The position numbers and the translations under genes were made by a program. A DNA stretch of 64,000 nt from positions 37,925 through 101,924 of IMG/VR virus record IMGVR_UViG_3300044709_000184; one strand, written 5' to 3'. How positions within the stretch are numbered: position 1 is the stretch's first letter; every line of letters begins with the position of its first letter. Origin of the DNA: a virus (taxonomy: Duplodnaviria > Caudoviricetes). Below are positions 1 to 64,000 of this stretch, in pieces. The notes beneath the pieces were generated by a model. The model worked only from the letters and a program-made list of their open reading frames with translations. It did no database searches and was not told the origin of the DNA.

Positions 1-1
1 T

Positions 2-2674
2 TCCGGCCAGCACCCGGGCCTTGGTCGTGCGGTTCCGTTCGGTGATCTGGGTGTCGACGAGCTGGGTCAGCTCGGTTTGGCCGATGAAGACCCGCACGTC
101 GAAGGCGGGGGTGCCGGCGCCGACCGGGGTGCCGGCGGTGTTGGCCGACCCGGTCGTGGCGACCGACATGGCCCGGGCGAGCAGGTCGATGGCCCGCCGG
201 TCTTCCAGCGGCAGGACCAGCTCGCCGGGGTGCAGGTTGGCCACACCGCCGCGGGTGGTCAACCCGCCCGTGTCGAGCGACGGCAGGCGGGGCAGGGAGA
301 TGCCGGGCAGGGCGTCGTCGACCTGGGCGATGCCGGAGTTGATACCGGAGATGACCTTGTTGAGTAGGCCCTTGATCGCGGCGACGATGCGGGAGGCCAG
401 GTCACCGACGAACCCGCCCGCCTGACCCAGGCCGCTGAACAGGCCCTTGATCATGGCGAGGCCGGCATCGAACATGGCCCCGGCCAGGTTCGCGATCCGG
501 CTCGGCACCGACAACGCGAACGTGACGATCGCGGACAGGGCGGCGATGGCGTTGTCCCGGGCCCGGGCCAGGGCGGTCGACACCCCGGTCGTGATCGCGT
601 TCCAGGCGATGGACAGGGTTTCGGGGATCCGCTGCACGAACGTGGTCACGGTCGACACGAGGAGGCTCAGGCCCGCGGCGGCCGCGGCGACGACCGCGTC
701 GAAGACGAAGCCGACGGTCTCCGGTATCCGGCCGATGGCCTGCCCGATGAGCTGGGGCAGGGCCAGCAGCTCACCCAGGATCAGCCCGATGCCGAAGCCG
801 ATCGCGTGGAGGGCGGCGTCGGCGGCGGCCTTGAACGCGCCCCCCACGATGCCGGGCAGCGAGGCCAGGAACGCCCCGACCTTCCCCGGGATGGCGGCCA
901 GGAACGAGCCAATGCCGGCGAAGAACCCACCGACGGCTGAGGCGGCCTTCTTGATCGAGGGCACGACCTTGTCCAGGTCGGTCTTGAAGATCCGGGGCCA
1001 GTTGCGGATGTCCAGCAGCACCGTCGACGCCTTGTCGACGACACGGAACAGGGACGCCATCGCGTCGGCGACGGCACGCAACGCCGGGCCGATCGCCTTG
1101 TTCGCGGCCAGCGAGGTGAGCAGGGCCAGCAGCTGGATGCCGGGGCGCTGCATGCGCAGCCACAGGGTGAGCAGTTCCGCGATGACCGGCAGCAGGGGGA
1201 TCAGCGATTTGACCAGGTCCACCGTGGCCGGGACCATGTCGATGATCAGCTGGACCAGCTCATCCAGGGCACCCGACCGGACCAGCTCCGTGACGGCCTG
1301 GGCCAGGGCGTCACCGATGGCCTCGGCCAGGGGCTGCAGCCCCACCACGAGCCGCTCGACGATCGGGGCCAGGGCCTGCATGGACCGTGAGATCGGGGCG
1401 AGCAGGGTGGTCGCCAGCCGGACGAACACCCCCAGGATCGGGGACAGGGCTTTGACAGCCTCGGCGATCAGGGGCAGCACCCCGGCCAGGAAGTCGCCCA
1501 GGGCGGGGGCCAGCACCTTGACCGCGTCGCCGATGATCGGCGTCACCGCCGTCAACGTGTCTTTGATCTTGGGGATGACCGGGGTGAACGCGTCGGTCAA
1601 CGCGATGCCGATGGTGTCCTTGAAAGTGGACCAGACCCCGTTGAGGGTTTTGGCCTGGGCGACCATCGCCCCGGCGGCGCCGGGGAACTTGGCCATCCCG
1701 GTCAGCAGGGCGTTGATGCCGGTGCGGGCGTCAACCCCACCGGCGGTGATCTTCGCCAGGGTGTCGGCGACCGACAGGCCCAGGGCGCTGGCGATGGCGG
1801 CGTTGGAGTTGAACCCGGGCAGGGCCTCGCTGAGCTGGAGGATCTCCTCCTGGCTGACCTTGCCCTTGGAGGCCATCTGACCCAGGGCCCTGATGACCGA
1901 CTGGATGTTCTCGCTGGTGCCGCCCAGCACACCGACCAGGTCACCGATGGTGGTCAGGGTCGGGATGACCTTGTCTCGGGTGATGCCGACCGCGTTGCCG
2001 AACGCCAGGATCCGCCGGCTCGCGTCGGCGACGTCGGCGAACTGGAACGGGGTCGCCGCGGCGAACTGCTGCAGCTGGGCGCTGAACGCCTTGGCCGCAG
2101 CGGCCGACCCGAGCAGCGACGTGAGCCCGATCTGGGTCTGTTCCAGGGCCGCGGCGCTCTTCAACCCGAACGCGGTCAGGGCGCTCAACCCGGCCACGGC
2201 GGCGGTGCCGGCGGCCAGGGCGGCGCCCTTGATGACCGACCAGGCCGCAACCCACCGGGTGGAGGTGCTCGCGGCGGCGGCGCCGGCCTTATTGGCGATC
2301 TGCTGGAACTCGCGGGCCGAGGTGCGGTCCAGCTCGGACAGGGCCCGCTCGGACACCTCACCGCCGAGTTGGAAGGAGGCGCCGATCTTCCCGGCGGCCG
2401 CGGCCCCCGACGCGGCCGTGTGGGCGAAGGCCTCCGTGGCTTCCCGGCTGATCTTGCCCATGGCCCGGTCGACGTCTGAGGCCAGACCGTCCAGGGCCCG
2501 CCCGGACTGGTCGGCCCCGGCCCGGGCCCCGGCCGAGATCTTCGTGGCCAGGGCAGCGGTGTCGACGTGCACGCCGCGCAGGGCCTTGTTCAGCTCCCGC
2601 TCGACGTCACCGGCGAAGGTTTTCGCAACCTCACCGGTGACCTGCACGGTCGCCTTGCCCAACGGACGGGTCAC
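2..2674 (-). CDS. Tail tape measure protein (3' end runs off window)
   Basis: Minus-strand frame from GTG at 2674, absent from the ORF track because it has no stop in the window; Ala/Gly/Leu-rich with a tape-measure domain (NIQSVIRALGQMASKGKVSQEEILQLSEALPG...AQAKTLNGVWSTFKDT). Confidence 0.9.
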   Translation of the reverse strand, partial: MTRPLGKATVQVTGEVAKTFAGDVERELNKALRGVHVDTAALATKISAGARAGADQSGRALDGLASDVDRAMGKISREATEAFAHTAASGAAAAGKIGASFQLGGEVSERALSELDRTSAREFQQIANKAGAAAASTSTRWVAAWSVIKGAALAAGTAAVAGLSALTAFGLKSAAALEQTQIGLTSLLGSAAAAKAFSAQLQQFAAATPFQFADVADASRRILAFGNAVGITRDKVIPTLTTIGDLVGVLGGTSENIQSVIRALGQMASKGKVSQEEILQLSEALPGFNSNAAIASALGLSVADTLAKITAGGVDARTGINALLTGMAKFPGAAGAMVAQAKTLNGVWSTFKDTIGIALTDAFTPVIPKIKDTLTAVTPIIGDAVKVLAPALGDFLAGVLPLIAEAVKALSPILGVFVRLATTLLAPISRSMQALAPIVERLVVGLQPLAEAIGDALAQAVTELVRSGALDELVQLIIDMVPATVDLVKSLIPLLPVIAELLTLWLRMQRPGIQLLALLTSLAANKAIGPALRAVADAMASLFRVVDKASTVLLDIRNWPRIFKTDLDKVVPSIKKAASAVGGFFAGIGSFLAAIPGKVGAFLASLPGIVGGAFKAAADAALHAIGFGIGLILGELLALPQLIGQAIGRIPETVGFVFDAVVAAAAAGLSLLVSTVTTFVQRIPETLSIAWNAITTGVSTALARARDNAIAALSAIVTFALSVPSRIANLAGAMFDAGLAMIKGLFSGLGQAGGFVGDLASRIVAAIKGLLNKVISGINSGIAQVDDALPGISLPRLPSLDTGGLTTRGGVANLHPGELVLPLEDRRAIDLLARAMSVATTGSANTAGTPVGAGTPAFDVRVFIGQTELTQLVDTQITERNRTTKARVLAG

Positions 2675-2747
2675 GCACCCGATCGTCAGCCGGCAACCGG
2701 ACCTAACCGCACGAAAGGGGCGAAGCGGGTACAGTCATTTGGTGGCC

Positions 2748-3263
2748 ATGACGACCCGGGCCAGACCCGTCGTGCCCCGCCCGTTGGACATCGACCAGGC
2801 CCGCATCTCACCCGCCGGGGGCGGCTCCGTCCTGTTCGACGACCCGGCCTCACCGTGGCTGGTGCGGGTGTGGGTCGGGGTCGACCGCCGCGGCCGCCGC
2901 TACATCACCCGGCTACGTGTCGATGCCCGCCCGGCCGCGTCGCCGATCTCAGCGGCCCGCCTGGCCCGCCTGCCCACAACCCAGCTGCTCCACGTCGCGG
3001 CCGCCCAGCTCGCCGCAGCCGCCCCCGACACCCACCCCAATGAGGCCTGGTACCGGATGCTGGCCACACCCAAACCGCGGGGCAGCCGGTCATGGCCGCC
3101 CGAACACTGGGACCGGGTCCTGATCGTTCACCAGTGGGCGGTCGCCACAGCCCGCCCCGGCGGCGGCGCCCAGGCCGTCGCGGACCTGTGGGGTGTCTCG
3201 ATCAACCCGACTGTCTACCGGTGGCTGGCCCAGGCCCGCAGCCTCCAAGGAGCCGACACGTGA
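2748..3263 (+). CDS. Putative DNA-binding protein with C-terminal HTH
   Basis: C-terminal AQAVADLWGVSINPTVYRWLAQAR is HTH-like; divergent from the tape measure gene; real start lies within track ORF 1893..3263. Confidence 0.6.
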   Translation: MTTRARPVVPRPLDIDQARISPAGGGSVLFDDPASPWLVRVWVGVDRRGRRYITRLRVDARPAASPISAARLARLPTTQLLHVAAAQLAAAAPDTHPNEAWYRMLATPKPRGSRSWPPEHWDRVLIVHQWAVATARPGGGAQAVADLWGVSINPTVYRWLAQARSLQGADT

Positions 3264-3862
3264 CGTTGCCGCCGACCGCCGGCCTGGAAGTGTGCCCACC
3301 CGGCGAGGACGTGCTCGCCGCGATCGCGTTACGGGCCGAAGCCGTGGCCGAGGAGGCCGGCTGGGGCGGCGAACGGGACGCACCCAACCAGTGGTGGTGG
3401 CTGCACGACAACGGCCACCTGGCCGGCGCCAGCCCCAGCCTGAGCAGCATCGCCATGGTCAAAAGCAAGCTGGGCCCGGACCTGGAGCTCTTACACCCGG
3501 TCGAGCTGGTCAACGTTTTCGAGGAGCACCTACACGAGGTCGCCCAGACGTTGATGGGGTTCGTGCTGGTCGCTGAGGCGTGGATGCTGAGCTACCAGCC
3601 CGACGACCGGGCCGGCCGGGAACGGGTCTTCGACGTGGCCAACCGGCGGGAGGTGTGGCGCCAACCCGACCGGATGGAGATACGCGCGGTACGGCTGCAG
3701 ATGCTCACCGGCCAGGACCGCTGCGTCCTGCGGATCAGGGGACAGGACCCGATGCTGGTCGGCGACGTTCCCCCATCGCGTGACGTCATGATCGAGGTCC
3801 CGGCCGCTTTGGCCCGGCTGGCCACGGTCCTGCGCCGCCGCAAGTACGGCCGGCGCGGCTGA
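3260..3862 (+). CDS. Hypothetical protein
   Basis: GTGA overlap with the upstream stop; globular composition. Confidence 0.65.
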   Translation: MTLPPTAGLEVCPPGEDVLAAIALRAEAVAEEAGWGGERDAPNQWWWLHDNGHLAGASPSLSSIAMVKSKLGPDLELLHPVELVNVFEEHLHEVAQTLMGFVLVAEAWMLSYQPDDRAGRERVFDVANRREVWRQPDRMEIRAVRLQMLTGQDRCVLRIRGQDPMLVGDVPPSRDVMIEVPAALARLATVLRRRKYGRRG

Positions 3863-3877
3863 CCCCCCCGACCACAA

Positions 3878-3914
3878 GGTGCCGCCCCCCGGAGGCAATA
3901 CAGGGGGCGGCACC
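3878..3914. terminator. Inverted repeat / probable terminator between convergent genes
   Basis: GGTGCCGCCCCC...GGGGGCGGCACC, 12-bp arms. Confidence 0.55.
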
Positions 3915-4043
3915 CGATGGCGAACCGAAACCGAACCGAACTGACAGGACCTGCACGGAGACGTGACGCCCCGGGCATTACGGCCCACAGTAAAGGCCCG
4001 GCCTGGGCCCGGGTCGGCAACCTTGCCGCACCGGGCGGTGAGG

Positions 4044-4526
4044 TTACGTCTGCCGAAGGTCGGGGCGGCCCGCGGCGTCCCACGCCTCAGCGAGCTGGCG
4101 TGAAATCTGCCCGCTGCGCCCGGGCGGGCGGGGCAGGTCAAGGACCCGGAAGTGTCGCACCCCGTAGACCCGGCAGGCGTCCCGCTCATCGGCGGTGAAG
4201 CTAGTACGCAGCTCATCAGCCGGTGCGGTCGCGGCCTTCTTGGCGGCCTTCTTCTTGGTCGCGGCGGCCTTGCGGGGCCGCGGCACCCGTTTCGCCGGCA
4301 CCGCGACCGCGGCCACCGGCGGGTCGTCGACCACGACCGGGGCCACCTCGCCGCGGTCGGCGACGCCGTCGGTCAGTGCCCTGATCGCCGCGTCGATGGC
4401 CTCTTCGACGAGCTTCCGCCCGCCCGGCCCGAGATCCAGATTCCATGTCCGGTCGCCCACCGCGACGGCGACGTCTTCGACGTCGCCTGCCAGGTGGGTC
4501 ACATCACACACCCTGTGCCATGCCAC
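4044..4526 (-). CDS. lsr2: Lsr2-family nucleoid-associated protein (variant)
   Basis: N-terminal dimerisation-like segment (VAVAVGDRTWNLDL), Lys/Ala-rich linker, C-terminal ERDACRVYG...PGRSGQISRQLAEAWDAA resembling the Lsr2 DNA-binding domain. Confidence 0.7.
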   Translation of the reverse strand: MAWHRVCDVTHLAGDVEDVAVAVGDRTWNLDLGPGGRKLVEEAIDAAIRALTDGVADRGEVAPVVVDDPPVAAVAVPAKRVPRPRKAAATKKKAAKKAATAPADELRTSFTADERDACRVYGVRHFRVLDLPRPPGRSGQISRQLAEAWDAAGRPDLRQT

Positions 4527-4720
4527 GTGTTCTGCCCTGCCTTTCCGATCCAGTTCAATAGGTGATTACCCCGTGACGTTGAGTATCGATGCCACGGGTC
4601 GGAATCCCAGACCCTACTCGCCTGCCGATCACCTACCTACGGGCGACGCCGCGGCATTAGGGCCCATCTGTCCGGTCCGGGCGGGTGACACTGGGTTTAG
4701 CCGGTGAAGGGAGGCAGGCC

Positions 4721-4939
4721 GTGGCGCGACTGCGGTTGCGGATCGGATTCCCCGAAACGACGCCACCCGAGCAGGCCCTCAGCGAGGCCCTCGCCGACTG
4801 GCATGAGGTCGTCACCCGGGCCGGGTCCACCCCGGTCGGTGACCCGTCGATGCGGGTGATCACCGACGATGCGGAGCGGGCCGCCCTGGGTGAGTACGTG
4901 GTTGAGGTCGTGGGGGAGCGGGCCGGTGGCGACGTCTAA
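4721..4939 (+). CDS. Hypothetical protein
   Basis: GGGAGG RBS before GTG; overlaps the amidase start. Confidence 0.5.
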   Translation: MARLRLRIGFPETTPPEQALSEALADWHEVVTRAGSTPVGDPSMRVITDDAERAALGEYVVEVVGERAGGDV

Positions 4940-5789
4940 CGACCACCCAGGGCTCCCGTTCGTCCAGGCGCAGGGCTACACCCGGGGCCGACCCGACGGG
5001 CCTCCACTGTGGATCGTGTGGCACTCGATGGAGGCCTCCGAACACTCGGCCCGGGCCGAGTCGACCGCCATGTACTTCGCCAACCCCAGCGACGGCCGGG
5101 CCGTGTCGGCCCACCACTGCGGCGACGACAACTCAGTCGTCCAGTGTGTCGACGAGGACGACTCGGCCTGGACCGTCGGTAACCGGCCCGGCAACTACCG
5201 GGGCGTGAACATCGAGCTGGCCGGGTTCGCCCGCCAGTCCCGCACCGACTGGCTCGACCCGTTCGGCCGGGCCATGTTCGCCCGCCTGGCCCCGATCGTC
5301 GCGGCGTCGATGACCCGCTGGCACATCCCGAACCGGTGGTGCACGGTGGTCGACCTGAAAGCCCACCGGCCCGGGCACACCACCCACAACGACCTGCGCG
5401 TGGCGTTCGGCGGCACCACCCACACCGACCCGGGCGCAGGCTTCCCGCGCGACCACATCCTGGACGTGATCGCCCGGGCGCTCGGCCACACCACGGAGGA
5501 CGACGACATGCCCATGTACCTGATCGAGACGGGACTGGCGAAGACCGAGGCAAACCCCAACGGTGAGCGCGTCATCTGCTCGACCGGCACCCACTACTGG
5601 TGGGTGGCCGACTTCAAACCGCTGGCCGACCGGGGCATCCCGTTCCCGGAGCAGCGGGTACCGACGGCCCAGGTACGCAACGCGTTCGGGGTGGAGGTCT
5701 TCCCCGGCTCGCCCGACCTGGCGGCCCACGTCCATGAGGTCCCGGCGGCGGTGAGCGGCCCAGCCCAGCCCGTACCGTCCACCGGCTAA
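4926..5789 (+). CDS. Endolysin, N-acetylmuramoyl-L-alanine amidase (Amidase_2)
   Basis: WIVWHS, VSAH, AWTVG, NIELAG, TTH...HTDPG zinc-amidase motifs; EDDDM linker. Confidence 0.88.
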   Translation: MATSNDHPGLPFVQAQGYTRGRPDGPPLWIVWHSMEASEHSARAESTAMYFANPSDGRAVSAHHCGDDNSVVQCVDEDDSAWTVGNRPGNYRGVNIELAGFARQSRTDWLDPFGRAMFARLAPIVAASMTRWHIPNRWCTVVDLKAHRPGHTTHNDLRVAFGGTTHTDPGAGFPRDHILDVIARALGHTTEDDDMPMYLIETGLAKTEANPNGERVICSTGTHYWWVADFKPLADRGIPFPEQRVPTAQVRNAFGVEVFPGSPDLAAHVHEVPAAVSGPAQPVPSTG

Positions 5790-5831
5790 TTTGGGCGCAA
5801 CTAGCAGCAAACTAGCCGTAGGAGGTCCGCC

Positions 5832-5978
5832 ATGCCCGCAGTCGTCCTCGCGATCGTCGCCGCGGTCAGCTTCGGCGCCGGCCTGTTCAACATCCACCTG
5901 GGCACGATCAGCTGGCTGTACCTGGGGTTGCTGCTGATGGCGGTCGCGGCCGCGTACCGGTGGTGGCTGCGGCCCTGA
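5832..5978 (+). CDS. Small two-TM membrane protein, putative holin
   Basis: 48 aa MPAVVLAIVAAVSFGAGLFNIHLGTISWLYLGLLLMAVAAAYRWWLRP; GGAGG RBS; directly after the endolysin; below the ORF-track cutoff. Confidence 0.55.
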   Translation: MPAVVLAIVAAVSFGAGLFNIHLGTISWLYLGLLLMAVAAAYRWWLRP

Positions 5979-6043
5979 CCGGCCCGGCCCTGCCTACGCG
6001 CCGGTCAAGTGAACGCGCAGACAGGGCCGAGGTAGCGGGGACT

Positions 6044-6559
6044 CTACGGTGCTACGGCCATCACACTCAGGGCCCAGTCGTCGTATCGGGCGGTCACGCC
6101 AGCGCCGACCTGGGCCACCTGCACGGTGATGGTGTGGGTCAGGGTGCTCCCCACGATCCGGGTGCGTTGCATCGAGTGTGACTCCCACGAGCTGAACGTT
6201 TCGGTTCCGCCGTCGGTGGAGTCGAACGCGAAGTCCGTCCCCACCACCGGGGCGGCCTCAGCCCCGTCGACGAGGATGCGGACGTTGCACCAGCCGGACC
6301 CGCCGTAGCAGGCGACCTCGGCCGAGAACGTGGCCAGCAGCACCGACCCGGCACCGGCGTAGATGGTCAGCGAGCCGAGGTTGGCGTATGTGCCGCCGGT
6401 CCAGACGGTTGCCGCGTCCTCGGTCAGGACCCGTACCCGGGACACTGACGTGCCGCCGCTGGTGGTGGTGGTGGCGACGGCGATGCCGGCACCGGCCAGG
6501 ATCATCGCCACCGCAACGGCGACCACTGTTGCTGTTCGTCGAGCCTTCAAAAAGCGCAT
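6044..6559 (-). CDS. Secreted beta-rich protein
   Basis: Signal peptide (MRFLKARR + hydrophobic stretch + AVA); GAGGAG RBS; downstream of the GT2 gene. Confidence 0.7.
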   Translation of the reverse strand: MRFLKARRTATVVAVAVAMILAGAGIAVATTTTSGGTSVSRVRVLTEDAATVWTGGTYANLGSLTIYAGAGSVLLATFSAEVACYGGSGWCNVRILVDGAEAAPVVGTDFAFDSTDGGTETFSSWESHSMQRTRIVGSTLTHTITVQVAQVGAGVTARYDDWALSVMAVAP

Positions 6560-6587
6560 AGCGGGTACTCCTCAAAAGGAAGCGGGA

Positions 6588-7949
6588 TCAATTGGTGTGA
6601 GGGGCGTCCGGCGAGAGCCGGAGCTGAATTTTGTGGCGGGTGCCCCAGCCGGTACGCCAGCACGTCGCCACCGCATACCAGCGGACACTGCGCAGCACGA
6701 CGGCGGCCCACAGGGCGGCGGCCGGGGCGAGCAGCCAGGTACATACCCGCCAGCGTGTGCTCCGGTCCGACCGGGCCACGGTGAGGTAGCGCAGGGTTTG
6801 GCAGTACGCCAACCCGACCGTCACCCCAGCCAGCCAGGGGACCGTACGCAGGTCGGCGCGGGCGACCGGCCACACCAGCACCACGCCGGCGAAGACAACG
6901 GCGGCGAGCAGTGCCTGGGTCCAGCGGTAGACGTGAATCCAGTACGCGGGCGATGACAGCGGCAGGTACTTCGCCCGCCACCACGACCGGATGAACGACC
7001 CCCGCATCCACCGCACGTATTGGCGCAGGTGGTGCCCGAGCGTCTCCGGCATCAGCGCGAACGCGAACGCCGTGGGCTGCTGGACGGTGCGGCCCCGTTT
7101 CATCGCGTAGAGGGTCAGCATCGAGTCGTCTGAGAACGCCACCTGCTCGTCGAAGAACGTCTCAGCGAGGTAGCCGTCCAGGTTGTCGCGCACCACCGGC
7201 GCCCGATAGACGGCGACCGGGCCGGAGTTGACCCACACCGACCCGAGCGTCGACAGGGCCGACCTGTCGACGAGCTGGGCGGTGACAAACCACAGGTCCG
7301 TGATGCGGGCCAGGGCGGTGCGGTCGTTGTTGAGGCCCAGCACGATGCCGGCCACCGACTGGACCCGTGGGTCGGCGAGGGGCTGCAGCAGCTCGGCCAG
7401 GGCGCGCCGGTCGGAGATGCTGTCCGAGTCGGTGGTCCAGTACACGTCGGCTTGCGGGGTCGCCCGGATGCCGGCGGCCTGGGCATGGCGTTTGCCCTGG
7501 TTGTCTTGCCGGGTCCAGATCAGGTCGACGCCGACCGCCTGGGCCGCGGTCTCGGCCTCGGCCCGGACGTCGCTGTAGTCGATCGGTGAGCCGTCGTCGG
7601 TGACGCAGATGGTCTGCGGCCGGCGGGTCTGGTCGAGCATGGACCGGATGCCTGCGAGCAGGGCGGCCGGGTCTTCGTTGTAGGCCGGCACCAGCGCGGC
7701 CACGTGGAGTTCGTCGAGCCCGCGACTCTGGGCGGGGGTGGCCCGCTGGGGGCGCTCCAGGAAGCACAGCACCATCTGCAGGGCGAAGGTAGCGAACCCG
7801 GCCGCGTAGATGACCGTCAACGCGCCGCCGCCGCGGCCCTGCCACACCCCCAGCAAGGCGAGGGCGTGGTGGCCGCACCACCACGCCACAGCGATAGCCG
7901 CTACCGCCCCGGCCGCTGTCGCCCACGACGGTGACCGCCAGGCGGTCAG
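6588..7949 (-). CDS. Processive membrane GT2, hyaluronan synthase/NodC/chitin synthase-like (start uncertain, ~7889-7949)
   Basis: VPAYNED, DDGS, QGKRHAQ, DSD, SGPVAVYR, SDDSMLT and QYVRW (D,D,D,QxxRW) motifs; N- and C-terminal TM helices. Confidence 0.85.
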   Translation of the reverse strand: MTAWRSPSWATAAGAVAAIAVAWWCGHHALALLGVWQGRGGGALTVIYAAGFATFALQMVLCFLERPQRATPAQSRGLDELHVAALVPAYNEDPAALLAGIRSMLDQTRRPQTICVTDDGSPIDYSDVRAEAETAAQAVGVDLIWTRQDNQGKRHAQAAGIRATPQADVYWTTDSDSISDRRALAELLQPLADPRVQSVAGIVLGLNNDRTALARITDLWFVTAQLVDRSALSTLGSVWVNSGPVAVYRAPVVRDNLDGYLAETFFDEQVAFSDDSMLTLYAMKRGRTVQQPTAFAFALMPETLGHHLRQYVRWMRGSFIRSWWRAKYLPLSSPAYWIHVYRWTQALLAAVVFAGVVLVWPVARADLRTVPWLAGVTVGLAYCQTLRYLTVARSDRSTRWRVCTWLLAPAAALWAAVVLRSVRWYAVATCWRTGWGTRHKIQLRLSPDAPHTN

Positions 7950-8131
7950 GGCTGGTTGTAGTTCCGGCCCCGCCGCCACCGCCACCGCAGCGACACCAGC
8001 ATCAGCAGGGCGCCGACCACGACGATGCCTACCCCGATCCAGGCCAACCCGGCCATGCTCAGCTTGATCCCCGCCACGGTCAGCACTCCTGCGCCAGTGA
8101 CGGGAAGCGTCCCTCCAGAACCGCCGTTCAC
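7946..8131 (-). CDS. 61-aa LPVTG sorting-signal-only membrane peptide
   Basis: MNGGSGGT-LPVTG-...hydrophobic helix-RWRWRRGR; GAGGAG RBS; stop abuts the GT2 gene. Confidence 0.65.
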   Translation of the reverse strand: MNGGSGGTLPVTGAGVLTVAGIKLSMAGLAWIGVGIVVVGALLMLVSLRWRWRRGRNYNQP

Positions 8132-8222
8132 CCACTGCCCCTCTCCTCGAGGTCGTCCCGATACGGGTGGAATTGTTCCATTCGTATGGGTGATGGGTGG
8201 TGACGCCATGCGTCGGGCGGTT

Positions 8223-8648
8223 TTAGACGATCGGCATGTACCGCCCGTCCAGCTCACGCCGATGGGTCGGGTCCGCCAGGGGCTCCTCTCCGGGCAGTGT
8301 GGGCCCGCACCCCATGGTGTGCATCAGCACGTTGAGATAACCCGGCACCGGCGTCCAGAACCCGCCCGGAATGCAGTTGTAGCCGCACAGGGCACAGGGC
8401 GCCGGCCGGAGCCGGTCCGGGGCGACCTGGCGCTGTTCGTCGACCCATCGCGGCGGCGGGTAGGTGGGCAGCGTCCTGACCATCAACACCAGAACGACCG
8501 CCGCAACGATCAGGCCGACCATGACCGCGGTGACACCGCCGACAGCGCCGATGAGCCACCCCACCCCACCCGAGCCGACCAGCAGGCCGGCCATCATGGC
8601 CAGCCGATGTTGCCAGCCCCGCTCAGACCAGATCAGCAGCCGCCGCAT
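8223..8648 (-). CDS. Membrane protein with C-terminal Cys/His motif
   Basis: Two TM helices then CALCG...HTMGC; GAGGAG RBS. Confidence 0.6.
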   Translation of the reverse strand: MRRLLIWSERGWQHRLAMMAGLLVGSGGVGWLIGAVGGVTAVMVGLIVAAVVLVLMVRTLPTYPPPRWVDEQRQVAPDRLRPAPCALCGYNCIPGGFWTPVPGYLNVLMHTMGCGPTLPGEEPLADPTHRRELDGRYMPIV

Positions 8649-8701
8649 GCGGTCTCCTCGTTGCTCAGGTAGTTGATCGCGCGCAGAGGGGGGTTTGGAC
8701 G

Positions 8702-9061
8702 ATGGTACGCAAGACGTTGGCCGTGTTGGCCGTGGTGGGCGGTCTGGTCCTGGTGGTCGCGTTTGCCGGGTTCACGTTGGTGGCAGGCGTCGGCACCGGC
8801 ACCCGGTCATTTGCCGGTGGGCCACCTACTACGCCGCACAGCCCGCAGCTGCTCACGCCCACACCGGCGCCGTCGCCCACCCCCGAGGTCACCCCGACCC
8901 CAGCGCCGACAACACCGGTGGTGGTCACGTCAACGTCGGCTATGCGGACCTTGCCCGTGACGGGACCCGGCCAGGCCTGGCCGCTGTTCTGGGCCGCCCT
9001 GGCCCTCGTGGCCGTCGGCTCCGCCATGCTGGTCGTCACCCGCCGCCGCCCAGAGTCATGA
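8702..9061 (+). CDS. Sortase-anchored (LPXTG) Pro/Thr-rich surface protein
   Basis: Signal peptide, PT-rich stalk, LPVTG + TM helix + RRR tail. Confidence 0.75.
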   Translation: MVRKTLAVLAVVGGLVLVVAFAGFTLVAGVGTGTRSFAGGPPTTPHSPQLLTPTPAPSPTPEVTPTPAPTTPVVVTSTSAMRTLPVTGPGQAWPLFWAALALVAVGSAMLVVTRRRPES

Positions 9062-9802
9062 CACCTCCGGGTCGACCGCCAGCCACACGTCGGGGAAGGC
9101 CGGCTGAGGCCCCATCCGCACCGAGGTGACCACACCGGCCGGGAACACGCACAGCAGCTGGCCGTCGGCGCCGGGTTCGAACGACATGGGCCACCCGGCC
9201 AGCATGTGGCTCGGGTCGTGAGGCCCGTCGTGATGGCGGGGCGTTATCGCCATCTCCGGTTTGAGCCCGGCGAGGCGGGCCCCGACCATGACCAGCCCCG
9301 CCGCCATGAGAGATCCGTCGGCCAGCCAGACCCGCTGCACCACCCCGATCAGCTCCTCCTTGGTGGGGCTGCGCCGTCCGGGTTCGACCGTGAACAGCGG
9401 CGCCCCACCGCGCTCCGGCACCTGCCAGTCGCCAGCCAGTAACATCCGCCCGTCATCGGACGGCCTGTCGACCGGGCCGAGGAGTGCTGTGAAGGGCACC
9501 AGCTGCCGGGCCGCAAGGTTGCGGCGCATCAGCATGAACCGGGTCGCCACGGTGGCGACCAGCCCCAGCAACGCCAGAGCATTGAGCCAGCCCACCACGA
9601 TCAGCACATTCCACACGGTGGGCTGCCGCATCGCCGGGATCGCGAACAGGGCCGTGCCGGCGACCGCCCAGGTGACCCCCAGCCCGTACACGACCGGGAT
9701 GGCCCAGCTGGTCGGGTAGCGGCGGGCGACCCACCGGCCGGCCTCAAACAGGGCGACGATGCCCAGGAAGGCGCCGGCCAGGGCAAACCGGTCGAAGATC
9801 AT
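9056..9802 (-). CDS. Three-TM protein fused to a degenerate prohead-protease-like domain
   Basis: The C-terminal half aligns by eye to the N-terminal domain of 33605..36109 (GPVDRPSDDGR vs APIDQPTGDGR; PQPAFPDV vs PIPAFVEA). Confidence 0.6.
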   Translation of the reverse strand: MIFDRFALAGAFLGIVALFEAGRWVARRYPTSWAIPVVYGLGVTWAVAGTALFAIPAMRQPTVWNVLIVVGWLNALALLGLVATVATRFMLMRRNLAARQLVPFTALLGPVDRPSDDGRMLLAGDWQVPERGGAPLFTVEPGRRSPTKEELIGVVQRVWLADGSLMAAGLVMVGARLAGLKPEMAITPRHHDGPHDPSHMLAGWPMSFEPGADGQLLCVFPAGVVTSVRMGPQPAFPDVWLAVDPEVS

Positions 9803-9981
9803 GGCAGGGCCTTTCTCGGAACGGTGGGCAGGTCGGCCCGCGCTACTTCACCGGCGCGGCTCTGTCCGGCCTGGGCGGCGTCGATGAGGGCCAGGAACTC
9901 GGCGTACCGGCGGCCCAGCTCGTCGCCGTCGCCGCTCACGTACTGGGCGTCGACGGTGGGCTCCTCGCCGGCGGCGCTCAC
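9799..9981 (-). CDS. Hypothetical protein
   Basis: Overlap-coupled small ORF in an operon. Confidence 0.45.
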   Translation of the reverse strand: MSAAGEEPTVDAQYVSGDGDELGRRYAEFLALIDAAQAGQSRAGEVARADLPTVPRKALP

Positions 9982-10196
9982 GACGGCCGCCATGCCTGGG
10001 CCAGGCGGGGCACCGTACGGACGATCCGTTCGGCCATCTCATGCAACCCTTCGGTGAGCACGTCGACCGGCTCGGGGCCGCTGCCGCCACCGAAGATGAC
10101 CACCGCGGCGGCGACCAGGGCGTCTTCCAGCTCGGCGATGTAGGCCGCGTCAGACGGGCAGCGGGCCGGGCCGCTGATGGTCCACCCGGCGGCCAT
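9978..10196 (-). CDS. Hypothetical protein
   Basis: Coupled ORF starting MAAGWTISGP. Confidence 0.5.
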   Translation of the reverse strand: MAAGWTISGPARCPSDAAYIAELEDALVAAAVVIFGGGSGPEPVDVLTEGLHEMAERIVRTVPRLAQAWRPS

Positions 10197-10387
10197 CACA
10201 GCCACCTGCACAGCAGGCTGCCCACGAACAGCCCCACCAGCAGGGCCAGGGCCGCGTAGCTGTGCGGGTTGGCCCGCGGCCACCAGTAGCTGCGCCGGGG
10301 CTGGCACACCGTCCGGTGGTCGGGTGCGGTCTGTTCGGTCAGGGCGGTGCCGCACAAAATGCAGCTGATCAGTGTTCGGCCGGTCAT
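10196..10387 (-). CDS. Small protein with CxxC motif and C-terminal TM
   Basis: CILC...H...C then a hydrophobic tail; ATGA coupling to the integrase stop. Confidence 0.5.
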   Translation of the reverse strand: MTGRTLISCILCGTALTEQTAPDHRTVCQPRRSYWWPRANPHSYAALALLVGLFVGSLLCRWL

Positions 10388-11379
10388 GAGGCTTCTCCTT
10401 CGGCTTCGATGCGGGCGGTGTGCCACCGCTTCTCCAGCTGCCATGAGGGGCTGCGTTCGGGCGAGTTGGGTGACCGGTCGTACATGTCGGTCGTGACGAT
10501 CGAGGCGTGCCCGGCGGCGCGGCGCACATCACCCATGGGCATACCGCCGTCGAGGGCCGTCGTGATGTGGGTGGCCCGGGTCGAGTGGGGGGTGAGCTGG
10601 TCGATGAGCCGCTCCGGCAGACCCGCCTCGGCGGCTAGGCGGCGCAGCAGCAGCCGCACCGCGGTCCGGTGGATGCGCCGGCCGGTCCTGGTGGCGACCA
10701 GCGGCCGGTCCCCGGCGGCGACCTGACCTGGCAGGGCCGGCAGCCGGTCCAGGTCGGTTCGGTCGGCCAGGTAGGCCTCAATCCGGGCCAGGGTGCCGGG
10801 GGCGATGGTGACCAGCCGGGTCCGGCCGCCCTTGCCCCGCACGTACAGCACCGTCATGCCCCGGTCCAGGCCAATGTCGCCGACGTTCGCGGCGACCAGC
10901 TCCCCGACCCGGATGCCGGTGGTCAACAGCAGCCACACGATCGCCGCGGCCCGGGGTGTGTCGGCCAGGGCCGCGGCGAGGAGCTTCTCCACCTGCCCGT
11001 CCGACAGGGCCGGGGCCCGCCTCGGTGCCGGTTTGGGCCGCTCGGCCCGGTCGAGCAGGGCCGGGTTGCGGTCGGTGGCCTCCTCCCGGATGAGCCACCC
11101 GTACCACGACGACACCGCCGCCAGCCGCCGCGCCCGGGTCGACCCGGACTCGTGGGTCAGCGATCCCAGCCACAACGACACGTGCCGGTGCCGGGCATCG
11201 GTCGGGTAGACCCCGTTGGTCCGGCACCACTTCAACCACGACGCGAGGTCACGCCGGTAGGCGTCCTTGGTGTGCTCGGAGAGCCGGGCGACCAGCCAGT
11301 CGTTGGTCAGCTCGTTAAGCCGTTCGTTGCTGGTCGGATCACCGGCCGGGACGAGGTCGTTACCTGCCACGGCGGCCAT
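10384..11379 (-). CDS. Tyrosine recombinase/integrase (XerC/D-like)
   Basis: SAM-like N-domain (SEHTKDAYRRDL), TGIRVGEL, RGKGG, TPHSTRAT, GHASIVTTDMY: complete R-K-H-R-H-Y set. Confidence 0.92.
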   Translation of the reverse strand: MAAVAGNDLVPAGDPTSNERLNELTNDWLVARLSEHTKDAYRRDLASWLKWCRTNGVYPTDARHRHVSLWLGSLTHESGSTRARRLAAVSSWYGWLIREEATDRNPALLDRAERPKPAPRRAPALSDGQVEKLLAAALADTPRAAAIVWLLLTTGIRVGELVAANVGDIGLDRGMTVLYVRGKGGRTRLVTIAPGTLARIEAYLADRTDLDRLPALPGQVAAGDRPLVATRTGRRIHRTAVRLLLRRLAAEAGLPERLIDQLTPHSTRATHITTALDGGMPMGDVRRAAGHASIVTTDMYDRSPNSPERSPSWQLEKRWHTARIEAEGEAS

Positions 11380-11803
11380 CCCGCTTGCCCACGTTGCCGA
11401 GCAGGTCATCCACGATTCTGGCTGCGCGGCGCAGCCCACCCGGGTAGGTCACGTGTTGGCGGGCCGGAGCGGCTCTCTCCCCCCTGCTGGCTTCGGCCAT
11501 GATCGCCTTGTGTGCGCCCGCCAGAGCGACCCGCATTGACTGGTCGACCAGTTCGTCCCGGGCGTCCAGCACAGCCGCTGCGCTCTCACCAGCATCGGCG
11601 GCGAGACAGTTGCGGTGCCACAACTGCTCAACCAGATGGGTGTATGGGGCGACGGCGCAGTCGCACGTGTCGAACACGTACGCCAGGTCGATGATGCCGA
11701 CCCGCAACAGGTCGGCACCGCAGCGCGGGCAGGCGCTGAGCCGCTGGTCTGGGTGGTCACGACGCGAGTGCAACTCCAACGTTTGCCCGGTCGGCTCAGC
11801 CAT
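11360..11803 (-). CDS. Hypothetical Zn-ribbon protein
   Basis: CPRC and HRNC motifs; coupled in operon. Confidence 0.55.
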   Translation of the reverse strand: MAEPTGQTLELHSRRDHPDQRLSACPRCGADLLRVGIIDLAYVFDTCDCAVAPYTHLVEQLWHRNCLAADAGESAAAVLDARDELVDQSMRVALAGAHKAIMAEASRGERAAPARQHVTYPGGLRRAARIVDDLLGNVGKRDGRRGR

Positions 11804-12266
11804 GGCCACCAACTCCCGGCAGCAGTGCCGGCATGTTGCCGTTGCCGTAGGCCTGCTCAAGTTGGGGTGCGGCCCAGTCCCCCACGGTGCGCCCGTCCGG
11901 CAGTGTCACGTCCGCAAGGAACTCGCGTTCCACTGTGGTGATACCCGACTCGACGGCCTCCAGCTTGGCCTTGACGATCAGGACCAGGGCCCGCCACCGC
12001 TGGCGCACCGCCTGGTCATACGCCTCGGCACGGGAGGCCTGGGACCGAGGCCGGTTCTGTGCTGTGAACCGGAACTGGTGAGCGTTCGGATCGGGTAGCG
12101 GCAGGCGCATGGTGACGCGCCGGCCGGCGATCTCAAACAGCACGGCAGCGCCGTCCTCGTTCCACATGTGGCCGAAGGCGGTTGCACCGTAGCGACGCAG
12201 AACCGCCTCGATCTCCAGCTTGCTCCTGTCGACCGTCACGGTGGTCTTGCTGGCGTACTGGGCCAT
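11796..12266 (-). CDS. Conserved phage protein of unknown function
   Basis: YASKTTVTVDRSKLEIEAVLRRYGA...WRALVLIVKAKLEAVESGITTVEREFL, a pattern I recognise from phage genomes. Confidence 0.7.
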   Translation of the reverse strand: MAQYASKTTVTVDRSKLEIEAVLRRYGATAFGHMWNEDGAAVLFEIAGRRVTMRLPLPDPNAHQFRFTAQNRPRSQASRAEAYDQAVRQRWRALVLIVKAKLEAVESGITTVEREFLADVTLPDGRTVGDWAAPQLEQAYGNGNMPALLPGVGGHG

Positions 12267-12910
12267 CACAGCCGCCCCGTGTCGAGCGTTTCGGCGGTCG
12301 ACATGAGGTACCCGTAGACCTGGGCGGCGCCGTTCTGCGACCAGCGGGTGCCGGGCTGAAGGTGCCGATCGGCGACCTTGTCCCAGCCGCCGGCCTTGTC
12401 GGCGAACCGGCCGAAAATGTAGGCCAAGGTTTCGGCGACCTCCGTGTACCGCTCGGGGTCGGTGACCCACCGTTCGATCACGTCGACCAGGCGCAGCGAC
12501 GTCATCTGGTGGAACCGGGACGGCTTCTCAGCGATCTGCGAGCCGACCTCCCACGCGAGCCCTGGCAGGCCGGCCGACTCCCACGACCCTTCCCGCCCGG
12601 CCAGCAGCCGACAGCTCCTGGCTGTCGGGTTGGCCTTGGCGTCGGCGCGGAACAGTGAGTACAGGGCGACCATGACCGACCCGGCGGCCTTCTGCCCGGA
12701 CTCGACCAGCGCGTCGACGATCAGCTTCTCGTCTGCGTCGGTGACCGGTTCGACCGGCCGCCACGGTCCCCGCTCGGCGGTCAGCTTGTCCAGGGTCAAC
12801 GGCTCCAGCCCTCGCATGTTGCCGTAGTCGGCGTGGTACAGGCCGTCGCCGGTCAGGTGCCAGCCCTGATGATGTGCGTCGACGACGCGGTGCGGGGCGG
12901 CTGTGGTCAT
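12266..12910 (-). CDS. Hypothetical protein
   Basis: Coupled ORF with globular composition. Confidence 0.6.
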   Translation of the reverse strand: MTTAAPHRVVDAHHQGWHLTGDGLYHADYGNMRGLEPLTLDKLTAERGPWRPVEPVTDADEKLIVDALVESGQKAAGSVMVALYSLFRADAKANPTARSCRLLAGREGSWESAGLPGLAWEVGSQIAEKPSRFHQMTSLRLVDVIERWVTDPERYTEVAETLAYIFGRFADKAGGWDKVADRHLQPGTRWSQNGAAQVYGYLMSTAETLDTGRL

Positions 12911-13119
12911 GGCGACACCTTCTCGACGATCGTGGGCGGCGGGGCTTCGGTGAGCGGCCCGCGTGCGGTGAGCAGCGCCAGCGCGTTCGGGTGGGGCCAC
13001 CAGGTCGGATGGTCGGGTGCCGACCAGCGGCCGTTGCCGGGGTCCTCAATCCAGCGGACCCCTTCCCGGTCGGTCACCGCGCAGTCGGTCGGCACCTCCG
13101 GGACCGGCCAGACTCTCAC
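12907..13119 (-). CDS. Hypothetical Trp-rich phage protein
   Basis: VTDREGVRW...LLTARGPLTE; GTGA coupling. Confidence 0.55.
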   Translation of the reverse strand: MRVWPVPEVPTDCAVTDREGVRWIEDPGNGRWSAPDHPTWWPHPNALALLTARGPLTEAPPPTIVEKVSP

Positions 13120-13496
13120 GACGACATCACCACCGGCAGCCCCTCGGCCGGCCTGCTCAGGTCGCCGTAGTCGTCGGTGAACGTGCCCTGGTCGCCGTAG
13201 TCGGTGGGATCCCACCGTACGCAGCAGCCGCCGCAGACGAAGCTGTCCCCGTCGTGGCTGACCTCGTCGTAGCAGCGCGGGCACAGCGGGTTGCGGTAGA
13301 GCAGTTCCCCGGGTGGTTCGGTGTGACCGGCGGCGATCCGACGTCGTTTCGAGCAGTGGCACAACATGCTCCGGGAGTGCCATTCGCAGTCGGCGTCGTG
13401 TTTGCCCTGCTTCACCTCAGCCAGATGGTGGTCCCGGGCACGTTGCCAGAATGCGGCCATCCGGTCGGTGGGTGCGGCGATGTCGGCGGTGGTCAT
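13116..13496 (-). CDS. Hypothetical Zn-finger protein
   Basis: CPRC...CGGC motifs; ATGA coupling. Confidence 0.55.
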   Translation of the reverse strand: MTTADIAAPTDRMAAFWQRARDHHLAEVKQGKHDADCEWHSRSMLCHCSKRRRIAAGHTEPPGELLYRNPLCPRCYDEVSHDGDSFVCGGCCVRWDPTDYGDQGTFTDDYGDLSRPAEGLPVVMSS

Positions 13497-13675
13497 GACA
13501 TCACCGCCGACAGCCCCTCGGCCTGGCAGGCCTGGCGGACCGGTGCGGTCGAGGCCCACCAGTCGTTCACGGCAGCCTGAATGCGGCGAGCTTCGGCCTC
13601 GTCCAGGTCCATCTGCGGGTCGTCGATTATCACTAGGCCTTCGTCCGGCCCGGGGTTAGCTAGGTCGTTGACCAT
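13493..13675 (-). CDS. Hypothetical protein
   Basis: First gene of the leftward operon; GGAAGGA RBS. Confidence 0.5.
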   Translation of the reverse strand: MVNDLANPGPDEGLVIIDDPQMDLDEAEARRIQAAVNDWWASTAPVRQACQAEGLSAVMS

Positions 13676-13779
13676 GGTGGGTCGGGTCCTTCCAGGGGTG
13701 GGTTTGGGTCGTCATCACACTACCATGACACGACATCATAATGAACCTTATGGAGTCATGGCGGGGGTACGGTGGCGGA

Positions 13780-14274
13780 ATGGACGAATCGGACATGACC
13801 GTGACGTACGACCACGACGACGGCGGCTGGGTGGCCCGGCGGGCCGGTGAGACGCTGGGCACCAACCACATCATCGGCCCGGGCGAGGCCTTCGCCGCGG
13901 TGCAGTGGGCGGCCTGGCTGACCGGTGAGCCGGTGCCGTGGAACCCGGCCCTCCGGGCCGCCGTCGACGAGATGCCGGACCTGCCCACGACGATGGGTCC
14001 GGACTTGAAAACGGTGATGGAGCGCCACCACCAGAACGCCCCCGGTCACCGCACCGACGAGTTCAGCATGCGTGAGCTGAACATCGGCCAGGCGCAGGCC
14101 TGCACGTCCCTGTCCGATGAGGCAGCCCTCGAGCGGGCCCGGTCGGTGCCGTCCGGCACGTCAGGCGGCTGGGTACGCAGCGAGCACCCGGCGGTGACAT
14201 GCGACTACCGGCCGGCCACCCACCGGCACCTCAAGTTCGTGGCGGCGGTGGACTGGGCGGCGGGGGTGGAATGA
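13780..14274 (+). CDS. Hypothetical protein
   Basis: TACGGT -10-like box 6 nt before ATG (leaderless-type); divergent from 13675. Confidence 0.55.
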   Translation: MDESDMTVTYDHDDGGWVARRAGETLGTNHIIGPGEAFAAVQWAAWLTGEPVPWNPALRAAVDEMPDLPTTMGPDLKTVMERHHQNAPGHRTDEFSMRELNIGQAQACTSLSDEAALERARSVPSGTSGGWVRSEHPAVTCDYRPATHRHLKFVAAVDWAAGVE

Positions 14275-14502
14275 CCGGGGCCGGCACCCCGCAACAGGTG
14301 CCGACCCCGGGTCTGTACTCCGCGTGAGGAGGCAGGAGAGAGATCACTGTAGACAGCCGCGGCGGGGCGTCGTGGCCTGCCACGCCGGGCCCGCCCCTAC
14401 GCTGGTGGGCGTGGCCGGGGCCGTCCCGCGCTGGCACCGTTGGGGCCGGCCCCGACACACCTGTAGCCCCCTCACCCCTGACCCGATGAGGTGAGCGTGG
14501 CG

Positions 14503-14982
14503 ATGCGTGGCAGGCGCCTTCTGACAGCCGCCCTCGCGGCGCTGGTGTTGACCCTGGCCGGTTGCCGGACGTTGACAGGACCCGGACAGCATCTGACAAC
14601 CCCACCCGCCCCGGCCCCAGCGCCGGCGCCTGGCCTGGCCGCGTCAAGGATCGTCGGGGTGTGGCGACTCACCGTCAACGGCACCGGCGGGGCCCTGGCC
14701 GCGTTCTGGCCCGGCGGCCTGGTCGAAACCACCGACCCGGCCATGGGGGTGTGGCGGGCCCGCACCAGCGGCCCGGGCGACATCGAAGGCACCTGGGACA
14801 TCCCGCTGGTCGACCTGTCTGTCACCTACGTGATCGCCGTCGACCGTGACTCGTTCACCGGCACCGGCGTGGCCTTCGACACCCGGCCCGGGGCGAAGCT
14901 CAACCCGATCACCCTGGCCGGCACCCGGGTCGCGATCGACCCGGCCGTTCTGGCCCGGGTCACCCCGCCCCGCACGTCATGA
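14503..14982 (+). CDS. Lipoprotein
   Basis: Signal peptide with lipobox LAGC; GAGGT RBS; Pro/Ala linker. Confidence 0.7.
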   Translation: MRGRRLLTAALAALVLTLAGCRTLTGPGQHLTTPPAPAPAPAPGLAASRIVGVWRLTVNGTGGALAAFWPGGLVETTDPAMGVWRARTSGPGDIEGTWDIPLVDLSVTYVIAVDRDSFTGTGVAFDTRPGAKLNPITLAGTRVAIDPAVLARVTPPRTS

Positions 14983-15031
14983 CCGCGCGGCGCACGGGGG
15001 TCCGTCGTGTGTCTCCGTCTAACATCGAGAC

Positions 15032-15232
15032 ATGCCTTCTCTTCGCCGCGCTGATCGTCTCACCGTCCTGACCCTCCTCGTGGTCGCCGGCGTCGCCGCG
15101 GCCGCCAACGGTTTCATCGGCCTGCGGGCCGGGACCGGCGTTGTCCGGCCCGTGCTCATCACGTTTGCCCTTCCGGTACTGCTGTTCGTGGCGTTGACGT
15201 GGCGTCCCCGTATCGGGCTGCGGCGCCGCTGA
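15032..15232 (+). CDS. Small two-TM membrane protein
   Basis: Two hydrophobic segments, basic tail; TAACAT 6 nt before ATG. Confidence 0.5.
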   Translation: MPSLRRADRLTVLTLLVVAGVAAAANGFIGLRAGTGVVRPVLITFALPVLLFVALTWRPRIGLRRR

Positions 15233-15253
15233 CCCCCCCTCCTCACGACGGTT

Positions 15254-15287
15254 GAGGGCCCCCTGCCCAGCTGGGCAGGGGGCCCTC
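15254..15287. repeat. Perfect 34-bp palindrome (terminator or protein-binding site)
   Basis: GAGGGCCCCCTGCCCAG|CTGGGCAGGGGGCCCTC with no spacer, between convergent genes. Confidence 0.8.
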
Positions 15288-15470
15288 TGGCTACCGGGGC
15301 GGCGCAGCTGCTTCTAATCCGTGCCGCCCGGGCCCGTTGCTTCAAATAGGAGCGGCAATGTTAGGTGTCCGTAGCGCCGAGAGGCGACGGTCAGGGTCCC
15401 CTTCCGGTTCGCCGACGCTGTCACCGCGCGGATAAGTCGACCCGCTTGCGCGCCCTGCCGTCAGATCACC

Positions 15471-16019
15471 CTAGCGGTCCGCGCCGGCGCCCATGGCGGC
15501 GTAGAAGTTGTCGGCGGCGGCGTCCTCGTCCCACCACTCGTCGGCCGGCACACCGACCGGGGGGCGTTGCAAATCCAAGTCGAACCGGGCCCGCTGCATC
15601 TGGTCCATGCCGTCGACGACGGTGGCGTAGGCGGCGGTGAGGTAGCCGCCCAGCGACACGACCGTGGGGTCCAGGCCGCGGGCCAGGAGCCGGCCGGTGA
15701 GCTGGGGGACCTGCAGTATCCCGCCGGCCAGGGCCCGGGCAGTCCACCAGCGGGTGCCGGCCGCCTCAGCGAGGGCGGCCTGGGCGGCGTGGCGCAGCTC
15801 GGCCGGGTCGATGGCCGCCGCGGCGATGAGGTCGTCGAGGGCTTCGGCGTCGGCGGCGGGTAACAGACCGGGCACGATGTCACCCCAGGCGCCGGTCACG
15901 ATGGGCACCAGCCACTCAGCGGCGGGCAGGGCCGGGATCGTGTAGACGGTGCCGTCGACGTCGACGTCGATGCGCCAGCAACGCAGCGCGGCCACCGGGT
16001 CGAGCAGGGTGGCGGCCAT
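15471..16019 (-). CDS. Probable tail assembly chaperone (second)
   Basis: Last gene of the tail operon before the accessory block; position and size fit cluster-B-like pre-tape-measure genes. Confidence 0.5.
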   Translation of the reverse strand: MAATLLDPVAALRCWRIDVDVDGTVYTIPALPAAEWLVPIVTGAWGDIVPGLLPAADAEALDDLIAAAAIDPAELRHAAQAALAEAAGTRWWTARALAGGILQVPQLTGRLLARGLDPTVVSLGGYLTAAYATVVDGMDQMQRARFDLDLQRPPVGVPADEWWDEDAAADNFYAAMGAGADR

Positions 16020-16021
16020 GG

Positions 16022-16774
16022 CTACTTGCGGCGGCGGGCCTTGGGGGCCGGGCCGGTGCGGGGCGCGGCCTGCCGGCGTGAGGCGATCAGCGCCGACACG
16101 GTCAGGGTGAGAATCTCAGATGCGTCGACCAGGTCGATGGCCCCGCCGACCAGCTCATCCTCAAGCCAGTCCTTGTCGGCCTCATCGACCAGCACCGACG
16201 TGATGATGTTCATGGTCTGGTTGAAAAGACGCAGCGCGGTGCGGGTGTTGGCGTCGCCAGTGCCGGCGCAGGCCTGGCAGGTCTCCTCGGCCAGGGCGCC
16301 AGTGCCCTGACAGTCCGGGCACGGTTTCGGGGTTTGGCTCTCACGCTGGAAGGTCTGCGCCCGGGTCGCGATGCGTTGCCACAGGGCCATCTGGTCCTCG
16401 CTGGGGCGGGTCACGGCCATCACCCGGCCGCGGAAGGTGATCGTGCCCGGGTCGGCCCCTCCACCGTCCCCGCCACTTTCACCTCCCGCGGCCTGCTGGG
16501 TGGAGGCGGTCGCCGGCGGGGTCTCATCGGCACGGACTGTTCCCAGGTCGTCGTTCCAGCCGTCGCCGTCCCAGTAGCGCAGCACCTGCGGGTCGGCCGG
16601 GTCGGCGTACCAGCCCTTAGGCGGTGACGGGGCCAGGCGCGGTGTTGCGGTCATCTTGGCGGGGGCCTTCGTCGCCTTCGTGGAGGCGGGGGCCTTCTTC
16701 GCAGCCGCTGGGGCCTTCTTGGCGGGGGTCCGCTTCCGGGCGGCTGGTGTCTTCGCCGTCGTGTCATTCGCCAT
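16022..16774 (-). CDS. Probable tail assembly chaperone with histone-like N-tail, DUF2510-like and DnaJ-type Zn-finger inserts
   Basis: PAKK repeats; PKGWYADPADPQVLRYWDGDGW; CPDCQGTG...CQACAGTG; ITFRGRVMAVTRPSEDQ core. Confidence 0.55.
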   Translation of the reverse strand: MANDTTAKTPAARKRTPAKKAPAAAKKAPASTKATKAPAKMTATPRLAPSPPKGWYADPADPQVLRYWDGDGWNDDLGTVRADETPPATASTQQAAGGESGGDGGGADPGTITFRGRVMAVTRPSEDQMALWQRIATRAQTFQRESQTPKPCPDCQGTGALAEETCQACAGTGDANTRTALRLFNQTMNIITSVLVDEADKDWLEDELVGGAIDLVDASEILTLTVSALIASRRQAAPRTGPAPKARRRK

Positions 16775-16802
16775 GAACGACACAGTAAAGGCTGACCTGC
16801 AC

Positions 16803-17009
16803 CTACCTGTCCGGTATGCCCATTTCGCGTTGGGCGGTTGCCCAGGCAGCGTCGACGACGGACCGAAGCCACCGCGTCTCGGCGACCAGCTGGGTGACCT
16901 CCTCGACCGCCAGCTCATACGCCCGGGTCGAGCGCCGATGCCGCACCGGGACTGCCACCTGCACGTAGGCGCGGGCCGCCGCCCAGTACGCCGCGTCGCT
17001 CGCGGTCAC
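16803..17009 (-). CDS. Hypothetical protein
   Basis: GTGA-coupled small ORF. Confidence 0.45.
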   Translation of the reverse strand: MTASDAAYWAAARAYVQVAVPVRHRRSTRAYELAVEEVTQLVAETRWLRSVVDAAWATAQREMGIPDR

Positions 17010-17203
17010 GGCGTCACCATCCGGACCTCGGTCGCCTCGCTGACGTGGTGGCCGGTGGCCGTCGCATGGTCCCGCAGCCACGTATCGCGGTCGTCGGCCA
17101 TGGTGAACGGTTGCGCCACCTTCGGCCCGCCGCACTCTGCGCAGACCGCGAGATGGAACACCGTGACGTGGGCATAGCACTGCAGGTAGAGCGTCTGTTT
17201 CAC
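17006..17203 (-). CDS. Small C2H2-like protein
   Basis: CAEC...WLRDHATATGH. Confidence 0.5.
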   Translation of the reverse strand: MKQTLYLQCYAHVTVFHLAVCAECGGPKVAQPFTMADDRDTWLRDHATATGHHVSEATEVRMVTP

Positions 17204-17213
17204 CGGCGAGAGC

Positions 17214-17633
17214 CTAGGCCGTCTTCGACAACGTGAACCCGGCCGGGCCGGCGACCTCCTGCAGGGCCCGCAGCAGCCAGGGCCGGCCCCGGCGGGCAGG
17301 GTGCCGGGCCGACTTCGCGAACACGACGTCGCCGCCCTTGCTGACCCACCGCAGGGCCTTGCGGCGCTTCGGCCGGATCGTGTAGGCCTTGTTGCCGTTG
17401 TGGACGGCCCGCGCGTAGTCGGTGTCGTTGAACACCTCACCGGTCACCCTGGTGGCGGTGCGCAGGACCCGCATGTTGTTGTGGGCCCGCAGGTTGCCGG
17501 TGTCGACAGGGGTGAGCACGTTGGCCCGGTTGAACACCCGCCGGGTCGTGTCGGTGACCAGCCTGACCGCCGCGTCGAGGGCCACCGCCCGCAGGGCTGG
17601 CTGGTTGAGGGTGAGGCTGAAACCGACCGGCAC
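17214..17633 (-). CDS. HK97 gp10-family neck/tail completion protein
   Basis: TPVDTGNLR, YARAVHNG, HPARRGRPWL motifs. Confidence 0.8.
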   Translation of the reverse strand: MPVGFSLTLNQPALRAVALDAAVRLVTDTTRRVFNRANVLTPVDTGNLRAHNNMRVLRTATRVTGEVFNDTDYARAVHNGNKAYTIRPKRRKALRWVSKGGDVVFAKSARHPARRGRPWLLRALQEVAGPAGFTLSKTA

Positions 17634-17696
17634 GCCATCAAGTGTGGGCGGCCCCAGCCGGTGACCTGTCCACGATCGGGGCCGGCCGTGGAGGGT

Positions 17697-18152
17697 TCAC
17701 CCGCCGGGGCGGGGCGGCCACGATGCCGGGTCGATGGCGTTGAGCTTGATCGGCGGGGCGTCGCAGCCGGGGCTCCACCGGGACCCTTCCAATATCCACA
17801 GGCACTGGGGGGCGTCGTGGAGCAGCGACGGGTCGGACCCGTCGAGCATGGTGGCCGACTCGCCCGGCGCCCAGGCCCCGTCGGCGGATAGGGCGACCAG
17901 GCCGCCGCATTTGCATTTGGCCCCGGTGAGCAGCCGCTTCGCCAGGGCGGTCGCTGCCGCCGCCGGGTTCGGGTGGCCCCGTACCCCGATCTCGGCCTGG
18001 CCGCCGTACTCGGCGACCGCGAACCAGGTGACCGGTGTGGTTGAGGTGTAGCCGATGCGGAAGCCTTTCGCCCCGGCCCGCTCGGCCAGGTCAGCGGCGG
18101 CCATCATCGCGGCCTCTTCCTCGGGGCCCAGCGGCGGGGCAGTGGTGTGCAT
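17697..18152 (-). CDS. Hypothetical protein
   Basis: Globular ORF within the tail operon. Confidence 0.5.
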   Translation of the reverse strand: MHTTAPPLGPEEEAAMMAAADLAERAGAKGFRIGYTSTTPVTWFAVAEYGGQAEIGVRGHPNPAAAATALAKRLLTGAKCKCGGLVALSADGAWAPGESATMLDGSDPSLLHDAPQCLWILEGSRWSPGCDAPPIKLNAIDPASWPPRPGG

Positions 18153-18166
18153 GTCGGGGCTAACGA

Positions 18167-18691
18167 TCAGTCGGGGCAGTCGCACGCGTCGAGGGCCACG
18201 GTGACCTGCATGTAGCCGCCCAGGCAGCCCCCGTCGACGGGCAGGGGCTGCCACAGGCCGGCCACGTACATCCGGTCGGGCTGTAGGTCGGTGAAGCAGC
18301 ACAGGGCCCTTCGCATGGCCGCGGCGTCGTTGAGGATGGCCTCGGCCAGGGCGTTCCAGTCGTCGCTTGACGGGATCTCATCGGCTTCGGGGGTGGGGGC
18401 GCACCGGGCCACGCCCAGCTCCAGGATCGCCGCCCACTGCAGCGGCCAGCACGCCACGAACGTCAGGTCAGGCTCAGGGAACCGGGCCGACGGGTAGATC
18501 GACACGACCCGCACCCAGCCGACCCCCTCGCAGCACTCGTCGCGTGTCTCGGACAGCAGCAGCTCGATCTGGGTGCCGACCCGCAGCGACACATGCTCGG
18601 GCGGGTCGGCCACGTCGGCGAGGGTGGTCTCGAAACATTCGAGCAGGCTCGTCGCGACCGGCAACACAGCCGGGTCGGTGATGGTCGGCAC
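18167..18691 (-). CDS. Tail terminator-like protein
   Basis: DECCEGVGWVRV...LELGVARC...GGCLGG; position after the adaptor. Confidence 0.65.
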   Translation of the reverse strand: MPTITDPAVLPVATSLLECFETTLADVADPPEHVSLRVGTQIELLLSETRDECCEGVGWVRVVSIYPSARFPEPDLTFVACWPLQWAAILELGVARCAPTPEADEIPSSDDWNALAEAILNDAAAMRRALCCFTDLQPDRMYVAGLWQPLPVDGGCLGGYMQVTVALDACDCPD

Positions 18692-18945
18692 GGTTCCGAT
18701 CGTGGCCGCAACCGGTCGCCGTACAGGCCGAACGGACCGGTTGTGTGGCCGTCATTTCGGCGCGATGACGTATCGTCGGCGCGGCCCCACCGTGTGCTGG
18801 CCGTCGGGTCTGGCCGGCTGAGCAACCGGTGCACGGTGGGGGCCACCAGACGTGGCCCCACCCTCGGTGTCAATGGTCCCCCGGGGGTGGGGCCACACCA
18901 TGTCGGCCCCACCCGGTTCCCTGCATCGCCGGGTGGGGCCGCCCG

Positions 18946-19749
18946 TCAGGACCCGCCGCGCCACGTCACGACCCGCGGGGTGGGCAGGTCGGGTGAGAAC
19001 ACGGTGGGCCGCTCCGTGATGTTGAACGGGTTATCGGCGTCGATGGCGTCGTCGACCAGGCGCAGCCCCGTGCGGATGCGGCCCTTGCCGTCCTTGGGGA
19101 TGTCGGCGATGGTGACCTCGACGCCCTGCCGGGTCAGGCGGGTCATTCGGGACGGCAGGCCGCAGGGCCGCCCGACGCAGGCCTTCGCGTACTCGCAGCC
19201 CAGCACGTTGAGGGCGTGTTGGATGTGGTCCGGGATCGGGTCGCCCCGCAGGTAGGTGACCTCAAACCCGGGGATTTCCTGCCCGAAGACCTGGCAGGTG
19301 GGCCAGCAGTCGCCGTCGGTGCGGACCAGCAGGAACCGGTCGTGGACCTCGTAGGCGGTCGCCGGGACCGACACCCCGTCGATGAGGACGTCGACCACGT
19401 CGGCGACGGGCCCGTCGAGGGCCACCTCACAGTCGGCCTTGCAGGAGCAGCGCCCGCCGCAGGTCAGGTTGTGCCAGTCCCCGCCGGCCAGCACCGGCGT
19501 CATGGACACGCCGCCGCCCAGGCCCAACGGGTCGTAGCTGGACACCGGGAACGTCTGGTACAGCGGGTCGACCGGGGCCGGGTTGCAGGGCAGGACGGTG
19601 ATCTCACACAGCCCGTACCGGCGGCCGGTCGCGGCCCACAACACGGTCGCGGCGAGCGCTTCGGCAGCTGCCTGAGCGGGGGCGGGGAAGTCCGTCCAGG
19701 TGCCGCCGCATTCGCAGCCGTCGACGACCCACCCACACGGCACACCCAT
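18946..19749 (-). CDS. Head-to-tail adaptor
   Basis: LWAATGRRYGLC...LVRTDGDCWPTCQ...CGLPSRMTRLTRQGV, typical of actinophage adaptors. Confidence 0.7.
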   Translation of the reverse strand: MGVPCGWVVDGCECGGTWTDFPAPAQAAAEALAATVLWAATGRRYGLCEITVLPCNPAPVDPLYQTFPVSSYDPLGLGGGVSMTPVLAGGDWHNLTCGGRCSCKADCEVALDGPVADVVDVLIDGVSVPATAYEVHDRFLLVRTDGDCWPTCQVFGQEIPGFEVTYLRGDPIPDHIQHALNVLGCEYAKACVGRPCGLPSRMTRLTRQGVEVTIADIPKDGKGRIRTGLRLVDDAIDADNPFNITERPTVFSPDLPTPRVVTWRGGS

Positions 19750-19913
19750 GTTGCCCCCCTACGGGTCGGTCATGACAGGCCGCACCAGTGCCGGGCCTGC
19801 CACCGCCAGCGGCGCCGGTCGGCGAGCTGGTCGTACGGGCGGACCCAGTAGCCGACCGTGCGACCCGCCCAGGCCAGGTGGGCGTACACGAGCCGAACCG
19901 CCAGCCACACCGG

Positions 19914-20615
19914 TCAGCTCGCGATCACCAGCTCCTGGCAGCCGCAGACCGAGTCAGGGGGCGCCAGGTCGGTGAACTGCATATGCCGGTGCCGGGTGGA
20001 GGGCAGGGCCTCGAACAGCGGCGACGAGGCCCCGAACCGGTCGAGCTGAATGTCGTACGGGCCAACACCCCAGTCGTTGCCGTCGGCGGTGATCGTGTTG
20101 ATCGTCCACTCGGCCGGGGCGTTCTCGATGGTGGTGTCCGACATGGTGCCCTCAAGCAACCACGGCAGCAGCAGGTACCCGTAGCGGGTGGTGCCGCCCG
20201 AGCAGGTCGACTGGCCGCGGCGGCGGCCCAGGTTGGTCCACAGTTCCAGCGCGACCGACGCGGTGGCGTAGGTGTCGGAGTCGGTCCCGAAGCCGATCGC
20301 GTTGGGGACGACCGCGTCGTCGTAGACCAGCCGCGACCCGCTCAAAAAGTTGATCAGCTCGGGCATGACCTCGCACAGCACGATCGCGACTTCGATCCAG
20401 TTCAGCTCCGGCTCAGACCGCTGGTTCAAACAGAACTGGCCGCCCGCGTTTTTCTTCTTGAACTCGTCGGGCGTCTCGATGTTGTCGGTCATCGCGACGG
20501 ACACAAACCCGTCGGTGACGATCTGGGAGCAGGCCCCGCCGACCGGGGCGCCGCAGTCGTCGATGAGGGTGGCCCGTAGCCGGGTGCCCTGGATGAGAGT
20601 CCGACACTCGCTCAT
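19914..20615 (-). CDS. Major tail protein
   Basis: GTRLRATLIDDCG...GFVSV...KNAGGQFC...VALELW...YGYLLLPW. Confidence 0.75.
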   Translation of the reverse strand: MSECRTLIQGTRLRATLIDDCGAPVGGACSQIVTDGFVSVAMTDNIETPDEFKKKNAGGQFCLNQRSEPELNWIEVAIVLCEVMPELINFLSGSRLVYDDAVVPNAIGFGTDSDTYATASVALELWTNLGRRRGQSTCSGGTTRYGYLLLPWLLEGTMSDTTIENAPAEWTINTITADGNDWGVGPYDIQLDRFGASSPLFEALPSTRHRHMQFTDLAPPDSVCGCQELVIAS

Positions 20616-20962
20616 GACGTGGCTGCTCCTTGCTGGGCTGTGGTGCGCCGCGGCCGGCGGGCCGCGGTACGGGTACGGGGCGGCGGGTCAGGGGCGGGGG
20701 CGTCGGGGCGGGGCTCGAGCAGCCCGGCGTGACCTTCGGCGGTGCGCACCACCCGGGCCAGCTCCGCCGACGGGGGGTGGAGCTCCAAGACGGCGGGGGC
20801 CGGCTGGTCGCCGGTCAGGTAGGCCAGGGCCAGGGCGTCGGGCACGACCAGGCCGCCGTTGCCGGAGCGGACCTGCCCCGGGTCGGCGGCCAGGGTCCGT
20901 ACCCGGCGGACCATCACGGACCGGTCGGCTGGGTCGGCGGGCAGGTGCAGCGTGACGGTCAT
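20612..20962 (-). CDS. Hypothetical virion-module protein
   Basis: ATGA-coupled between the capsid and tail genes. Confidence 0.55.
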   Translation of the reverse strand: MTVTLHLPADPADRSVMVRRVRTLAADPGQVRSGNGGLVVPDALALAYLTGDQPAPAVLELHPPSAELARVVRTAEGHAGLLEPRPDAPAPDPPPRTRTAARRPRRTTAQQGAATS

Positions 20963-21747
20963 GACGCGCCCGGCTCAGGTTCGAAGGTCGCCGACGCGGC
21001 GGCGCAGTCGTAGGCGACCGCGTACTCCCGCTCGGCGAGCAGCTCGAAGACGTTGGTGGCCTGGTTCCAGGTGTCCTGGGCCGGGGGGACGTTGACGTCG
21101 GCGGCCCGCCACACCGTGACGTTGCCGGAGATGTAGATGGTGCCGTCGTCGGGGTAGCCGCCGCCGAACACGACCACCGTCCCGGCGTGGGTGGTCCACA
21201 GTGGACCCTTCGCGACCAGTAGGCCGTTGGCGCCCAGGTAGTTCGCGAACCGCATCGGGGTGTGCAGGAAGCCGACGTAGCCGTAGGCGGCGCCGTCGTC
21301 GCCGTACAGCCACTGCTCCAGCTCGCCCAGCACCGACCGGATGCTGGTCTCGTCGGGGGCGGCCAGGGGCACTGCGCCGGCGGCGAGTGAGGCGGCCATC
21401 AGCCGTTCGGCGCCGGACTGTTCGCCGGTGGCCAGGCGCTCCCGTACCCGGGCCTCCATCTCGGCCGGGGTGGTCCCGACCCGGGAGCATTCGAGGGTGG
21501 CGTAGATGGCGGAGCTGTCGGCCTCGATGTAGGCGTCTTCCGGGTCGAACGTCTTGTCGGCCGGGTCGTCGGTCGGGCAGGTGATCGGGTACACGTGGGC
21601 GCTGCCGCAGCCGATCGGCCGGAACCGCACCCCCGACGCCAGGGCGTGGGGGGGCAGTTCCAGCGGACCAGCCGCGGCGGTGAGCAGCCCGTAGCGGAGC
21701 CCACGGGGTTGTGCTGCGTCGACAATCGGCGCGGGCATCATCGGCAC
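20959..21747 (-). CDS. Second capsid protein (pentamer-type)
   Basis: Follows the MCP; YGLL...GT.VVFGGGY...IYISG.V.VWR...AEREYAV.DC pattern of cluster-B-like pentamer proteins. Confidence 0.6.
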   Translation of the reverse strand: MPMMPAPIVDAAQPRGLRYGLLTAAAGPLELPPHALASGVRFRPIGCGSAHVYPITCPTDDPADKTFDPEDAYIEADSSAIYATLECSRVGTTPAEMEARVRERLATGEQSGAERLMAASLAAGAVPLAAPDETSIRSVLGELEQWLYGDDGAAYGYVGFLHTPMRFANYLGANGLLVAKGPLWTTHAGTVVVFGGGYPDDGTIYISGNVTVWRAADVNVPPAQDTWNQATNVFELLAEREYAVAYDCAAASATFEPEPGAS

Positions 21748-21801
21748 GGGCCGCTCACCACCTTCCGGCTACTGGGGTCGGGTCAGACGTGTGGAGGTGC
21801 G

Positions 21802-23685
21802 TCAGGACCCGACCGTGTCGCAGCAGCCGGTCACCCCGCCTGGGTCGACGTTGACCCGGTAGAGGCGGCTGATCGGGCCCATCTGCATCACGGCCCATCC
21901 GTCCTCGACAAAGACGGCGGTGTATTGGTTGGTGGACAGCAGGGTCGAGTCGTAGATGGTGTCCAGGGACACGACGTCCTGTACTGGCTTGACCCAGGTG
22001 CCGGCCGGGTAGACAAGGAAGTCCGCGGTCAGCGGAAGCCGGGTCAGTGGGGTCGGCCCGCCGGGCCCGATCGCCAAACCCGCCCCGTAGTCCTGCCAGT
22101 CGTAGACGAAGCGGGGCACGGCGTTGCGGTCGGCGAACCAGGACAGCACCTCGGCGTTGGTGACCTGCCAGCCCTCCACGCCGCGGCGGCGGCCCAGGGC
22201 GGCCCGGATCTGCACCAGCACCCACCACGGCAGGACGACCTCCATGGTGGTGGCGAAGCCCATGCGGTTGCGGTACTTCGCATCGACGATGGCCAGGTCG
22301 ACCGCGGCGAGCAGGGCCGAGGCGGCGTCGTCGCCGTTGGGGTCCTGCGGGATGATGTTGGCCGCGCCGGAGCCGGACACGATGGCCGCGATCACCCCGA
22401 AATTGATCTTGTGTGCGAGGGCGACGGTAGCGCCCCGGGTGAACCGGGCAACGACCTCGGGGTAGCCGCGACGCTGCAGCAGACCACCGGTCAGACACAT
22501 GTAGTCGACGCCCAGCCTGATGTCCTCAAACGGGGGGCAGGGGATCTCGGTGCAGACCTTGGTCGTGTCGTCCATCACCTCGGCCTCGGTGAGGTGGGTG
22601 TCGCCGGCGTTGCCGATCGAGTTGTAGATCGTCGCGAAGTCGGGGCCGCCGTCAATCGGGATCTGCCAGCCACCGCGGGTGGTCTGGATCTCCGGGACGT
22701 CGAGCATGCCGTCGAGCGACTCGAGTTCCATCAGGTCGTAGATCACGTCGGATGGGGCGCACCATCCAGCGGCGGCGGTCAGGGACCGGCCGTTGCGGAC
22801 CGACTGGGCCACCGACTGGATCAGGCCACCACCGGGCAGGCGCCGCTCGTTGGCGGCGTACTCGGCGACCGCGTAGCCGTTGCCGAGCTGCTCATCCACG
22901 CGCAGCTCAGTCGGGAACTCCCGGCGCAGTTCGGCGATGTTGTGCCGCACGAACGAGCGCATGTCGAACCGGCGGCCCGGGTCGTCGCGGTCATACACCG
23001 TGACGGGGCGGGTCTTGCCAGCGAACCGCTTCGACCCGCGGGCCCGGCCGGCGGTCAGCGACTGGTACCGCTCCAGCTGGGTCGACAGGGCCCGGGCGGC
23101 GTCGCTGAACGATTCGAGCTGCTGACCGGCGGAGTAGCCGCCGATCGACGCGACCGCGTTGAGGCTGGCGTAGGCGCCCCGGGCGGGGGACCCGTTGGTC
23201 AGTGGTGTCGCGGCCCGCGAGTGTTGGGCAACCTGCCGTACCCGGGGCGCTGCTGCGGCGGGCCGGCGGGCAGCGGTCACGGACGCGGGGGCCAGGTCGA
23301 CTGGGGCCGGGTCGGTGTCGGCGGGTGCGTCCCCGCCGTCGGGTGGTTCGGTGTCGGTGTCGACGTCGGCCGGGTCGGTGTCGGGCAGGGCCAGGTCGTC
23401 GATCTCGGCGGCCAGGTCGCCGATCTCACCGGCACGGTCGCGGCGGCCGACGATGACGGCGGCGATGTCGCGGGCCAGGTCGCGGCAGGCCCGCAGGGCG
23501 GCCAGCGTGTCGTCGGTAGTTTCGGCCGGGCTGAGGCCGGTGAACCCGGTGGCGTGGCCGCGGACCTGCTCGTGCAGGGCACGCAGGTCATCGTCGGTGG
23601 CGGTGGCGAGGTCGGCGGGGACCTCGAACGGGAAGGTGTACTCCGCTGCGGCGGCGGGAGCGTCGACGATCGGCTCGTCAGGCAT
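21802..23685 (-). CDS. Major capsid protein (hexamer-type) with N-terminal scaffold-like region
   Basis: Acidic helical N-terminus; LTAAAGWCAPSDVIYD...VPEIQTTRGG...RGYPEVV...LDTIYDSTLLSTNQYTAVFVEDG. Confidence 0.85.
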   Translation of the reverse strand: MPDEPIVDAPAAAAEYTFPFEVPADLATATDDDLRALHEQVRGHATGFTGLSPAETTDDTLAALRACRDLARDIAAVIVGRRDRAGEIGDLAAEIDDLALPDTDPADVDTDTEPPDGGDAPADTDPAPVDLAPASVTAARRPAAAAPRVRQVAQHSRAATPLTNGSPARGAYASLNAVASIGGYSAGQQLESFSDAARALSTQLERYQSLTAGRARGSKRFAGKTRPVTVYDRDDPGRRFDMRSFVRHNIAELRREFPTELRVDEQLGNGYAVAEYAANERRLPGGGLIQSVAQSVRNGRSLTAAAGWCAPSDVIYDLMELESLDGMLDVPEIQTTRGGWQIPIDGGPDFATIYNSIGNAGDTHLTEAEVMDDTTKVCTEIPCPPFEDIRLGVDYMCLTGGLLQRRGYPEVVARFTRGATVALAHKINFGVIAAIVSGSGAANIIPQDPNGDDAASALLAAVDLAIVDAKYRNRMGFATTMEVVLPWWVLVQIRAALGRRRGVEGWQVTNAEVLSWFADRNAVPRFVYDWQDYGAGLAIGPGGPTPLTRLPLTADFLVYPAGTWVKPVQDVVSLDTIYDSTLLSTNQYTAVFVEDGWAVMQMGPISRLYRVNVDPGGVTGCCDTVGS

Positions 23686-23906
23686 GGAAGACCCCAATGA
23701 TCTGGTCTCACACCTGGCCTGACCGCAGCAGCCGCCAGTATGCGTAAGCGTCGGCGGGGGCCGGCCACACCGTCACGCCCCGTCCCGCTTGTCAATCGGG
23801 ACCGTAGTCGACAGGGGCAGGGCTGGGGGACAGATCAGCGGATCCATCCCCCAGCCGTGGCGCGCGCCGCATCAACCCCTCGAGATGGGCGCAGCGCCGG
23901 TCCCAG

Positions 23907-24371
23907 CTAGACGGTCGGCTCTGGGGGCGGTTCCGGCGTCGGTTCCGGGGTCGGCTCCGGCTCCGGGGTCGGCGGTGGCGGAGGCGGGGGCGGCGGGTCG
24001 CCGTCGGCGTTCTGGTCGCCGACCTGGACGGACAGGTTGGACACGGCGGCGCCCAGGGCGTTGAGGGTGGCCAGTGTGGCGTCGGCCTTGGCCCTCTCCT
24101 CGGGGGTGAAGACGCCGGTGGCGCGGCTCAGCAGCACCCCTACGTCGGCGGCGGTGGTCGCCAGCACTCGGCTGATCTCGGTGAGTGTGGTCTGCTCAGC
24201 GTTGAGCAGGTCATCAAGGTCGGTCATCTTCTGCTCCATACGGGTCAGGCGGTGATTGATCTGGCGGGCCAGGGTGACCAGGGTGAGCAGTACGGCCTCG
24301 AAGTTGGGGGCCAGCTCGAGCACGACCCTCAGCCTGTTGCCGGCCTCGCCTTGCCGGTGGTGATCCGCCAC
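23907..24371 (-). CDS. Coiled-coil protein with poly-Pro/(PE,PT) tail
   Basis: Heptad-like N-part; ends PPPPPPPPTPEPEPTPEPTPEPPPEPTV. Confidence 0.55.
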   Translation of the reverse strand: MADHHRQGEAGNRLRVVLELAPNFEAVLLTLVTLARQINHRLTRMEQKMTDLDDLLNAEQTTLTEISRVLATTAADVGVLLSRATGVFTPEERAKADATLATLNALGAAVSNLSVQVGDQNADGDPPPPPPPPPTPEPEPTPEPTPEPPPEPTV

Positions 24372-24574
24372 GGCCGGACTGTCGCATACGTCCTGGTCGG
24401 CGGGGGAGGTTCGGTCAGAACTCGCCCAGCAGGGTGATCATCTGCTGGGGGGTGGTGGCGTCGCGGTAGCGGCGGTACAGGTCCCGACCCGCGATGACAA
24501 CCATGGTTGTCGGATGAAGCGTGTCGTAGTTGCGGGCGTCGAATCTTCACCCCCGCTCAGTAGGGTTCCTAGCC

Positions 24575-24847
24575 ATGCGAATGCTGCCTTCTCAAAGATC
24601 ATCTCAGCCCGCCGCCCTCGACGCCGCACACCGGCGGATCATCGAGGTTCACGCCCGCAAGGTAGGGGCGGCCCTGCGCAAGCTGGAGCCGAAGGTGCGC
24701 GAGCTGGAGGAAGTGGTCCGGGATGCGGCCCGCACCGCCCCCGCCGGCGACATTTTGGCCGAGATCGAGGCGACCGGCTGGACGCTGGAAGACCTACCGC
24801 CGGCGATGGCCGCCTGGCTTGGCCTGGACTCGCTCGCGACGTCTTAA
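24575..24847 (+). CDS. Hypothetical helical protein
   Basis: TAGGGT box upstream of ATG; convergent with the HNH gene. Confidence 0.45.
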   Translation: MRMLPSQRSSQPAALDAAHRRIIEVHARKVGAALRKLEPKVRELEEVVRDAARTAPAGDILAEIEATGWTLEDLPPAMAAWLGLDSLATS

Positions 24848-25548
24848 GGCAACCGGATAACCGGCCAAGGCCAGTTAGCCCCCTTGCGGGTGTTGCACGG
24901 CGTGCAGGCCGGCCGCAGGTTGCACAGCATGTGGGCGCCGCCTCTGCTCAGGGGCTTCACGTGGTCGATGCAGTCGGCGGTGGCACCGCACATCCAGCAG
25001 CGGCCACCGTAGTAAGCCAGCCGCTGCAAGAGCTGGGCCGGGGTGAACGCGGCAACCGTGAGGCGTTGCTTACGCGCCTTGCGGGCCCGTACGTAGGACC
25101 GGTTGACCTCTGGGAACCGCCTCTTCCGTTCGCGTCGATACCCGCGCCGGGTCTCCGGGTTGCTGGCTTCCCACGCGTGACGGGCGGCAGCCATCAGCGC
25201 CGGGTTAGCGAGACGCCACTTTCGCCTCGCAAGACGACGGCGCTCCCGCGCCTCCTCTGTGAGATTCGCCGCGCGGCCTGCTGCTGCGACGTGCGCAGCA
25301 TGGCAGGTCGGGCAGCGTTGAGGGAGATGACCTAGCGGCGTCCACCGCTGGTAGGACCAGCTGGCACCGCAGGCCGAGCACACCATCGCATAGACGCAGA
25401 GTTGGAAGGGCAGCGTCAACTGGATGGGATACCGGGTCCTCTTCCAGTGCCAGTAGTGGCGTTTGCACAGGCCGAGCGCTTCGTGCGGGTGCGGACACCG
25501 CTTCACCGAGCAGCCATGCTCTCGACGCACGCCCAACGTATGATTCAC
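24844..25548 (-). CDS. HNH endonuclease
   Basis: CWMC...IDHVKPLSRGGAH...NLRPACTPCNTRKG. Confidence 0.85.
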   Translation of the reverse strand: MNHTLGVRREHGCSVKRCPHPHEALGLCKRHYWHWKRTRYPIQLTLPFQLCVYAMVCSACGASWSYQRWTPLGHLPQRCPTCHAAHVAAAGRAANLTEEARERRRLARRKWRLANPALMAAARHAWEASNPETRRGYRRERKRRFPEVNRSYVRARKARKQRLTVAAFTPAQLLQRLAYYGGRCWMCGATADCIDHVKPLSRGGAHMLCNLRPACTPCNTRKGANWPWPVIRLP

Positions 25549-25630
25549 GCTTGCCCTGCCGTCCGCTGTAGTCGGATCGATGGGGTTCTAGGGGCCGTCT
25601 GGCGGTTGCACGCCGGGCGGCCTCGCGTCG

Positions 25631-26365
25631 TCAGCCTAGCCCTGTGGTATGACCAAACTCGCCTAGCAGGGTGAGCACCTGATCGGGTGTTCGCGCGGCC
25701 CGGTAACGCCGGTATAGGGCGAGGCCGTCATGGCTTCCGATGGCGCGGGTCAGCCGCTGCTGCGGCTGGTGCCACAGGTGCCACAGCGGATTGGACTCCC
25801 GCCATGGCGGGCCGGCGATCACAGTGAGGGCCTGTCCCCAGCTGGTGTCTTCCTGCCCGTAGCCGACAAAGCGGGGGTCGAGGGGTACCTGCCGGTACAG
25901 GTCGGCGGGCAGGATGACACAGCCGCCGCCCATCTCGCCGTGGTGGGTTTCGGCGATCAGCCTGATCGGTGACGGTGTGCTGCCGCGGGCCGGGTCACCC
26001 CGCGACGGCGGCGGCGGCGTTCCGGTGGCGATGAGCCGATCGGTACCGGCCTCAGTGAGCCGGTACACCCGTTTGTGGGGCATCGCCCACGAGACGCTCC
26101 GGCCGGCGACCAGCTGTACCGCCTGACCAACACCGGGCACCAGCACGTCCGCGTCGGCGATCACCAGCACGTCGGCGTCGGTCATGGCCAGCGCGGCCGC
26201 GACAGCGGCCGCCTTGCACCATGGCCCCTCCGGCGGGATGCCCTCCAGCACGGGCCAGGTCGGATAGTGGTCGGCCCACCAGCGGGCCAGCCACGTCCAG
26301 GCCCGCTCCCGGTCCGGGTCGCCGCCGCGCCACGGCACCAGCACTGCTACGGTCGGGCCTCTCAC
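25631..26365 (-). CDS. GT-A glycosyltransferase (GT2/GT7-like)
   Basis: VLVPWR, LVIADAD, LDPRFVGYGQED, LWHLWH. Confidence 0.85.
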   Translation of the reverse strand: MRGPTVAVLVPWRGGDPDRERAWTWLARWWADHYPTWPVLEGIPPEGPWCKAAAVAAALAMTDADVLVIADADVLVPGVGQAVQLVAGRSVSWAMPHKRVYRLTEAGTDRLIATGTPPPPSRGDPARGSTPSPIRLIAETHHGEMGGGCVILPADLYRQVPLDPRFVGYGQEDTSWGQALTVIAGPPWRESNPLWHLWHQPQQRLTRAIGSHDGLALYRRYRAARTPDQVLTLLGEFGHTTGLG

Positions 26366-26457
26366 CGGCGGGGCCGCCGGATGTAGGCGATGAGCACCGC
26401 CGAGACGCACACGCACAATGCGATGAACGTGGCCGCGTCGGGCCAGGTGGTCACCAT
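26362..26457 (-). CDS. Single-TM microprotein
   Basis: MVTTWPDAATFIALCVCVSAVLIAYIRRPRR; overlaps both neighbours. Confidence 0.5.
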   Translation of the reverse strand: MVTTWPDAATFIALCVCVSAVLIAYIRRPRR

Positions 26458-26840
26458 GCAGGTTCGGTGGTGCGGTAGCGGCGGATGTGCTCGACCCAGC
26501 TGATGATCTCTACCCCGTCGTGGCGGGTCGCGTTGGGGTTGGTGATGTCGCCGGTGTGGCCCTGCCCGACGGCGTGGGAGTGCCCGGAGCCCGGCCCGTA
26601 GTGCTGGTGACTGACGTACATGTCGGGGCCCTCGACCTCGGGTCGGCCGCTGCGGCAGCCCGGCATCGGCACCAGATGCTGGCAGGGCTCGCCCGGCCGG
26701 CCGTCGCCGGCGCACACCTCGTTGCCGCCGCCGGCGACATGGGGACTCCAGTCGGCGCGGCGGTGCCGGTCTAGGTAGCCGTCGCTATCAAGCGGCGCGT
26801 CGGGTCGCCCACAGTGGGCGCACAGCCCGGCCCGGCTCAT
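26451..26840 (-). CDS. Hypothetical Cys/His-rich protein
   Basis: CAHC motif; coupled ORF. Confidence 0.45.
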   Translation of the reverse strand: MSRAGLCAHCGRPDAPLDSDGYLDRHRRADWSPHVAGGGNEVCAGDGRPGEPCQHLVPMPGCRSGRPEVEGPDMYVSHQHYGPGSGHSHAVGQGHTGDITNPNATRHDGVEIISWVEHIRRYRTTEPAW

Positions 26841-27148
26841 CCGGCCGGGTCCTGGTCCGGCGGCTCCGTCTCCTGCACGGCGTTACGGGTGCGCCGGCAG
26901 GCCCTGCACAGGTAGTAGTGGCGGTAGGTGCCCTGGCCGAGGTCCTGGCTGCGGAACAGCACCATCTCGGTGTTGCAGTGGTAGCACCAGGCGACCAGGT
27001 CGAGCCGAATATTATTCGGGTCGTGGTCGTCTTCGAGGTCGAAGTGGGCCTGGACCAGGTCCATGACCAGGTCGTTGGGGGGCCGCCAGCGGCAGGTCTC
27101 TACCGCACAGACCAGCACCAGCAGGTCGGGCTGGCGTCGTCCTGTCAT
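26837..27148 (-). CDS. Zn-finger protein
   Basis: CYHC...CRAC. Confidence 0.55.
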   Translation of the reverse strand: MTGRRQPDLLVLVCAVETCRWRPPNDLVMDLVQAHFDLEDDHDPNNIRLDLVAWCYHCNTEMVLFRSQDLGQGTYRHYYLCRACRRTRNAVQETEPPDQDPAG

Positions 27149-27255
27149 GGCCGGGACCGCCGACCGCCGACCACGATCAGGACGATCGTGAGGCCCAGCA
27201 GGCACAGCGAGCACACGGCGCCGAGTGTGGCCTCCGGCCAGGTCAGGCCCGTCAT
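27145..27255 (-). CDS. Single-TM microprotein
   Basis: MTGLTWPEATLGAVCSLCLLGLTIVLIVVGGRRSRP; ATGA coupling. Confidence 0.5.
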   Translation of the reverse strand: MTGLTWPEATLGAVCSLCLLGLTIVLIVVGGRRSRP

Positions 27256-27479
27256 GGCTGCTTCCCGGCCGGGGGTGGGACCAGCGGCGCGATGCTCAGC
27301 AGCGCCCCGGACGGGACCTGGTCGACGTACATGTTCACCAGGCCCTTCGCCACGTCGGCGTCGACGACGACCCGGGACACCATCGGGTACTGGGGCAGCA
27401 GCCCAGCCTGATGGAGGGCCTTGAGGAAGTCCTCGACCAGCACGTAGGGCCGGTCGGTGGTCGGCGTCTGATCCGTCAC
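27252..27479 (-). CDS. Hypothetical protein
   Basis: Coupled ORF. Confidence 0.5.
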   Translation of the reverse strand: MTDQTPTTDRPYVLVEDFLKALHQAGLLPQYPMVSRVVVDADVAKGLVNMYVDQVPSGALLSIAPLVPPPAGKQP

Positions 27480-27646
27480 GGCTGGGCACCCGAGCAGGTC
27501 CAGCCCGGCCGGCCGCCGTACACGACCTCGGTGTGCCCGCCCCGGGCCCGGCATTGGGAGTCGGTCCACCGGTACACCAGCGCTGAGATCAGGCAGCCCA
27601 CGGCCAGGACGGCCACGAGGAATGCCACCTGCCGCCAGCCCCTCAC
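27476..27646 (-). CDS. Small membrane-anchored protein with a Cys pair
   Basis: TM helix then C..RGG...WTC. Confidence 0.45.
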   Translation of the reverse strand: MRGWRQVAFLVAVLAVGCLISALVYRWTDSQCRARGGHTEVVYGGRPGWTCSGAQP

Positions 27647-28455
27647 TGCTGCCACCACCGCTGGTACGGGGCCGGGTCTTCGACCATGTCGACGTCGACC
27701 GGGGAGGCGTGCACGAAGTGCTTCAAATACACGTGCTCCACGACGTACTCGGGCCCGTACCGGGCGAGCAGCTCCCCGTAGGCGCGCCAGTGCGCCCCCA
27801 TGTCGGCGGGCAGATCGGTCAACGCGTAGGCCTCAGCCCCGTTGGTGGCCTTGGAGACGAACTGGGCGGCTGAGCGGTACGGGAAGTGGCGCAGCTGCAG
27901 GGCGTCGCTGCCCAGTCCGGCCATCACGTCGTGGGGCAGGTCGACGCTGTGGTTGCCTTGCCGAAGCCGGGCTCCGGGCCGCCACCGGAACGCCACCTTT
28001 CCCAGCTCGGCCGGCTCGCGGGTGCGCCACACCATCGACCGGAACGGGTCCGGGTCGTCGACGTCGATGGAGGTGCGGAAGTGGTTGTACAGGGCGGCCT
28101 GACAGACGTTGACCCGGAGCCCGGCCAGCACGTCACGGATCGGCCCGTGCGGGGAGTACCACAGCTCGTCGGCGTCGAACGGCACGATCCACAGGTCGCC
28201 GTCGTGTTCGGCGGCGGCCCGGTTGGCCAGGGCGGTCATCTTGTCGGCCTGGTAGTAGGCCGGGTCGAGGTCGTCGAGCACGGTGACCGGCACCGGCAGG
28301 TCAACGGCGGCCTTGGCGAGCAGGTCCCGGGTCCCGTCGATCGACCGGTTGTCCGCGACGTACAGGGCGTCGACCTCGCCGGCCAGGTGGGCCAAGGTCC
28401 CGGCGATCACGTCGGCCTCGTCCCGGACCATGGAGATCCCCACCACGGCGGTCAT
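27643..28455 (-). CDS. GT2-family glycosyltransferase
   Basis: SMVRDEAD, ADNRSIDGT, WIVPFDADE, QGNH, LRHFPYRS. Confidence 0.88.
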   Translation of the reverse strand: MTAVVGISMVRDEADVIAGTLAHLAGEVDALYVADNRSIDGTRDLLAKAAVDLPVPVTVLDDLDPAYYQADKMTALANRAAAEHDGDLWIVPFDADELWYSPHGPIRDVLAGLRVNVCQAALYNHFRTSIDVDDPDPFRSMVWRTREPAELGKVAFRWRPGARLRQGNHSVDLPHDVMAGLGSDALQLRHFPYRSAAQFVSKATNGAEAYALTDLPADMGAHWRAYGELLARYGPEYVVEHVYLKHFVHASPVDVDMVEDPAPYQRWWQQ

Positions 28456-28811
28456 CGGGTGGGCCGCTGCAGCTGCTGGGGCATCGGCCGGGCGGCCAGG
28501 CGGAGCATCTGTTCACGGTTGCGGCGCCCGCTGATACGGCGGGCCACGACCGTCACCGCGGCGCACCCGACCCACGCCGCCCCGGTCACGTAGTGGACCA
28601 GGCCGGCGCCGATGGCTGCCCGGACGACGTCCATGACGGCGATGGTCAGACATATCCAGACCAGCAGCAGCGGCGGCCAGCCTGGCACCCCGACCGGGCG
28701 GTGCCACATCAGCCACACGATGTAGGCCACAAACCCGACCATGACCGCGGTGGTGGTGACGTCGAGGACCTGCCCGACGAGGAGCAGCTCAGCCGGTGAC
28801 GGGGCGGTCAC
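28452..28811 (-). CDS. Three-TM membrane protein
   Basis: Three hydrophobic segments; coupled. Confidence 0.55.
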   Translation of the reverse strand: MTAPSPAELLLVGQVLDVTTTAVMVGFVAYIVWLMWHRPVGVPGWPPLLLVWICLTIAVMDVVRAAIGAGLVHYVTGAAWVGCAAVTVVARRISGRRNREQMLRLAARPMPQQLQRPTR

Positions 28812-29359
28812 GTGGACTCCTTCCGGGCGGAGCGGATGGCCAGCTCCGCCATGTCGCTGAACAGCCGGCTAGCCTGGCGCAGCTCAACCGACCGGCCGAC
28901 GTACAGCCACTGGGGCAGCGGCTGGCCGTCGTGGCCGACCCCGGTGAGGATCACCCCGGGCCGGACCAGGCCTGTGTCGCCGAGCGGCACGGCGGCGGCC
29001 TGCACGACCAGCTGGAGCATCAGGGCGTCCCCCGGATTGCTGCCGATCTTGAACGGGTTGTCGGCCAGGGGCGCGTCGATGAACTCGAGGGTCGGCATGT
29101 GCCGTTCGGCGGCCCTCGCTTCCAGGGCGTCGAGCACGGCCTTGGCCGGGTCGCACAGGTAGCGGGGGTCGTGGGCGGCGTCGCAGTGCCTGCAGTTGAT
29201 CGACGTCAACCCCACCGTGTCTTCGCCCCCGCTGGCCAGGATCGTGTCGGCATATGCGTCGCAGGGCACCTCGGTCAGCATCTCCACCGCAGCCAGCAAC
29301 GTGGCAACGACCTTTCCATGGCTGTCGGCGGGCAGGTCGGAACGCACCCGGATCGACAC
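28808..29359 (-). CDS. Hypothetical protein (start uncertain)
   Basis: Globular C-terminal part of track ORF 28808..30034; CRHC...H...C. Confidence 0.5.
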   Translation of the reverse strand: MSIRVRSDLPADSHGKVVATLLAAVEMLTEVPCDAYADTILASGGEDTVGLTSINCRHCDAAHDPRYLCDPAKAVLDALEARAAERHMPTLEFIDAPLADNPFKIGSNPGDALMLQLVVQAAAVPLGDTGLVRPGVILTGVGHDGQPLPQWLYVGRSVELRQASRLFSDMAELAIRSARKEST

Positions 29360-29411
29360 ATCACCATCACCCGTTTGGGGACTGGAGACGCTGATCGTGA
29401 TGTCGTAGCTG

Positions 29412-30038
29412 TCAGCGTCGGGCGTCGAACAGGACCGGGTGCACGACCGGCCACGGCTCGGCCAGGGGGGTGGCGAACAGCCCAGGGAAGTTCTGCGGGA
29501 AGCGCGTTGCGAAGAGCAGGTTCTGCCGGTACCAGTTTTCGACACGGTCGTCACCCCAGATGTGCCAGCGCAGCGCCCCCGACACCGCGTACCCATTGGC
29601 CCGGAACTTCTCCACCCAGTAGGCCGGCCACTGCTCATTGACGTGGCCGGTGCCGCCCTGCCCCGGGATGGCAGCCGAGAACAGGACGACCGGGGCGACC
29701 GCGCACAGGTCTTCGACGAAGCTGTCGGCCCGCTTCTCGGCCAAGTGCTCGGCGACCTCGAGCGCGATGGCCAGATCGACCTGGTACATGCCGCCGAAGG
29801 TGTAGCGCAGATCCCAGGCGACGAAACGGGCGTCGAGGGCGCCTCCCCCGCCGGGGCCGTCCAGGCCGAGCACCTCGCAGCCGCCCAGGTCGGCGAAGGC
29901 CTTCGCCCACCAGCCTTCCCCGCAGCCCACGTCGAGGACCGTGTAGGGGTGGAAGTGGTCCAGCACCAGCGGCACCACCACCGCGGCGGAGGCCTGACAG
30001 CCGGCCCGGATCGTGTCGAAGAAGGCGGCGTCATACAC
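29412..30038 (-). CDS. Class I SAM-dependent methyltransferase
   Basis: VLDVGCGEG, DLAIALEVAEHL, FSAAIPGQGGTGHVNEQ. Confidence 0.88.
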   Translation of the reverse strand: MYDAAFFDTIRAGCQASAAVVVPLVLDHFHPYTVLDVGCGEGWWAKAFADLGGCEVLGLDGPGGGGALDARFVAWDLRYTFGGMYQVDLAIALEVAEHLAEKRADSFVEDLCAVAPVVLFSAAIPGQGGTGHVNEQWPAYWVEKFRANGYAVSGALRWHIWGDDRVENWYRQNLLFATRFPQNFPGLFATPLAEPWPVVHPVLFDARR

Positions 30039-30762
30039 GGCGGGCCTCCACCAGTGCCCGCACCGCGGCCGGGCCCTGGGCGGCGGCGTCGCGGTACTGG
30101 GCCAGGATCGAGAACTGTTCAGCGTAGCCGGGATGCCCCGGCCTCGACTGGGGCAGCCGCGGATGCCACAGGTGGACCATCTTCCCTGGCAGCTGCCGGG
30201 TCGGGGCAACGATCGCGTCGCAGGCGTAGCGGAACGCGGCGTCGTCGCCGCCCCACACCCCGAACCGTTCGTCGAACCCGCCGGCCTGCTCCCAGGTGGC
30301 CCGGGAGAACACGACCACGTTGCCGGAGCCGCCTAGCCCGTGCTCGTCGAAGGCCGCCTCACGCAGCCCGAACGGGTCGACCAGGTCGGCCAGAATCCAC
30401 CGTGTTGGGTCTTCGCTCGCGTACAGGTACTGGCTGTGGGGGATGACCAGCCCGTCAGACCCGCCGGCCAGGTCGACGGCGTCGCGGAGCCGGTTCAGTG
30501 GCACCAGACTGTCCGGGTCGGTTTGCACGATCACCTTCGCGTTGGTGCGGCCGATCGCGGTGTTGATGGCCGACGCCCGGCCAAACGTGGCGTCGTCTTC
30601 GCCGCCCTCGACGATGATCGGCCAGTCCAGGTCGGTGTACCAGCGGGTGACGTAGTCGAAGGCCCGGCCCCGGTGGGGGCAGCCGGTGCGGGTCTCACCG
30701 TCGGCCCACAGGTATGTCCCCATCGGCCGGTAGGCGATCACGACCGCCGCGTCAGTAGCCAT
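30031..30762 (-). CDS. GT-A glycosyltransferase (GT7 C-terminal-like)
   Basis: FGRASAIN, QTDPD, GGFDERFGVWGGDD, HLWH. Confidence 0.85.
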   Translation of the reverse strand: MATDAAVVIAYRPMGTYLWADGETRTGCPHRGRAFDYVTRWYTDLDWPIIVEGGEDDATFGRASAINTAIGRTNAKVIVQTDPDSLVPLNRLRDAVDLAGGSDGLVIPHSQYLYASEDPTRWILADLVDPFGLREAAFDEHGLGGSGNVVVFSRATWEQAGGFDERFGVWGGDDAAFRYACDAIVAPTRQLPGKMVHLWHPRLPQSRPGHPGYAEQFSILAQYRDAAAQGPAAVRALVEARRV

Positions 30763-31537
30763 GCCCGCTCCTCGTCTCGCCGATGTGCTCGACCCACGGG
30801 CCGTCGTCGTGGCGGCCCCAGTACCCGAACCGGACGTCGCGGGGTGCTACTCCGGGCAGGCCCTGGGCGAGCAGGTCGAGGGTGAACCGGCCCTCCGACT
30901 GGGGAAGGTTGGGCCATGACCGGCGGCACACGTCCCGGTGGTACAACGATGGGTTGGTCGTCCAGAACAGCCGGTGCTCCAGCCATGCCCGGCCGGCCCG
31001 GTCGCTGGCCGGCTGGTAGGCGTCGGGCTGGCGGGCGATCAGCCCACCCGCGGCCCGCTCCTCGTCGTTCCAGGCCTGCCGGACCAAAGCCATCTGGGCC
31101 AGGTAGGGCCGGGTGTCCATGACGGCGGCCAGCTCACCCAGGTCGACCCGGCGGCGCAGGGTGAAGTCCTGCTCCAGGTGGAACACGTAGTCCACTGTGG
31201 AGTGTTCGGCGAGGCGGGCCCAGCAGGCCCGGATGGCCCCGCCGAAGCCTTGCCGGTGCCCGGCGTCGAAGTGCCGGAACGTCGGGTACCGGCGGGCCAG
31301 CGAGTCGCGGTACACGTAGTCGCCGGTGTCGTCGTACATCCACCATTCGGTGATCGGCCCCGACAGGTGGGCCATGGCCGACCGGACCGTATGGAGCAGG
31401 TACTCGTCGCGGCCGTCGGTGACGACCAGCACCGCGATCCGGACCTCCGGCCGGCTGGTGGTGGCTTTGGTGCCCTGCTCGAACGCGGCCTGGACGGCCC
31501 CGGCCGGCTCGTCGTCCTCGTAGAAGTCGCCGCTCAT
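30752..31537 (-). CDS. GT2-like glycosyltransferase
   Basis: VVTDGRDEYL, YDDTGD, YVFHLEQDF, WTTNPSLY, VEHIG. Confidence 0.78.
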   Translation of the reverse strand: MSGDFYEDDEPAGAVQAAFEQGTKATTSRPEVRIAVLVVTDGRDEYLLHTVRSAMAHLSGPITEWWMYDDTGDYVYRDSLARRYPTFRHFDAGHRQGFGGAIRACWARLAEHSTVDYVFHLEQDFTLRRRVDLGELAAVMDTRPYLAQMALVRQAWNDEERAAGGLIARQPDAYQPASDRAGRAWLEHRLFWTTNPSLYHRDVCRRSWPNLPQSEGRFTLDLLAQGLPGVAPRDVRFGYWGRHDDGPWVEHIGETRSGHGY

Positions 31538-32179
31538 GCGTGTCCGTCCCAGCGGTGCAGCCTCGGGGGGCGGCGCGGTCGCCGCCGCCGGTGGGTGGGG
31601 TGGGGCCATTCGTTGCGCAGGTGGTAGACCCGCCGCCGGCCCAGGGCCAGGGTGGTGAGCCGGAACCCGCCGCCGAGCGAGCACCTCGGCCGGGGCAGGG
31701 GTGCCCCGTCGTCGCCGTGGGGCATGGCCGCGGGCGTGTCTCCCGGCCGGGCGGGCACCCAGTGATCTGTCACCGTGCCGCGACCGTGTGCTGGTGATGG
31801 AGGTAGCCGGACAGGGTTTCGGCCAGGGGCCGCACCACCCGGCGCAGGTGGCAGACCGTCAGGATCGCCCCCTCAGACGGGGACTGGTCGACGTGTTCCC
31901 AGCCGGCCAGGATCGGCCAGCCACACCGGTCACAGTCCCGGTCACACCACAGGCACGGGGTCACTGCGCCTCGCCGGTCAGGATCGTGACGCGGTGTTCG
32001 GTGATGCCGGTGGCGACGTCGAACCAGCCCTCATCCCGCATCACCACGTCGTGGGCTGTCCCGGGGCGGGTGAGGTGCCGCCAGCCGTACCCGCCGACGA
32101 CCGGCACCAGCGCGATGTGGCCCCAGCACTGCCGGCACATGGTCGGGGGCCGGTAGTCGGCGGGCGGCTGGTGGGTCAC
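31534..32179 (-). CDS. Three small coupled hypothetical ORFs (31534-31773, 31770-31964, 31961-32179)
   Basis: Consecutive GTGA/ATGA overlaps; CxxC motifs in two of them. Confidence 0.45.
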
Positions 32180-32790
32180 GGCACCGGTACCCCGTTGGCG
32201 CGGGCGATGGCCCGGTGGGCTTCGAGGCGGGCCTCGCCGACCATGGCCCGGTTACGTGACCGCTGCCGCACATGGGCCCGGTACACAGCGGCCGGGACCG
32301 CTTCGAAGGTGGCGCCGGCCAGGTGGCAGCGCAGCCACAGGTCCCAGTCCTCTGACCACGGGAAGTCACGCCAGCCGCCCACCGTGTGGACCAGCTCGGT
32401 GCGCACGGCGGCGCCGACCACCAGCCAGTTCCCGTACGGCAGGCACGCCGCGGCGCAGTCGTGGTCGTGGCCGGCGACCCGCGGCATGGCCACCCGGGCG
32501 GCCCGGTCACCGAAGCCGCGCACGTACCGCACCGACGGGGCCCGCACATCAGCGGTCGCGGCGGCCATGGCCTGGACGTAGCCGGCCTCGAGTTCGTCGT
32601 CGGCGTCGAGGTGGATGACCCATTCGGTGGTGACCTGGGCCAGGGCCCCGTTGCGGGCGTCGTGGAGGGTGCCGGCGTGGTGATGGACGACCGGCACGCC
32701 CAGGGCCCGGGCCGACGGTATTGCCCGGGTGCGGGCCAGCTGCTCCCATTCGGGGGTGCCGAACGTGGCGACGGCGACGGTCACCTCCAC
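32176..32790 (-). CDS. GT2-family glycosyltransferase
   Basis: ARNGAL, WVIHLDADD, VGGW, EDWDLWLR. Confidence 0.88.
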   Translation of the reverse strand: MEVTVAVATFGTPEWEQLARTRAIPSARALGVPVVHHHAGTLHDARNGALAQVTTEWVIHLDADDELEAGYVQAMAAATADVRAPSVRYVRGFGDRAARVAMPRVAGHDHDCAAACLPYGNWLVVGAAVRTELVHTVGGWRDFPWSEDWDLWLRCHLAGATFEAVPAAVYRAHVRQRSRNRAMVGEARLEAHRAIARANGVPVP

Positions 32791-33446
32791 CGGTACCGCC
32801 GCCGGTTGAACAGCCGCCGCCCGGCGGCCATGCGTCGCTGCTGGTCGCGGTAGGTGGCGTCGAGGGGCACCTCAGGATGCCAGTTGGGGTGCAGGTGCTC
32901 GACCCGGGCGTCGAGGGCCATGACGAAGGCCTGGCGGTGTTTGGCGGTGCCAACCAGCTCGTCGTCGACGAACTCGTGCGGGTAGCACTCGGCCAGCACC
33001 TGGCCGGGGCCGTCGATGGTGCCGTACCGGTCGACGTAGTCGCGGGTCACCAGCGAATGGGTCGAGTGTTGCCCGGCGGTGACGCGGGGGTTGCCCAGGT
33101 CGTTGGTGCCGATCACCCCGGCCCCCGCCACGGTGAGGGCCCGCCGGCAGGCGTCGAGCCAGCCCGGGTGGAAATGCAGGTCCGACGCCCCGAGGAAGAT
33201 CAGCGGTTCGGTGGTGGCCCGGTACCCGGCGTTGATCTTCCGGGCGTAGTCGCCGATCGGGACCCGGCCGACCAGCATCATGTCGGCGCCGACGGCCCGG
33301 ACCTCGGCCAGCACGTCGACGTCGTTGTGGTGGCACACGAACAGGGCCCGGGCCTGGTCGGTGGACTCTGCCAGCGACGCCAGCAAGGGCCGCACCCGGT
33401 GGGCGCGGCCCAGCATGGGCACCAACACAACGACGTCGACGGTCAC
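32781..33446 (-). CDS. GT2-like glycosyltransferase
   Basis: VLVPMLGR, YARKINAG, IFLGASDL, FVDDEL, VEHLHP. Confidence 0.8.
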   Translation of the reverse strand: MTVDVVVLVPMLGRAHRVRPLLASLAESTDQARALFVCHHNDVDVLAEVRAVGADMMLVGRVPIGDYARKINAGYRATTEPLIFLGASDLHFHPGWLDACRRALTVAGAGVIGTNDLGNPRVTAGQHSTHSLVTRDYVDRYGTIDGPGQVLAECYPHEFVDDELVGTAKHRQAFVMALDARVEHLHPNWHPEVPLDATYRDQQRRMAAGRRLFNRRRYRWR

Positions 33447-33462
33447 GCCAACCCGGACCCGA

Positions 33463-33612
33463 TCATTTGCCGACGGCCTCGTACCGGGCGCCGGGGACCT
33501 TCCCCGCGGCGATGCGGGCCGCGACGGCGGACTGTTTGGTCTCCGTCCAGCCGTTGGGGTGGGCCTCGTCGGCCGGGTAGGTCACCACCCATTTGGTTCT
33601 GCAGCTACACAC
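33463..33612 (-). CDS. Small CxC protein following the protease
   Basis: MCSCRTKWVVTYP...; GGAGG RBS; overlaps the protease stop. Confidence 0.5.
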   Translation of the reverse strand: MCSCRTKWVVTYPADEAHPNGWTETKQSAVAARIAAGKVPGARYEAVGK

Positions 33613-36109
33613 GGGCCACCTCCGCTTCGATCTGGCGGGCCAGGCCGGCCGCGACCCGGGCCCGCTCATCGGCGTCGACGTGGGCCAGGGCGGCCTCGAC
33701 CTCGGCCATCAGCGCGGCTGCTGTGTCGGCCTCGGCCGCGTCGACGCCCGGCTGGGTGGGGGCCGGTTCGGCCTGCCCGCCGCCCAACGGGATGTCGTGG
33801 TTCGACCCGGCGAACGCGACCCGGAGCCGGTCGAAGGTGACCGGCCCGGTCCGGTCGGCCAGGGCACCCACCAGCGACAGGTCATCGGTGTAGGCCAGGG
33901 TCACGTGCGGCACGAACGGCTGGTGTTGGGCCGGGAACCCGTACACGGCCTTGACGACGTCGTGGACCTGCTGGTGGGCGGCGGCGAGCTGCTCACCGGA
34001 GACACCCATGACGATGCAGGGGTCCTTGCCGTCGGTGTTCGGGTTGAACGCGTTGATGGAGAAGCCGTCACCGGTGATGGCCAGGTCACCTTCGGCGGCG
34101 GTGTGCCACTCGGCGGCCAGGGCGGTCAAACCGTCGATGATGGCCTGCCGGCTGGCGGCGTTGATGTCGGCGGCCTCACCCAGGTAGACGAGGGTGAGGT
34201 GGAGCTGGTCGGCTGGTTCGCCCCCGTCGACGGCCAGGCGGGCCGCGTCGTCGTCGGTCATCCGCAGGGCGACCATGGCCCCGGTCTGCTCGACCGGCAT
34301 GGGCATGTCCTCACAGCCCGGCTCGCCCGGCGGGCAGTCCGGTGCTGGGGGCTGCTGGTCCGGGGGCGGGGTCTGCTGGTCGGCGGCGGTGACCACCCCA
34401 GCGGACAGGCCGCCCTTAAACGCGGCCCGCAGCTGGTCGAGGACCGAGTTGAACATGGCGGCCAACCCGGCCAACGTCGGCGGCTCGACCCGGGCCGGGG
34501 TGAGCAGCTCGGCCGGGGGGACAGCCCCGGCGGCGATCAGCGAGTGTTGGCGGCCGTCGCGGAGCACGGTCTGCGGGATGGGGAAGCCGGGCTCTTCGCG
34601 GGTCAGGGCGAGCAGCTCCACCATCTCGAGGTGCCCGGCGTAGTCACGCCAGTCGCCCGACACCCGCTGGCGGGCCAGCACGGCCAGGTCGTCGACGGTG
34701 GCGTCGTCGGCGACGATGCCCTGTACCCACACCCCGACCCCCGGGTATTCGGTGGCCCGCACGTGGGCCAGGGTCCGCATCCGGTCGTGGTGGGCGATGG
34801 TTTCGGACAGGCCGTAGTCGCGGCAGGCGTGGTCGTCGTTGCGGCGGCAGGCCAGGTGCGAGCACCCGGACCCGACCCGGCCCAGGCCGGTGGTGATGCG
34901 CCCCACCCCGAGCAGCCCGGCGGTGGTTTGCATCGGGTACCGGTGGAACAGGGCGTAGTCGACGTGGGCGGCCGGGACCTGGATGCACACGTCCCGGAAA
35001 CCGACGTGGCAGGCCCCGAACGGGGCCATGTACCCGGCGACCCGCCGGAACGTCTCACCGGGCCGGGCCGCGGCCACGGTGACGAGCTGGTAGGCGGGGG
35101 CGTCGGCCGGGCCGGTGAACACGTCATCGGGTAGCACCGCCGCCGCGGTCAGCGCAGCTAGCCGCGACGCCGACCCGGCCGAGGTGGGGCAGTCGGGCCA
35201 GTCGGGGAACTTGGCCTGGATCTGCCCGTACAGGGTGCAGATCTTCGACTTGATGCGGGTCTTCTCATCGGCCGGGATGTTGGCCGCGTCGACGCCGTGG
35301 CCGCCGGCGCTGGCCGCCACACCCCGCGGGATGATGCGCAGCTCACCGTCGACCACGTCGGCGTAGCCGAGCTTGTAGGCCGTCTTGGTGGCCGGGTCGG
35401 CGTCGGGGTTGCGGTACAGGAACGCCTTCGCCACCGCGGCCGTGTCGACGGTGCCGTCGGCGGCGGTGTACTTGTCGAAGACCCGGCCCATGGCGGCGGG
35501 CCCGTCCCACGCCGTCTCGCGGTCGGCGATGGGCAGGTCGGTGGCGCCGGTGACCGCCGCGACCAGCGACGGCTCCTGGGTCTGGTCGACGGCGGGGAGC
35601 AGCTGGAACGGGCGGGCCTCCACGAACGCGGGGATCGGCACCAGCGTGGCGGCGGCGATCTCGTAGTCGGTGAAAAGCATCTCGATCGGGGCCGGCTCGC
35701 CGGTTTCCATCTCCTGCCTGATCAGGTCTTCCCAGTCGGCGTCGGTCAGCGGGGTGTCGGAGCCCTCCCGCACGAACACCATGTCCGCGGCGCCGGCGTC
35801 GACGCTGGGCCCGATGACCTTCTTGTCGGTCAACAACATGGCTTCGGCCACGTCCTGGGACAGGCGGGGCAGGTTGGGTTGGTCGTCGAACAGCTCACCC
35901 TCAGCCCATACCTGGCCCGACGCTTCGTCGATGTCGAGGGTGTCGACCAGGCCGACGACGACCGACGTGTCGTGGCCGGACTCGTCCTGGCGCTGCCACT
36001 TCAACGGCAGCGGTAGCGGCCGGGCCCGGAAGGCGCCCTTGGCCATACGCCGACCGTCGCCGGTCGGCTGATCGATCGGCGCGAGCATGCCGCGCCACCG
36101 CGTACCCAT
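33605..36109 (-). CDS. Capsid maturation protease polyprotein with C-terminal 2H phosphoesterase (Acb1-like) domain
   Basis: N-terminal TGDGR...GH...VVG...GPSVD...AATLVPIPAF protease domain; two internal domains; C-terminal LHLTLVYLG...FVPHVTLAY (two HxT motifs). Confidence 0.82.
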   Translation of the reverse strand: MGTRWRGMLAPIDQPTGDGRRMAKGAFRARPLPLPLKWQRQDESGHDTSVVVGLVDTLDIDEASGQVWAEGELFDDQPNLPRLSQDVAEAMLLTDKKVIGPSVDAGAADMVFVREGSDTPLTDADWEDLIRQEMETGEPAPIEMLFTDYEIAAATLVPIPAFVEARPFQLLPAVDQTQEPSLVAAVTGATDLPIADRETAWDGPAAMGRVFDKYTAADGTVDTAAVAKAFLYRNPDADPATKTAYKLGYADVVDGELRIIPRGVAASAGGHGVDAANIPADEKTRIKSKICTLYGQIQAKFPDWPDCPTSAGSASRLAALTAAAVLPDDVFTGPADAPAYQLVTVAAARPGETFRRVAGYMAPFGACHVGFRDVCIQVPAAHVDYALFHRYPMQTTAGLLGVGRITTGLGRVGSGCSHLACRRNDDHACRDYGLSETIAHHDRMRTLAHVRATEYPGVGVWVQGIVADDATVDDLAVLARQRVSGDWRDYAGHLEMVELLALTREEPGFPIPQTVLRDGRQHSLIAAGAVPPAELLTPARVEPPTLAGLAAMFNSVLDQLRAAFKGGLSAGVVTAADQQTPPPDQQPPAPDCPPGEPGCEDMPMPVEQTGAMVALRMTDDDAARLAVDGGEPADQLHLTLVYLGEAADINAASRQAIIDGLTALAAEWHTAAEGDLAITGDGFSINAFNPNTDGKDPCIVMGVSGEQLAAAHQQVHDVVKAVYGFPAQHQPFVPHVTLAYTDDLSLVGALADRTGPVTFDRLRVAFAGSNHDIPLGGGQAEPAPTQPGVDAAEADTAAALMAEVEAALAHVDADERARVAAGLARQIEAEVARV

Positions 36110-36121
36110 CAGTTGTGCTCC

Positions 36122-36970
36122 TTACGTGACCTGCGCGATTTGCTTGGCCCACCAGGCATCGGCGTCCTTGAAGCCCCGCCCGGTCATGTCGGTGGTCTCG
36201 CCCGGCCGCTCCAGCAAGGTCGTGCACCGGCACTGGATGACGTTCGACGGCGACCCGGTCGGGTCGCCGGGGCGCATGAGGTGTTCACCGTCGACGAGGA
36301 ACGGGGTGCCCAGCGGCACCCGCTGCCCGTCGGCGGCGAGGTGGGCCGGGCGGACCCGACTGTCCAATGTGGCCAGCCAGGTCTGTTCGAACTCGCCGCC
36401 CAACGTGTCGGCCACCGCGGCGAAGGCGTCGGAGCGGCCGAAGTTCAGGGCACCCAACGTTTCGGTGCGGGCCACCACCACGGCCCGGTTGCGCCAGGTC
36501 GGGGTGGCGGTGGCGGTGAGGACCTCGTCGACGCGGTCGGCGATGGCCGGGATGGACTCACCGGCCGCGGCGCCGGCGGCGACCTGGGACGCGACGGCGT
36601 CGTATACCTGCTCCGGGGTGTTGACCATCCGGTTGTGGACCTCACCCAGGTAGGTCGTGACGGCCGGGCGGTGATCGAACAGGTAGTCCGGGCCGAACAG
36701 CTGGGCGTAGGGCAGGCCGACCGCGTCGCGGATGGAGCCGTACACGACGCCGTCCATCAGCGACGACCATTCCGGGGCGTGGGCCCAGACGGCGTTCGGG
36801 TCGGGTCGGTCGCTGGCCAGCACACCGCGGTGGACCTCGACCAGCCACTGCGACAGCGACGACCACCACGACCGGTAGACCCGCCGTTCGGCGGCCATCG
36901 CGTCGATTTCGTGGGCGATGCGGGCCGGCAGGTACGGGTCGACGCCGGTGCCGTCCCAGGGTTGGCTCAT
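36122..36970 (-). CDS. MuF-like minor capsid/head morphogenesis protein
   Basis: RAVVVARTE, WLATLDSRVRPAH, DGQRV, PGDP...NVIQCRC. Confidence 0.88.
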   Translation of the reverse strand: MSQPWDGTGVDPYLPARIAHEIDAMAAERRVYRSWWSSLSQWLVEVHRGVLASDRPDPNAVWAHAPEWSSLMDGVVYGSIRDAVGLPYAQLFGPDYLFDHRPAVTTYLGEVHNRMVNTPEQVYDAVASQVAAGAAAGESIPAIADRVDEVLTATATPTWRNRAVVVARTETLGALNFGRSDAFAAVADTLGGEFEQTWLATLDSRVRPAHLAADGQRVPLGTPFLVDGEHLMRPGDPTGSPSNVIQCRCTTLLERPGETTDMTGRGFKDADAWWAKQIAQVT

Positions 36971-37233
36971 GCGGTCACCTCGATCAGGTGCCACACGTAG
37001 GTGCCGCCGGGTGCGGTGGCGGTGCCCCACACCCGGCACCCTTCGGGCAGGACGTGGCCGGTGCCGGCCACCGTGAACCGGTATGGGCGCAGCGGCACCC
37101 CGTCGCGGTGGATGGCCCAGAACTCGACCACCTCCGGGTCGCGGCAGCCGACGTGGGCGGGGGTGCCGTTGAGTTCGATGACGTGGACCTGGTCGTCGAC
37201 GGGCACCTGGTAGCGGTGGATCCGGGCGCTCAC
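36967..37233 (-). CDS. Conserved small phage protein
   Basis: IHRY...FWA...GTGH...GT...VWHL.E pattern. Confidence 0.6.
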   Translation of the reverse strand: MSARIHRYQVPVDDQVHVIELNGTPAHVGCRDPEVVEFWAIHRDGVPLRPYRFTVAGTGHVLPEGCRVWGTATAPGGTYVWHLIEVTA

Positions 37234-37427
37234 GAGGTCACCTCGGCCAGGTCCCGGTGGGCGCGGTCGACGTCGAGGAGGCAGATGGCGGCCGCCTCGC
37301 ACTGCCCAGCCCATTGCGGCCCGTTCGGGTCGACGTCATGGGCGGTGGTGATGTGGCCGCACAGCACCAGGGCGTCAAGGCCGTTGCGTCGCGCGACGGC
37401 TGCGAGCACCTCCCACGGGGTGCTCAT
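37230..37427 (-). CDS. Hypothetical protein
   Basis: ATGA/GTGA-coupled. Confidence 0.45.
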   Translation of the reverse strand: MSTPWEVLAAVARRNGLDALVLCGHITTAHDVDPNGPQWAGQCEAAAICLLDVDRAHRDLAEVTS

Positions 37428-39427
37428 GCCGCGACCAGGTCGGGGGCGTTGAGGCGCCGGCCGGTGCAGGCCGCGTCGACCAGGTCACGCAGCAGGGCCG
37501 GGTCGTAGCCCAGGCCGCGGGTCAGCAGCTCCAGGCAGAACCCGTGGAGCAGGGCCTCCACCTGGCCCGGGTCGAGGCCCAGGTCTTCGGCGGCGGGGGC
37601 CAGGTCGATCCAGGCGCCGCGCAGGACCCGTTCGGCGTCGCCGGGGCTGACCGGGCCGCGGCGGGTGTGGAGCTGGTAGCGGGGCGTGTCGGGCCACTGG
37701 TCGCGTTGGTGGTGGGTGATCAGCCGCACCCCGGCCAGGCCTAGGGCCCGCCGCACAGCTAAACCGGCCACCGGCAGCAGCAGGCTCGCCGTCGTCGGGG
37801 CCGGCTGGGGGGCGGGTTGGGTCGGGGTCGGGGCCGGTTGGGGGGCCTCGGTCGGCTGGGCTGGGATGGCCCGCGGCTGACCCGGTTGAGGTTCGCCCGG
37901 CTGGGCGGGCTGCTGGGTGGGGCCGCCCACCCCGGGCGGGGCGGTCGGGGCCGTCACCGACGGCGCCGGCGCTGGCAGCCCGATCAACGTCCGGATGGTC
38001 GGGTCGGTGAGCAGGGTCGGGTCGGCGATGAGGGCCTTCTCGGCGAGGCGGCGTAGCCGCTCCCGCTGGGTGGGCATCTGCTCCGGCACGAACGCGCCCG
38101 CGACCACGGCCGCCTCGTCGGAGAGCAGCAGCTCCTCGTGGTAGGCCAGGGCGTCGGTCGAGCGGTTGGGCCGGGCCGACAGGGGCGCGGTGTCGAAGTC
38201 GTACGAGTACAGGTCCGGGTCGAGGCCCATCGACTCGAGCGCCGGGCGGAGGTAGCCGGTGGTGAGGGCGTCCGCGATCCGCGACAAGATCGGTTTGATC
38301 TGCGTGGTGATCGCATCGTCGCTCACCTGCCAGGCAGTCCAATGATTACTGTCTGCCTGGCCTAGGAGGATTTCGGGCGGAATGTCGAGGCCCTGGGCGA
38401 GGGACCGGACGGCGGCCTCCCGCAACGGCAGCAACTGCTCGCTGAGGTCGGACCAGAACGTGATCAGCTTGATCTTGTCGACGGCGTCGGGGGGGACGGT
38501 CATCAGGATCGGCACCAGCGCCTCAGCCGAGGCCCGGTCCCGCAGCGAGGTGGCCATGGCCCGCATGAGGACCCGCTGGAAGCCGTCGACGCCGGGGGGG
38601 TCGTCGGGGCCGCGGGGGAAGTCGATGCCCTGGGGCAGGGCGAGCAGCCCGGCGCCGGCGAGGCGGCTGTCCAGCTCGGCGAACTCGCGCTTGCGGAGGG
38701 CCTCGATCTCACGCAGGTCGGGGATGGCGGAGCGGGTCGGGGAGTCCGGCTCGTCCGGGTCTGCCGGGTGGGGGGTCCACACCTGCAGCAGCAGGTCGAT
38801 GCCGGGGCGGAACACCATGTCGCCGCCGCCGTGGAGCAGGGACCGGCGGATGATGATGCGGTCGCCGGACAGGCGGATCTGGCGGCCCGACACGACGTAC
38901 CACAGGTCGTCGCCGTCGGGGGCGGCGTCGGCTTCGGCGACCACGTAGCCGTCGCCTGGGACGTACAGGTTGATGGCGAGCAGGCGCAGCGCCTCGTCCT
39001 TGGCGGGGCCCTTCCCGAGCGGGCCCTGGGCCAGGACGGCAATGTCGGGGTCTTCGGTTTCGCCGGTGACCTCGCCCGACTCGTCCAGCTCGGCCACGTA
39101 CAGCCGGCACCGGCTGACCGAGTTGCCGATCCAGTTGCACACGAACCGCAGCTGGGGGGTGATGTCGTACAGCCGCCACGCCTCGGCCTGCCAGGTGCGT
39201 GACCCGGGCCGCCAGGTCCGCCACCCAACGCCGTCCATTTCGACGGAGGCGACCGACGCGGTGACCGACTGGGCGGGCAGGGTGATCGCGGTCAGGGCGT
39301 GGCTTGCGCACCGGTCGGTGCCGTGGCTGGTCCAGTGTCGGCACCGTGAGCCGGTGGAGGAGGCGACGGCGGTGCAGCGCTGGTCGAGGTCGGGGAGGCG
39401 CCGCGCGGGCAGCGTCGCCACCGTCAC
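37424..39427 (-). CDS. Portal protein
   Basis: WQAEAWRLYD.TPQLRF, SRLAGAGLL, LAQGLDIPPEILLG, NHWTAWQ; follows terL. Confidence 0.85.
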   Translation of the reverse strand: MTVATLPARRLPDLDQRCTAVASSTGSRCRHWTSHGTDRCASHALTAITLPAQSVTASVASVEMDGVGWRTWRPGSRTWQAEAWRLYDITPQLRFVCNWIGNSVSRCRLYVAELDESGEVTGETEDPDIAVLAQGPLGKGPAKDEALRLLAINLYVPGDGYVVAEADAAPDGDDLWYVVSGRQIRLSGDRIIIRRSLLHGGGDMVFRPGIDLLLQVWTPHPADPDEPDSPTRSAIPDLREIEALRKREFAELDSRLAGAGLLALPQGIDFPRGPDDPPGVDGFQRVLMRAMATSLRDRASAEALVPILMTVPPDAVDKIKLITFWSDLSEQLLPLREAAVRSLAQGLDIPPEILLGQADSNHWTAWQVSDDAITTQIKPILSRIADALTTGYLRPALESMGLDPDLYSYDFDTAPLSARPNRSTDALAYHEELLLSDEAAVVAGAFVPEQMPTQRERLRRLAEKALIADPTLLTDPTIRTLIGLPAPAPSVTAPTAPPGVGGPTQQPAQPGEPQPGQPRAIPAQPTEAPQPAPTPTQPAPQPAPTTASLLLPVAGLAVRRALGLAGVRLITHHQRDQWPDTPRYQLHTRRGPVSPGDAERVLRGAWIDLAPAAEDLGLDPGQVEALLHGFCLELLTRGLGYDPALLRDLVDAACTGRRLNAPDLVAA

Positions 39428-39786
39428 GGCGTCACCGCGGCCCGGTCACCGTCGCCGGTGGCCGTCTGGGCGACGTCGTCGTCGGGGGCCGCCCGACCCA
39501 GCGGTGCGAGCATGCCGGCGATCTGGCTCATGGCCAACACGAGGGCCACGCCCAGGAGCCAGGGCGCCCCACCCCACCGCCACGCCATGAGGACGGTTGC
39601 GGCACCGACCCAGATGGACACACACCAGGGGCAGGTCAGCAGGTACTCGACCGGGATGAACACCGGGTACGGCGGGAGGTTCGCGATGACCCAGTCCCGG
39701 GCCGGGCGGCTGATCTCGTCGGCGGTGATCAGGCCTGTGAGGCGTGCGACTGCCAGGGCGTACACGCCCCACACCCATACCGACAT
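39424..39786 (-). CDS. DUF1360-like membrane protein
   Basis: ARLTGLITADEI.RP.R and YLLTCPWCVSIW. Confidence 0.7.
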   Translation of the reverse strand: MSVWVWGVYALAVARLTGLITADEISRPARDWVIANLPPYPVFIPVEYLLTCPWCVSIWVGAATVLMAWRWGGAPWLLGVALVLAMSQIAGMLAPLGRAAPDDDVAQTATGDGDRAAVTP

Positions 39787-39860
39787 GGTCCTGACTATAG
39801 GGGCGAATCACCGCAAATCTTCCGGCGTTGGGGGGGTTCCACCGCAAGGCTTCCGGCAGG

Positions 39861-41438
39861 TCAGGCCAGGGGTGACAGGCCGGTCGTGCCGGCCCCGATG
39901 CCGGCCAGGGGCGAGACTGAGCTGGCCGGCATCGTCCCGGACGGGGCGGCGAACTGGACCCCGGTCGAGGGGATCGGCAGCAGCCCGTAGCCGAGGTAGA
40001 CCGAGGCGTCGATGCGGCCAGGCGATGACGGGTCAGACGGCTGCCACGTCGTCCATTCCCGTTCCAGGTCGACGAAGATGCCCCGCAGCCGCACCCGGTC
40101 CATGAACATCTGCTGGGCGATCGGCTCGGCCCGCAGCAGCTTGCCCTGCCGGGCCCGGACCACCCTGATCAGTGGGCACAGTTCTTCCCCGTCGATCTCG
40201 CCTTCGGCGACGAGCCGGGCCCACGCCGACCGCACCACCAGCGTGGCCATGTCCCCGCCGTAGTTGGTCTCCACGATGATCGACGCGGCGCCGATGTCGT
40301 AGGCCAGCCGCACCGCGGCCAGCGACCACTGCTCGGCCGACATGACCCCCGACACGTCGTCGGTGATCCACAGCCGGCCGTCGGCGCCCAGGAAGCCGCC
40401 GACGATGCCGGCGACGTCGCGGCCCCCGCCGGACGGGTCGACCGCCACGGCGATGCGTTGGGCCTCAATCTCGGTTCGCGAATCGCGAATCTCGCGCAGC
40501 AGCTCACCGGTGACCAGCGCCCCCTGCGCGGGCTGGGGGTCGCCCTGATACAGCGAATGCCAGTCCCGCAGCATCGATGAGGCCTGCTTCTCCGTCCACC
40601 AGGCCAGCAGCCCGGCCGTGTCGGTGGAGGCGATCTTCGGGTGGGTCAGCGGCGCCCCCGCGGCCCGGCCGAGCGGGTCAGGCCCGAACCGGGGGTCGGC
40701 CAGGGCCGGCAGGTGGACGACCTTCCACCGGCCGCCCTCCTCGAGCCGGCCCTCCTCGGCCAATCGACGGCCGGCGAAGTCGTCCAGGTGCCAGCGGGTC
40801 TGAATGGCGATCACGGCACCCATGTCGGGCTGGAGCCGGGCACTGGCGGTGGACGACCACCAGTCATGCACGGCGTTGCGGATGCGGTGGCTTTCGGCCT
40901 CGGCCCGGTCGGCGTGCGGGTCGTCGACGACGAGCAGGTTGGCCGGGAACCCGGACAGACCACCCCCCACGCCGATGGCCCGCAGGTGCCCACCCGACTC
41001 GAGGCGCCAGTCCCTAGACGACGTCGACCCCCGCAGCGGGCGCAGCCCGTACTCGTGGCCGTACCGGCCGATCAGGTTCTGCACCGCCTTGGACCGGGCC
41101 TCGGCTAGGTCGGCCCCGTAGGAGGCGATGACCACATCGTCGGCGGACCGGTTGGCCAGCCACCAGAACACCCCCCACTCACCGACCAGGGTCGACTTGC
41201 CGACCTGGGGTGGGGTGAGCACGAGGAGCCGGTCGTAGTCGCCGCGCAGCACCCCCGCCATGGCCTGCCCGATGACCCGCAGATGCGGCCGGGTCCGGTA
41301 CTCCCCGTCCAGCCCGCGGGCCATGCGGGACGGGTCGGTGAGCAGGTCACGGGCCAGGGACCGCTGCGCGGCCAGCAGCGTCGAATAGACGGTCAGATCA
41401 TCGGCGCCGGCAAGGCCACCACGGTCGAGAAGGGTCAT
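39861..41438 (-). CDS. terL: Terminase large subunit
   Basis: Walker A PPQVGKS, Walker B LLVVDDP, QTRWH, YQGDP, nuclease AVDP...ETNYGG...SPGRIDA. Confidence 0.92.
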   Translation of the reverse strand: MTLLDRGGLAGADDLTVYSTLLAAQRSLARDLLTDPSRMARGLDGEYRTRPHLRVIGQAMAGVLRGDYDRLLVLTPPQVGKSTLVGEWGVFWWLANRSADDVVIASYGADLAEARSKAVQNLIGRYGHEYGLRPLRGSTSSRDWRLESGGHLRAIGVGGGLSGFPANLLVVDDPHADRAEAESHRIRNAVHDWWSSTASARLQPDMGAVIAIQTRWHLDDFAGRRLAEEGRLEEGGRWKVVHLPALADPRFGPDPLGRAAGAPLTHPKIASTDTAGLLAWWTEKQASSMLRDWHSLYQGDPQPAQGALVTGELLREIRDSRTEIEAQRIAVAVDPSGGGRDVAGIVGGFLGADGRLWITDDVSGVMSAEQWSLAAVRLAYDIGAASIIVETNYGGDMATLVVRSAWARLVAEGEIDGEELCPLIRVVRARQGKLLRAEPIAQQMFMDRVRLRGIFVDLEREWTTWQPSDPSSPGRIDASVYLGYGLLPIPSTGVQFAAPSGTMPASSVSPLAGIGAGTTGLSPLA

Positions 41439-42031
41439 TCATCGTCGTCCCCACCGGCGTGGGCGGCCCGGCTACGACGGGCCACATCAGCGGCCAAGGT
41501 CGCGATGGCCGACCGTCGCTGGTCGGCGGTCATCCCGGCCAGCTCGGCCACCTGCACCGCGAGCGGGTCACCGCCCGGGCCGGTCACCGCCACCGTCAGG
41601 GCCGGGTCGCCGTACAAGACCCTGCGGTGCCGCATCACCACATCCAGGAGGCGGACCAGGTCGGCCGGGGCCAGGTCTTCGGGCCGCAACGTTTGGAGCC
41701 GGGCGGCGAGCCGGCTGGCCGCCGCGCTCAGCAGCCGGCCGTCGTTTTCGGCGGCCCGGCGCCGCTCCTCCAGCCACGTCGCCTCATACAGCTGGTCGCG
41801 GTGCCGGTCGTAGGCCTCGGCCCGCTCAGACCACCGGTACGCGGCCGCGACCGCCCGCACGTAGGCCGGGTGCCGTGTAAGGGTTTCGGCAACGTTGCGC
41901 AGGGTCCGGGCCCGGCCCGCGTCCAGGTAGAGCCGGAACTGCCCGTACCGGTAGGTCGTCTCGCCGGGCTGGCGGTCCCACGGGTCCAGCTCCGGGTCGA
42001 GGGCCAGCAGGGGCAGTTGCACAGCGGGCAC
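41435..42031 (-). CDS. terS: Terminase small subunit (probable)
   Basis: PWDRQPGET...F..Y...R...W.ERAEAYD and VTGPGGDPL; ATGA-coupled to terL. Confidence 0.7.
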   Translation of the reverse strand: MPAVQLPLLALDPELDPWDRQPGETTYRYGQFRLYLDAGRARTLRNVAETLTRHPAYVRAVAAAYRWSERAEAYDRHRDQLYEATWLEERRRAAENDGRLLSAAASRLAARLQTLRPEDLAPADLVRLLDVVMRHRRVLYGDPALTVAVTGPGGDPLAVQVAELAGMTADQRRSAIATLAADVARRSRAAHAGGDDDE

Positions 42032-42046
42032 GGGTGTGGCCTCCTC

Positions 42047-42628
42047 TCACGACTGCCAGGCCGGGCCGGTGAGCCGGGCGTCGAAGTGGCTGCGGTACGG
42101 GTCGCGGGCCAGGGCACCCAGGTACTGGGTGGTGACCATGGCCACCTGGTCGCCGGTGCGGGCACCCCGCAGCGCCATGCAGGAATGCACGCCCCTGACG
42201 GCGCAGGCCGCCCCACGGGCCCGGTCGGGCCGGTCGAGGGCGGTGGCGATCTGTTCGGTGAGCCGCTCCTGCACCTGGGGCCGGGCGGCGTATTCCTGCA
42301 CGAGCCGGGCCAGCTTCGACAGGCCGACGATGGGGGCGTCGACGGATGGCAGGTACCCGACCGTGACGACCCCGGTGAAGGGCAGCAGGTGGTGTTCGCA
42401 CAGCGACACGAACGGCAGGTCAGTGACCACGACCAGGCCGGGGTCTTTCGACACGGGTGGGAACTCGACGGACAGGTGCCGGGTCGGGTCGAGGGCCCGG
42501 CCGGCGGCCAGCTCGTCGAGGGCCCGCACGAACCTGATGGGGGTGACGTCGTCGACCCCTTCGATGCCCAGGGCGGCCAGCATCGCCGCGGCGTGCCCGG
42601 CCGCAGCGGCCAGGTCGGGGCCGGTCAC
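42047..42628 (-). CDS. folE: GTP cyclohydrolase I
   Basis: SLCEHHLLPF, VGLSKLARLV, RPQVQERLT, HSCMALRG. Confidence 0.95.
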   Translation of the reverse strand: MTGPDLAAAAGHAAAMLAALGIEGVDDVTPIRFVRALDELAAGRALDPTRHLSVEFPPVSKDPGLVVVTDLPFVSLCEHHLLPFTGVVTVGYLPSVDAPIVGLSKLARLVQEYAARPQVQERLTEQIATALDRPDRARGAACAVRGVHSCMALRGARTGDQVAMVTTQYLGALARDPYRSHFDARLTGPAWQS

Positions 42629-43338
42629 CGCCCGCGCTCCGTGCCCGGCCAGAGCAGCACGTGTTGGCGCAGGGTCAGGTTGGCCCCCGCCGCCAGGACG
42701 GTGCCGGCGACCGCCTGGGCGGTGGTGACCAGGCGGGCCGGGTCGTTGCCTTCCGGCATGAACCACACCGCCCGCCGCGGCACCCCGTACGTGTCGGCCA
42801 GGTCCAGCCCGGCGGTCACGTCGGTCGTCGACGCCACGACCAGCTTCCACACGGCGTGCCCTTCGTGGGCCAGCTCGCCGTATCGGGTCAGGGCGGCCGG
42901 CACGATGCGCCGGTGTTCCGGGTCGTCGCTCATGGCCCGGGGCAGCTTCGGCGACACGTTGAACCGCAGCGGGTACCGGTCGAGGGGGTCCGGGTCGAGG
43001 GTGCCGTTGGTTTCGACCTCGACACGGCGGCCCTGCCGGGCCAGGGCGGCGACCAGGTCGGTGAGGGCCTGGAAGTGGCGGTACAGGGTGGGTTCCCCGC
43101 CCGTGATGACGACCAGCCGGGCCGGCGGCAGGGCCACCATGATGTCCGGGGCCGACATGGGGGTCAGCTCAGCGCGCAGGTCGTAGCGGGCGGCGTCCCA
43201 CGTGTAGGGCGTGTCGCAGGCCCGGCAGGTCAGATTGCAGCCACCCAGCCGGACGAACGCGGCCAGCTGACCGGCCGACGGGCCCTCACCCTGGAAGGTG
43301 GGGCCGAAGATTTCCGCCACAGGCAGGGTGCCGGTCAT
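42625..43338 (-). CDS. queE: 7-carboxy-7-deazaguanine synthase (radical SAM)
   Basis: EIFGPTFQGEG, FVRLGGCNLTCRACDT, ITGGEP, ETNGT, SPKL. Confidence 0.95.
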   Translation of the reverse strand: MTGTLPVAEIFGPTFQGEGPSAGQLAAFVRLGGCNLTCRACDTPYTWDAARYDLRAELTPMSAPDIMVALPPARLVVITGGEPTLYRHFQALTDLVAALARQGRRVEVETNGTLDPDPLDRYPLRFNVSPKLPRAMSDDPEHRRIVPAALTRYGELAHEGHAVWKLVVASTTDVTAGLDLADTYGVPRRAVWFMPEGNDPARLVTTAQAVAGTVLAAGANLTLRQHVLLWPGTERGR

Positions 43339-43706
43339 GACCGGTACCGGGCCCACGTCGACGGCGTCTCGGACACCAGCACCGCGTCGACGGTCACCCC
43401 GTCGGGCAGGTCCAGGTTGGCGGTACACCAGTCGTACAGGTGCTGGGCGAGGCGCTCGCTGGTGGGTGGGAAGGGGACCACGTCGTTGAGGTAGCTGTGG
43501 TCGAAGGTCTCATCGAGGTAGGCCTTCACCGGGGCCAGGTCGGCGAAGTCGGCCACGAACCCCGGCCCGGTCAGGGTCGCCGCGGTCAGGCGCACCTCGG
43601 CCCGGTAGGTGTGCCCGTGGGGTCGGGCGCACTTGTGCCCGGCCGGCAGGCCGGGCAGGTGGTGCCCGGCGTCGAAGCTGAACGCCTTGGCGATGGTGTG
43701 GCTCAT
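43335..43706 (-). CDS. queD: 6-carboxytetrahydropterin synthase
   Basis: FDAGHHL, KCARPHGHTY, DHSYLN, PTSERLA, SET. Confidence 0.95.
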   Translation of the reverse strand: MSHTIAKAFSFDAGHHLPGLPAGHKCARPHGHTYRAEVRLTAATLTGPGFVADFADLAPVKAYLDETFDHSYLNDVVPFPPTSERLAQHLYDWCTANLDLPDGVTVDAVLVSETPSTWARYRS

Positions 43707-44368
43707 GGCAGGTACGGGGTCGGGTCGGCCACCCCGGCGTCGCGCAGGGCTTCGCGCCGCTCCACGCAGGTGCCGCACCGGCCGCAGTGCACGTCGCCGC
43801 CCTCGTAGCAGGACCAGGTCAGGTCGATCGGGGCGGCCAGCCGGGCGGCGAAGCGGGCGATGGCCGTCTTGGTCCACCACACGAACGGGGCCTCGACCCG
43901 CGGCGTGTGGTAGCCGTCGGTGGCGACCTGCACGCAGGCGGCCAGGGCGTCGACGAACACCGGCCGGCAGTCGGGGTAGATGGGGTGATCGCCGGCGTGG
44001 ATGCCCAACACCACCGCGTCGGCTTTGCGGGCCACCGCCACCCCGACCGCGACGTTGGCCAGGATGGCGTTGCGGTTGGGCACGACCGTGGCCGCCATCG
44101 CCGGGGCCGCGTAGTGCCCGTGGGGTACCGGCACGCTCGGGTCGGTCAGGGCCGACCCGGTCAGCACCTGCCCCAGGTCGGCCAGGTCGACGATCACGTG
44201 GTCGATGAGGTAGTGGGCGGCGACGTTGCGGGCGGCGCGGATCTCCCGCACATGCCGCTGCCCGTAGTTGACCGTGACGGCGGTGATGGTGTCACCGGCG
44301 GCGTGGTGCAGGGCGATCGCGGCGGTGGAGTCCAGGCCGCCGGAGGCGACCACCACGACGTGGCTCAT
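43703..44368 (-). CDS. queC: 7-cyano-7-deazaguanine synthase
   Basis: SGGLDS, YGQRH, VPNRN, YPDCR, TWSCY...CGRCGTC. Confidence 0.95.
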   Translation of the reverse strand: MSHVVVVASGGLDSTAAIALHHAAGDTITAVTVNYGQRHVREIRAARNVAAHYLIDHVIVDLADLGQVLTGSALTDPSVPVPHGHYAAPAMAATVVPNRNAILANVAVGVAVARKADAVVLGIHAGDHPIYPDCRPVFVDALAACVQVATDGYHTPRVEAPFVWWTKTAIARFAARLAAPIDLTWSCYEGGDVHCGRCGTCVERREALRDAGVADPTPYLP

Positions 44369-45312
44369 GTGGTGTCCAATCTGTGCGCAGGTGCGGGTGG
44401 GGGCTCGGCGGCAAACTCCGCCGGCCAGGGGGCCTGGCCCAGGTCGGCCCGGTCGGCGGCAACCTGCCGCCACAGGTCGGTGACCAGGTCGTAGGTTTCG
44501 GCGTAGGTGCGGGCGGCGTGCATCCAGCCGCCCGTCTCGAACCGGCCGATGTCCCGGTTGTAGAGGAACCCGGCGGCGAGGGTGCCGACCGCCTGGCCGC
44601 GGGCCAGGTAGGAGCTGGCCAGGTTCTTGTCCGACCAGCGCAGCCCGGAACACCACGACGACGAATCACACGAGTCGGCGGGCAGGGCGGCGACCTGCTC
44701 GCTGACCGTCAACCCCAGGACGTGGATCCACAGGTGCGGGTAGCGGCGGCGGCGTTCCCAGATGGTGTGCAGCAGCCGCACCCGGGCCCTGGGCCGGGCC
44801 CGGACCAGGTTCCCGACGCAGATGCGGTCGTACTGTTCGGCCAGCTCGTCGAAGTAGTCCCAGCCGTCGTTGAGCGGGTGGTACACCGGCACCGGCGACA
44901 GACCCAGGTCATGCAGCCGGGCCCGGGTGACCCGCTTGTGGTCCCGGCCGCCCTGGTCCAGTTCGATGTAGCCCCACAGCCGCTCCCCGTACCGGCGGAC
45001 CAGGGTCACGTACCGGTCGAACAGTTCGGCGAAGCCGCGGATCTGGTCAGGTGGGGTCGACAGGGCCTGCTCCATCGACATGCCCATGGCGGTGGCGTGG
45101 CTGTTGGTCAGGTTGAACACACCCGAGTCGAGGAACAGCCGGGCCCCCCGGTCGATTGGCCCTTCGATCGACGTGGCCGCCTCCCCGTCGGTGAGGGCGT
45201 CGTTGACGGCGGTCAGGTGGTAGCGGCGGTGCGCCTCGTGGGGGGCGGCGGCCAGGAAGAAGCAGTGCCGGTCGGTGCCGGGTCGGAACGTCCCCCCACC
45301 GGTGGCGATCAT
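44365..45312 (-). CDS. dpdA: DpdA-like DNA-guanine transglycosylase (TGT fold)
   Basis: LFLDSGVF, IELD, PVPVYH, ICVGNLV, IHVLG, SCDSSSW; coupled to queC. Confidence 0.75.
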   Translation of the reverse strand: MIATGGGTFRPGTDRHCFFLAAAPHEAHRRYHLTAVNDALTDGEAATSIEGPIDRGARLFLDSGVFNLTNSHATAMGMSMEQALSTPPDQIRGFAELFDRYVTLVRRYGERLWGYIELDQGGRDHKRVTRARLHDLGLSPVPVYHPLNDGWDYFDELAEQYDRICVGNLVRARPRARVRLLHTIWERRRRYPHLWIHVLGLTVSEQVAALPADSCDSSSWCSGLRWSDKNLASSYLARGQAVGTLAAGFLYNRDIGRFETGGWMHAARTYAETYDLVTDLWRQVAADRADLGQAPWPAEFAAEPPPAPAHRLDTT

Positions 45313-46121
45313 GACGGGACGTCCAGGAGCGGGGTCTGGCCGGTGACCCGGGCCCATTTGGTCAGCACCCACCCGGCGATGTACCGGCTGGGTTGGACCA
45401 TGACGACCCGCCTTCGGGCGGCTGTCTCGATGAGCCCGGCCAGCGGCGACGGGTAGGGCAGCAACACCGCCCCGTCGACGAGCAGTCCCACGTACGCGGC
45501 CCATTCGGTGTGGGGGTTGGCGACCACCAGCACGTGATGGTCGCCGAGCCACCACACGTCGCCCCGGCCCGGCTCGTAGTCCGGCTCACCGACGGTGGTG
45601 CCGGCCAGCTCGAGCAGGCCACCCTTGTCGACGTCGTCGCCCAGGTCGTCCAGGTCGGTGTTGGGCAGGTCACCGAGCAGGTCGGACAGCTCGTCGCTGC
45701 TGAACCCCAACACCTCGGTCAGGCCCCGGTCGGTGGCGACCAGGTCCGCGACGACGGCGGCCAGCTCGTCGAAGTCCCACCCGCCGGCGATGGTCTGCTG
45801 GTTGTCCAACACCAGGTAGGCCTCAGCTTCGACGTCGGATTGCGATGACCACCCGGCCCGTACCGGGACCAGCCACGCCCCGGCCTGGTCGACCTCAACC
45901 CCGGCCGGGGCCGGCTCGCCGGCGGCCCGCATGGCCCGCAGCGCCTCGCACCGGCCGTGCCCGACCACCAGCCGGCCGGTGCGTTCGTCCCGGATGGCGG
46001 GGGCCACAAACCCGAACCGGGCGATGGACGCCCTGATCGCGGCGAGGTCGTGACCTTTGGGGTTGCGGGGTGCCGGGGCCAGGTCATCGAGTGGGACGTG
46101 GTCGATCCGCACGGTCGTCAC
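45309..46121 (-). CDS. ParB/Srx N-terminal-domain protein with a vestigial methyltransferase-like tail
   Basis: RNPKGH...SIARFGF...LVVGHGR...DN; later GDVWWLGDHHVL but no DPPY or FxGxG. Confidence 0.7.
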   Translation of the reverse strand: MTTVRIDHVPLDDLAPAPRNPKGHDLAAIRASIARFGFVAPAIRDERTGRLVVGHGRCEALRAMRAAGEPAPAGVEVDQAGAWLVPVRAGWSSQSDVEAEAYLVLDNQQTIAGGWDFDELAAVVADLVATDRGLTEVLGFSSDELSDLLGDLPNTDLDDLGDDVDKGGLLELAGTTVGEPDYEPGRGDVWWLGDHHVLVVANPHTEWAAYVGLLVDGAVLLPYPSPLAGLIETAARRRVVMVQPSRYIAGWVLTKWARVTGQTPLLDVPS

Positions 46122-46238
46122 GTCTGGCCCCCTCATCGGGTGCGGCAACGGCGCCCGCCCGTCAGTGGGTGGGTTTCGTCCGTCTTTGACCCGAGATGGT
46201 AGACGTGTGCCCGCCGGCCGGGCGGGCGATCAACACAA

Positions 46239-46273
46239 AGGGCCGTCGCCCGGGTGACCCGGGCGGTGGCCCT
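46239..46273 (-). terminator. Intrinsic terminator of the early operon
   Basis: Near-perfect hairpin AGGGCCGTCGCCCGGG-TGA-CCCGGGCGGTGGCCCT followed on the minus strand by TTGTGTT. Confidence 0.65.
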
Positions 46274-46286
46274 GTCCAGCCCCTGC

Positions 46287-47420
46287 CTATGCGAGGGCGG
46301 GCTCCTCGATGACCTCGACCTTGGGGCGGCTGAACTTGCCGGACAGCTGGTACTTGTCGCTCGGGGCGAACGTCGCGGTGACCCGCACCCGCCGGCCTTT
46401 GAGCCAGTCCACCGGGTCCGACAGCGGCAGCGGGTCGGACAGGTTCGAGCGGAACTCAGGCGGGGCGAACCGGAGCAGGTCACGGGGGGCGTTGCCCTGG
46501 GCGTTCCAGCCCTCATCGGACCGGATGCGCAGCTTGTACGTCACGCCCCACTGGCTGTCGTAGGCGCCGACCCACACCACGGTGGCTTCGACCGTGTGCC
46601 GGCCGGTCGGGCAGGTCACCCCGGTCGCGACCAGGGCGGCCCGCTCCTGCTCGCGTTCCGCGTCGCGGCGGACGGCGGCGATCGCGCCGGCGAGCTGCTT
46701 GTCGCTGGGCTTGCCGGACAGGACCGCGGCCCGCATGTCGGCCATGAACCCGTGGGCGTCGGCGTACTTGTCGCCGACCAGCACCAGCAGTTCCGGGTTG
46801 GCTTCGAGCAGGGCCTGGACCAGCGTCTCCCGCTCGGCCTGCTCGGCGGCCCGCTTCGCGGTGGCCTTGGCCTGGTTGGTGGCGCGGGTCTTCAGGAGCC
46901 GCCCGTAGGCCTTGACGGCCTGGGCGGCCAGGTCGGCCCGGCGGGCCGTGGCCTTGTCCTGGTCGAGGCGGCGGCGCCACTGCTCACCGCGGCTGGTGGC
47001 CGTTGACCCGTCGGCGAACGTGATGACCGTTTCGAGGGTGATGCCGGCCAGCCGGCCAGGGGTCAGGCCGATGAACGTCTGCCCGACCACGTGGGCGGTG
47101 CGGCGCACGGCGGCGACGGTGCGCCATTCCTCGTCGTGCAGGCGGATCTGGTCGCCGGGGCGTACCGGCTCCCACGCGGTGGCGGTGCCGTCTTCGGCGT
47201 AGTCGTAGTGGACGGCCGGGGTGACGTGGGTCATGACGTGGTGGTCGTTGTGCCACTGCATGGCGAGCTGGGCGACCTTGCCCTTCGGGTAGGTCACGGT
47301 CCGGCCGTTGCAGGCCAGGCAGATGCCGTTCCAGGCCGAGGACGGGTAGGTGCCCCTGCCGGCGCAGCGCCAGCAGGTCTCGATCGGGAACCCGGCCTTG
47401 TCGGTGCTGTAGGTGCTCAT
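46287..47420 (-). CDS. Zn-ribbon plus C-terminal OB-fold-like phage protein
   Basis: CWRCAGRG...CLACNG; GRHTVEATV...SQWG...KGRRVRVTATF...SRPK. An alternative leaderless start lies at 47450. Confidence 0.7.
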   Translation of the reverse strand: MSTYSTDKAGFPIETCWRCAGRGTYPSSAWNGICLACNGRTVTYPKGKVAQLAMQWHNDHHVMTHVTPAVHYDYAEDGTATAWEPVRPGDQIRLHDEEWRTVAAVRRTAHVVGQTFIGLTPGRLAGITLETVITFADGSTATSRGEQWRRRLDQDKATARRADLAAQAVKAYGRLLKTRATNQAKATAKRAAEQAERETLVQALLEANPELLVLVGDKYADAHGFMADMRAAVLSGKPSDKQLAGAIAAVRRDAEREQERAALVATGVTCPTGRHTVEATVVWVGAYDSQWGVTYKLRIRSDEGWNAQGNAPRDLLRFAPPEFRSNLSDPLPLSDPVDWLKGRRVRVTATFAPSDKYQLSGKFSRPKVEVIEEPALA

Positions 47421-47457
47421 CGGGTGGCTCCTCGTCTCCGTCGTGCCCATACCCGTA

Positions 47458-47486
47458 AGTGTAATGCATGTCGGTAGCAGACACAA
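47458..47486 (-). promoter_or_regulatory. Promoter/operator unit A
   Basis: TTGTGT-N17-TACACT; TGTC-N7-GACA at 47469-47483. Confidence 0.8.
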
Positions 47487-47534
47487 TAGGCCGCCCCGGC
47501 CTCCCCCTCGAGGGGCCGGGGCGGCACGGGCCGG

Positions 47535-48257
47535 TCAGGCGGCCGTGGTCTTCGCCTTCTTGTGCTTGCGGACCACGCCCCGGCTGGTGACCATCTGGGT
47601 CTCCCCGCAGCCGGTGCACTTGCCCCAGGCGCTGGACCAGTTGCGGCGGACCGACCCCTCCACGGGGGCCTGGCCAGCACCGGCGCAGGTGGTGTCGTCT
47701 GCCACGCCCTGGGTGTGCTCGACCGGTGCCGACGGGTAGCAGACCGTGCACAGGTGCGGGCCGAGCTTGTCGACCGCAGCGGCCTCGGTGAGGCCCGACA
47801 GCTCCGGGTTCCACAGGAAAGCGGTGGGCTCGAAGCCCCGGTTGCAGGTCGAGCAGTGCCGCGACGAGTGGATGTGGCCGCCGCTCTGCTGGACGGTGAA
47901 GAACCGCGACCAGGGCCGGGTCCGGTACTCGGCCTCGAGCGGGGCCGTCTCGGCGGCGATGCGGGCCAGCTCGGCGACGGCCTCGTCGTACCGGTCGAGG
48001 TGGCGCTGCATCTGGCGCAGCTCGTAGCCGGGGCGGGTCGCCTCGACCAGGGCGGCCCGGGTCGCGGCCACGGTCTGGTCGGCGCTCTCGCTGTAGTAGC
48101 CCCGCCCGCCGCGGCGGCTGTACTGGCGGCGGTGGCCCAGGTCGCTGTGCATGCCGTCGACTGCCACGTTCCGCTGGTGGTCGGCCTGGCGCTCTTGCCC
48201 GTACAGGTCGGCGAGCTGGGTGTCGATCTCGCTCGGGGTCATCGTGGTGGGGTTCAT
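47535..48257 (-). CDS. Conserved actinophage Zn-binding protein
   Basis: WSRFF.V...GHIHSSRHCSTC...LSG...LCTVCYPSAPV. Confidence 0.7.
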   Translation of the reverse strand: MNPTTMTPSEIDTQLADLYGQERQADHQRNVAVDGMHSDLGHRRQYSRRGGRGYYSESADQTVAATRAALVEATRPGYELRQMQRHLDRYDEAVAELARIAAETAPLEAEYRTRPWSRFFTVQQSGGHIHSSRHCSTCNRGFEPTAFLWNPELSGLTEAAAVDKLGPHLCTVCYPSAPVEHTQGVADDTTCAGAGQAPVEGSVRRNWSSAWGKCTGCGETQMVTSRGVVRKHKKAKTTAA

Positions 48258-48285
48258 CTTGGGTCCCTTCCTCGGTATGCCCCTT

Positions 48286-48314
48286 AGTGTAATGCGTATC
48301 GGTTACCGACACAA
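48286..48314 (-). promoter_or_regulatory. Promoter/operator unit B
   Basis: TTGTGT-N17-TACACT; TGTC-N7-GATA. Confidence 0.8.
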
Positions 48315-48320
48315 GGGGGG

Positions 48321-48692
48321 TTAGAGGATGACCCGGCTGTCGTTGTTCGCGACGCAGGCCGGGCACAGCCCGCTGGCGGCGTCCAGGTCGTCTGAGGGCT
48401 CCTCGCATCGCTCGCACGGCTCGTCGGTGGGTTGGGTTTGCGGGCGGCGGGTGACGGTGATGAAGTCGCGGGTCAGCTCCTCGAAGCCGTCCTCATCCAG
48501 GTTGGCCAGGCCGTCGGCCAAGCCGATACCGGCGTCTGCGATGTCGCCCGGGTCCATGGCGTCGATGGCGTCGGGGGTGGCCCCGATCAGGACCGCGACG
48601 GCGGCGGCGGTCAGGCCGGTCACGGAGTGCTGGGAGGTCTCAGTCCATTCGATGTCGTACAGGGCGCCGGGCGTGGGCGGCGGGTTGGTCAT
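48321..48692 (-). CDS. Acidic hypothetical protein
   Basis: AAAGG RBS; C-terminal CERC...CPAC. Confidence 0.55.
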   Translation of the reverse strand: MTNPPPTPGALYDIEWTETSQHSVTGLTAAAVAVLIGATPDAIDAMDPGDIADAGIGLADGLANLDEDGFEELTRDFITVTRRPQTQPTDEPCERCEEPSDDLDAASGLCPACVANNDSRVIL

Positions 48693-48705
48693 GGCGCTCT
48701 GCCTT

Positions 48706-49035
48706 TCAGGCGTCGGTGGGTTGGGTGTCGATGCAGCGGGGGCACCAGACGCGGCCGAACAGGGCGTCGGCCTCGGCCCGGGTGAGCCGGGTACCGGTGC
48801 GCATCGACCGGTGGCACGGGTCGGCGGTGAAACCTTCGGCCCCGGCCCGGTGGATGGTGGTGCCCTTGCGGGTGGTCGCCGTCCAGTACGGGTGCGTGTC
48901 GGCGGTGATAGAGCCGCCGAACTCGAAGGTGACCGAGCCGACGCCGAGATCGGCGGCGAGGGCCGGGCCCATCCGGTTCAGCTGGTCGGTGAGCTGGCGC
49001 ATAGCCTGCTCGGCCTGGTCGCGGGTGACTGACAT
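48706..49035 (-). CDS. Hypothetical protein
   Basis: IH...C...CPRC metal-binding motif. Confidence 0.5.
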   Translation of the reverse strand: MSVTRDQAEQAMRQLTDQLNRMGPALAADLGVGSVTFEFGGSITADTHPYWTATTRKGTTIHRAGAEGFTADPCHRSMRTGTRLTRAEADALFGRVWCPRCIDTQPTDA

Positions 49036-49040
49036 GGCGG

Positions 49041-49610
49041 TCACACCCTGACCCGGCGGACCAGGCCGCGGGACTGCTGCTCGACCGGGTGGTCGGTGCT
49101 GAGGGTGCCGCCGAACCACAGGTCGCCGTAGTAGCGGCCGGGCTTGCTGTTGAGCCAGTCGAACATTTCCTGGGCGGTCCACCCTTGCCGGTTGGCCTCG
49201 GTGAGCAGCCACGTGTCGGCCTCGGTGACCCGCTCCGGCTGGGCCGGTACCTCCGGGTCGTCGCTGTGCAGGGCCTGACTGCGGCGGCCCAGGTAGCCGT
49301 AACCGAACCAGCCCTCATTGTCGTAGCCGTGCTCGATGTCGGCGAGGGTGCGGGGGTCGTCGCGGCGGGCGACCCGGCGGGTGCCTTTGAACGGGTCGCT
49401 GTCGGCCTCGCTCGAGCCGCACACCCGGCAGGTCACGGACGTCTCGGTGCCGCCCGCGTACATGCTGGGGTGGTTCTGCGCGTCGGCGTTGTCAACCGAC
49501 CCGCACACGGTGCAGGCCAGCGTGCCGTCGACGTCGACCTGCTCGAACAGGCCCTCGTCGCCGGGTTGGATGATCTGGGTGGTGTAGGTCGCGACCGGGG
49601 TGGTCTTCAT
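49041..49610 (-). CDS. Hypothetical Zn-ribbon protein
   Basis: CTVC...CRVC; GAGGAG RBS. Confidence 0.6.
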   Translation of the reverse strand: MKTTPVATYTTQIIQPGDEGLFEQVDVDGTLACTVCGSVDNADAQNHPSMYAGGTETSVTCRVCGSSEADSDPFKGTRRVARRDDPRTLADIEHGYDNEGWFGYGYLGRRSQALHSDDPEVPAQPERVTEADTWLLTEANRQGWTAQEMFDWLNSKPGRYYGDLWFGGTLSTDHPVEQQSRGLVRRVRV

Positions 49611-49628
49611 GGTGTGTCTCTCCTCTGG

Positions 49629-49931
49629 CTACAGGGTGGCGGTGGCGTCGGGGACAACGGCGGTGAACGACTCGGCCCGCACGCAGCGCAGCTCGGCGTA
49701 GTTCGGGAGCTGGAGCCGGTAGCGGATCGGGGCCGGGGCCGGGGCGCGGTAGAACTCCCACCGGTCGTACAGGTCGTCGCAGTGGCTGCAGGGCTCGGTG
49801 TCGTCGCAGATACCGAGGTACACGGCCGGGCCGCGGAACTCCTCCATGGAGCCGTGGTAGATGACCTTCTGGCCGGGGGTGGCGGGGTGGGTCATGGTGG
49901 CCTCCTGGCTGGTGGGCTGCGTCCCTGTCAT
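49629..49931 (-). CDS. Hypothetical protein
   Basis: ATG 7 nt after the -10 box; alternative start ~49895 with a GGAGG RBS. Confidence 0.55.
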   Translation of the reverse strand: MTGTQPTSQEATMTHPATPGQKVIYHGSMEEFRGPAVYLGICDDTEPCSHCDDLYDRWEFYRAPAPAPIRYRLQLPNYAELRCVRAESFTAVVPDATATL

Positions 49932-49938
49932 GTCGGTA

Positions 49939-49967
49939 ACCGTAACACATGCCGGTAGGAGACACAA
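49939..49967 (-). promoter_or_regulatory. Promoter/operator unit C
   Basis: TTGTGT-N17-TACGGT; TGTC-N7-GGCA. Confidence 0.8.
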
Positions 49968-49973
49968 TAGGGG

Positions 49974-50393
49974 TTACGCCCACGGACTCGGCGGTGCCGG
50001 GTTGGCGGCTACCCACTCATGTTCGGCCTGCCGGATCTCGTCGCTGTCCCGCCATGCCTGGAACACGGCCCAAGGCCAGTCACGGCCCAGGGCGGCGTCC
50101 CGCAGGCTCTGGAACCACACGCCGTGCCGATCGCGCCAGTCGTAGTACGCGACCCGTACGGCATCGAAACGCTCCCGGTCGGCCTGCTTGGCCTCGGCCC
50201 GGATCTCCCGCGCTGGCCGGCCGGCCATCTTGGCGGCGCACACCACACCCATGTAGGTCTCGCCCTCACTGTCGCCGTCCGGGCCGATCGCGGCCATCCG
50301 CACCGTGCCCTTGAGGTCGGTCCGGCCGCAGTGCTCGCAGGTGGTGACCTCGTCGGTGAACCCAAGCGCGCGGTAGATCAGGGTCGTTGTCAT
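49974..50393 (-). CDS. Conserved phage Zn-finger protein
   Basis: GFTDEVTTCEHCGRTDLKGTV...YMGVVCA. Confidence 0.65.
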   Translation of the reverse strand: MTTTLIYRALGFTDEVTTCEHCGRTDLKGTVRMAAIGPDGDSEGETYMGVVCAAKMAGRPAREIRAEAKQADRERFDAVRVAYYDWRDRHGVWFQSLRDAALGRDWPWAVFQAWRDSDEIRQAEHEWVAANPAPPSPWA

Positions 50394-50395
50394 GG

Positions 50396-50764
50396 TCAGT
50401 CCCAGTACTGCTGGCCGTGGACGGTGACTGGGCGGCCGAGGGCGGCCTGGATGATGCCGTGGCGGAAGTCGGCAGCGGCCGGGATAGTCTGGCCCTGGTG
50501 GTGGACCGGGCGGTCCGTGCCGAGCAGCTTGCCCAGCTCGGTGGCCTCTTCGGGGGTCATGGAGCCCCACTTGTCGGCGGCACGGGCGGGCGGGGACTTT
50601 ATCGTGATCCAGCCCCAGGCGGTGCCGCGGTCGCCGGTCACAGACCATGCCTTGCCCGATCGGGTTTTGAGCACGGCGCGGAGCAGCTTGATGGTGGCGT
50701 TGCGGTCGCGGGACGTTTCGCGGATCTGGTCTTCCGTGATGGCGGTGATGTCGATGTTGGACAC
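50396..50764 (-). CDS. Hypothetical protein
   Basis: WSVTGDRGTAWGWITI; AAGGGA RBS. Confidence 0.6.
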   Translation of the reverse strand: MSNIDITAITEDQIRETSRDRNATIKLLRAVLKTRSGKAWSVTGDRGTAWGWITIKSPPARAADKWGSMTPEEATELGKLLGTDRPVHHQGQTIPAAADFRHGIIQAALGRPVTVHGQQYWD

Positions 50765-50806
50765 CTGGGTGGTCCCTTCCGGTATGCGAGGTTTGCTGTA
50801 TCTCCT

Positions 50807-50881
50807 ACCTTAACCGGTGTCGGCTAGTGACACAATAGGGTCGCGTCGGTTATTGTGTCGGGTAGAGACATCTGCAACCAT
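50807..50881. promoter_or_regulatory. Divergent promoter/operator units D (minus) and E (plus)
   Basis: D: TTGTGT-N17-TAAGGT (50835-50807). E: TTGTGT-N17-AACCAT (50853-50881). Each contains TGTC-N7-GACA. Confidence 0.75.
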
Positions 50882-50888
50882 CGGAGGC

Positions 50889-51188
50889 ATGACCATGCCA
50901 GCAGCACCCCCCGACCAGGTCGAGGCCATCGTGGCCCGACTCAAAGCCATACGCGCGGCCCGGGCGAAGCTCGACGAAGACGAGAAGGCCACCGTCATCG
51001 CGGGCCGGCTCAAGGGCGTCACGTGGAAGGCGATGGCCACCGCGCTGGGCACCCGGGCCCCGTGGCTGTGCGAGTACTACAAGCCGGAACTGCCCGAGGT
51101 GACCCTCACCGTCAAAGACGGCGCGGCCGCGGCTAAGGCGCCGGCTGGAGCTCCAAGCCGGGGCCGGCGGCGGCGGCGCCGGTCATGA
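50889..51188 (+). CDS. Small HTH repressor
   Basis: Helical N-terminus then GRLKGVTWKAMATALGTRAPWLCEYY, an actinobacterial HTH pattern. Confidence 0.7.
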   Translation: MTMPAAPPDQVEAIVARLKAIRAARAKLDEDEKATVIAGRLKGVTWKAMATALGTRAPWLCEYYKPELPEVTLTVKDGAAAAKAPAGAPSRGRRRRRRS

Positions 51189-51394
51189 CCGTGGAGCGGA
51201 TCACGGTCGGGTTGCACACCCACCCAGCCGGCGAACTGGCACGCCTGGTCACGGCGACAGGCATGACCAAGGCCGACCTGGTCAACCGGGCCATCGTCCT
51301 GTACGCGCGGGTGCACACCCGGGTCGAGGCCGGTGACGATCTGGTCCTTCGCCCCGCGGCGGGTGGTGAGGTCGAGCGGGTGTGGCTGCTGTGA
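51185..51394 (+). CDS. Ribbon-helix-helix (CopG-like) protein
   Basis: RITVGL...ELARL...TGMTKADLVNRAI. Confidence 0.65.
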   Translation: MTVERITVGLHTHPAGELARLVTATGMTKADLVNRAIVLYARVHTRVEAGDDLVLRPAAGGEVERVWLL

Positions 51395-51416
51395 CGGCCA
51401 CCCCGCACCTGGGCGC

Positions 51417-51740
51417 CTAGGCCAGGGCGGCGTCGACGTCGTCGGCGCCCAACCCGTTCACGACCAGATGACTGCGGATCATGTCGTCGGACAGTTCAGA
51501 GGCCCTCGCCGCCGCCACGACGGCGGCGAGGGCCTCTCGCCGTTCGGCGAGCCGGGCGATCGCGACCACGACGGCCCGGGCGGCCAGGGTCAGGTCCCGG
51601 CCAGGGTCCGTGCCGTCGCCCTCGCGCGTGCGCGGGCCCGCGCCCGTGGCAGCGGCCGGGGGGACTTCCCGGGTCACCGGCGACGGACGCTCGAACACTG
51701 AGGCCAGCCGGTGCACGGCCTTGGGTTTGGCTGAGGTCAT
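51417..51740 (-). CDS. ParA partner / small DNA-binding protein
   Basis: ATGA-coupled to parA; disordered N-terminus, helical C-terminus. Confidence 0.45.
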   Translation of the reverse strand: MTSAKPKAVHRLASVFERPSPVTREVPPAAATGAGPRTREGDGTDPGRDLTLAARAVVVAIARLAERREALAAVVAAARASELSDDMIRSHLVVNGLGADDVDAALA

Positions 51741-52585
51741 CGCGACTCCCCGATCTGGGCGGTGAAGGCCCGCAGCTCGTGCAGCACCCCGACGTAGTCG
51801 CCGCCCTGCCCGGGCGCGTCGAGGGCGGTGTGCATGGTGAGGTCCCGGACCTCGCAGTCCAGCACCGGCACCTCACCCAGCACCGGGGCGGCGGCCAGGT
51901 CGGCGCGGGCCCGCTCCCCGGCCGGGGACCGCAACGACACCCGGTTGAGGAGCACCACCGGCCACACCGGCTGGCCGGTGAGGTCGGAGCCGCGGCGGGC
52001 CGCCTCGACCGTGGCGGGGAGCCGACCCAGCTCCATGTCGCGGGGGGCCACCGGCATCAGCAGCACCGGGGCGATGCGGCACCCGGCGTGGAGCAGGCTC
52101 AGGTCGGCCCCGTCGGGGCCGGTGTCGACCAGGACGTGGTCGACGTCGTCGAGCAGGGCCCGCACCCCGGCCACCGGGCGGGGGTCGTGGGCTGCCCAGG
52201 CCCGCACCTGCCATGGCAGGTCAATGCCGGCGTCGCTGTACCGGGCGGCCGCGGTGAGGATGGTTTGGCTGTTCGGGTCGGCGTCGATGACCAGGACCCG
52301 GGCGCCTTCACCGGCGAGCAGGTTCGCCAGGCGCCACACCGTCATGGACTTACCAACCCCGCCTTTGAGGGCGCCGACCGTGACGGCCAGGCGCACCCCG
52401 GCGTGGGCCCGCCGGCCGGTGAGCATCCGGTCCACTGAGGTACGGGTCACCGCCGGGACGCCGCCGGCGGCGCGTACGGCGGTCAGGTCGCCGCGGTCGA
52501 GCCACAGTCGTACGGTCGTGTCAGGCACGCCGAGCGTGATGGCGGCGTCACGTACGCTCAGGTGCCGGTCGGGTTTGCCGGCCAC
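51737..52585 (-). CDS. parA: ParA-family ATPase with N-terminal HTH
   Basis: LSVRDAAITLGVPDTTVRLW HTH; KGGVGKS, VLVIDADP, VLVDTGP. Confidence 0.88.
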   Translation of the reverse strand: MAGKPDRHLSVRDAAITLGVPDTTVRLWLDRGDLTAVRAAGGVPAVTRTSVDRMLTGRRAHAGVRLAVTVGALKGGVGKSMTVWRLANLLAGEGARVLVIDADPNSQTILTAAARYSDAGIDLPWQVRAWAAHDPRPVAGVRALLDDVDHVLVDTGPDGADLSLLHAGCRIAPVLLMPVAPRDMELGRLPATVEAARRGSDLTGQPVWPVVLLNRVSLRSPAGERARADLAAAPVLGEVPVLDCEVRDLTMHTALDAPGQGGDYVGVLHELRAFTAQIGESR

Positions 52586-52641
52586 AGGACGGTCCTTCGG
52601 GTTCGGGTGATGTTGAGTCTGGCATCACCGTCCTCAATGGC

Positions 52642-53222
52642 CTAGGACTGGCCCCCAGGGCGCGCGTTGACACTCGCCCACTGCGGGGTCGCTGTGTCCG
52701 CCAGGGCCGCTACAGCGGGCCGGAGGCCCGTTTCTGCGGCACCCTGCAACAGCATCGGCCCGGGCGGGGTGCGGGCGGCGTGGTCGGCGGCGCCGGCCCA
52801 CCAGCCCGTCGACCAGACCTCATCCACGACGCGGCGCAGCTGCCGGTGCCACTGTTCGCGGGTCGGCTCACCGGTCGGGCCCGGGGGTGGCATCGGCGCG
52901 AGGGCGGCGACCAGGCCGACGAGGTGGTCCGGGGCGTGGCGCCAGTCCGAAGGCAGCAGACCCGTCACGCCGACCCGTACAGGCCGGTCCGGCAGGTGGT
53001 GCAGCCGGTCAAGGTGATGATGACCGGGCCGCCCGGTTCGGCCATGACGTGGGTGTCGTCGCGGGTCGACTGGCCGCAGTCGTCGCACCACAGGCCCCGG
53101 TCCACGACGGTCAGCACGGTGACCACGGCACCGCCGTCCATCTCGGCCGGGTCGGGCGGCCGTGGCCTGATCAACACGACGGGTACGGTACGGCCCCCGG
53201 CCGGGGCCGGCGCCGATGCCAC
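52642..53222 (-). CDS. Two hypothetical ORFs (52642-52968, 52965-53222)
   Basis: GTGA-coupled; the second has CDDC...CTTC. Confidence 0.4.
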
Positions 53223-53258
53223 GGCGCCGGGTCGCCCGATCGGGGGCCGCCGATCTGT

Positions 53259-53837
53259 TCAGGCCGGCCGTTGCTTGGCCAGCTTGGCCAGGGCTGCCCG
53301 CCCGTAGATCGGTTGCCGGGCGGCGGTTGAGGCGAAGGCGGCCACCGTCACCAGGACCGTGTCGGCGGCCAGGGCCAGCCACACCACCGCGAACGGGCTA
53401 CCCGACCCCCACCGGTAGATGGCCCACCAGCCCAGCACCCCGACCGGGGCTGCGACGAACAGGGCCAGGTCGTGGAGCAGGCCACCGACGCGCCACAGCG
53501 ACAGCCCCCAGTGCCGGGGCGGGGTTTCCCAGCCGAGCAGGTCGTCCGGGGTGAGGTGGAGGTGTTCGGCGAGGCGGGGCCGCAGGCTGGTGCGCAGGTA
53601 GTCCCGCGCCCAGGCGATCTTCCTGTCTCCGCCGAGGTACAGCCAGCCCAGGGTCAGCACCGCGGCCGGCAGGGCCAACATCAGGTCGGGCAGGTGCAGG
53701 GTCAGGGCCGCGTAGGTGACCGCGGCCATGGCGGCCATGGTGGCGTAGACGAGGTTGTCTCGGGTTTTGATCCGGTCGTTCTGTTCGGCCTTGACCGTGC
53801 GGTACTCCTCGAGCAGCACGTCACCGAGCGAGGTCAT
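53259..53837 (-). CDS. Four-TM integral membrane protein
   Basis: EEYRTVKAEQNDRIKTRDNLVY followed by TM helices. Confidence 0.65.
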   Translation of the reverse strand: MTSLGDVLLEEYRTVKAEQNDRIKTRDNLVYATMAAMAAVTYAALTLHLPDLMLALPAAVLTLGWLYLGGDRKIAWARDYLRTSLRPRLAEHLHLTPDDLLGWETPPRHWGLSLWRVGGLLHDLALFVAAPVGVLGWWAIYRWGSGSPFAVVWLALAADTVLVTVAAFASTAARQPIYGRAALAKLAKQRPA

Positions 53838-54115
53838 GGGGTCGGTCCTTCCTGGGGGGTGTGGGCGAGTGCGCGGCGTTGCTGTTCCCGGGTGGTGTGG
53901 GCCGGGCAGCGGGCGAGGGTGTCTTTGTCGGTCCAGTGGGTTTGGCCCTTACGCCGGTCGGTCGGTTCGAACGACCAGCCGTCGGCCGTGGCCTGCTCGC
54001 GGGCCTTCGCGATCTGGGACTTGACCCGGTGCCCGGGCCAGTAGTCGGGGCTCCACTCATCGCAGCCGCCGTCGTCGCAGCTGAACGTGTAGACGCGCAT
54101 GATGTGCACCGCCAT
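53834..54115 (-). CDS. Small Zn-finger phage protein
   Basis: SCD..GC...AREQA..DGW...CPAH. Confidence 0.6.
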   Translation of the reverse strand: MAVHIMRVYTFSCDDGGCDEWSPDYWPGHRVKSQIAKAREQATADGWSFEPTDRRKGQTHWTDKDTLARCPAHTTREQQRRALAHTPQEGPTP

Positions 54116-54121
54116 GGCGGG

Positions 54122-54565
54122 TCACCCGGCCAGGGAGAGCCGGACAACGACGACCAGGCGGCGGCTGCCCTCACGGGCCGGCTGCTCGACCCGCACGGTC
54201 TGGCCGGCGAGGACCCGCTCAGCCTGCCGGCGGGTCAACGGCACATACACCAGGTCGGCAGGGGTGTCGCCGTCGTCGGAGGCGTCGAGCTGGGGCAGAC
54301 GCCGGGCGTACAACACGGTGTCGTCGACTGAGACGATCGACTGGATCCGCCAGGCCAGCACGGTGCGCACCCCCTCGGCGGTGGGCACCGTGACCTCGAC
54401 GTGGGGTTTGGCGCCGGGGGCCACCGTTTCGAGCAGGTCGGCCAGGGCCGCCTCGTCCAGCGGAAGGGACACCAGGCAGGCCCGCTGGCCTTCCCGGTCA
54501 CGGATCTCGACCCGTACCGCGGTCGCCGTCTGGTCGGCGCCGCCGGGGTCTGGGTTGGTCGGCAT
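54122..54565 (-). CDS. Hypothetical protein
   Basis: GGAGGA RBS; globular. Confidence 0.55.
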   Translation of the reverse strand: MPTNPDPGGADQTATAVRVEIRDREGQRACLVSLPLDEAALADLLETVAPGAKPHVEVTVPTAEGVRTVLAWRIQSIVSVDDTVLYARRLPQLDASDDGDTPADLVYVPLTRRQAERVLAGQTVRVEQPAREGSRRLVVVVRLSLAG

Positions 54566-54777
54566 GGGCGATTCCTCCCTAAAGGGGGCGGGGGTCGGTT
54601 AGGTGGGTGGACACGGTTGGGTGAGACTGCCCGCGACCCGGGCAGACGATCAACGGCGGGGTCGTAGCGTCGCGGCCAGCAGCAACCCCCTTGGCCGCTC
54701 CCGGTGGAGGCCCCCGTTCCAACGCCGGGAGCGTGCCGCATTCACACCCGGCTTGGAGGTTGGCTGTGCCCTGCCCA

Positions 54778-55278
54778 TCAGCCACCACCGGCCAACATCG
54801 CCGGGTCGAACGGCGGCCAGGGCGTAGCCGGCCGCTCGCCGTGGTCGGTCATGTCTCCGTGCTCACGCAGGGACCAACCGCGGTCCCAGCCGATGCCGGT
54901 GTACATGCCGTGGTGGTCGAGGATCGCGGCCGGGTGCCAGCGGCGGTACCGGTCGAGCAGCGGGACGGCGCCGTTGGCGTGGTGCCCTTCCCGGGTGTTG
55001 CAGCCGCGGCACAGCCGGCCCCGCTCCTGGCCGGTGCGGTGGCAGTGGTCGTCGATGAGGTCGAGGTAGTCGGCGCCGCAGATGGCGCACCGGTCGGCGT
55101 GGAACTCGTCCCAGCGAGGGTCGCCGCCGCCGCGGCCGAGGAGCATCAGTTCCACCGCCCCCGGGGACATCCGGGTGAGCAGCCGGGCCTGCTCGGTAGC
55201 GGCATCGACCGGCGCCGGGACCGGCCATGACCAGCAGGCTGGTTCGTCGGGGTGCGGGGGGCGAGGGGTCCAGTCCAC
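54778..55278 (-). CDS. Endonuclease VII-domain protein
   Basis: RCAICG...DHCHRTG..RGRLCRGCN..EG. Confidence 0.85.
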   Translation of the reverse strand: MDWTPRPPHPDEPACWSWPVPAPVDAATEQARLLTRMSPGAVELMLLGRGGGDPRWDEFHADRCAICGADYLDLIDDHCHRTGQERGRLCRGCNTREGHHANGAVPLLDRYRRWHPAAILDHHGMYTGIGWDRGWSLREHGDMTDHGERPATPWPPFDPAMLAGGG

Positions 55279-55292
55279 GGGAGGGGCTCCGT

Positions 55293-56462
55293 TCAGGCGG
55301 TCAGGGCGACGGCGGCGGGCGATTCGGGGCTGGAGACTTCGGCCTCCTCGCAGTAGACGTTGAAGGCGGGGCTGTTGGGGGACCAGCCGAGTGCGCGGGC
55401 AATGGACACCCGGTCGTAGCCGAGCTGGCGCAGGTGGGTGGCTCGGCCGCGGCGCAGGCTGTGCTGGGTGAACCACTCCCCGCCGGGGATGCCCGCCTCG
55501 ACCGCGCAGCCCGAGACGATCGCGCTGATCGAAACGCTGGCCATCTTGTAGGCCGGGTCGTCGCGGTGCCCGCGCAGCAGGGCCGTGCGGCCGGTCCCGC
55601 TGGTGCGGGCGAAGGGCCGGAACAGTGCCCCCTGCTTCACGCTGTAGCCGTCGCGGAGCACGTCGAAGACGTAGCGACGCATCGCCGTGACCGGGCAGTA
55701 GCGCGGGTTGCCTGGGTCCGGGTGCAGCACCCGGTACTCGACCTTCCGGCCCGGCTCCTTGTTGGTCTTCGACGACCGCAGCACCATGTTGACCAGCCCG
55801 TCGGGGGTGAACGTCAGGTCACCGATCCGGTACCGGGCCAGGTCCGAGGCCCGGCCGCCGGTCGACCAGCCGGCCAGCAGCTGCGCCGCGTTGCGGGCGT
55901 CCGCCGGGTCGTTCTCGACGTCGAGCGCGTCGACCATGGCCATGACGTGCTGCGGCCACGCCCGCGGCGCCTGGTTGGGTTCCCAGCCCAGCTCATTGAC
56001 GGCCTTGTCGCAGTACCGCTTCATCGCCAACGCCAGGCGCTTGCCGCCGAACCAGGCAAACGGCGGCTCCGGCATCGAGTGATAGAACCGCACCGCCGAG
56101 TACCACACCCACAGCGACGAGGGCGCCGGCCGGTGCCCGGCGCACTTCTCCCCGTTGGCCTGCCGGCCGCCGGCGCACCGGTTGTGGACCGGCAGGCCGT
56201 CCAGCCGACTAATCCACTCGATCATGGTCGACTGGGCCGACGACCGCGACGCCAACCCCCGACCCTCACACCAGGCGTCGTACGGCTTCCACGCCCGCTC
56301 GTACGTCTCCCGCGTCATCGGCGGGATGCCCTCCATCACCAGCCGCATCGCCTCGGGCGACAGGGGCCGCTCGTCGGCTGCTTGGGACTGGTACCGGTCT
56401 GGGGTCGCCGGGTCGGGTCGAGGGATGAGGCGGCCGTGTACGACGGGCTGGACGCTGGTCAC
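55293..56462 (-). CDS. Cre-like tyrosine recombinase (resolvase)
   Basis: ARNAAQLL...GGRASDL, RSSKT, CPV, HSLRRG, ALGW...Y (Trp in place of the second His, as in Cre). Confidence 0.85.
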   Translation of the reverse strand: MTSVQPVVHGRLIPRPDPATPDRYQSQAADERPLSPEAMRLVMEGIPPMTRETYERAWKPYDAWCEGRGLASRSSAQSTMIEWISRLDGLPVHNRCAGGRQANGEKCAGHRPAPSSLWVWYSAVRFYHSMPEPPFAWFGGKRLALAMKRYCDKAVNELGWEPNQAPRAWPQHVMAMVDALDVENDPADARNAAQLLAGWSTGGRASDLARYRIGDLTFTPDGLVNMVLRSSKTNKEPGRKVEYRVLHPDPGNPRYCPVTAMRRYVFDVLRDGYSVKQGALFRPFARTSGTGRTALLRGHRDDPAYKMASVSISAIVSGCAVEAGIPGGEWFTQHSLRRGRATHLRQLGYDRVSIARALGWSPNSPAFNVYCEEAEVSSPESPAAVALTA

Positions 56463-56482
56463 TAGTCCTCCCGGGCTCGATC

Positions 56483-56510
56483 AACTGGCATAAGAAAGGT
56501 TATCAAGGTT
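56483..56510. other. Putative tyrosine-recombinase crossover site (11-6-11)
   Basis: AACTGGCATAA-GAAAGG-TTATCAAGGTT, an AT-rich island about 20 bp upstream of the recombinase gene. Confidence 0.6.
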
Positions 56511-56524
56511 GACCTTGATCCTCC

Positions 56525-58312
56525 CTACGACGCGCCGGGCCACCGCGCCACGTGCTCAGCATCGAGGGAGGGGGGTCCGCCCGCGTGATCTTGGCCGGCG
56601 GTGGTGGGGATGAGGTGGTGGTTGAGCCACGACCCGCCGCCGCAGGCCACATACCGGCCGCCCAGGTCGGGCAGGGTCGTCTGATGCCAGGTGATCGTGG
56701 TGGCCCACGGCATCGGCCCGTGTGGGCAGCTGCCCCGGATGTGGTGGGCGGCCGCGGTGAGGGCCTGGTCGAAGGTGTCGTACTCGGTGCCCAGCTCGAG
56801 CTGGCCGTAGCAGGTGAGCACCCAGCTGGTGGTCATCGCCGCGGTCCGCCGGGGAGTTCGGCCAGCTCGACCAGGGCAGCCGCCAGCAGGGAGGCCAGCC
56901 GGATGCGGGGCATGGCGTCCTCAGCGTCGTCGAGGGCCATCGCGATCACGGCCATGGCGGCTGTGCGGGGGCCCTGGGCGAGGGTGGCGCGGGCCGAGTC
57001 GACGTGCTGGTGTAGCTCGTCGACGGCCTGGGCGGCGAGCTGGTCGTTGACCGGGTCGGCCGGGTCAACGTTGGCGGTGAACTTAGGCATCGGCGATGGT
57101 GATGTGCACCTCGGCCAGGCGGTCGGTCAGCCAGGCCAGGTCGGGGCCGGTCAAGCGGGCAGCTGGGGGGAGGGCAGCCGTCATCGGGTGGTCGGGGTTG
57201 AGGCGCATGGTGCGGCGGTAGTTCACTGCGGCGGCCACGGTGGCGGCGTACAGGGCTGCGGTGTCGTCCAGCTCGGTCGGGGTGTTGTCAGTCATGATCG
57301 GCGGTGCTTCCTTCCGCTGCGTCGACCTGCAGGGTGTGGAGGGCTTCCCGGACGTATTCGAGGGGGCAGCTGCCGTTGCCGTCGCACACGACCTCTTCGC
57401 ACATGGGGCAGGACCACCAGTCGGTGGTGGTAGTGGCCTCGACCTGGTCGGCGAGGTCGCGGAACTCTTGGTCCGACATTTCTTGGCGGGCGGTGCCCCA
57501 GCCGGCGAGCTGGCGCAGGGTGAGGGCGACGGTTCGGATGGTGTTGAGGGTGACCGCACGGGCCTGGTCGGGGGGCGGGGGGGCGGCGTCGGGTCGGTCG
57601 GTCGCCGCCGCCGGTTGGCTCGCTGGGTGGCCGAGGGCCCGGTCGAGCAGGGCAGCGGCGAACATGAAGGCCAGCTCCGACTTGTCGAACTCGTCGTGGT
57701 TGAGGTTGGCCAGGAAGTTGACCATGGTGGTCATGTCGGTGGGTTCGCTGGCCAGGCGGCCCCGGACAGCGCCGGTCATCTTGGCGACCATGGCGTCGAG
57801 GCGGGCCAGGGATTTGAGCTCTTCAGGGTCGGGTGTGGTCATCGGCCCGCGGCGCCGCTGTCGGTGCAGGGGTCGCAGATGTTGAAGTGGACCAGGGCGT
57901 GGCCGCCGCGGAGGATGCCCCGACGCAGCCGGGCCGTGTTGGTGCGGCACAGGGAGCAGCGGTGCTGGTCGTCGGCGTCGATCAGGCTGTCGAGCATGCC
58001 GTACTCGGCGCAGGCGGTGCAGGTGACGTACCCGACCGCCCACACGGCGATGTGGATGGCGGTGCGGACGTCGTCGGGGGAGACGTGAGCGCACGAGTGG
58101 TGCTCGCTGTCGACGGCCCGGTTGTGGGCCTCCAGGAATGGCAGCACCCAGCTGGGTGGGTCGAGGCTGGGCGGCTCATGCCGGGCAGCCGGGTCGGCGG
58201 CGACCATCGCCCCGAACACGCGGACAGCGTCGGCCAACGCCGCCTGCTCGGCCAGGTCGCTGATGACGGCCCGGGCCACGTCGGCCGGGTCGGGGTGCTG
58301 GGGCCAGGTCAT
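56525..58312 (-). CDS. Five coupled hypothetical ORFs (56525-56836, 56833-57090, 57083-57295, 57288-57842, 57839-58312)
   Basis: Overlapping start/stop codons; CxxC motifs in the last two. Confidence 0.5.
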
Positions 58313-59220
58313 GGAGCGCCCAACGATGCCGTCGCCTTCACGTCACCGCAGGTGGGGCAGGACCGGTAGTTGCGGCCGTGGCCGATCATGCGGCTGTTCC
58401 GGCGGCACTGGCCGCACCAGGGGCGGCGCGGCTCGCGCTGGGTCGGTACGGGTGCGCCGACCTTCTCGTCAGCGCGGCAGCCGGCGCACGTGTCGGCGAA
58501 CTGGCCCGGGTGCTCCCGGCAGGGTCGGCGTGTGCTGAGCCGGGTGCGTTCAGCGGCCGCGGCCCGGGCCCGGGGGTTGGTGCCGCACGGCCGGCAGGCG
58601 ACAGTGTCCGGGTGATCTCGACCGCAGGCCCGAACGGGGGGTCGGGTTTGGTCTGACGATTCAGGTTCCCCCGCGCAAGCGCGGGGGGTAGGGGGTTCTT
58701 GGTTCAAGTACGGTTCTAAGTACGGTTCGGCGGGCCTGTAGGCCCCCCCGATTTGGAACTGTAGGCCCCCCCGATTAACACCCTGGGCCCGCCCGGAACT
58801 GTAGGCCCCCCCGATTTCCGGATCGGCCAACAACCCGGGGGTCGTGTGGTTCCCCCCGTTTTCCTCGCGGGTCGTGAGCTGCGGGTTTGCCGTCGGCCGG
58901 CCCGGCAGGCCGTGAGCCGGGCGGGGGTCGCGCCGCTGTTCGAGGGCGAGGTCCCACACCACCGGCCGCTTGTCGGGGGGCAGGTACTCGACGACCCGCT
59001 GGTTGCCCCGGCGGATCAGGCCCAGCTCCTCGAGCGCCTCGAGGTCCTTACGCACCGACCGGTCGCCCTTGCGGGCGTACCAGGCCAGCAGCTCCTGACT
59101 GGGGTAGGCGTTGCGGCCGTCCTCGTTTGCGTGATTGGCCAGGCCGACGAGGACGGCGACCAGGTGAGGTGGCACGTCAGGCGCGGCCTCCAGGACCCAG
59201 GCGATCGCTTGAAGGCTCAT
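58309..59220 (-). CDS. Replication initiator with N-terminal winged HTH
   Basis: MSLQAIAWVL...VLVGLANHA...AYPSQELLA...RSVRKDLEALEELGLI; internal DNA iterons. Confidence 0.8.
   Translation of the reverse strand: MSLQAIAWVLEAAPDVPPHLVAVLVGLANHANEDGRNAYPSQELLAWYARKGDRSVRKDLEALEELGLIRRGNQRVVEYLPPDKRPVVWDLALEQRRDPRPAHGLPGRPTANPQLTTREENGGNHTTPGLLADPEIGGAYSSGRAQGVNRGGLQFQIGGAYRPAEPYLEPYLNQEPPTPRACAGEPESSDQTRPPVRACGRDHPDTVACRPCGTNPRARAAAAERTRLSTRRPCREHPGQFADTCAGCRADEKVGAPVPTQREPRRPWCGQCRRNSRMIGHGRNYRSCPTCGDVKATASLGAP
58736..58816. repeat. Iterons (putative origin) inside the rep gene
   Basis: CTGTAGGCCCCCCCGATT x3 at 58736, 58759 and 58799. Confidence 0.8.
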
Positions 59221-59519
59221 GCGCCACCGCCGCCGGTCAGCTCGGTGTCGTCGAAGTCGATGACACCGCTGGTACGTAGCTCAAGCAGGGCGGCCACAAC
59301 GTCGTCGACGGCGGCCCGGTCGGCGGCCAGCCGGACGGCCAGGTCGGTCATTGAGTCGATGGCGGCGCCCTCTTCCCGGTACGCCATCAGGGCGGTGTAG
59401 GTGCCCAGGGCGAACAGGGACAGGCCCGGTCTCTCGGCCACCAGCCGGGCGACCATGACGGCCAGGTCGTCGGCGGGGTTCCGGGCCCGGAACACCATCT
59501 CGTGCCGGTCGGATTGCAT
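59217..59519 (-). CDS. Winged-helix-like protein upstream of rep
   Basis: LSLFALGTYTAL...ALLELRTSGVI; ATGA-coupled. Confidence 0.5.
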   Translation of the reverse strand: MQSDRHEMVFRARNPADDLAVMVARLVAERPGLSLFALGTYTALMAYREEGAAIDSMTDLAVRLAADRAAVDDVVAALLELRTSGVIDFDDTELTGGGGA

Positions 59520-59819
59520 ATGCGTGCGTTTCCTCTCCCCCACGCGGGGTTGAGGAAAAGTCGGAGCCGGTTGCTAGACTCCAGACAGCTCCCCCGCGCG
59601 GGAAATGTGCGGGTAGGGCTAGACCTCTCAGCCGCGTCGGGCATCGGGGTTGTCGTGGGGCCGCCAGGAGTTTGACCCTCCTCGGCGGCCCATTACTTTG
59701 CCTGTTTGGTGCTGGTCAGCGGGGGTATGCGGCATATCTGTCGGTACGGTGCACCGTACCGCTACCCCACTGGGCCGTGGATCGGTTAGGCGCCGATCGG
59801 GCGGCCGCACCCCCTCATC

Positions 59820-60656
59820 TCACCCCCCCGTCGCTTCTAGGCCGGGCTGCCCCGCCGGCCGCCGGGGCTCGAACAGGCACAGGGCAGCGGTGGCGTCATC
59901 GTGACGTTTGACTATCCGCCCGGACGGCTCGGTGGACAGCTCGGGCAGCAGCCGCGTCTCCGCAGCGCGGATGCGGTGGACCACGTCTGCCATGCCGGCA
60001 CCGTCGGCCAGGTCGTTGAGAAGGTCTGACCACGTGCCGAGGCGGAGCCGGTCGACGTAGCGGGTCATCCCGTCGGTGAGCAGCGCCGCCCGTTGGAGGT
60101 CGCCGGCCCGGACCGTGCCCGTGACGGCGTACTGCGCCGCAGCGGGGACGGCCGCGGCCACCCAGAAGCCCCCCTCCTGGTTGCGTGCTGCCCGCACTGC
60201 CTCGGCCGTGTATGACGGCAGCTGTGCCGAGCGGAGGTCTTCCACCCGCACGACGGCGCCGTCCAGATCGAGCAGGATCGGTGAGTCACCCAGCACGAGG
60301 TAGTCGACCGTGTCGTCCAGCCTGTTGGCTCGCAGCATCGCCACCGTCGAGGACGGCGAGTCCGGGTTGGCCAGGTCGCAGCCGTAGACCTGGTGGTTGG
60401 TGCGGGTGTAGTCGATGGCGGAGGCCAGGACGTCGGCGAGTACCGGCTTCGTCATGATCGTCAGGTATCGGGCCATCGCCGCGGCCAGCTGGTGGACCAG
60501 CCACGCCGGGCCGTGCACGCAGCCGGAGTCCACCCCGGGCCGGGTGGTTGCCCCGTCCAGCACCATGACCCAGTCGGGCCCTGCCGCGACGAAGTCCTCG
60601 TTGGGCCGGACGGTGGCGGGCGACGTATGGGTGGTGATCTGCATGGGCGCGGTCAC
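59820..60656 (-). CDS. PP2C-like phosphatase
   Basis: NED, VLDGAT, PSST, LGDS, LLTDG, HDDAT. Confidence 0.82.
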   Translation of the reverse strand: MTAPMQITTHTSPATVRPNEDFVAAGPDWVMVLDGATTRPGVDSGCVHGPAWLVHQLAAAMARYLTIMTKPVLADVLASAIDYTRTNHQVYGCDLANPDSPSSTVAMLRANRLDDTVDYLVLGDSPILLDLDGAVVRVEDLRSAQLPSYTAEAVRAARNQEGGFWVAAAVPAAAQYAVTGTVRAGDLQRAALLTDGMTRYVDRLRLGTWSDLLNDLADGAGMADVVHRIRAAETRLLPELSTEPSGRIVKRHDDATAALCLFEPRRPAGQPGLEATGG

Positions 60657-61447
60657 TCCGTTCGTAGGCGAGAGTCGGGGATCGGGAACCGGTACGACAT
60701 GGACGTCATGTCACCGGCCATGACGGCCAGCATCACCTCGACCGGCCGGCCGGTGGTGGTGAGCACGGTACGGATCAACTCCAGGACCGGCGTGCCGGCC
60801 GGCAGCTTCAGCGCGACCGACTCCGGCCCGGTCGGCATCCTGGCCGCCCACTCCTCGCATATCTCAGCCAGCAGGTAGCCGGCCTCTTCGAGGCGCGAGA
60901 ACCCGCCGCCCGGACCGGTGTCTTCCTCGCGGATGCGGGGCGCGTCGGCCGCCACCGCCAGCTCGTAGTACGAGTCGGCGAGCTGGTTGGGGCGGCCGTC
61001 GATCAGCGTGGTCCGCCGCCGCACCCACACCGGGGTGCCGGGGTCGATCTCCAGCCGTTCCGCGACCCGGTCCGGTGCCGGCACCTCAGCCAGTTCCCGG
61101 AGCAACTGCGTAGCGGTGAGGCCCTGTGCGGCGGCCTCAGCGGTGAGGATCGCCGTCCCGGATGTCCACCGGGCCCGGTCGTAGCGGTCCACCCCGTGGC
61201 GGCGAGCCACCGTGCGGGGCCGCACAAACGACCCGAGGCCCTGTCTGGAGACGATCAGACCCTGGTTGCGCAGCAGCTGCATCGCGCCTCGCGCCACCGC
61301 GTCTGAGCACAGGTGCGCGCGGGTGATGTCCTCGAGCGTTGGCATCTTCGCTCCCGGCGCAAGCTCACCGGTTTCGATGCGGGCACGTAGGTCATCGGCG
61401 ACACGGACCTGTAGCGGCCGGGCGTCCGTAGGGCCGGAAGTGGTCAT
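60653..61447 (-). CDS. GntR-family regulator with UTRA domain (KorSA-like)
   Basis: VADDLRARIETGEL.PG.KMPT...GLIVSRQGLGSFV; C-terminal UTRA domain. Confidence 0.9.
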   Translation of the reverse strand: MTTSGPTDARPLQVRVADDLRARIETGELAPGAKMPTLEDITRAHLCSDAVARGAMQLLRNQGLIVSRQGLGSFVRPRTVARRHGVDRYDRARWTSGTAILTAEAAAQGLTATQLLRELAEVPAPDRVAERLEIDPGTPVWVRRRTTLIDGRPNQLADSYYELAVAADAPRIREEDTGPGGGFSRLEEAGYLLAEICEEWAARMPTGPESVALKLPAGTPVLELIRTVLTTTGRPVEVMLAVMAGDMTSMSYRFPIPDSRLRTE

Positions 61448-61475
61448 AGAGCGACACGATACACGACTTCGGCTA

Positions 61476-61552
61476 TTCGCCTACGAATGTCATTGACGCG
61501 CTCCGGTGCGCCACGTACGGTGGTGAGCAACCTTCGGGGGTTCGTAGGCGAA
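61476..61552 (+). promoter_or_regulatory. Promoter TTGACG-N17-TACGGT flanked by inverted 12-bp operators
   Basis: TTCGCCTACGAA (61476) and TTCGTAGGCGAA (61541); -35 at 61493, -10 at 61516. Confidence 0.75.
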
Positions 61553-61593
61553 CCACTGAGGATCTGGCTCCCCGAGACGGAGGAAGACCGCCG

Positions 61594-61833
61594 ATGTTGG
61601 ACGCGACACAGCTGGACCGGCCGCCGGCGGACGAGCTTCCCGCCGCCCTGGCCGACGTCTCGTTGGCGGCCCTTCGGCAGCTCCCCCGCCGGCAGTGCCT
61701 GTGCATCGCGCTGCGCCACGTCGCCGGCCTGTCCGTGTCCGCCACGGCCGACCTGCTGCGCCTGTCGGAGCCGGCGGTCCTCGCCATCGAGTACCGGGCG
61801 ACGGCGACGCTCACCGATTGGCGAACGTCATGA
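61594..61833 (+). CDS. Stand-alone sigma-70 region 4-like protein
   Basis: ALRQLPRRQ..CIALRHVAGLSVSATADLL.LSEPAV....YRA; GGAGG RBS. Confidence 0.65.
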   Translation: MLDATQLDRPPADELPAALADVSLAALRQLPRRQCLCIALRHVAGLSVSATADLLRLSEPAVLAIEYRATATLTDWRTS

Positions 61834-62060
61834 CTGGCCACGACCCACAGACTAGGCGGCGACGCACCACCCGCCGGCTGCACCTGTGGGTCGCGGTGTT
61901 GGCCACGGCCGTCATCCTCCTCGCCGCTGCGGGTCTGATGGGCGCGGTCCTGGCCCTGCAGGCGTCCGGCAGTGCCCCCCTGGTCTGGGCGCTCGGGGCG
62001 GTCATCGTGGTCGACCTGGTCGCCGTGTTCCTGATGTGGAGGGCGACCCGTGTTCGGTAG
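61830..62060 (+). CDS. Two-TM membrane protein
   Basis: ATGA-coupled; two hydrophobic helices. Confidence 0.55.
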   Translation: MTGHDPQTRRRRTTRRLHLWVAVLATAVILLAAAGLMGAVLALQASGSAPLVWALGAVIVVDLVAVFLMWRATRVR

Positions 62061-62316
62061 GCATCGCCACACCACGACCGATGAGGCCCCGTCGGGGGCC
62101 TGCTGCTGGGGTGCCAGCGGCGACATCGCCGACGGCCAGCTGTGCGGAACCCACCGGCGGGAGGTCGCCGAGACGGCCCGCCGCCAGGGCGGGCAGGGCT
62201 ACCACAGCCCGGTCGCCTTCGACGGGTCCCCTATGCCCGGCTGGCACCGTATCGCCCGCAATCGTCCCGGTAGCGCCACGCCGGGCCCCGCTGAGGATCG
62301 GGAGAGCGACCAGTGA
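62050..62316 (+). CDS. Hypothetical protein
   Basis: Coupled ORF. Confidence 0.45.
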   Translation: MFGRHRHTTTDEAPSGACCWGASGDIADGQLCGTHRREVAETARRQGGQGYHSPVAFDGSPMPGWHRIARNRPGSATPGPAEDRESDQ

Positions 62317-63506
62317 CCACGTCGATGATGACCGGCATGCCAGCGACACCGAACCCCATCACCACGGCCTCTGCCAACGGCCACCACCCGAGCCATGTCC
62401 CCCCGATCACGGCGCCGGCCTACCCGGCTGGGCCGGCACCGTCCGACCCGCCCCGCCGGTCCGGCGGCGAGCCGAAGCCGCCCCGGCGATGGTTCGGGAT
62501 GCTGCTCACCGTGCTGGGCTGGGCGGCCGCAACGATCCTGTCCGCCGACGGGGCGTGGAACTTCTTCCGCGGCACCCTGCACCTGAACCTTCAGCTGTGC
62601 ATCGCCGCCTTCGCCCTGTTCGAGATCAGCGTCCTGGCCTGTGCCGTGACGGCCCGGCACCGCCGGCTCGCGTCGCTGCGTCGCTACCGCAACACCCACC
62701 CTGGCATGCCGGTTGACCCTGCCGAGCGTCACTCCGGTGGTGTGGCCGGCGTCGCGGTGTGGGTGTTCGCGGCCCTGTCGGGTCTGTTCTCCGCCTCGCA
62801 TGAGGTCGTCATGTGGGGCCAGGGCGTCCGGTTCGTGGCACCGCTGATGGCGGCGTTCCTGTTTGAGCTGCTGGTGTCGACCGAGGTCATGGACGCCCAG
62901 GGCCGCCGCCGCCGGGTCAACATCAGGTTCACCCCCGAACGGATCCTGGTGGCCCTCGGTCTGGCCGACCCGACCGACCGCACCGCCGGCGACGTGGCCC
63001 GCGACAAGGAGATCGCCCGCCTGGCGACCCTGCGCGTGCGGGCCCAGGAAGCCGAGCCCGGCGACAAGGGAAACCGGGCCCGCAAGGCCTACCGTCGCCA
63101 GCTCGAGCGGTGCAACGAGCGGTACAGCCTGGCCACCGACGCGAGGCTGATGGCCCAGTTGCAGCGGTCCCTGGCCCTGCTCTACGGGGCCCTCGACTCG
63201 ACCACCGCCGACGCTGTCGCGGCCGCCAACCCGTGGTCGCGGGACACCCGGCAGCGGGCCGCGGCACCGTCGCAGCCCGGTCCGGCCCAGGCCCGCGGTG
63301 GCGGTCAGCCCAAACGTGGCCCGGTCGACGACGAGCCGAAGCCGACGAGGTCGGCTGAGGAGAGCTGGGCCCTCATCCAGCAGCACCTCACCACCAACCC
63401 GCAGGCATCGAAGGCCGAGCTGGCACGTGTGGTGAACCTGTCCCGCACCCGGGTCGGGCAGATCCTCGACCAGTTCCAGGGCCCTACCGGAGAGGTCCGC
63501 GACTGA
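62313..63506 (+). CDS. SpdB-like plasmid spread/transfer membrane protein with C-terminal HTH
   Basis: Four TM helices (FALFE...RFVAPLMAAFLFE), coiled coil, and C-terminal PQASKAELARVVNLSRTRVGQIL. Confidence 0.6.
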   Translation: MTTSMMTGMPATPNPITTASANGHHPSHVPPITAPAYPAGPAPSDPPRRSGGEPKPPRRWFGMLLTVLGWAAATILSADGAWNFFRGTLHLNLQLCIAAFALFEISVLACAVTARHRRLASLRRYRNTHPGMPVDPAERHSGGVAGVAVWVFAALSGLFSASHEVVMWGQGVRFVAPLMAAFLFELLVSTEVMDAQGRRRRVNIRFTPERILVALGLADPTDRTAGDVARDKEIARLATLRVRAQEAEPGDKGNRARKAYRRQLERCNERYSLATDARLMAQLQRSLALLYGALDSTTADAVAAANPWSRDTRQRAAAPSQPGPAQARGGGQPKRGPVDDEPKPTRSAEESWALIQQHLTTNPQASKAELARVVNLSRTRVGQILDQFQGPTGEVRD

Positions 63507-64000
63507 TGGCCACCGTGGCGGAGGAGGTACTCACCGGGCTGGCCTTGGTCGGCTGGGGGCTGTACTGCATGGCCCTAAACGACGACGTCGAGGCGCCCCG
63601 CATCGCCGCGTTCCTGTCACGTGTCACCTGGCGCCGCCGCCCGGGCCCTGACACCCCGTCCCCTGACGCCCCACCCAACGCGTCAGGTGACGGCCAGGTA
63701 CCTGTCACCCTGACGGCCCCTGTCACCCCCGACACGACCGACCCGGGCCGTCAGGTACCACCCGCCCCTGACACCCCCAGACCGGCAGGTCACATCCCGT
63801 CTGGGCCACTGTCCCTGACACCCCAGCCCGACCCGTCAGGGACGGGGCGGCAGGTGTCAGGTCTGCCGGCCCGGCCGGTGCCCCTGACACCCGCCCTCCC
63901 GCCGCCCGGGCCCGTCCCTGACGGTCCGGCAGCGGCCGACCCTGTCACCCCGTCAGGGGGCGTCAGGGACGACCACGGCGGCCCGTCAGTGTCACCCGCC
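63506..64000 (+). CDS. Membrane-anchored Pro-rich protein (partial)
   Basis: TGATG coupling; frame open to the window end. Confidence 0.55.
   Translation, partial: MATVAEEVLTGLALVGWGLYCMALNDDVEAPRIAAFLSRVTWRRRPGPDTPSPDAPPNASGDGQVPVTLTAPVTPDTTDPGRQVPPAPDTPRPAGHIPSGPLSLTPQPDPSGTGRQVSGLPARPVPLTPALPPPGPVPDGPAAADPVTPSGGVRDDHGGPSVSPA
63612..63998. repeat. Dense array of short (CC)TGAC(A/G) motifs in both orientations
   Basis: About 20 TGAC/GTCA cores in ~390 bp, e.g. CCCTGACACCC x4 and many CGTCAGG and TGTCACC. Confidence 0.7.

Follow-up and report, generated by a model that had tools for sequence, protein, structure and literature searches.

Two adjacent genes in the 64,000-nucleotide stretch of phage DNA analyzed here (the window) form a compact module that recurs in more than 100 loci. 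One encodes a 61-aa micro-protein with an LPVTG motif, a single transmembrane (TM) helix and a basic tail, and the other a processive GT2 enzyme predicted to adopt the hyaluronan synthase (HAS) fold. The best explanation, which we hold to be moderately probable, is that the micro-protein is a single-pass subunit of the synthase whose motif is processed by the sortase of the host. No paper describing the pair was found in the literature searched, in keeping with the preliminary description of this locus, whose author knew of no account of such a pairing; nor was a near-identical phage record found.

The micro-protein gene and its conservation

The micro-protein ORF (7946..8131, minus strand) runs from a GTG at 8131 to a TGA at 7946. 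Its product comprises an N-terminal tail, (M)NGGSGGT, followed by LPVTG, a Gly-rich linker, one TM helix and the tail RWRWRRGRNYNQP. With 35 mostly hydrophobic residues after the motif and then RWRWRRGR, it has the layout of a sorting signal. GC at the three codon positions (0.66/0.55/0.855) is distributed as in coding DNA, and a Shine-Dalgarno-like element read from the sequence, GAGGAGAGGGG (8138..8148, minus strand), stands 6-11 nt ahead of the GTG. Two stretches have a non-coding look: the 5' extension of the micro-ORF up to 8257 (GC3 0.52) and the GT2-frame stretch at 7950-8135 (GC3 0.55). No Pfam, NCBIfam or PHROG family reached threshold with the micro-protein, and in many genomes the database name of such proteins is "hypothetical protein". 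A scan of 5700-10500 revealed nothing resembling a promoter, and its two terminator-like matches fall within the GT2 gene, on the plus strand.

A gene-neighborhood survey, as proposed in the preliminary description, was positive. Among 125 loci with a homologous GT2, at least 103, a lower bound for carriers of an L[PA]xTG micro-ORF, have an ORF of 49-82 aa with this motif, a TM helix and a basic tail directly upstream of the GT2 gene, and about 10 further loci carry degenerate variants. Such recurrence is not due to chance; together with the coding bias and the Shine-Dalgarno-like element, it confirms the ORF as originally reported. The pairs come from actinomycete chromosomes, prophages, phage Kromp, IMG/VR contigs and Saccharibacteria. 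They are chromosomal in Micromonospora, prophage-borne in Streptomyces and part of a defence island in Carbonactinospora, so that the notion of a phage-specific system does not hold. Across the 125 loci, only the micro-ORF and the GT2 gene are conserved. A 4-nt overlap between the stop of the former and the start of the latter (GTGA, ATGA or TTGA) was counted in 88 of the 103 pairs, and the corresponding letters in the window are CTGA. The two genes are thus adjacent and apparently co-translated across relatives, as would be expected of a synthase and its small subunit. In an alignment of 75 micro-proteins (mean identity 33%), M1, the motif residues T and G and a single Arg in the tail never vary, and the motif L is kept in more than 90%.

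Spurious ORFs are frequent in GC-rich DNA, and no stop interrupts the GT2 frame as far as 8135, which would allow the micro-ORF to be a chance open frame or to belong, through a frameshift, to the 5' end of the GT2 gene. These readings, whose probability is close to negligible, were rejected. Over 7950-8135, codon-position GC favors the micro-ORF frame over the GT2 frame; the ORF is kept in at least 103 loci despite the low identity of its products; homologous GT2s begin at the overlap; and fused micro-protein-GT2 forms are absent among the 120 homologues listed. Judged by these sequence data, the micro-ORF is a genuine, conserved gene that is translationally coupled to this class of GT2.

The glycan synthase

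The GT2 gene (6588..7949, minus strand) begins by homology at a CTG at 7949, which overlaps the TGA of the micro-ORF. Alternative starts are GTG 7979/7985 or GTG 7889, the last giving a 433-aa form (P0001). The reading downstream of the CTG, (M)TAW..., agrees with homologues, which begin with MTA..., and this match, together with the overlap in 88 of 103 loci, indicates that the stop/start overlap is correct. The overlap described earlier therefore stands by homology, but its start codon here is a non-canonical CTG.

The assignment as a processive GT2 with the D,D,D,QxxRW signature is borne out. A GT-A catalytic domain was recognized by PF13641 (E 3e-16) and PF00535 (E 4e-13), and the motifs VTDDGS, TDSDS, FSDDS and QYVRW are present, with DDG, DSD, SDD and QYVRW at invariant alignment columns; 40 homologues share D174/S175/D176, D274/D275 and R313/W314 without exception. 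Among NCBIfam models, NodC scored best (121 bits; cut-off 550), and a PDB profile match was obtained with Chlorella virus HAS (CvHAS; E 6e-25). The AF2 model (pLDDT 88.6) has helices at 7-36, 43-64, 304-328, 334-364, 369-390 and 408-428, as expected of a membrane synthase of this fold, and its Foldseek neighbors include XlHAS1 (TMq 0.70) and CvHAS (TMq 0.62), at E of about 1e-19. No PHROG family was found for the GT2, the micro-protein or their neighbors.

The best sequence and fold matches of the GT2 are class I HAS enzymes (CvHAS and Xenopus HAS1; PDB 7sp6-7spa, 8smm-8smp) and their relatives NodC, chitin synthase and BcsA. Like these, it has a GT-A domain with D, DxD, (S)DD and QxxRW and TM helices on both sides of the catalytic domain. 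Unlike class I HAS, it has 453 aa rather than about 570, and its match to the 570-aa CvHAS stops near CvHAS residue 459. Identity to solved HAS is 16-20% and no NCBIfam equivalog was reached, which does not identify it as a hyaluronan synthase proper. On the strength of the model and the profile matches, the GT2 is taken to be a membrane-embedded processive glycan synthase with the HAS fold. We know of no LPXTG micro-protein partner for any characterized HAS enzyme. A distant sister clade of the GT2 adjoins GH26/GH113 mannanase-family genes.

The PNAG synthases IcaA-IcaD of Staphylococcus and PgaC-PgaD of E. coli resemble the pair in combining a processive GT2 with an adjacent small membrane protein under tight operon coupling. 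Full PNAG synthase activity requires IcaD and PgaD, which exceed the micro-protein in size, span the membrane twice and are encoded downstream of the synthase; to our knowledge neither has a sortase motif. No homology of the micro-protein to IcaD or PgaD was detected.

The motif and the host sortase

The second position of the motif differs by taxon: all 14 Micromonosporaceae loci have LPxTG and all 47 Streptomyces loci have LAxTG. Ordinary sorting signals follow the same split in the two genomes compared. In Micromonospora (G002), LPxTG occurs in 9/9 motif-bearing matches, and in Streptomyces (G001), LA[ED]TG occurs seven times and LPQTG once; LAXTG is recognized by class E sortases (PMC5148588). 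On the GT2 tree (FastTree), P and A switch several times. Sortase genes, Pfam-confirmed or profile-detected, lie within 3 kb in 4 of the 125 loci (L015, L019, L021 and L031), and that of L015 is on the same strand, 27 nt after the GT2 match. With L, T and G kept, x free and P/A tracking the host, the motif acts like a real sortase signal, as had been proposed for LPVTG. Since all 47 Streptomyces loci carry LAxTG and the window has LPVTG, the host is probably a Micromonosporaceae-like, LPxTG-using actinomycete and not Streptomyces, the genus named in the preliminary description.

In its L[PA]xTG motif, hydrophobic stretch, basic tail and host-matched P/A, the micro-protein resembles substrates of class E or housekeeping sortases, such as the chaplins ChpA-C of Streptomyces coelicolor (PMC5148588). 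It differs from them in several respects that count against processing by sortase. Only 8 residues precede the motif (2-14 across the family), which leaves room for neither a Sec signal peptide nor a passenger domain, as had been seen at the outset. The curated profile TIGR01167 scored 10.2 bits against a cut-off of 15.9, and PF00746 did not report the protein. In most micro-proteins, 30-33 residues separate TG from the first basic residue, versus 24-26 in three host substrates measured by hand; the linker is longer, and the tail sequence is conserved. The motif x is never D or E in the 103 micro-ORFs, although the Streptomyces substrates (G001) are mostly LA[ED]TG. Further points against processing are that the motif is degenerate or absent in some relatives and that nearby sortase genes are few; none was found in the window or in its 102-kb record.

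Small proteins consisting of hardly anything but an LAXTG signal are already known to curators, as in NCBIfam NF058583, "LAXTG motif-containing small protein" (LAXTG_small_WW). Against this profile (cut-off 65 bits), the window protein gave no match at E up to 1, Kromp gp78 reached 11.2 bits, and the best of the 75 micro-proteins matched weakly (E 7e-4). Across 401 actinomycete genomes, no protein exceeded the cut-off, and most matches were the C-terminal signals of large proteins; the best-scoring small ORFs, L151 and L152, are not adjacent to a GT2. SafA, a small TM protein that protects an actinobacterial sortase (PMC9282373), was considered as a described counterpart and rejected as a different protein.

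A distant clade, whose homologues are metagenome proteins and whose three virus records showed no sortase gene, encodes a 39-aa micro-protein that has the TM helix and a WRRGK tail but lacks the motif, and the ORF of this protein still overlaps the GT2 start. It is therefore most likely that the core role of the micro-protein is that of a small synthase subunit, to which the sortase motif would be an added module. A pure accessory subunit might accordingly be envisaged, which, in the manner of IcaD or PgaD, stabilizes or activates the synthase and has a motif that is structural (e.g., a channel-exit contact) and on which sortase never acts. The persistence of the TM-WRRGK core and the overlap in the motif-less clade would suit such a protein, as would a juxtamembrane Gly-rich xGxxxIGG and a tail that are more conserved than in ordinary sorting signals, the sub-threshold scores of the sorting-signal HMMs, the lack of a signal peptide, the atypical spacing and the avoidance of D/E at x. 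Nevertheless, P versus A follows the type of the host's sorting signals and has switched several times on the tree, T-G is invariant while x is free, and sortase genes are adjacent in four loci, among them L015, where the gene follows the GT2 match by 27 nt on the same strand. A purely structural motif is thus judged unlikely.

Proposed role of the module in the phage

Under the preferred explanation, in which sortase processes a synthase subunit, the micro-protein would be the small single-pass subunit of the synthase, made in step with it by means of the 4-nt stop/start overlap. The core of the subunit would be the TM helix and a conserved, cytosolic [FW]RR[GN][KR]xxG[EQ] tail, as retained by the motif-less relatives. 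The N-terminal tail is 4-6 residues long in 82 of 94 micro-protein sequences and has a net charge of 0 or -1 in 83 of them, and the C-terminal tail is basic; these features fit an N-out/C-in topology. In the clade of this phage, the extracytoplasmic end would have acquired or retained a motif for the housekeeping sortase of the host, its form varying with that host (LPxTG in Micromonosporaceae-type hosts, LAxTG in Streptomyces). The sortase would cut between T and G and pass an N-terminal peptide of about 12 residues to lipid II or the wall. A Gly-started fragment of TM helix and tail, of the size of the motif-less subunit, would stay on the synthase, whose function would thereby be linked to the places at which sortase and wall precursors are active.

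The preliminary description had instead offered the micro-protein as a primer/tether or accessory subunit. If the glycan were begun on, or joined to, the N-terminal peptide and the peptide-glycan then fixed to peptidoglycan by sortase, the polysaccharide would end up anchored in the wall, where a sugar-bearing MNGGSGGTLPVT-muropeptide would be expected. All of the evidence for a functional sortase signal would also serve this reading, and of 94 distinct micro-proteins, 92 have Ser, Thr or Tyr in the N-terminal tail, the second residue being Ser in 73. Ser is, however, common at position 2 of bacterial proteins, and apart from Ser2 the tail is short and poorly conserved. The active site of the GT2 is cytosolic, while the motif is necessarily outside the membrane; the nearest solved HAS entries include, by their titles, GlcNAc-primed states without a protein acceptor; and the motif-less relatives evidently work without the motif. 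A precedent exists in the GspA-LcpA-SrtA system of Actinomyces oris, in which an actinobacterial glycan is joined to a sortase-anchored polypeptide (PMC6381275). There, an LCP phosphotransferase adds the glycan to a full-size secreted protein (PMC6381275), whereas the loci here have a synthase-coupled micro-protein and no conserved ligase or LCP gene. A primer or tether is accordingly rather unlikely. Of the two roles first offered, the accessory subunit is the more likely in view of the motif-less clade, and nothing indicates either priming or tethering. Sortase-dependent anchoring more broadly, with the glycan joined to the extracellular peptide or an acyl-intermediate resolved onto the glycan, in a phage module for surface conversion or superinfection exclusion, is decidedly unlikely.

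Three further genes surround the pair in the window. After the GT2 gene, as initially reported, comes a secreted 171-aa protein (6044..6559, minus strand) with an N-terminal hydrophobic helix. Its AF2 model is a confident beta-sandwich (pLDDT 93.4) with a TNF-like jelly-roll, lectin-like fold, for which Foldseek matched the Pgp3 C-domain and the TNF-like lectins PLTL and BC2L-C-N (TMq 0.50-0.56); it has 742 relative clusters and no Pfam family. Upstream on the same strand lies the gene of a 141-aa membrane protein with a Cys-rich C-terminal part (8223..8648, minus strand; GC3 0.87), which matched no Pfam, NCBIfam or PHROG family. Both proteins occur in only two of the 125 loci (L083 and L002). 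On the other strand, a 119-aa PT-rich protein (8702..9061, plus strand) has an N-terminal signal/TM segment and the LPVTG sorting signal noted earlier, which is of canonical form. It scored 28.7 bits with the NCBIfam sorting-signal domain NF058582 (cut-off 27) and 19.3 with PF00746 (cut-off 20), is conserved in one of the 125 loci (L083), and is by these features an ordinary small sortase substrate. The secreted and PT-rich proteins, listed alongside the pair in the preliminary description, fall outside the conserved module and, like the 141-aa protein, are confined to the phage lineage.

The presence of a second LPVTG protein in the phage, and the minimal, substrate-like nature of the micro-protein itself, would agree with a decoy that floods the host sortase and lowers the display of surface proteins (for instance, receptors), its link to the GT2 being incidental co-regulation. 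Such a decoy is highly improbable: the coupling to the GT2 is strict, with the 4-nt overlap in 88/103 loci, the pair also occurs in non-phage chromosomal contexts, and the conserved tail and linker would be superfluous. Turning back to a sortase-processed synthase subunit, the module is flanked by the lysis genes and the integrase and shares the strand of the latter. This place would be that of a lysogenic-conversion gene altering the host surface, and it is consistent with receptor masking or lysogenic conversion.

Synthase-dependent exopolysaccharide production and sortase-mediated surface display are both well studied and are treated as separate pathways. That they meet is implied by the more than 100 loci, of actinomycetes, Saccharibacteria and phages, in which a HAS-fold synthase is strictly coupled to a single-helix micro-protein with a host-matched motif; a connection of polysaccharide synthesis with sortases, not described so far, is thereby suggested. 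If sortase does process the subunit, this would represent a new way of regulating, localizing or anchoring bacterial polysaccharide, and the subunit would found a new class of sortase substrates that carry next to no cargo. As regards phages, the pair is a small, two-gene candidate for lysogenic conversion of the actinomycete surface.

A micro-protein gene paired with a glycan synthase

The 61-aa micro-ORF (window 8131..7946, minus strand), encoding an LPVTG motif, a transmembrane (TM) helix and a basic tail, is a real gene. Its G+C content per codon position (0.66/0.55/0.855) equals the coding pattern of the genome, and a Shine-Dalgarno site, GAGGAGAGGGG, lies upstream of its GTG; both the 5' extension of its frame and, over the same DNA, the reading frame of GT2 look non-coding (GC3 0.52 and 0.55, respectively). 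A survey set of 125 loci encoding a homologue of the hyaluronan-synthase-like glycosyltransferase (GT2) was assembled, of which 80 come from species genomes, 43 from IMG/VR, one from Streptomyces phage Kromp and one from a Logan contig. An ORF of 49-82 aa with the same layout lies directly upstream of GT2, on the same strand, in at least 103 of these loci. The codon-position signal, the Shine-Dalgarno site and this recurrence confirm the preliminary description of an LPVTG micro-ORF beside GT2.

Across the family, an N-terminal tail of 2-14 residues (six in 63 of 94 distinct sequences) precedes L[PA]xTG; a linker rich in Gly then leads to a single TM helix, and the protein ends in a basic tail, as in gp78 of Kromp (MSDHAR-LASTG-...-RFGFRRGKNAGQQ). 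About ten further loci carry a degenerate motif (LPTAG, LASAG, LAKSG, IASTG or LPFAG). No gene around GT2 other than the micro-ORF is conserved across loci; the ORF at 9056-9802 of the window recurs only in the two near relatives, and so do the genes of the secreted protein and the 141-aa membrane protein. One MAG labelled Kofleriaceae (Myxococcota) also holds an LAHTG micro-ORF and GT2, nested within the Streptomyces clade and near-identical to an IMG/VR contig; this locus probably stems from an actinomycete or a prophage and was binned wrongly.

The micro-ORF stop overlaps the GT2 start by 4 nt (GTGA, ATGA or TTGA) in 88 of 103 loci, and in the remaining 15 the two are mostly no more than 2 nt apart. 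In the window (7946-7949, minus strand) and its two closest relatives, CTGA occupies the exact overlap position, and translation from CTG gives (M)TAWR..., resembling the MTA... N-termini of homologues. The overlap first noted in the window is thus a homologous arrangement, although it lacks a canonical start codon; this lineage's GT2 may start either at the non-canonical CTG, by re-initiation, or at a nearby GTG (7979/7985 or 7889).

The window synthase is assigned to GT2 by Pfam, and the D, DxD, SDD and QxxRW positions are invariant in its homologues. With a profile from 40 homologues, the first PDB match was the Chlorella virus hyaluronan synthase (E 6e-25). In the AF2 model (pLDDT 88.6), a pair of TM helices at the N-terminus leads into the GT domain, which is followed by an interface helix and another three membrane helices. 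The best superpositions are with Xenopus HAS1 (TMq 0.70) and CvHAS (0.62), with BcsA and chitin synthases behind. Because no NCBIfam equivalog threshold was reached (best NodC, 121 bits vs 550), "HAS-like" is best taken as describing the modelled fold, not the product.

The homologous micro-proteins have already been predicted by gene callers, under the database name "hypothetical protein", and have no Pfam family. The NCBIfam model NF058583 recognizes small "LAXTG motif-containing" proteins, but the family of the GT2 loci falls below it. Its best small-ORF matches, themselves sub-threshold, were in two other actinomycete genomes (L151 and L152), where small proteins made up of LAxTG, a TM helix and a basic tail, read from open frames of 68 and 74 aa, have no adjacent GT2. 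In the literature searched, no account was found of a glycan synthase coupled with a micro-protein that bears a sortase motif. The survey contributes a test of co-variation with the host, statistics on the overlap, a motif-less clade and the GT2 tree.

The motif and the sorting signals of the hosts

An alignment of 75 micro-proteins (mean identity 33%) shows no variation at T and G of the motif, more than 90% conservation of L, and free variation at x (among R, Q, A, V, S, K, H and others). The second residue splits by host, being P in 14/14 Micromonosporaceae loci and A in 47/47 Streptomyces loci. The hosts' own sorting signals were identified with TIGR01167 in two genomes that each carry a locus of the set: all nine motif-bearing matches in the Micromonospora (locus L007) were LPxTG, and the Streptomyces (locus L020) gave LA[ED]TG seven times and LPQTG once, in agreement with published work in which class E sortases are specific for LAXTG (PMC5148588). 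In a FastTree phylogeny of GT2 proteins, the P/A residue shifts several times, tracking host taxonomy. The window lineage is sister to an all-LP Micromonosporaceae clade (support 100), so the phage host is probably of a Micromonosporaceae-like kind rather than Streptomyces.

The IMG/VR virus record of 101,924 bp, to which the window belongs, holds no sortase gene. In four other loci, two from Pseudonocardiaceae and two from Saccharibacteria, a sortase gene lies within 3 kb of the pair (L015:4302-5012, L019:1748-2497, L021:4275-4898 and L031:4284-4907); in L015 it is downstream of GT2 on the same strand, and a convergent sortase gene just after GT2 is present in both of the Saccharibacteria loci that have full flanks and an LPATG micro-ORF. 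Against a sortase signal, the micro-protein has no signal peptide, stays below the general sorting-signal profile (10.2 bits vs 15.9), and in most members places 30-33 residues between TG and the first basic residue, more than in the hosts' own substrates. Furthermore, x is R in 39, Q in 21, A in 16 and V in 8 of 103 micro-ORFs and never Asp or Glu, in contrast to most ordinary substrates of the Streptomyces genome examined (LAETG or LADTG); this could reflect a different sortase paralogue or no involvement of sortase. The proposed link to sortase is supported indirectly, by the invariant T and G, the host-dependent second residue and the four nearby sortase genes.

A putative subunit of the synthase

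Among the GT2 relatives, the most distant ones (37-47% identity) form a well-supported separate clade in the GT2 tree, and their small upstream ORF encodes only a TM helix and the same kind of tail. These motif-less micro-ORFs are 39 aa long, with endings such as ...ARLIWRRGKGLEEP and ...IRVCWRRGKRLEDL, and that of locus L166 retains the 4-nt overlap with the GT2 start. The tail consensus [FW]RR[GN][KR]xxG[EQ] and the juxtamembrane xGxxxIGG are conserved far beyond the needs of a generic sorting signal. Judged from these sequences, the core of the family does not appear to be the motif. Since the motif-less clade keeps the TM helix and tail, and both conserved segments are strongly retained, we read the micro-protein as a putative small synthase subunit that, in one large clade, bears a sortase motif on its outer end. 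If cleaved between T and G, the micro-protein would be reduced to a fragment that starts with Gly and is about as long as the motif-less subunit. Of the roles originally suggested, that of an accessory subunit is well supported by the conserved pairing and the motif-less clade; that of a primer or tether anchoring the glycan is possible but unsupported.

Two loci of the motif-less clade (L166:3885-6336 and L167:3915-6627) encode a 39-aa micro-protein with a TM helix and WRRGK, then GT2, then a GH26 enzyme, and L166 has a GH113 gene close to GT2. Both GH26 and GH113 are beta-mannanase families, a hint that the polymer of this sister clade may be of beta-mannan type rather than hyaluronan.

Phage neighbours and genomic settings

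In this region of the window, where G+C is about 70%, the micro-ORF is second of four minus-strand genes, between that of the 141-aa membrane protein (8648..8223) and GT2 (end at 6588), which is followed by the gene of the 171-aa secreted protein (6559..6044). An Amidase_2 endolysin gene (4869-5789, plus strand) comes just before this block and a tyrosine integrase gene (11439..10384, minus strand) just after it, placing the module between lysis genes and integrase; a tape-measure protein and a portal-like protein are encoded farther into the window. The 141-aa protein has no family matches; its C-terminal part is rich in Cys and His (PCALCGYNCIPGG...HTMGC). The 171-aa protein is confidently predicted to form a TNF-like jelly roll (pLDDT 93.4) resembling the C-domain of Chlamydia Pgp3 and two TNF-like lectins of bacteria, PLTL and BC2L-C-N; this modelled likeness offers a lead toward a possible glycan-binding role. 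Its relatives form a large, unannotated secreted-protein family (742 clusters) with no Pfam family.

On the opposite strand, a 119-aa PT-rich protein (8702-9061, plus strand) ending in LPVTG, a TM helix and RRRPES recurs in the closest relative only. It scores above the NF058582 cut-off and, by its sequence, is an ordinary small sortase substrate. Removal of its signal peptide and sorting signal would leave a wall-fixed Pro/Thr-rich peptide of ~50 residues. In actinomycetes, stretches of this kind are typically targeted by O-glycosylation.

Elsewhere, the pair is chromosomal and adjoins a two-component system in Micromonospora chokoriensis, and lies within a prophage in Streptomyces solisilvae. 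In Carbonactinospora thermoautotrophica (L165, 400-15417), it is flanked by a type I restriction-modification system on one side and an OLD/AAA_15-type protein on the other, a defence-island-like neighbourhood. We infer that these contexts, together with the lysis/integrase interval of the window, fit a mobile surface-modifying module, with protection from phage as a possible function.

Follow-up and report, generated by a model that had tools for sequence, protein, structure and literature searches.

What is an enzyme of the 2H phosphoesterase type doing at the end of a prohead protease? The question is raised by an 834-aa protein encoded in the head module of a tailed phage, for which a sequence-only reading had proposed a polyprotein that cuts itself at repeated short motifs and sets free, inside the head, an anti-immune enzyme related to Acb1. 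Packaged 2H domains fused to head proteins are already a predicted theme, of which the present protein is a very tidy form. Our analysis adds two elements, namely, a predicted N-terminal prohead protease as the carrier and a candidate cut-site code, well supported by comparison of homologous sequences, that extends across the lineage.

The locus and its source

The window, that is, the whole 64,000-nucleotide stretch analysed here, spans bases 37925-101924 of a 101.9-kb IMG/VR record that is 94% complete according to CheckV, and has a G+C content of ~71%. On its minus strand, the genes for the large terminase (39861-41438), the portal protein (37424-39427) and a MuF-like head morphogenesis protein (36122-37039) are followed directly by the 834-aa ORF (33605-36109), which translates without internal stops, and then, beyond a block of glycosyltransferase genes, by the gene (21802-23697) for the major capsid precursor, a protein of 631 aa of which ~309 aa make up the delta domain. 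The ORF thus sits in the head module at the position of the prohead-protease gene, between portal/MuF and the major capsid protein. The capsid precursor is of the type annotated as 'major capsid hexamer protein' in Rosebush-like mycobacteriophages, and its top phage match is Pas14 of Actinoplanes phage phiAsp2 (54% identity). We take the source to be a phage of ~102 kb that has an actinobacterial host and a head module like that of Rosebush and phiAsp2.

Domain architecture of the polyprotein

We collected 516 homologues of the 834-aa protein and made the comparative counts on a set of 121 homologues. Two AlphaFold models built from homologue alignments (pLDDT 87.6 and 85.8) resolve the protein into five parts: a protease domain (D1), two middle domains (D2 and D3), the 2H domain and a C-terminal helix. 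The coordinates of these parts, and of the motifs in the polyprotein, capsid and portal, are all on the minus strand.

The N-terminal protease domain proposed from the sequence is borne out by the models, in which D1 (residues 1-174; 35588-36109) adopts the assemblin/gp21-like fold of HK97/assemblin-type prohead serine proteases. Without exception, the 83 sequences compared have H46 and S102, which, judging by their order and spacing, would be the counterparts of the catalytic residues of gp21 and HK97 gp4; D1 has a single invariant histidine, whereas herpesvirus assemblin employs a His-Ser-His triad. Assignment of D1 to this family rests on the fold because the sequence is too diverged for the Pfam Peptidase_S78/S77 models, which match nothing in the full record at E<=10; searches of residues 1-590 with protease models likewise gave none at E<=0.1. 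An HMM built from 121 D1 sequences did not pick up the ORF at 9056-9802 (minus strand) at E<=1, so that any kinship of this ORF with D1 would have to be very remote.

D2 (residues 187-310; 35180-35551) is a small, optional domain found in ~50 of the 121 homologues. A weak lead connected it to DUF6582 (score 0.79), but the corresponding Pfam model has no matches in the record and we rejected this candidate. D3 (residues 330-522; 34544-35122), by contrast with the optional D2, is present in all 121 homologues. It is a Cys/His-rich beta domain with nine invariant residues (C367, H368, C375, C416, H427, C429, D442, S484 and W487) and two nearly invariant ones (C421 and H440). D3 matches PHROG 29860, labelled 'virion structural protein', and its neighbours in a language-model atlas include prohead proteases of the S77/S80 type along with a 'head processing protein', at scores of 0.92-0.94 and with fewer than 170 shared features, values that make these neighbours leads only. 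Possibly, D3 is a second head-processing domain. Structural and profile searches returned no protease match for D3, although the structural searches were run with a 590-residue model and were dominated by D1. A tandem duplication of the protease is unsupported, given that hhalign comparisons of D1, D2 and D3 detected no relationship among them. Sequence searches of the PDB with the capsid protein and with a profile spanning D1 to the 2H domain yielded nothing useful.

The long C-terminal helix predicted by AlphaFold (residues 791-834; 33608-33739) also occurs in homologues that lack the 2H domain, and is a plausible capsid-targeting tail. Because these 2H-less relatives keep the helix, the 2H domain looks like a cassette that was inserted after the final linker and ahead of a conserved tail. 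When the longer homologues were searched for other cargo domains, the 2H domain alone was recognised.

The 2H phosphoesterase domain

The C-terminal enzyme was described in the sequence-only reading as an Acb1-like 2H phosphodiesterase, and it is the first half of this description that finds less support. The span originally assigned to it, 33790-34285 (residues 609-773), falls inside the 2H domain as we delimit it (residues 609-778; 33776-34285), and both of the HxT motifs named there are present, HLTL at residues 637-640 (34190-34201) and HVTL at residues 735-738 (33896-33907). The fold is internally duplicated and both motifs are invariant in the relatives, from which the enzyme is predicted to be catalytically intact. 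With PF13563, the cut-off of which is 27 bits, the domain scores 34.8 bits; 10 of 10 relatives are matched as well, 9 of them above the cut-off. It further scores 22.4 bits with the LigT_PEase HMM and 30.7 bits with TIGR02258, the ThpR/LigT equivalog model, the cut-off of which is 65.7; the domain shares the ThpR/LigT fold type and is not an equivalog. A specific affinity to Acb1, on the other hand, is not supported by the HMM scores: those with PF23474 (17.5-20.1 bits) lie below the gathering threshold of 27, a sub-threshold signal of the same kind appears in four ordinary control genomes, and a single one of the 10 relatives is matched, at 18.4 bits. In structural comparisons of the predicted models, LigT-type enzymes appear closer to the domain than Acb1, which, in T4 (gp57B) and Erwinia phage FBB1, is a stand-alone protein, compact at ~150 aa and equipped with a C-terminal lid (PMC9117128).

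A candidate cut-site motif in linkers, capsid and portal

The four short motifs that had been placed at apparent domain boundaries are indeed all there, namely, SLVAA (residues 181-185; 35555-35569), ALTAA (residues 319-323; 35141-35155), SLIAA (residues 523-527; 34529-34543) and, just upstream of the 2H domain, VVTAA (residues 572-576; 34382-34396). Each coincides with one of the four low-pLDDT linkers of the model (residues 175-182, 312-322, 522-541 and 567-581). In the 834-aa protein as such, the pattern [LV][TVI]AA is in modest excess, with 4 occurrences against ~0.65 expected from composition, and xLTAA is found also in non-structural ORFs of the window, the proteome being Ala-rich. Far stronger support for the reality of the motif comes from sequence comparison. 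Across the 121 homologues, the ~124 linker positions contain 393 occurrences of [LVI][TVI]A[AS] and the ~710 folded positions contain 68, a density ~33-fold higher in the linkers, and 19 matches fall inside the 2H fold. The third site, with the consensus GRQxSL(T/I/V)AA, is kept in 115 of the 121 homologues, and position P4, which lay outside the search pattern, is Ala or Ser in all 7 site classes.

The recurrence of the motif in the capsid precursor and the portal, also noted at the outset, is equally borne out. The capsid precursor carries SVTAA within the delta domain (23269-23283) and SLTAAAGW (22762-22785) in the context GRSLTAA-AGWCAPS directly before the HK97-like core; the portal carries SVTAS at residues 55-59 (39254-39268). 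Among 121 capsid homologues, VTAA is conserved in 112, amid an otherwise hypervariable Pro/Ala stretch, and GRSLTAA-AGWC, directly N-terminal to the core, in every one. Among 121 portal homologues, the motif is found in 97-98, depending on the count used, at the point where a variable N-terminal extension gives way to the conserved core. By analogy with assemblin sites, the candidate cut would follow the first Ala of A-A/S. Such a cut would leave a mature capsid protein of ~322 residues, an ordinary size for the HK97 fold. A recent structural survey of capsids considered the delta-domain cleavage site of these capsids not to be predictable (bioRxiv 10.1101/2022.09.09.507160). In limited literature searches, which leave novelty unproven, we found no paper stating the motif [AS]-[LV]-T-A-[AS], nor experimental cleavage sites or virion proteomics for 2H-bearing actinophages.

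An extra copy of the motif occurs near the N-terminus of a 262-aa protein encoded after the capsid gene (20959-21747). We rejected this copy as a site and treat it as a chance match because it is not conserved in phiAsp2, MelBins and BabyGotBac.

Relatives and permuted domain orders

The 2H domain is matched by 404 actinophage records in GenBank, ~190 of them outside Mycobacterium, where the matches that were sampled fall in large genes of the head module, annotated as 'RNA ligase' or 'capsid maturation protease'. The actinophage relatives share with the 834-aa protein homologous D1, D2, D3 and 2H modules, along with the same linker motif, in different arrangements. Unlike the 834-aa protein, gp11 of Streptomyces phage BabyGotBac (5191-8769) has the order MuF-2H-D1-D2-D3, with LTA(A/S) at the linker positions and a capsid protein that reads DLVAS-GGWCAPSE; the permuted order, with motifs in the linkers, implies that the modules have been shuffled as cassettes. 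In Gordonia phage MelBins, gp19 (5950-8706) has the order D3-2H and carries GRSLTAA and GALTAA, the capsid protein reads SLTAA-GGPGGWCS, and both portal and MuF have the motif near their N-termini. A search for D1 in MelBins detected none, and given that the motif is kept there, D3 or another enzyme may read it. At the extremes of this range, phiAsp2 has D1-D3 without a 2H domain, whereas Bxz1 encodes a solo 2H protein of 183 aa. The motif, as judged from these sequences, persists through domain shuffling in distant Gordonia and Streptomyces phages.

Downstream of the 2H domain, MelBins gp19 has a Pro/Ala-rich tail of ~300 aa that contains three repeats of 'LEDxxPxTGAxGGxLVxYxGDTG...YxDG(T/S)xTxGKxW'.

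Proposed mechanism and alternatives

Given that probable cut sites separate the parts of the protease chain, the 2H enzyme is probably loaded into the head. We propose that the C-terminal helix would bring the chain into the procapsid, in the manner of herpesvirus pUL26 and HK97 gp4, and that the protease would cut after Ala in L-T-A↓A/S, trimming capsid and portal and dicing its own chain. A fragment of ~27 kDa, consisting of the 2H domain and the tail, would then be too large to escape and would be retained inside the head, to enter the next host together with the DNA. Taken as a whole, this packaging scenario, in which the protease polyprotein enters the procapsid and cuts itself while the 2H fragment stays and reaches the next host, seems to us rather probable.

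The least certain step is the substrate of the 2H enzyme, which could be the cyclic or 2'-5' oligonucleotides of defence systems or else RNA and 2',3'-cyclic phosphate ends. The role against immune signalling is a published prediction: where a 2H domain is joined to a MuF or portal protein, it has been predicted to be packaged and injected, to act against nucleotide-based defence or as an RNase (PMC5512222; PMC9503650). Our data fit cyclic oligonucleotides and RNA alike. It is a serious, if somewhat unlikely, possibility that the architecture and the packaging are as proposed but that the target of the enzyme is RNA and not the cyclic oligonucleotides of immunity, be it as a 2',3'-cyclic phosphodiesterase or as a Usb1-like RNase, which would heal the RNA ends left by host anticodon nucleases or attack host RNA.

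The protease fold makes D1 the likelier domain to do the cutting, but MelBins keeps the motif with no D1 detected. Conceivably, it is the Cys/His-rich D3 that reads L-T-A-A/S, either on its own or in concert with D1, which would then be auxiliary. Apart from its presence in every homologue and the conservation of H368, H440 and S484, such a role for D3 is suggested by MelBins, where the motif recurs in capsid, portal, MuF and gp19, with D3 and no D1 found; by Gordonia proteins of 330-368 aa that are annotated 'capsid maturation protease' and are too short to hold D1 and D3 together; and by the prohead proteases and the 'head processing protein' among the atlas neighbours. Those neighbours, however, are leads at most, our structural and profile searches gave no match of D3 to proteases, and it is D1 that displays a clear protease fold with invariant His and Ser, so that we regard D3 as a fairly unlikely reader of the motif.

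The proposed retention of the 2H fragment has to be weighed against a scenario in which the enzyme works late in infection in the producing cell only, and is degraded or expelled at maturation instead of being delivered. The HK97 protease digests itself and its fragments leave the capsid, which provides a precedent, and in the virion mass-spectrometry tables of Rosebush, gp13, a 2H-less relative, is represented in gel bands by merely 2-3 spectra. However, capsid pores do not let a folded domain of ~19 kDa diffuse out, and a D3-type family is labelled as virion structural in PHROG, which, like the few gp13 spectra from Rosebush virions, hints indirectly at presence in the virion. Furthermore, with 19 motif matches in its fold compared to 393 in the linkers, the 2H domain looks built to survive the protease. 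Confinement to the producing cell therefore strikes us as quite improbable.

Finally, the element [AS]-L-T-A-[AS] might serve assembly as a short peptide for docking or beta-addition, an idea that draws on the conserved, perhaps structurally constrained, sequence adjoining the second capsid site and the portal site but is highly improbable, given that the element sits in disordered and otherwise hypervariable linkers, follows the domains when these are permuted, is located exactly where the delta domain would have to be cut off for a ~322-aa HK97-fold capsid protein to remain, and fits the P3/P1/P1' pattern of assemblin sites.

In its most far-reaching form, the packaging scenario would have this actinophage lineage (Rosebush/phiAsp2-like, Gordonia and Streptomyces phages) use one assemblin-type code, [AS]-[LV]-T-A↓[AS], close to the (V/L)-x-A↓S rule of herpesviruses, as a plug-in socket. 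Whatever domain lay between two such sites and the C-terminal tail of the precursor would be encapsidated, set free in the head and injected, and the 2H cassette would be a ready-made nuclease able to destroy the cyclic-oligonucleotide signals of CBASS or type III CRISPR as soon as infection begins; we advance this version as a distinctly unlikely one.

Comparison with known systems

The 834-aa protein combines unrelated domains, a peptidase and an effector enzyme among them, in one chain encoded among virion genes, and in this respect conforms to the polyvalent proteins. As in the polyvalent proteins described by Iyer et al., the 2H domain is borne by a protein of head assembly, the gene of which lies among the late structural genes, and no RNA ligase accompanies it. 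In those systems, however, assemblin-like peptidases were reported at C-termini only (PMC5512222), whereas here the prohead protease is N-terminal and is itself the carrier, and every junction is provided with a conserved candidate cut site common to capsid and portal.

The motif, with L/V at P3, a polar residue at P2, Ala at P1 and a small residue at P1', is similar to the sites cut by herpesvirus assemblin, (L/V)-x-A↓(S/T), and fits those of pseudorabies virus assemblin, YLQA↓T and VQA↓S (PMC4498786). In herpesvirus pUL26, it is the scaffold that lies between protease and tail, whereas here this place is taken by the 2H cargo and two further domains, and the scaffold function resides in the capsid protein's own delta domain. 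The internal proteins of T4 (IPI*) differ in another way: they are encoded by separate genes, have an N-terminal targeting peptide and follow the gp21 motif L/I-x-E, whereas the present cargo is part of the protease chain.

If the code is true, it predicts the mature N-termini of capsid, portal and head cargo for hundreds of actinophages, extends the parallel between herpesviruses and phages from the fold of the protease to its substrate specificity, and offers a modular way, found in nature, of getting enzymes into phage heads. Such loading would be relevant to the biology of counter-defence and to the engineering of therapeutic mycobacteriophages and Gordonia phage relatives. The anti-signalling prediction is directly testable in the cultured relatives MelBins and BabyGotBac.

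Other features of the window

ARAGORN reports a 92-nt tRNA-Glu(CTC) at 44522-44613 on the minus strand, which is perhaps a tRNA of unusual length, perhaps a spurious call. Between the polyprotein and the capsid gene, a 408-aa ORF with an ATG start (28808-30034, minus strand) is gene-like in its C-terminal part only; its first ~200 residues are rich in Arg, Ser, Pro, Thr and Trp, as is typical of off-frame reading in high-GC DNA, and the true gene is probably shorter or in another frame. The region that separates the two head genes (25631-33446, minus strand) holds several glycosyltransferase-like genes, with PHROG matches to glycosyl/galactosyl transferases at 32781-33446, 32176-32790, 30752-31684 and 30031-30762, an arrangement that recalls the virion glycosylation known in some actinophages.
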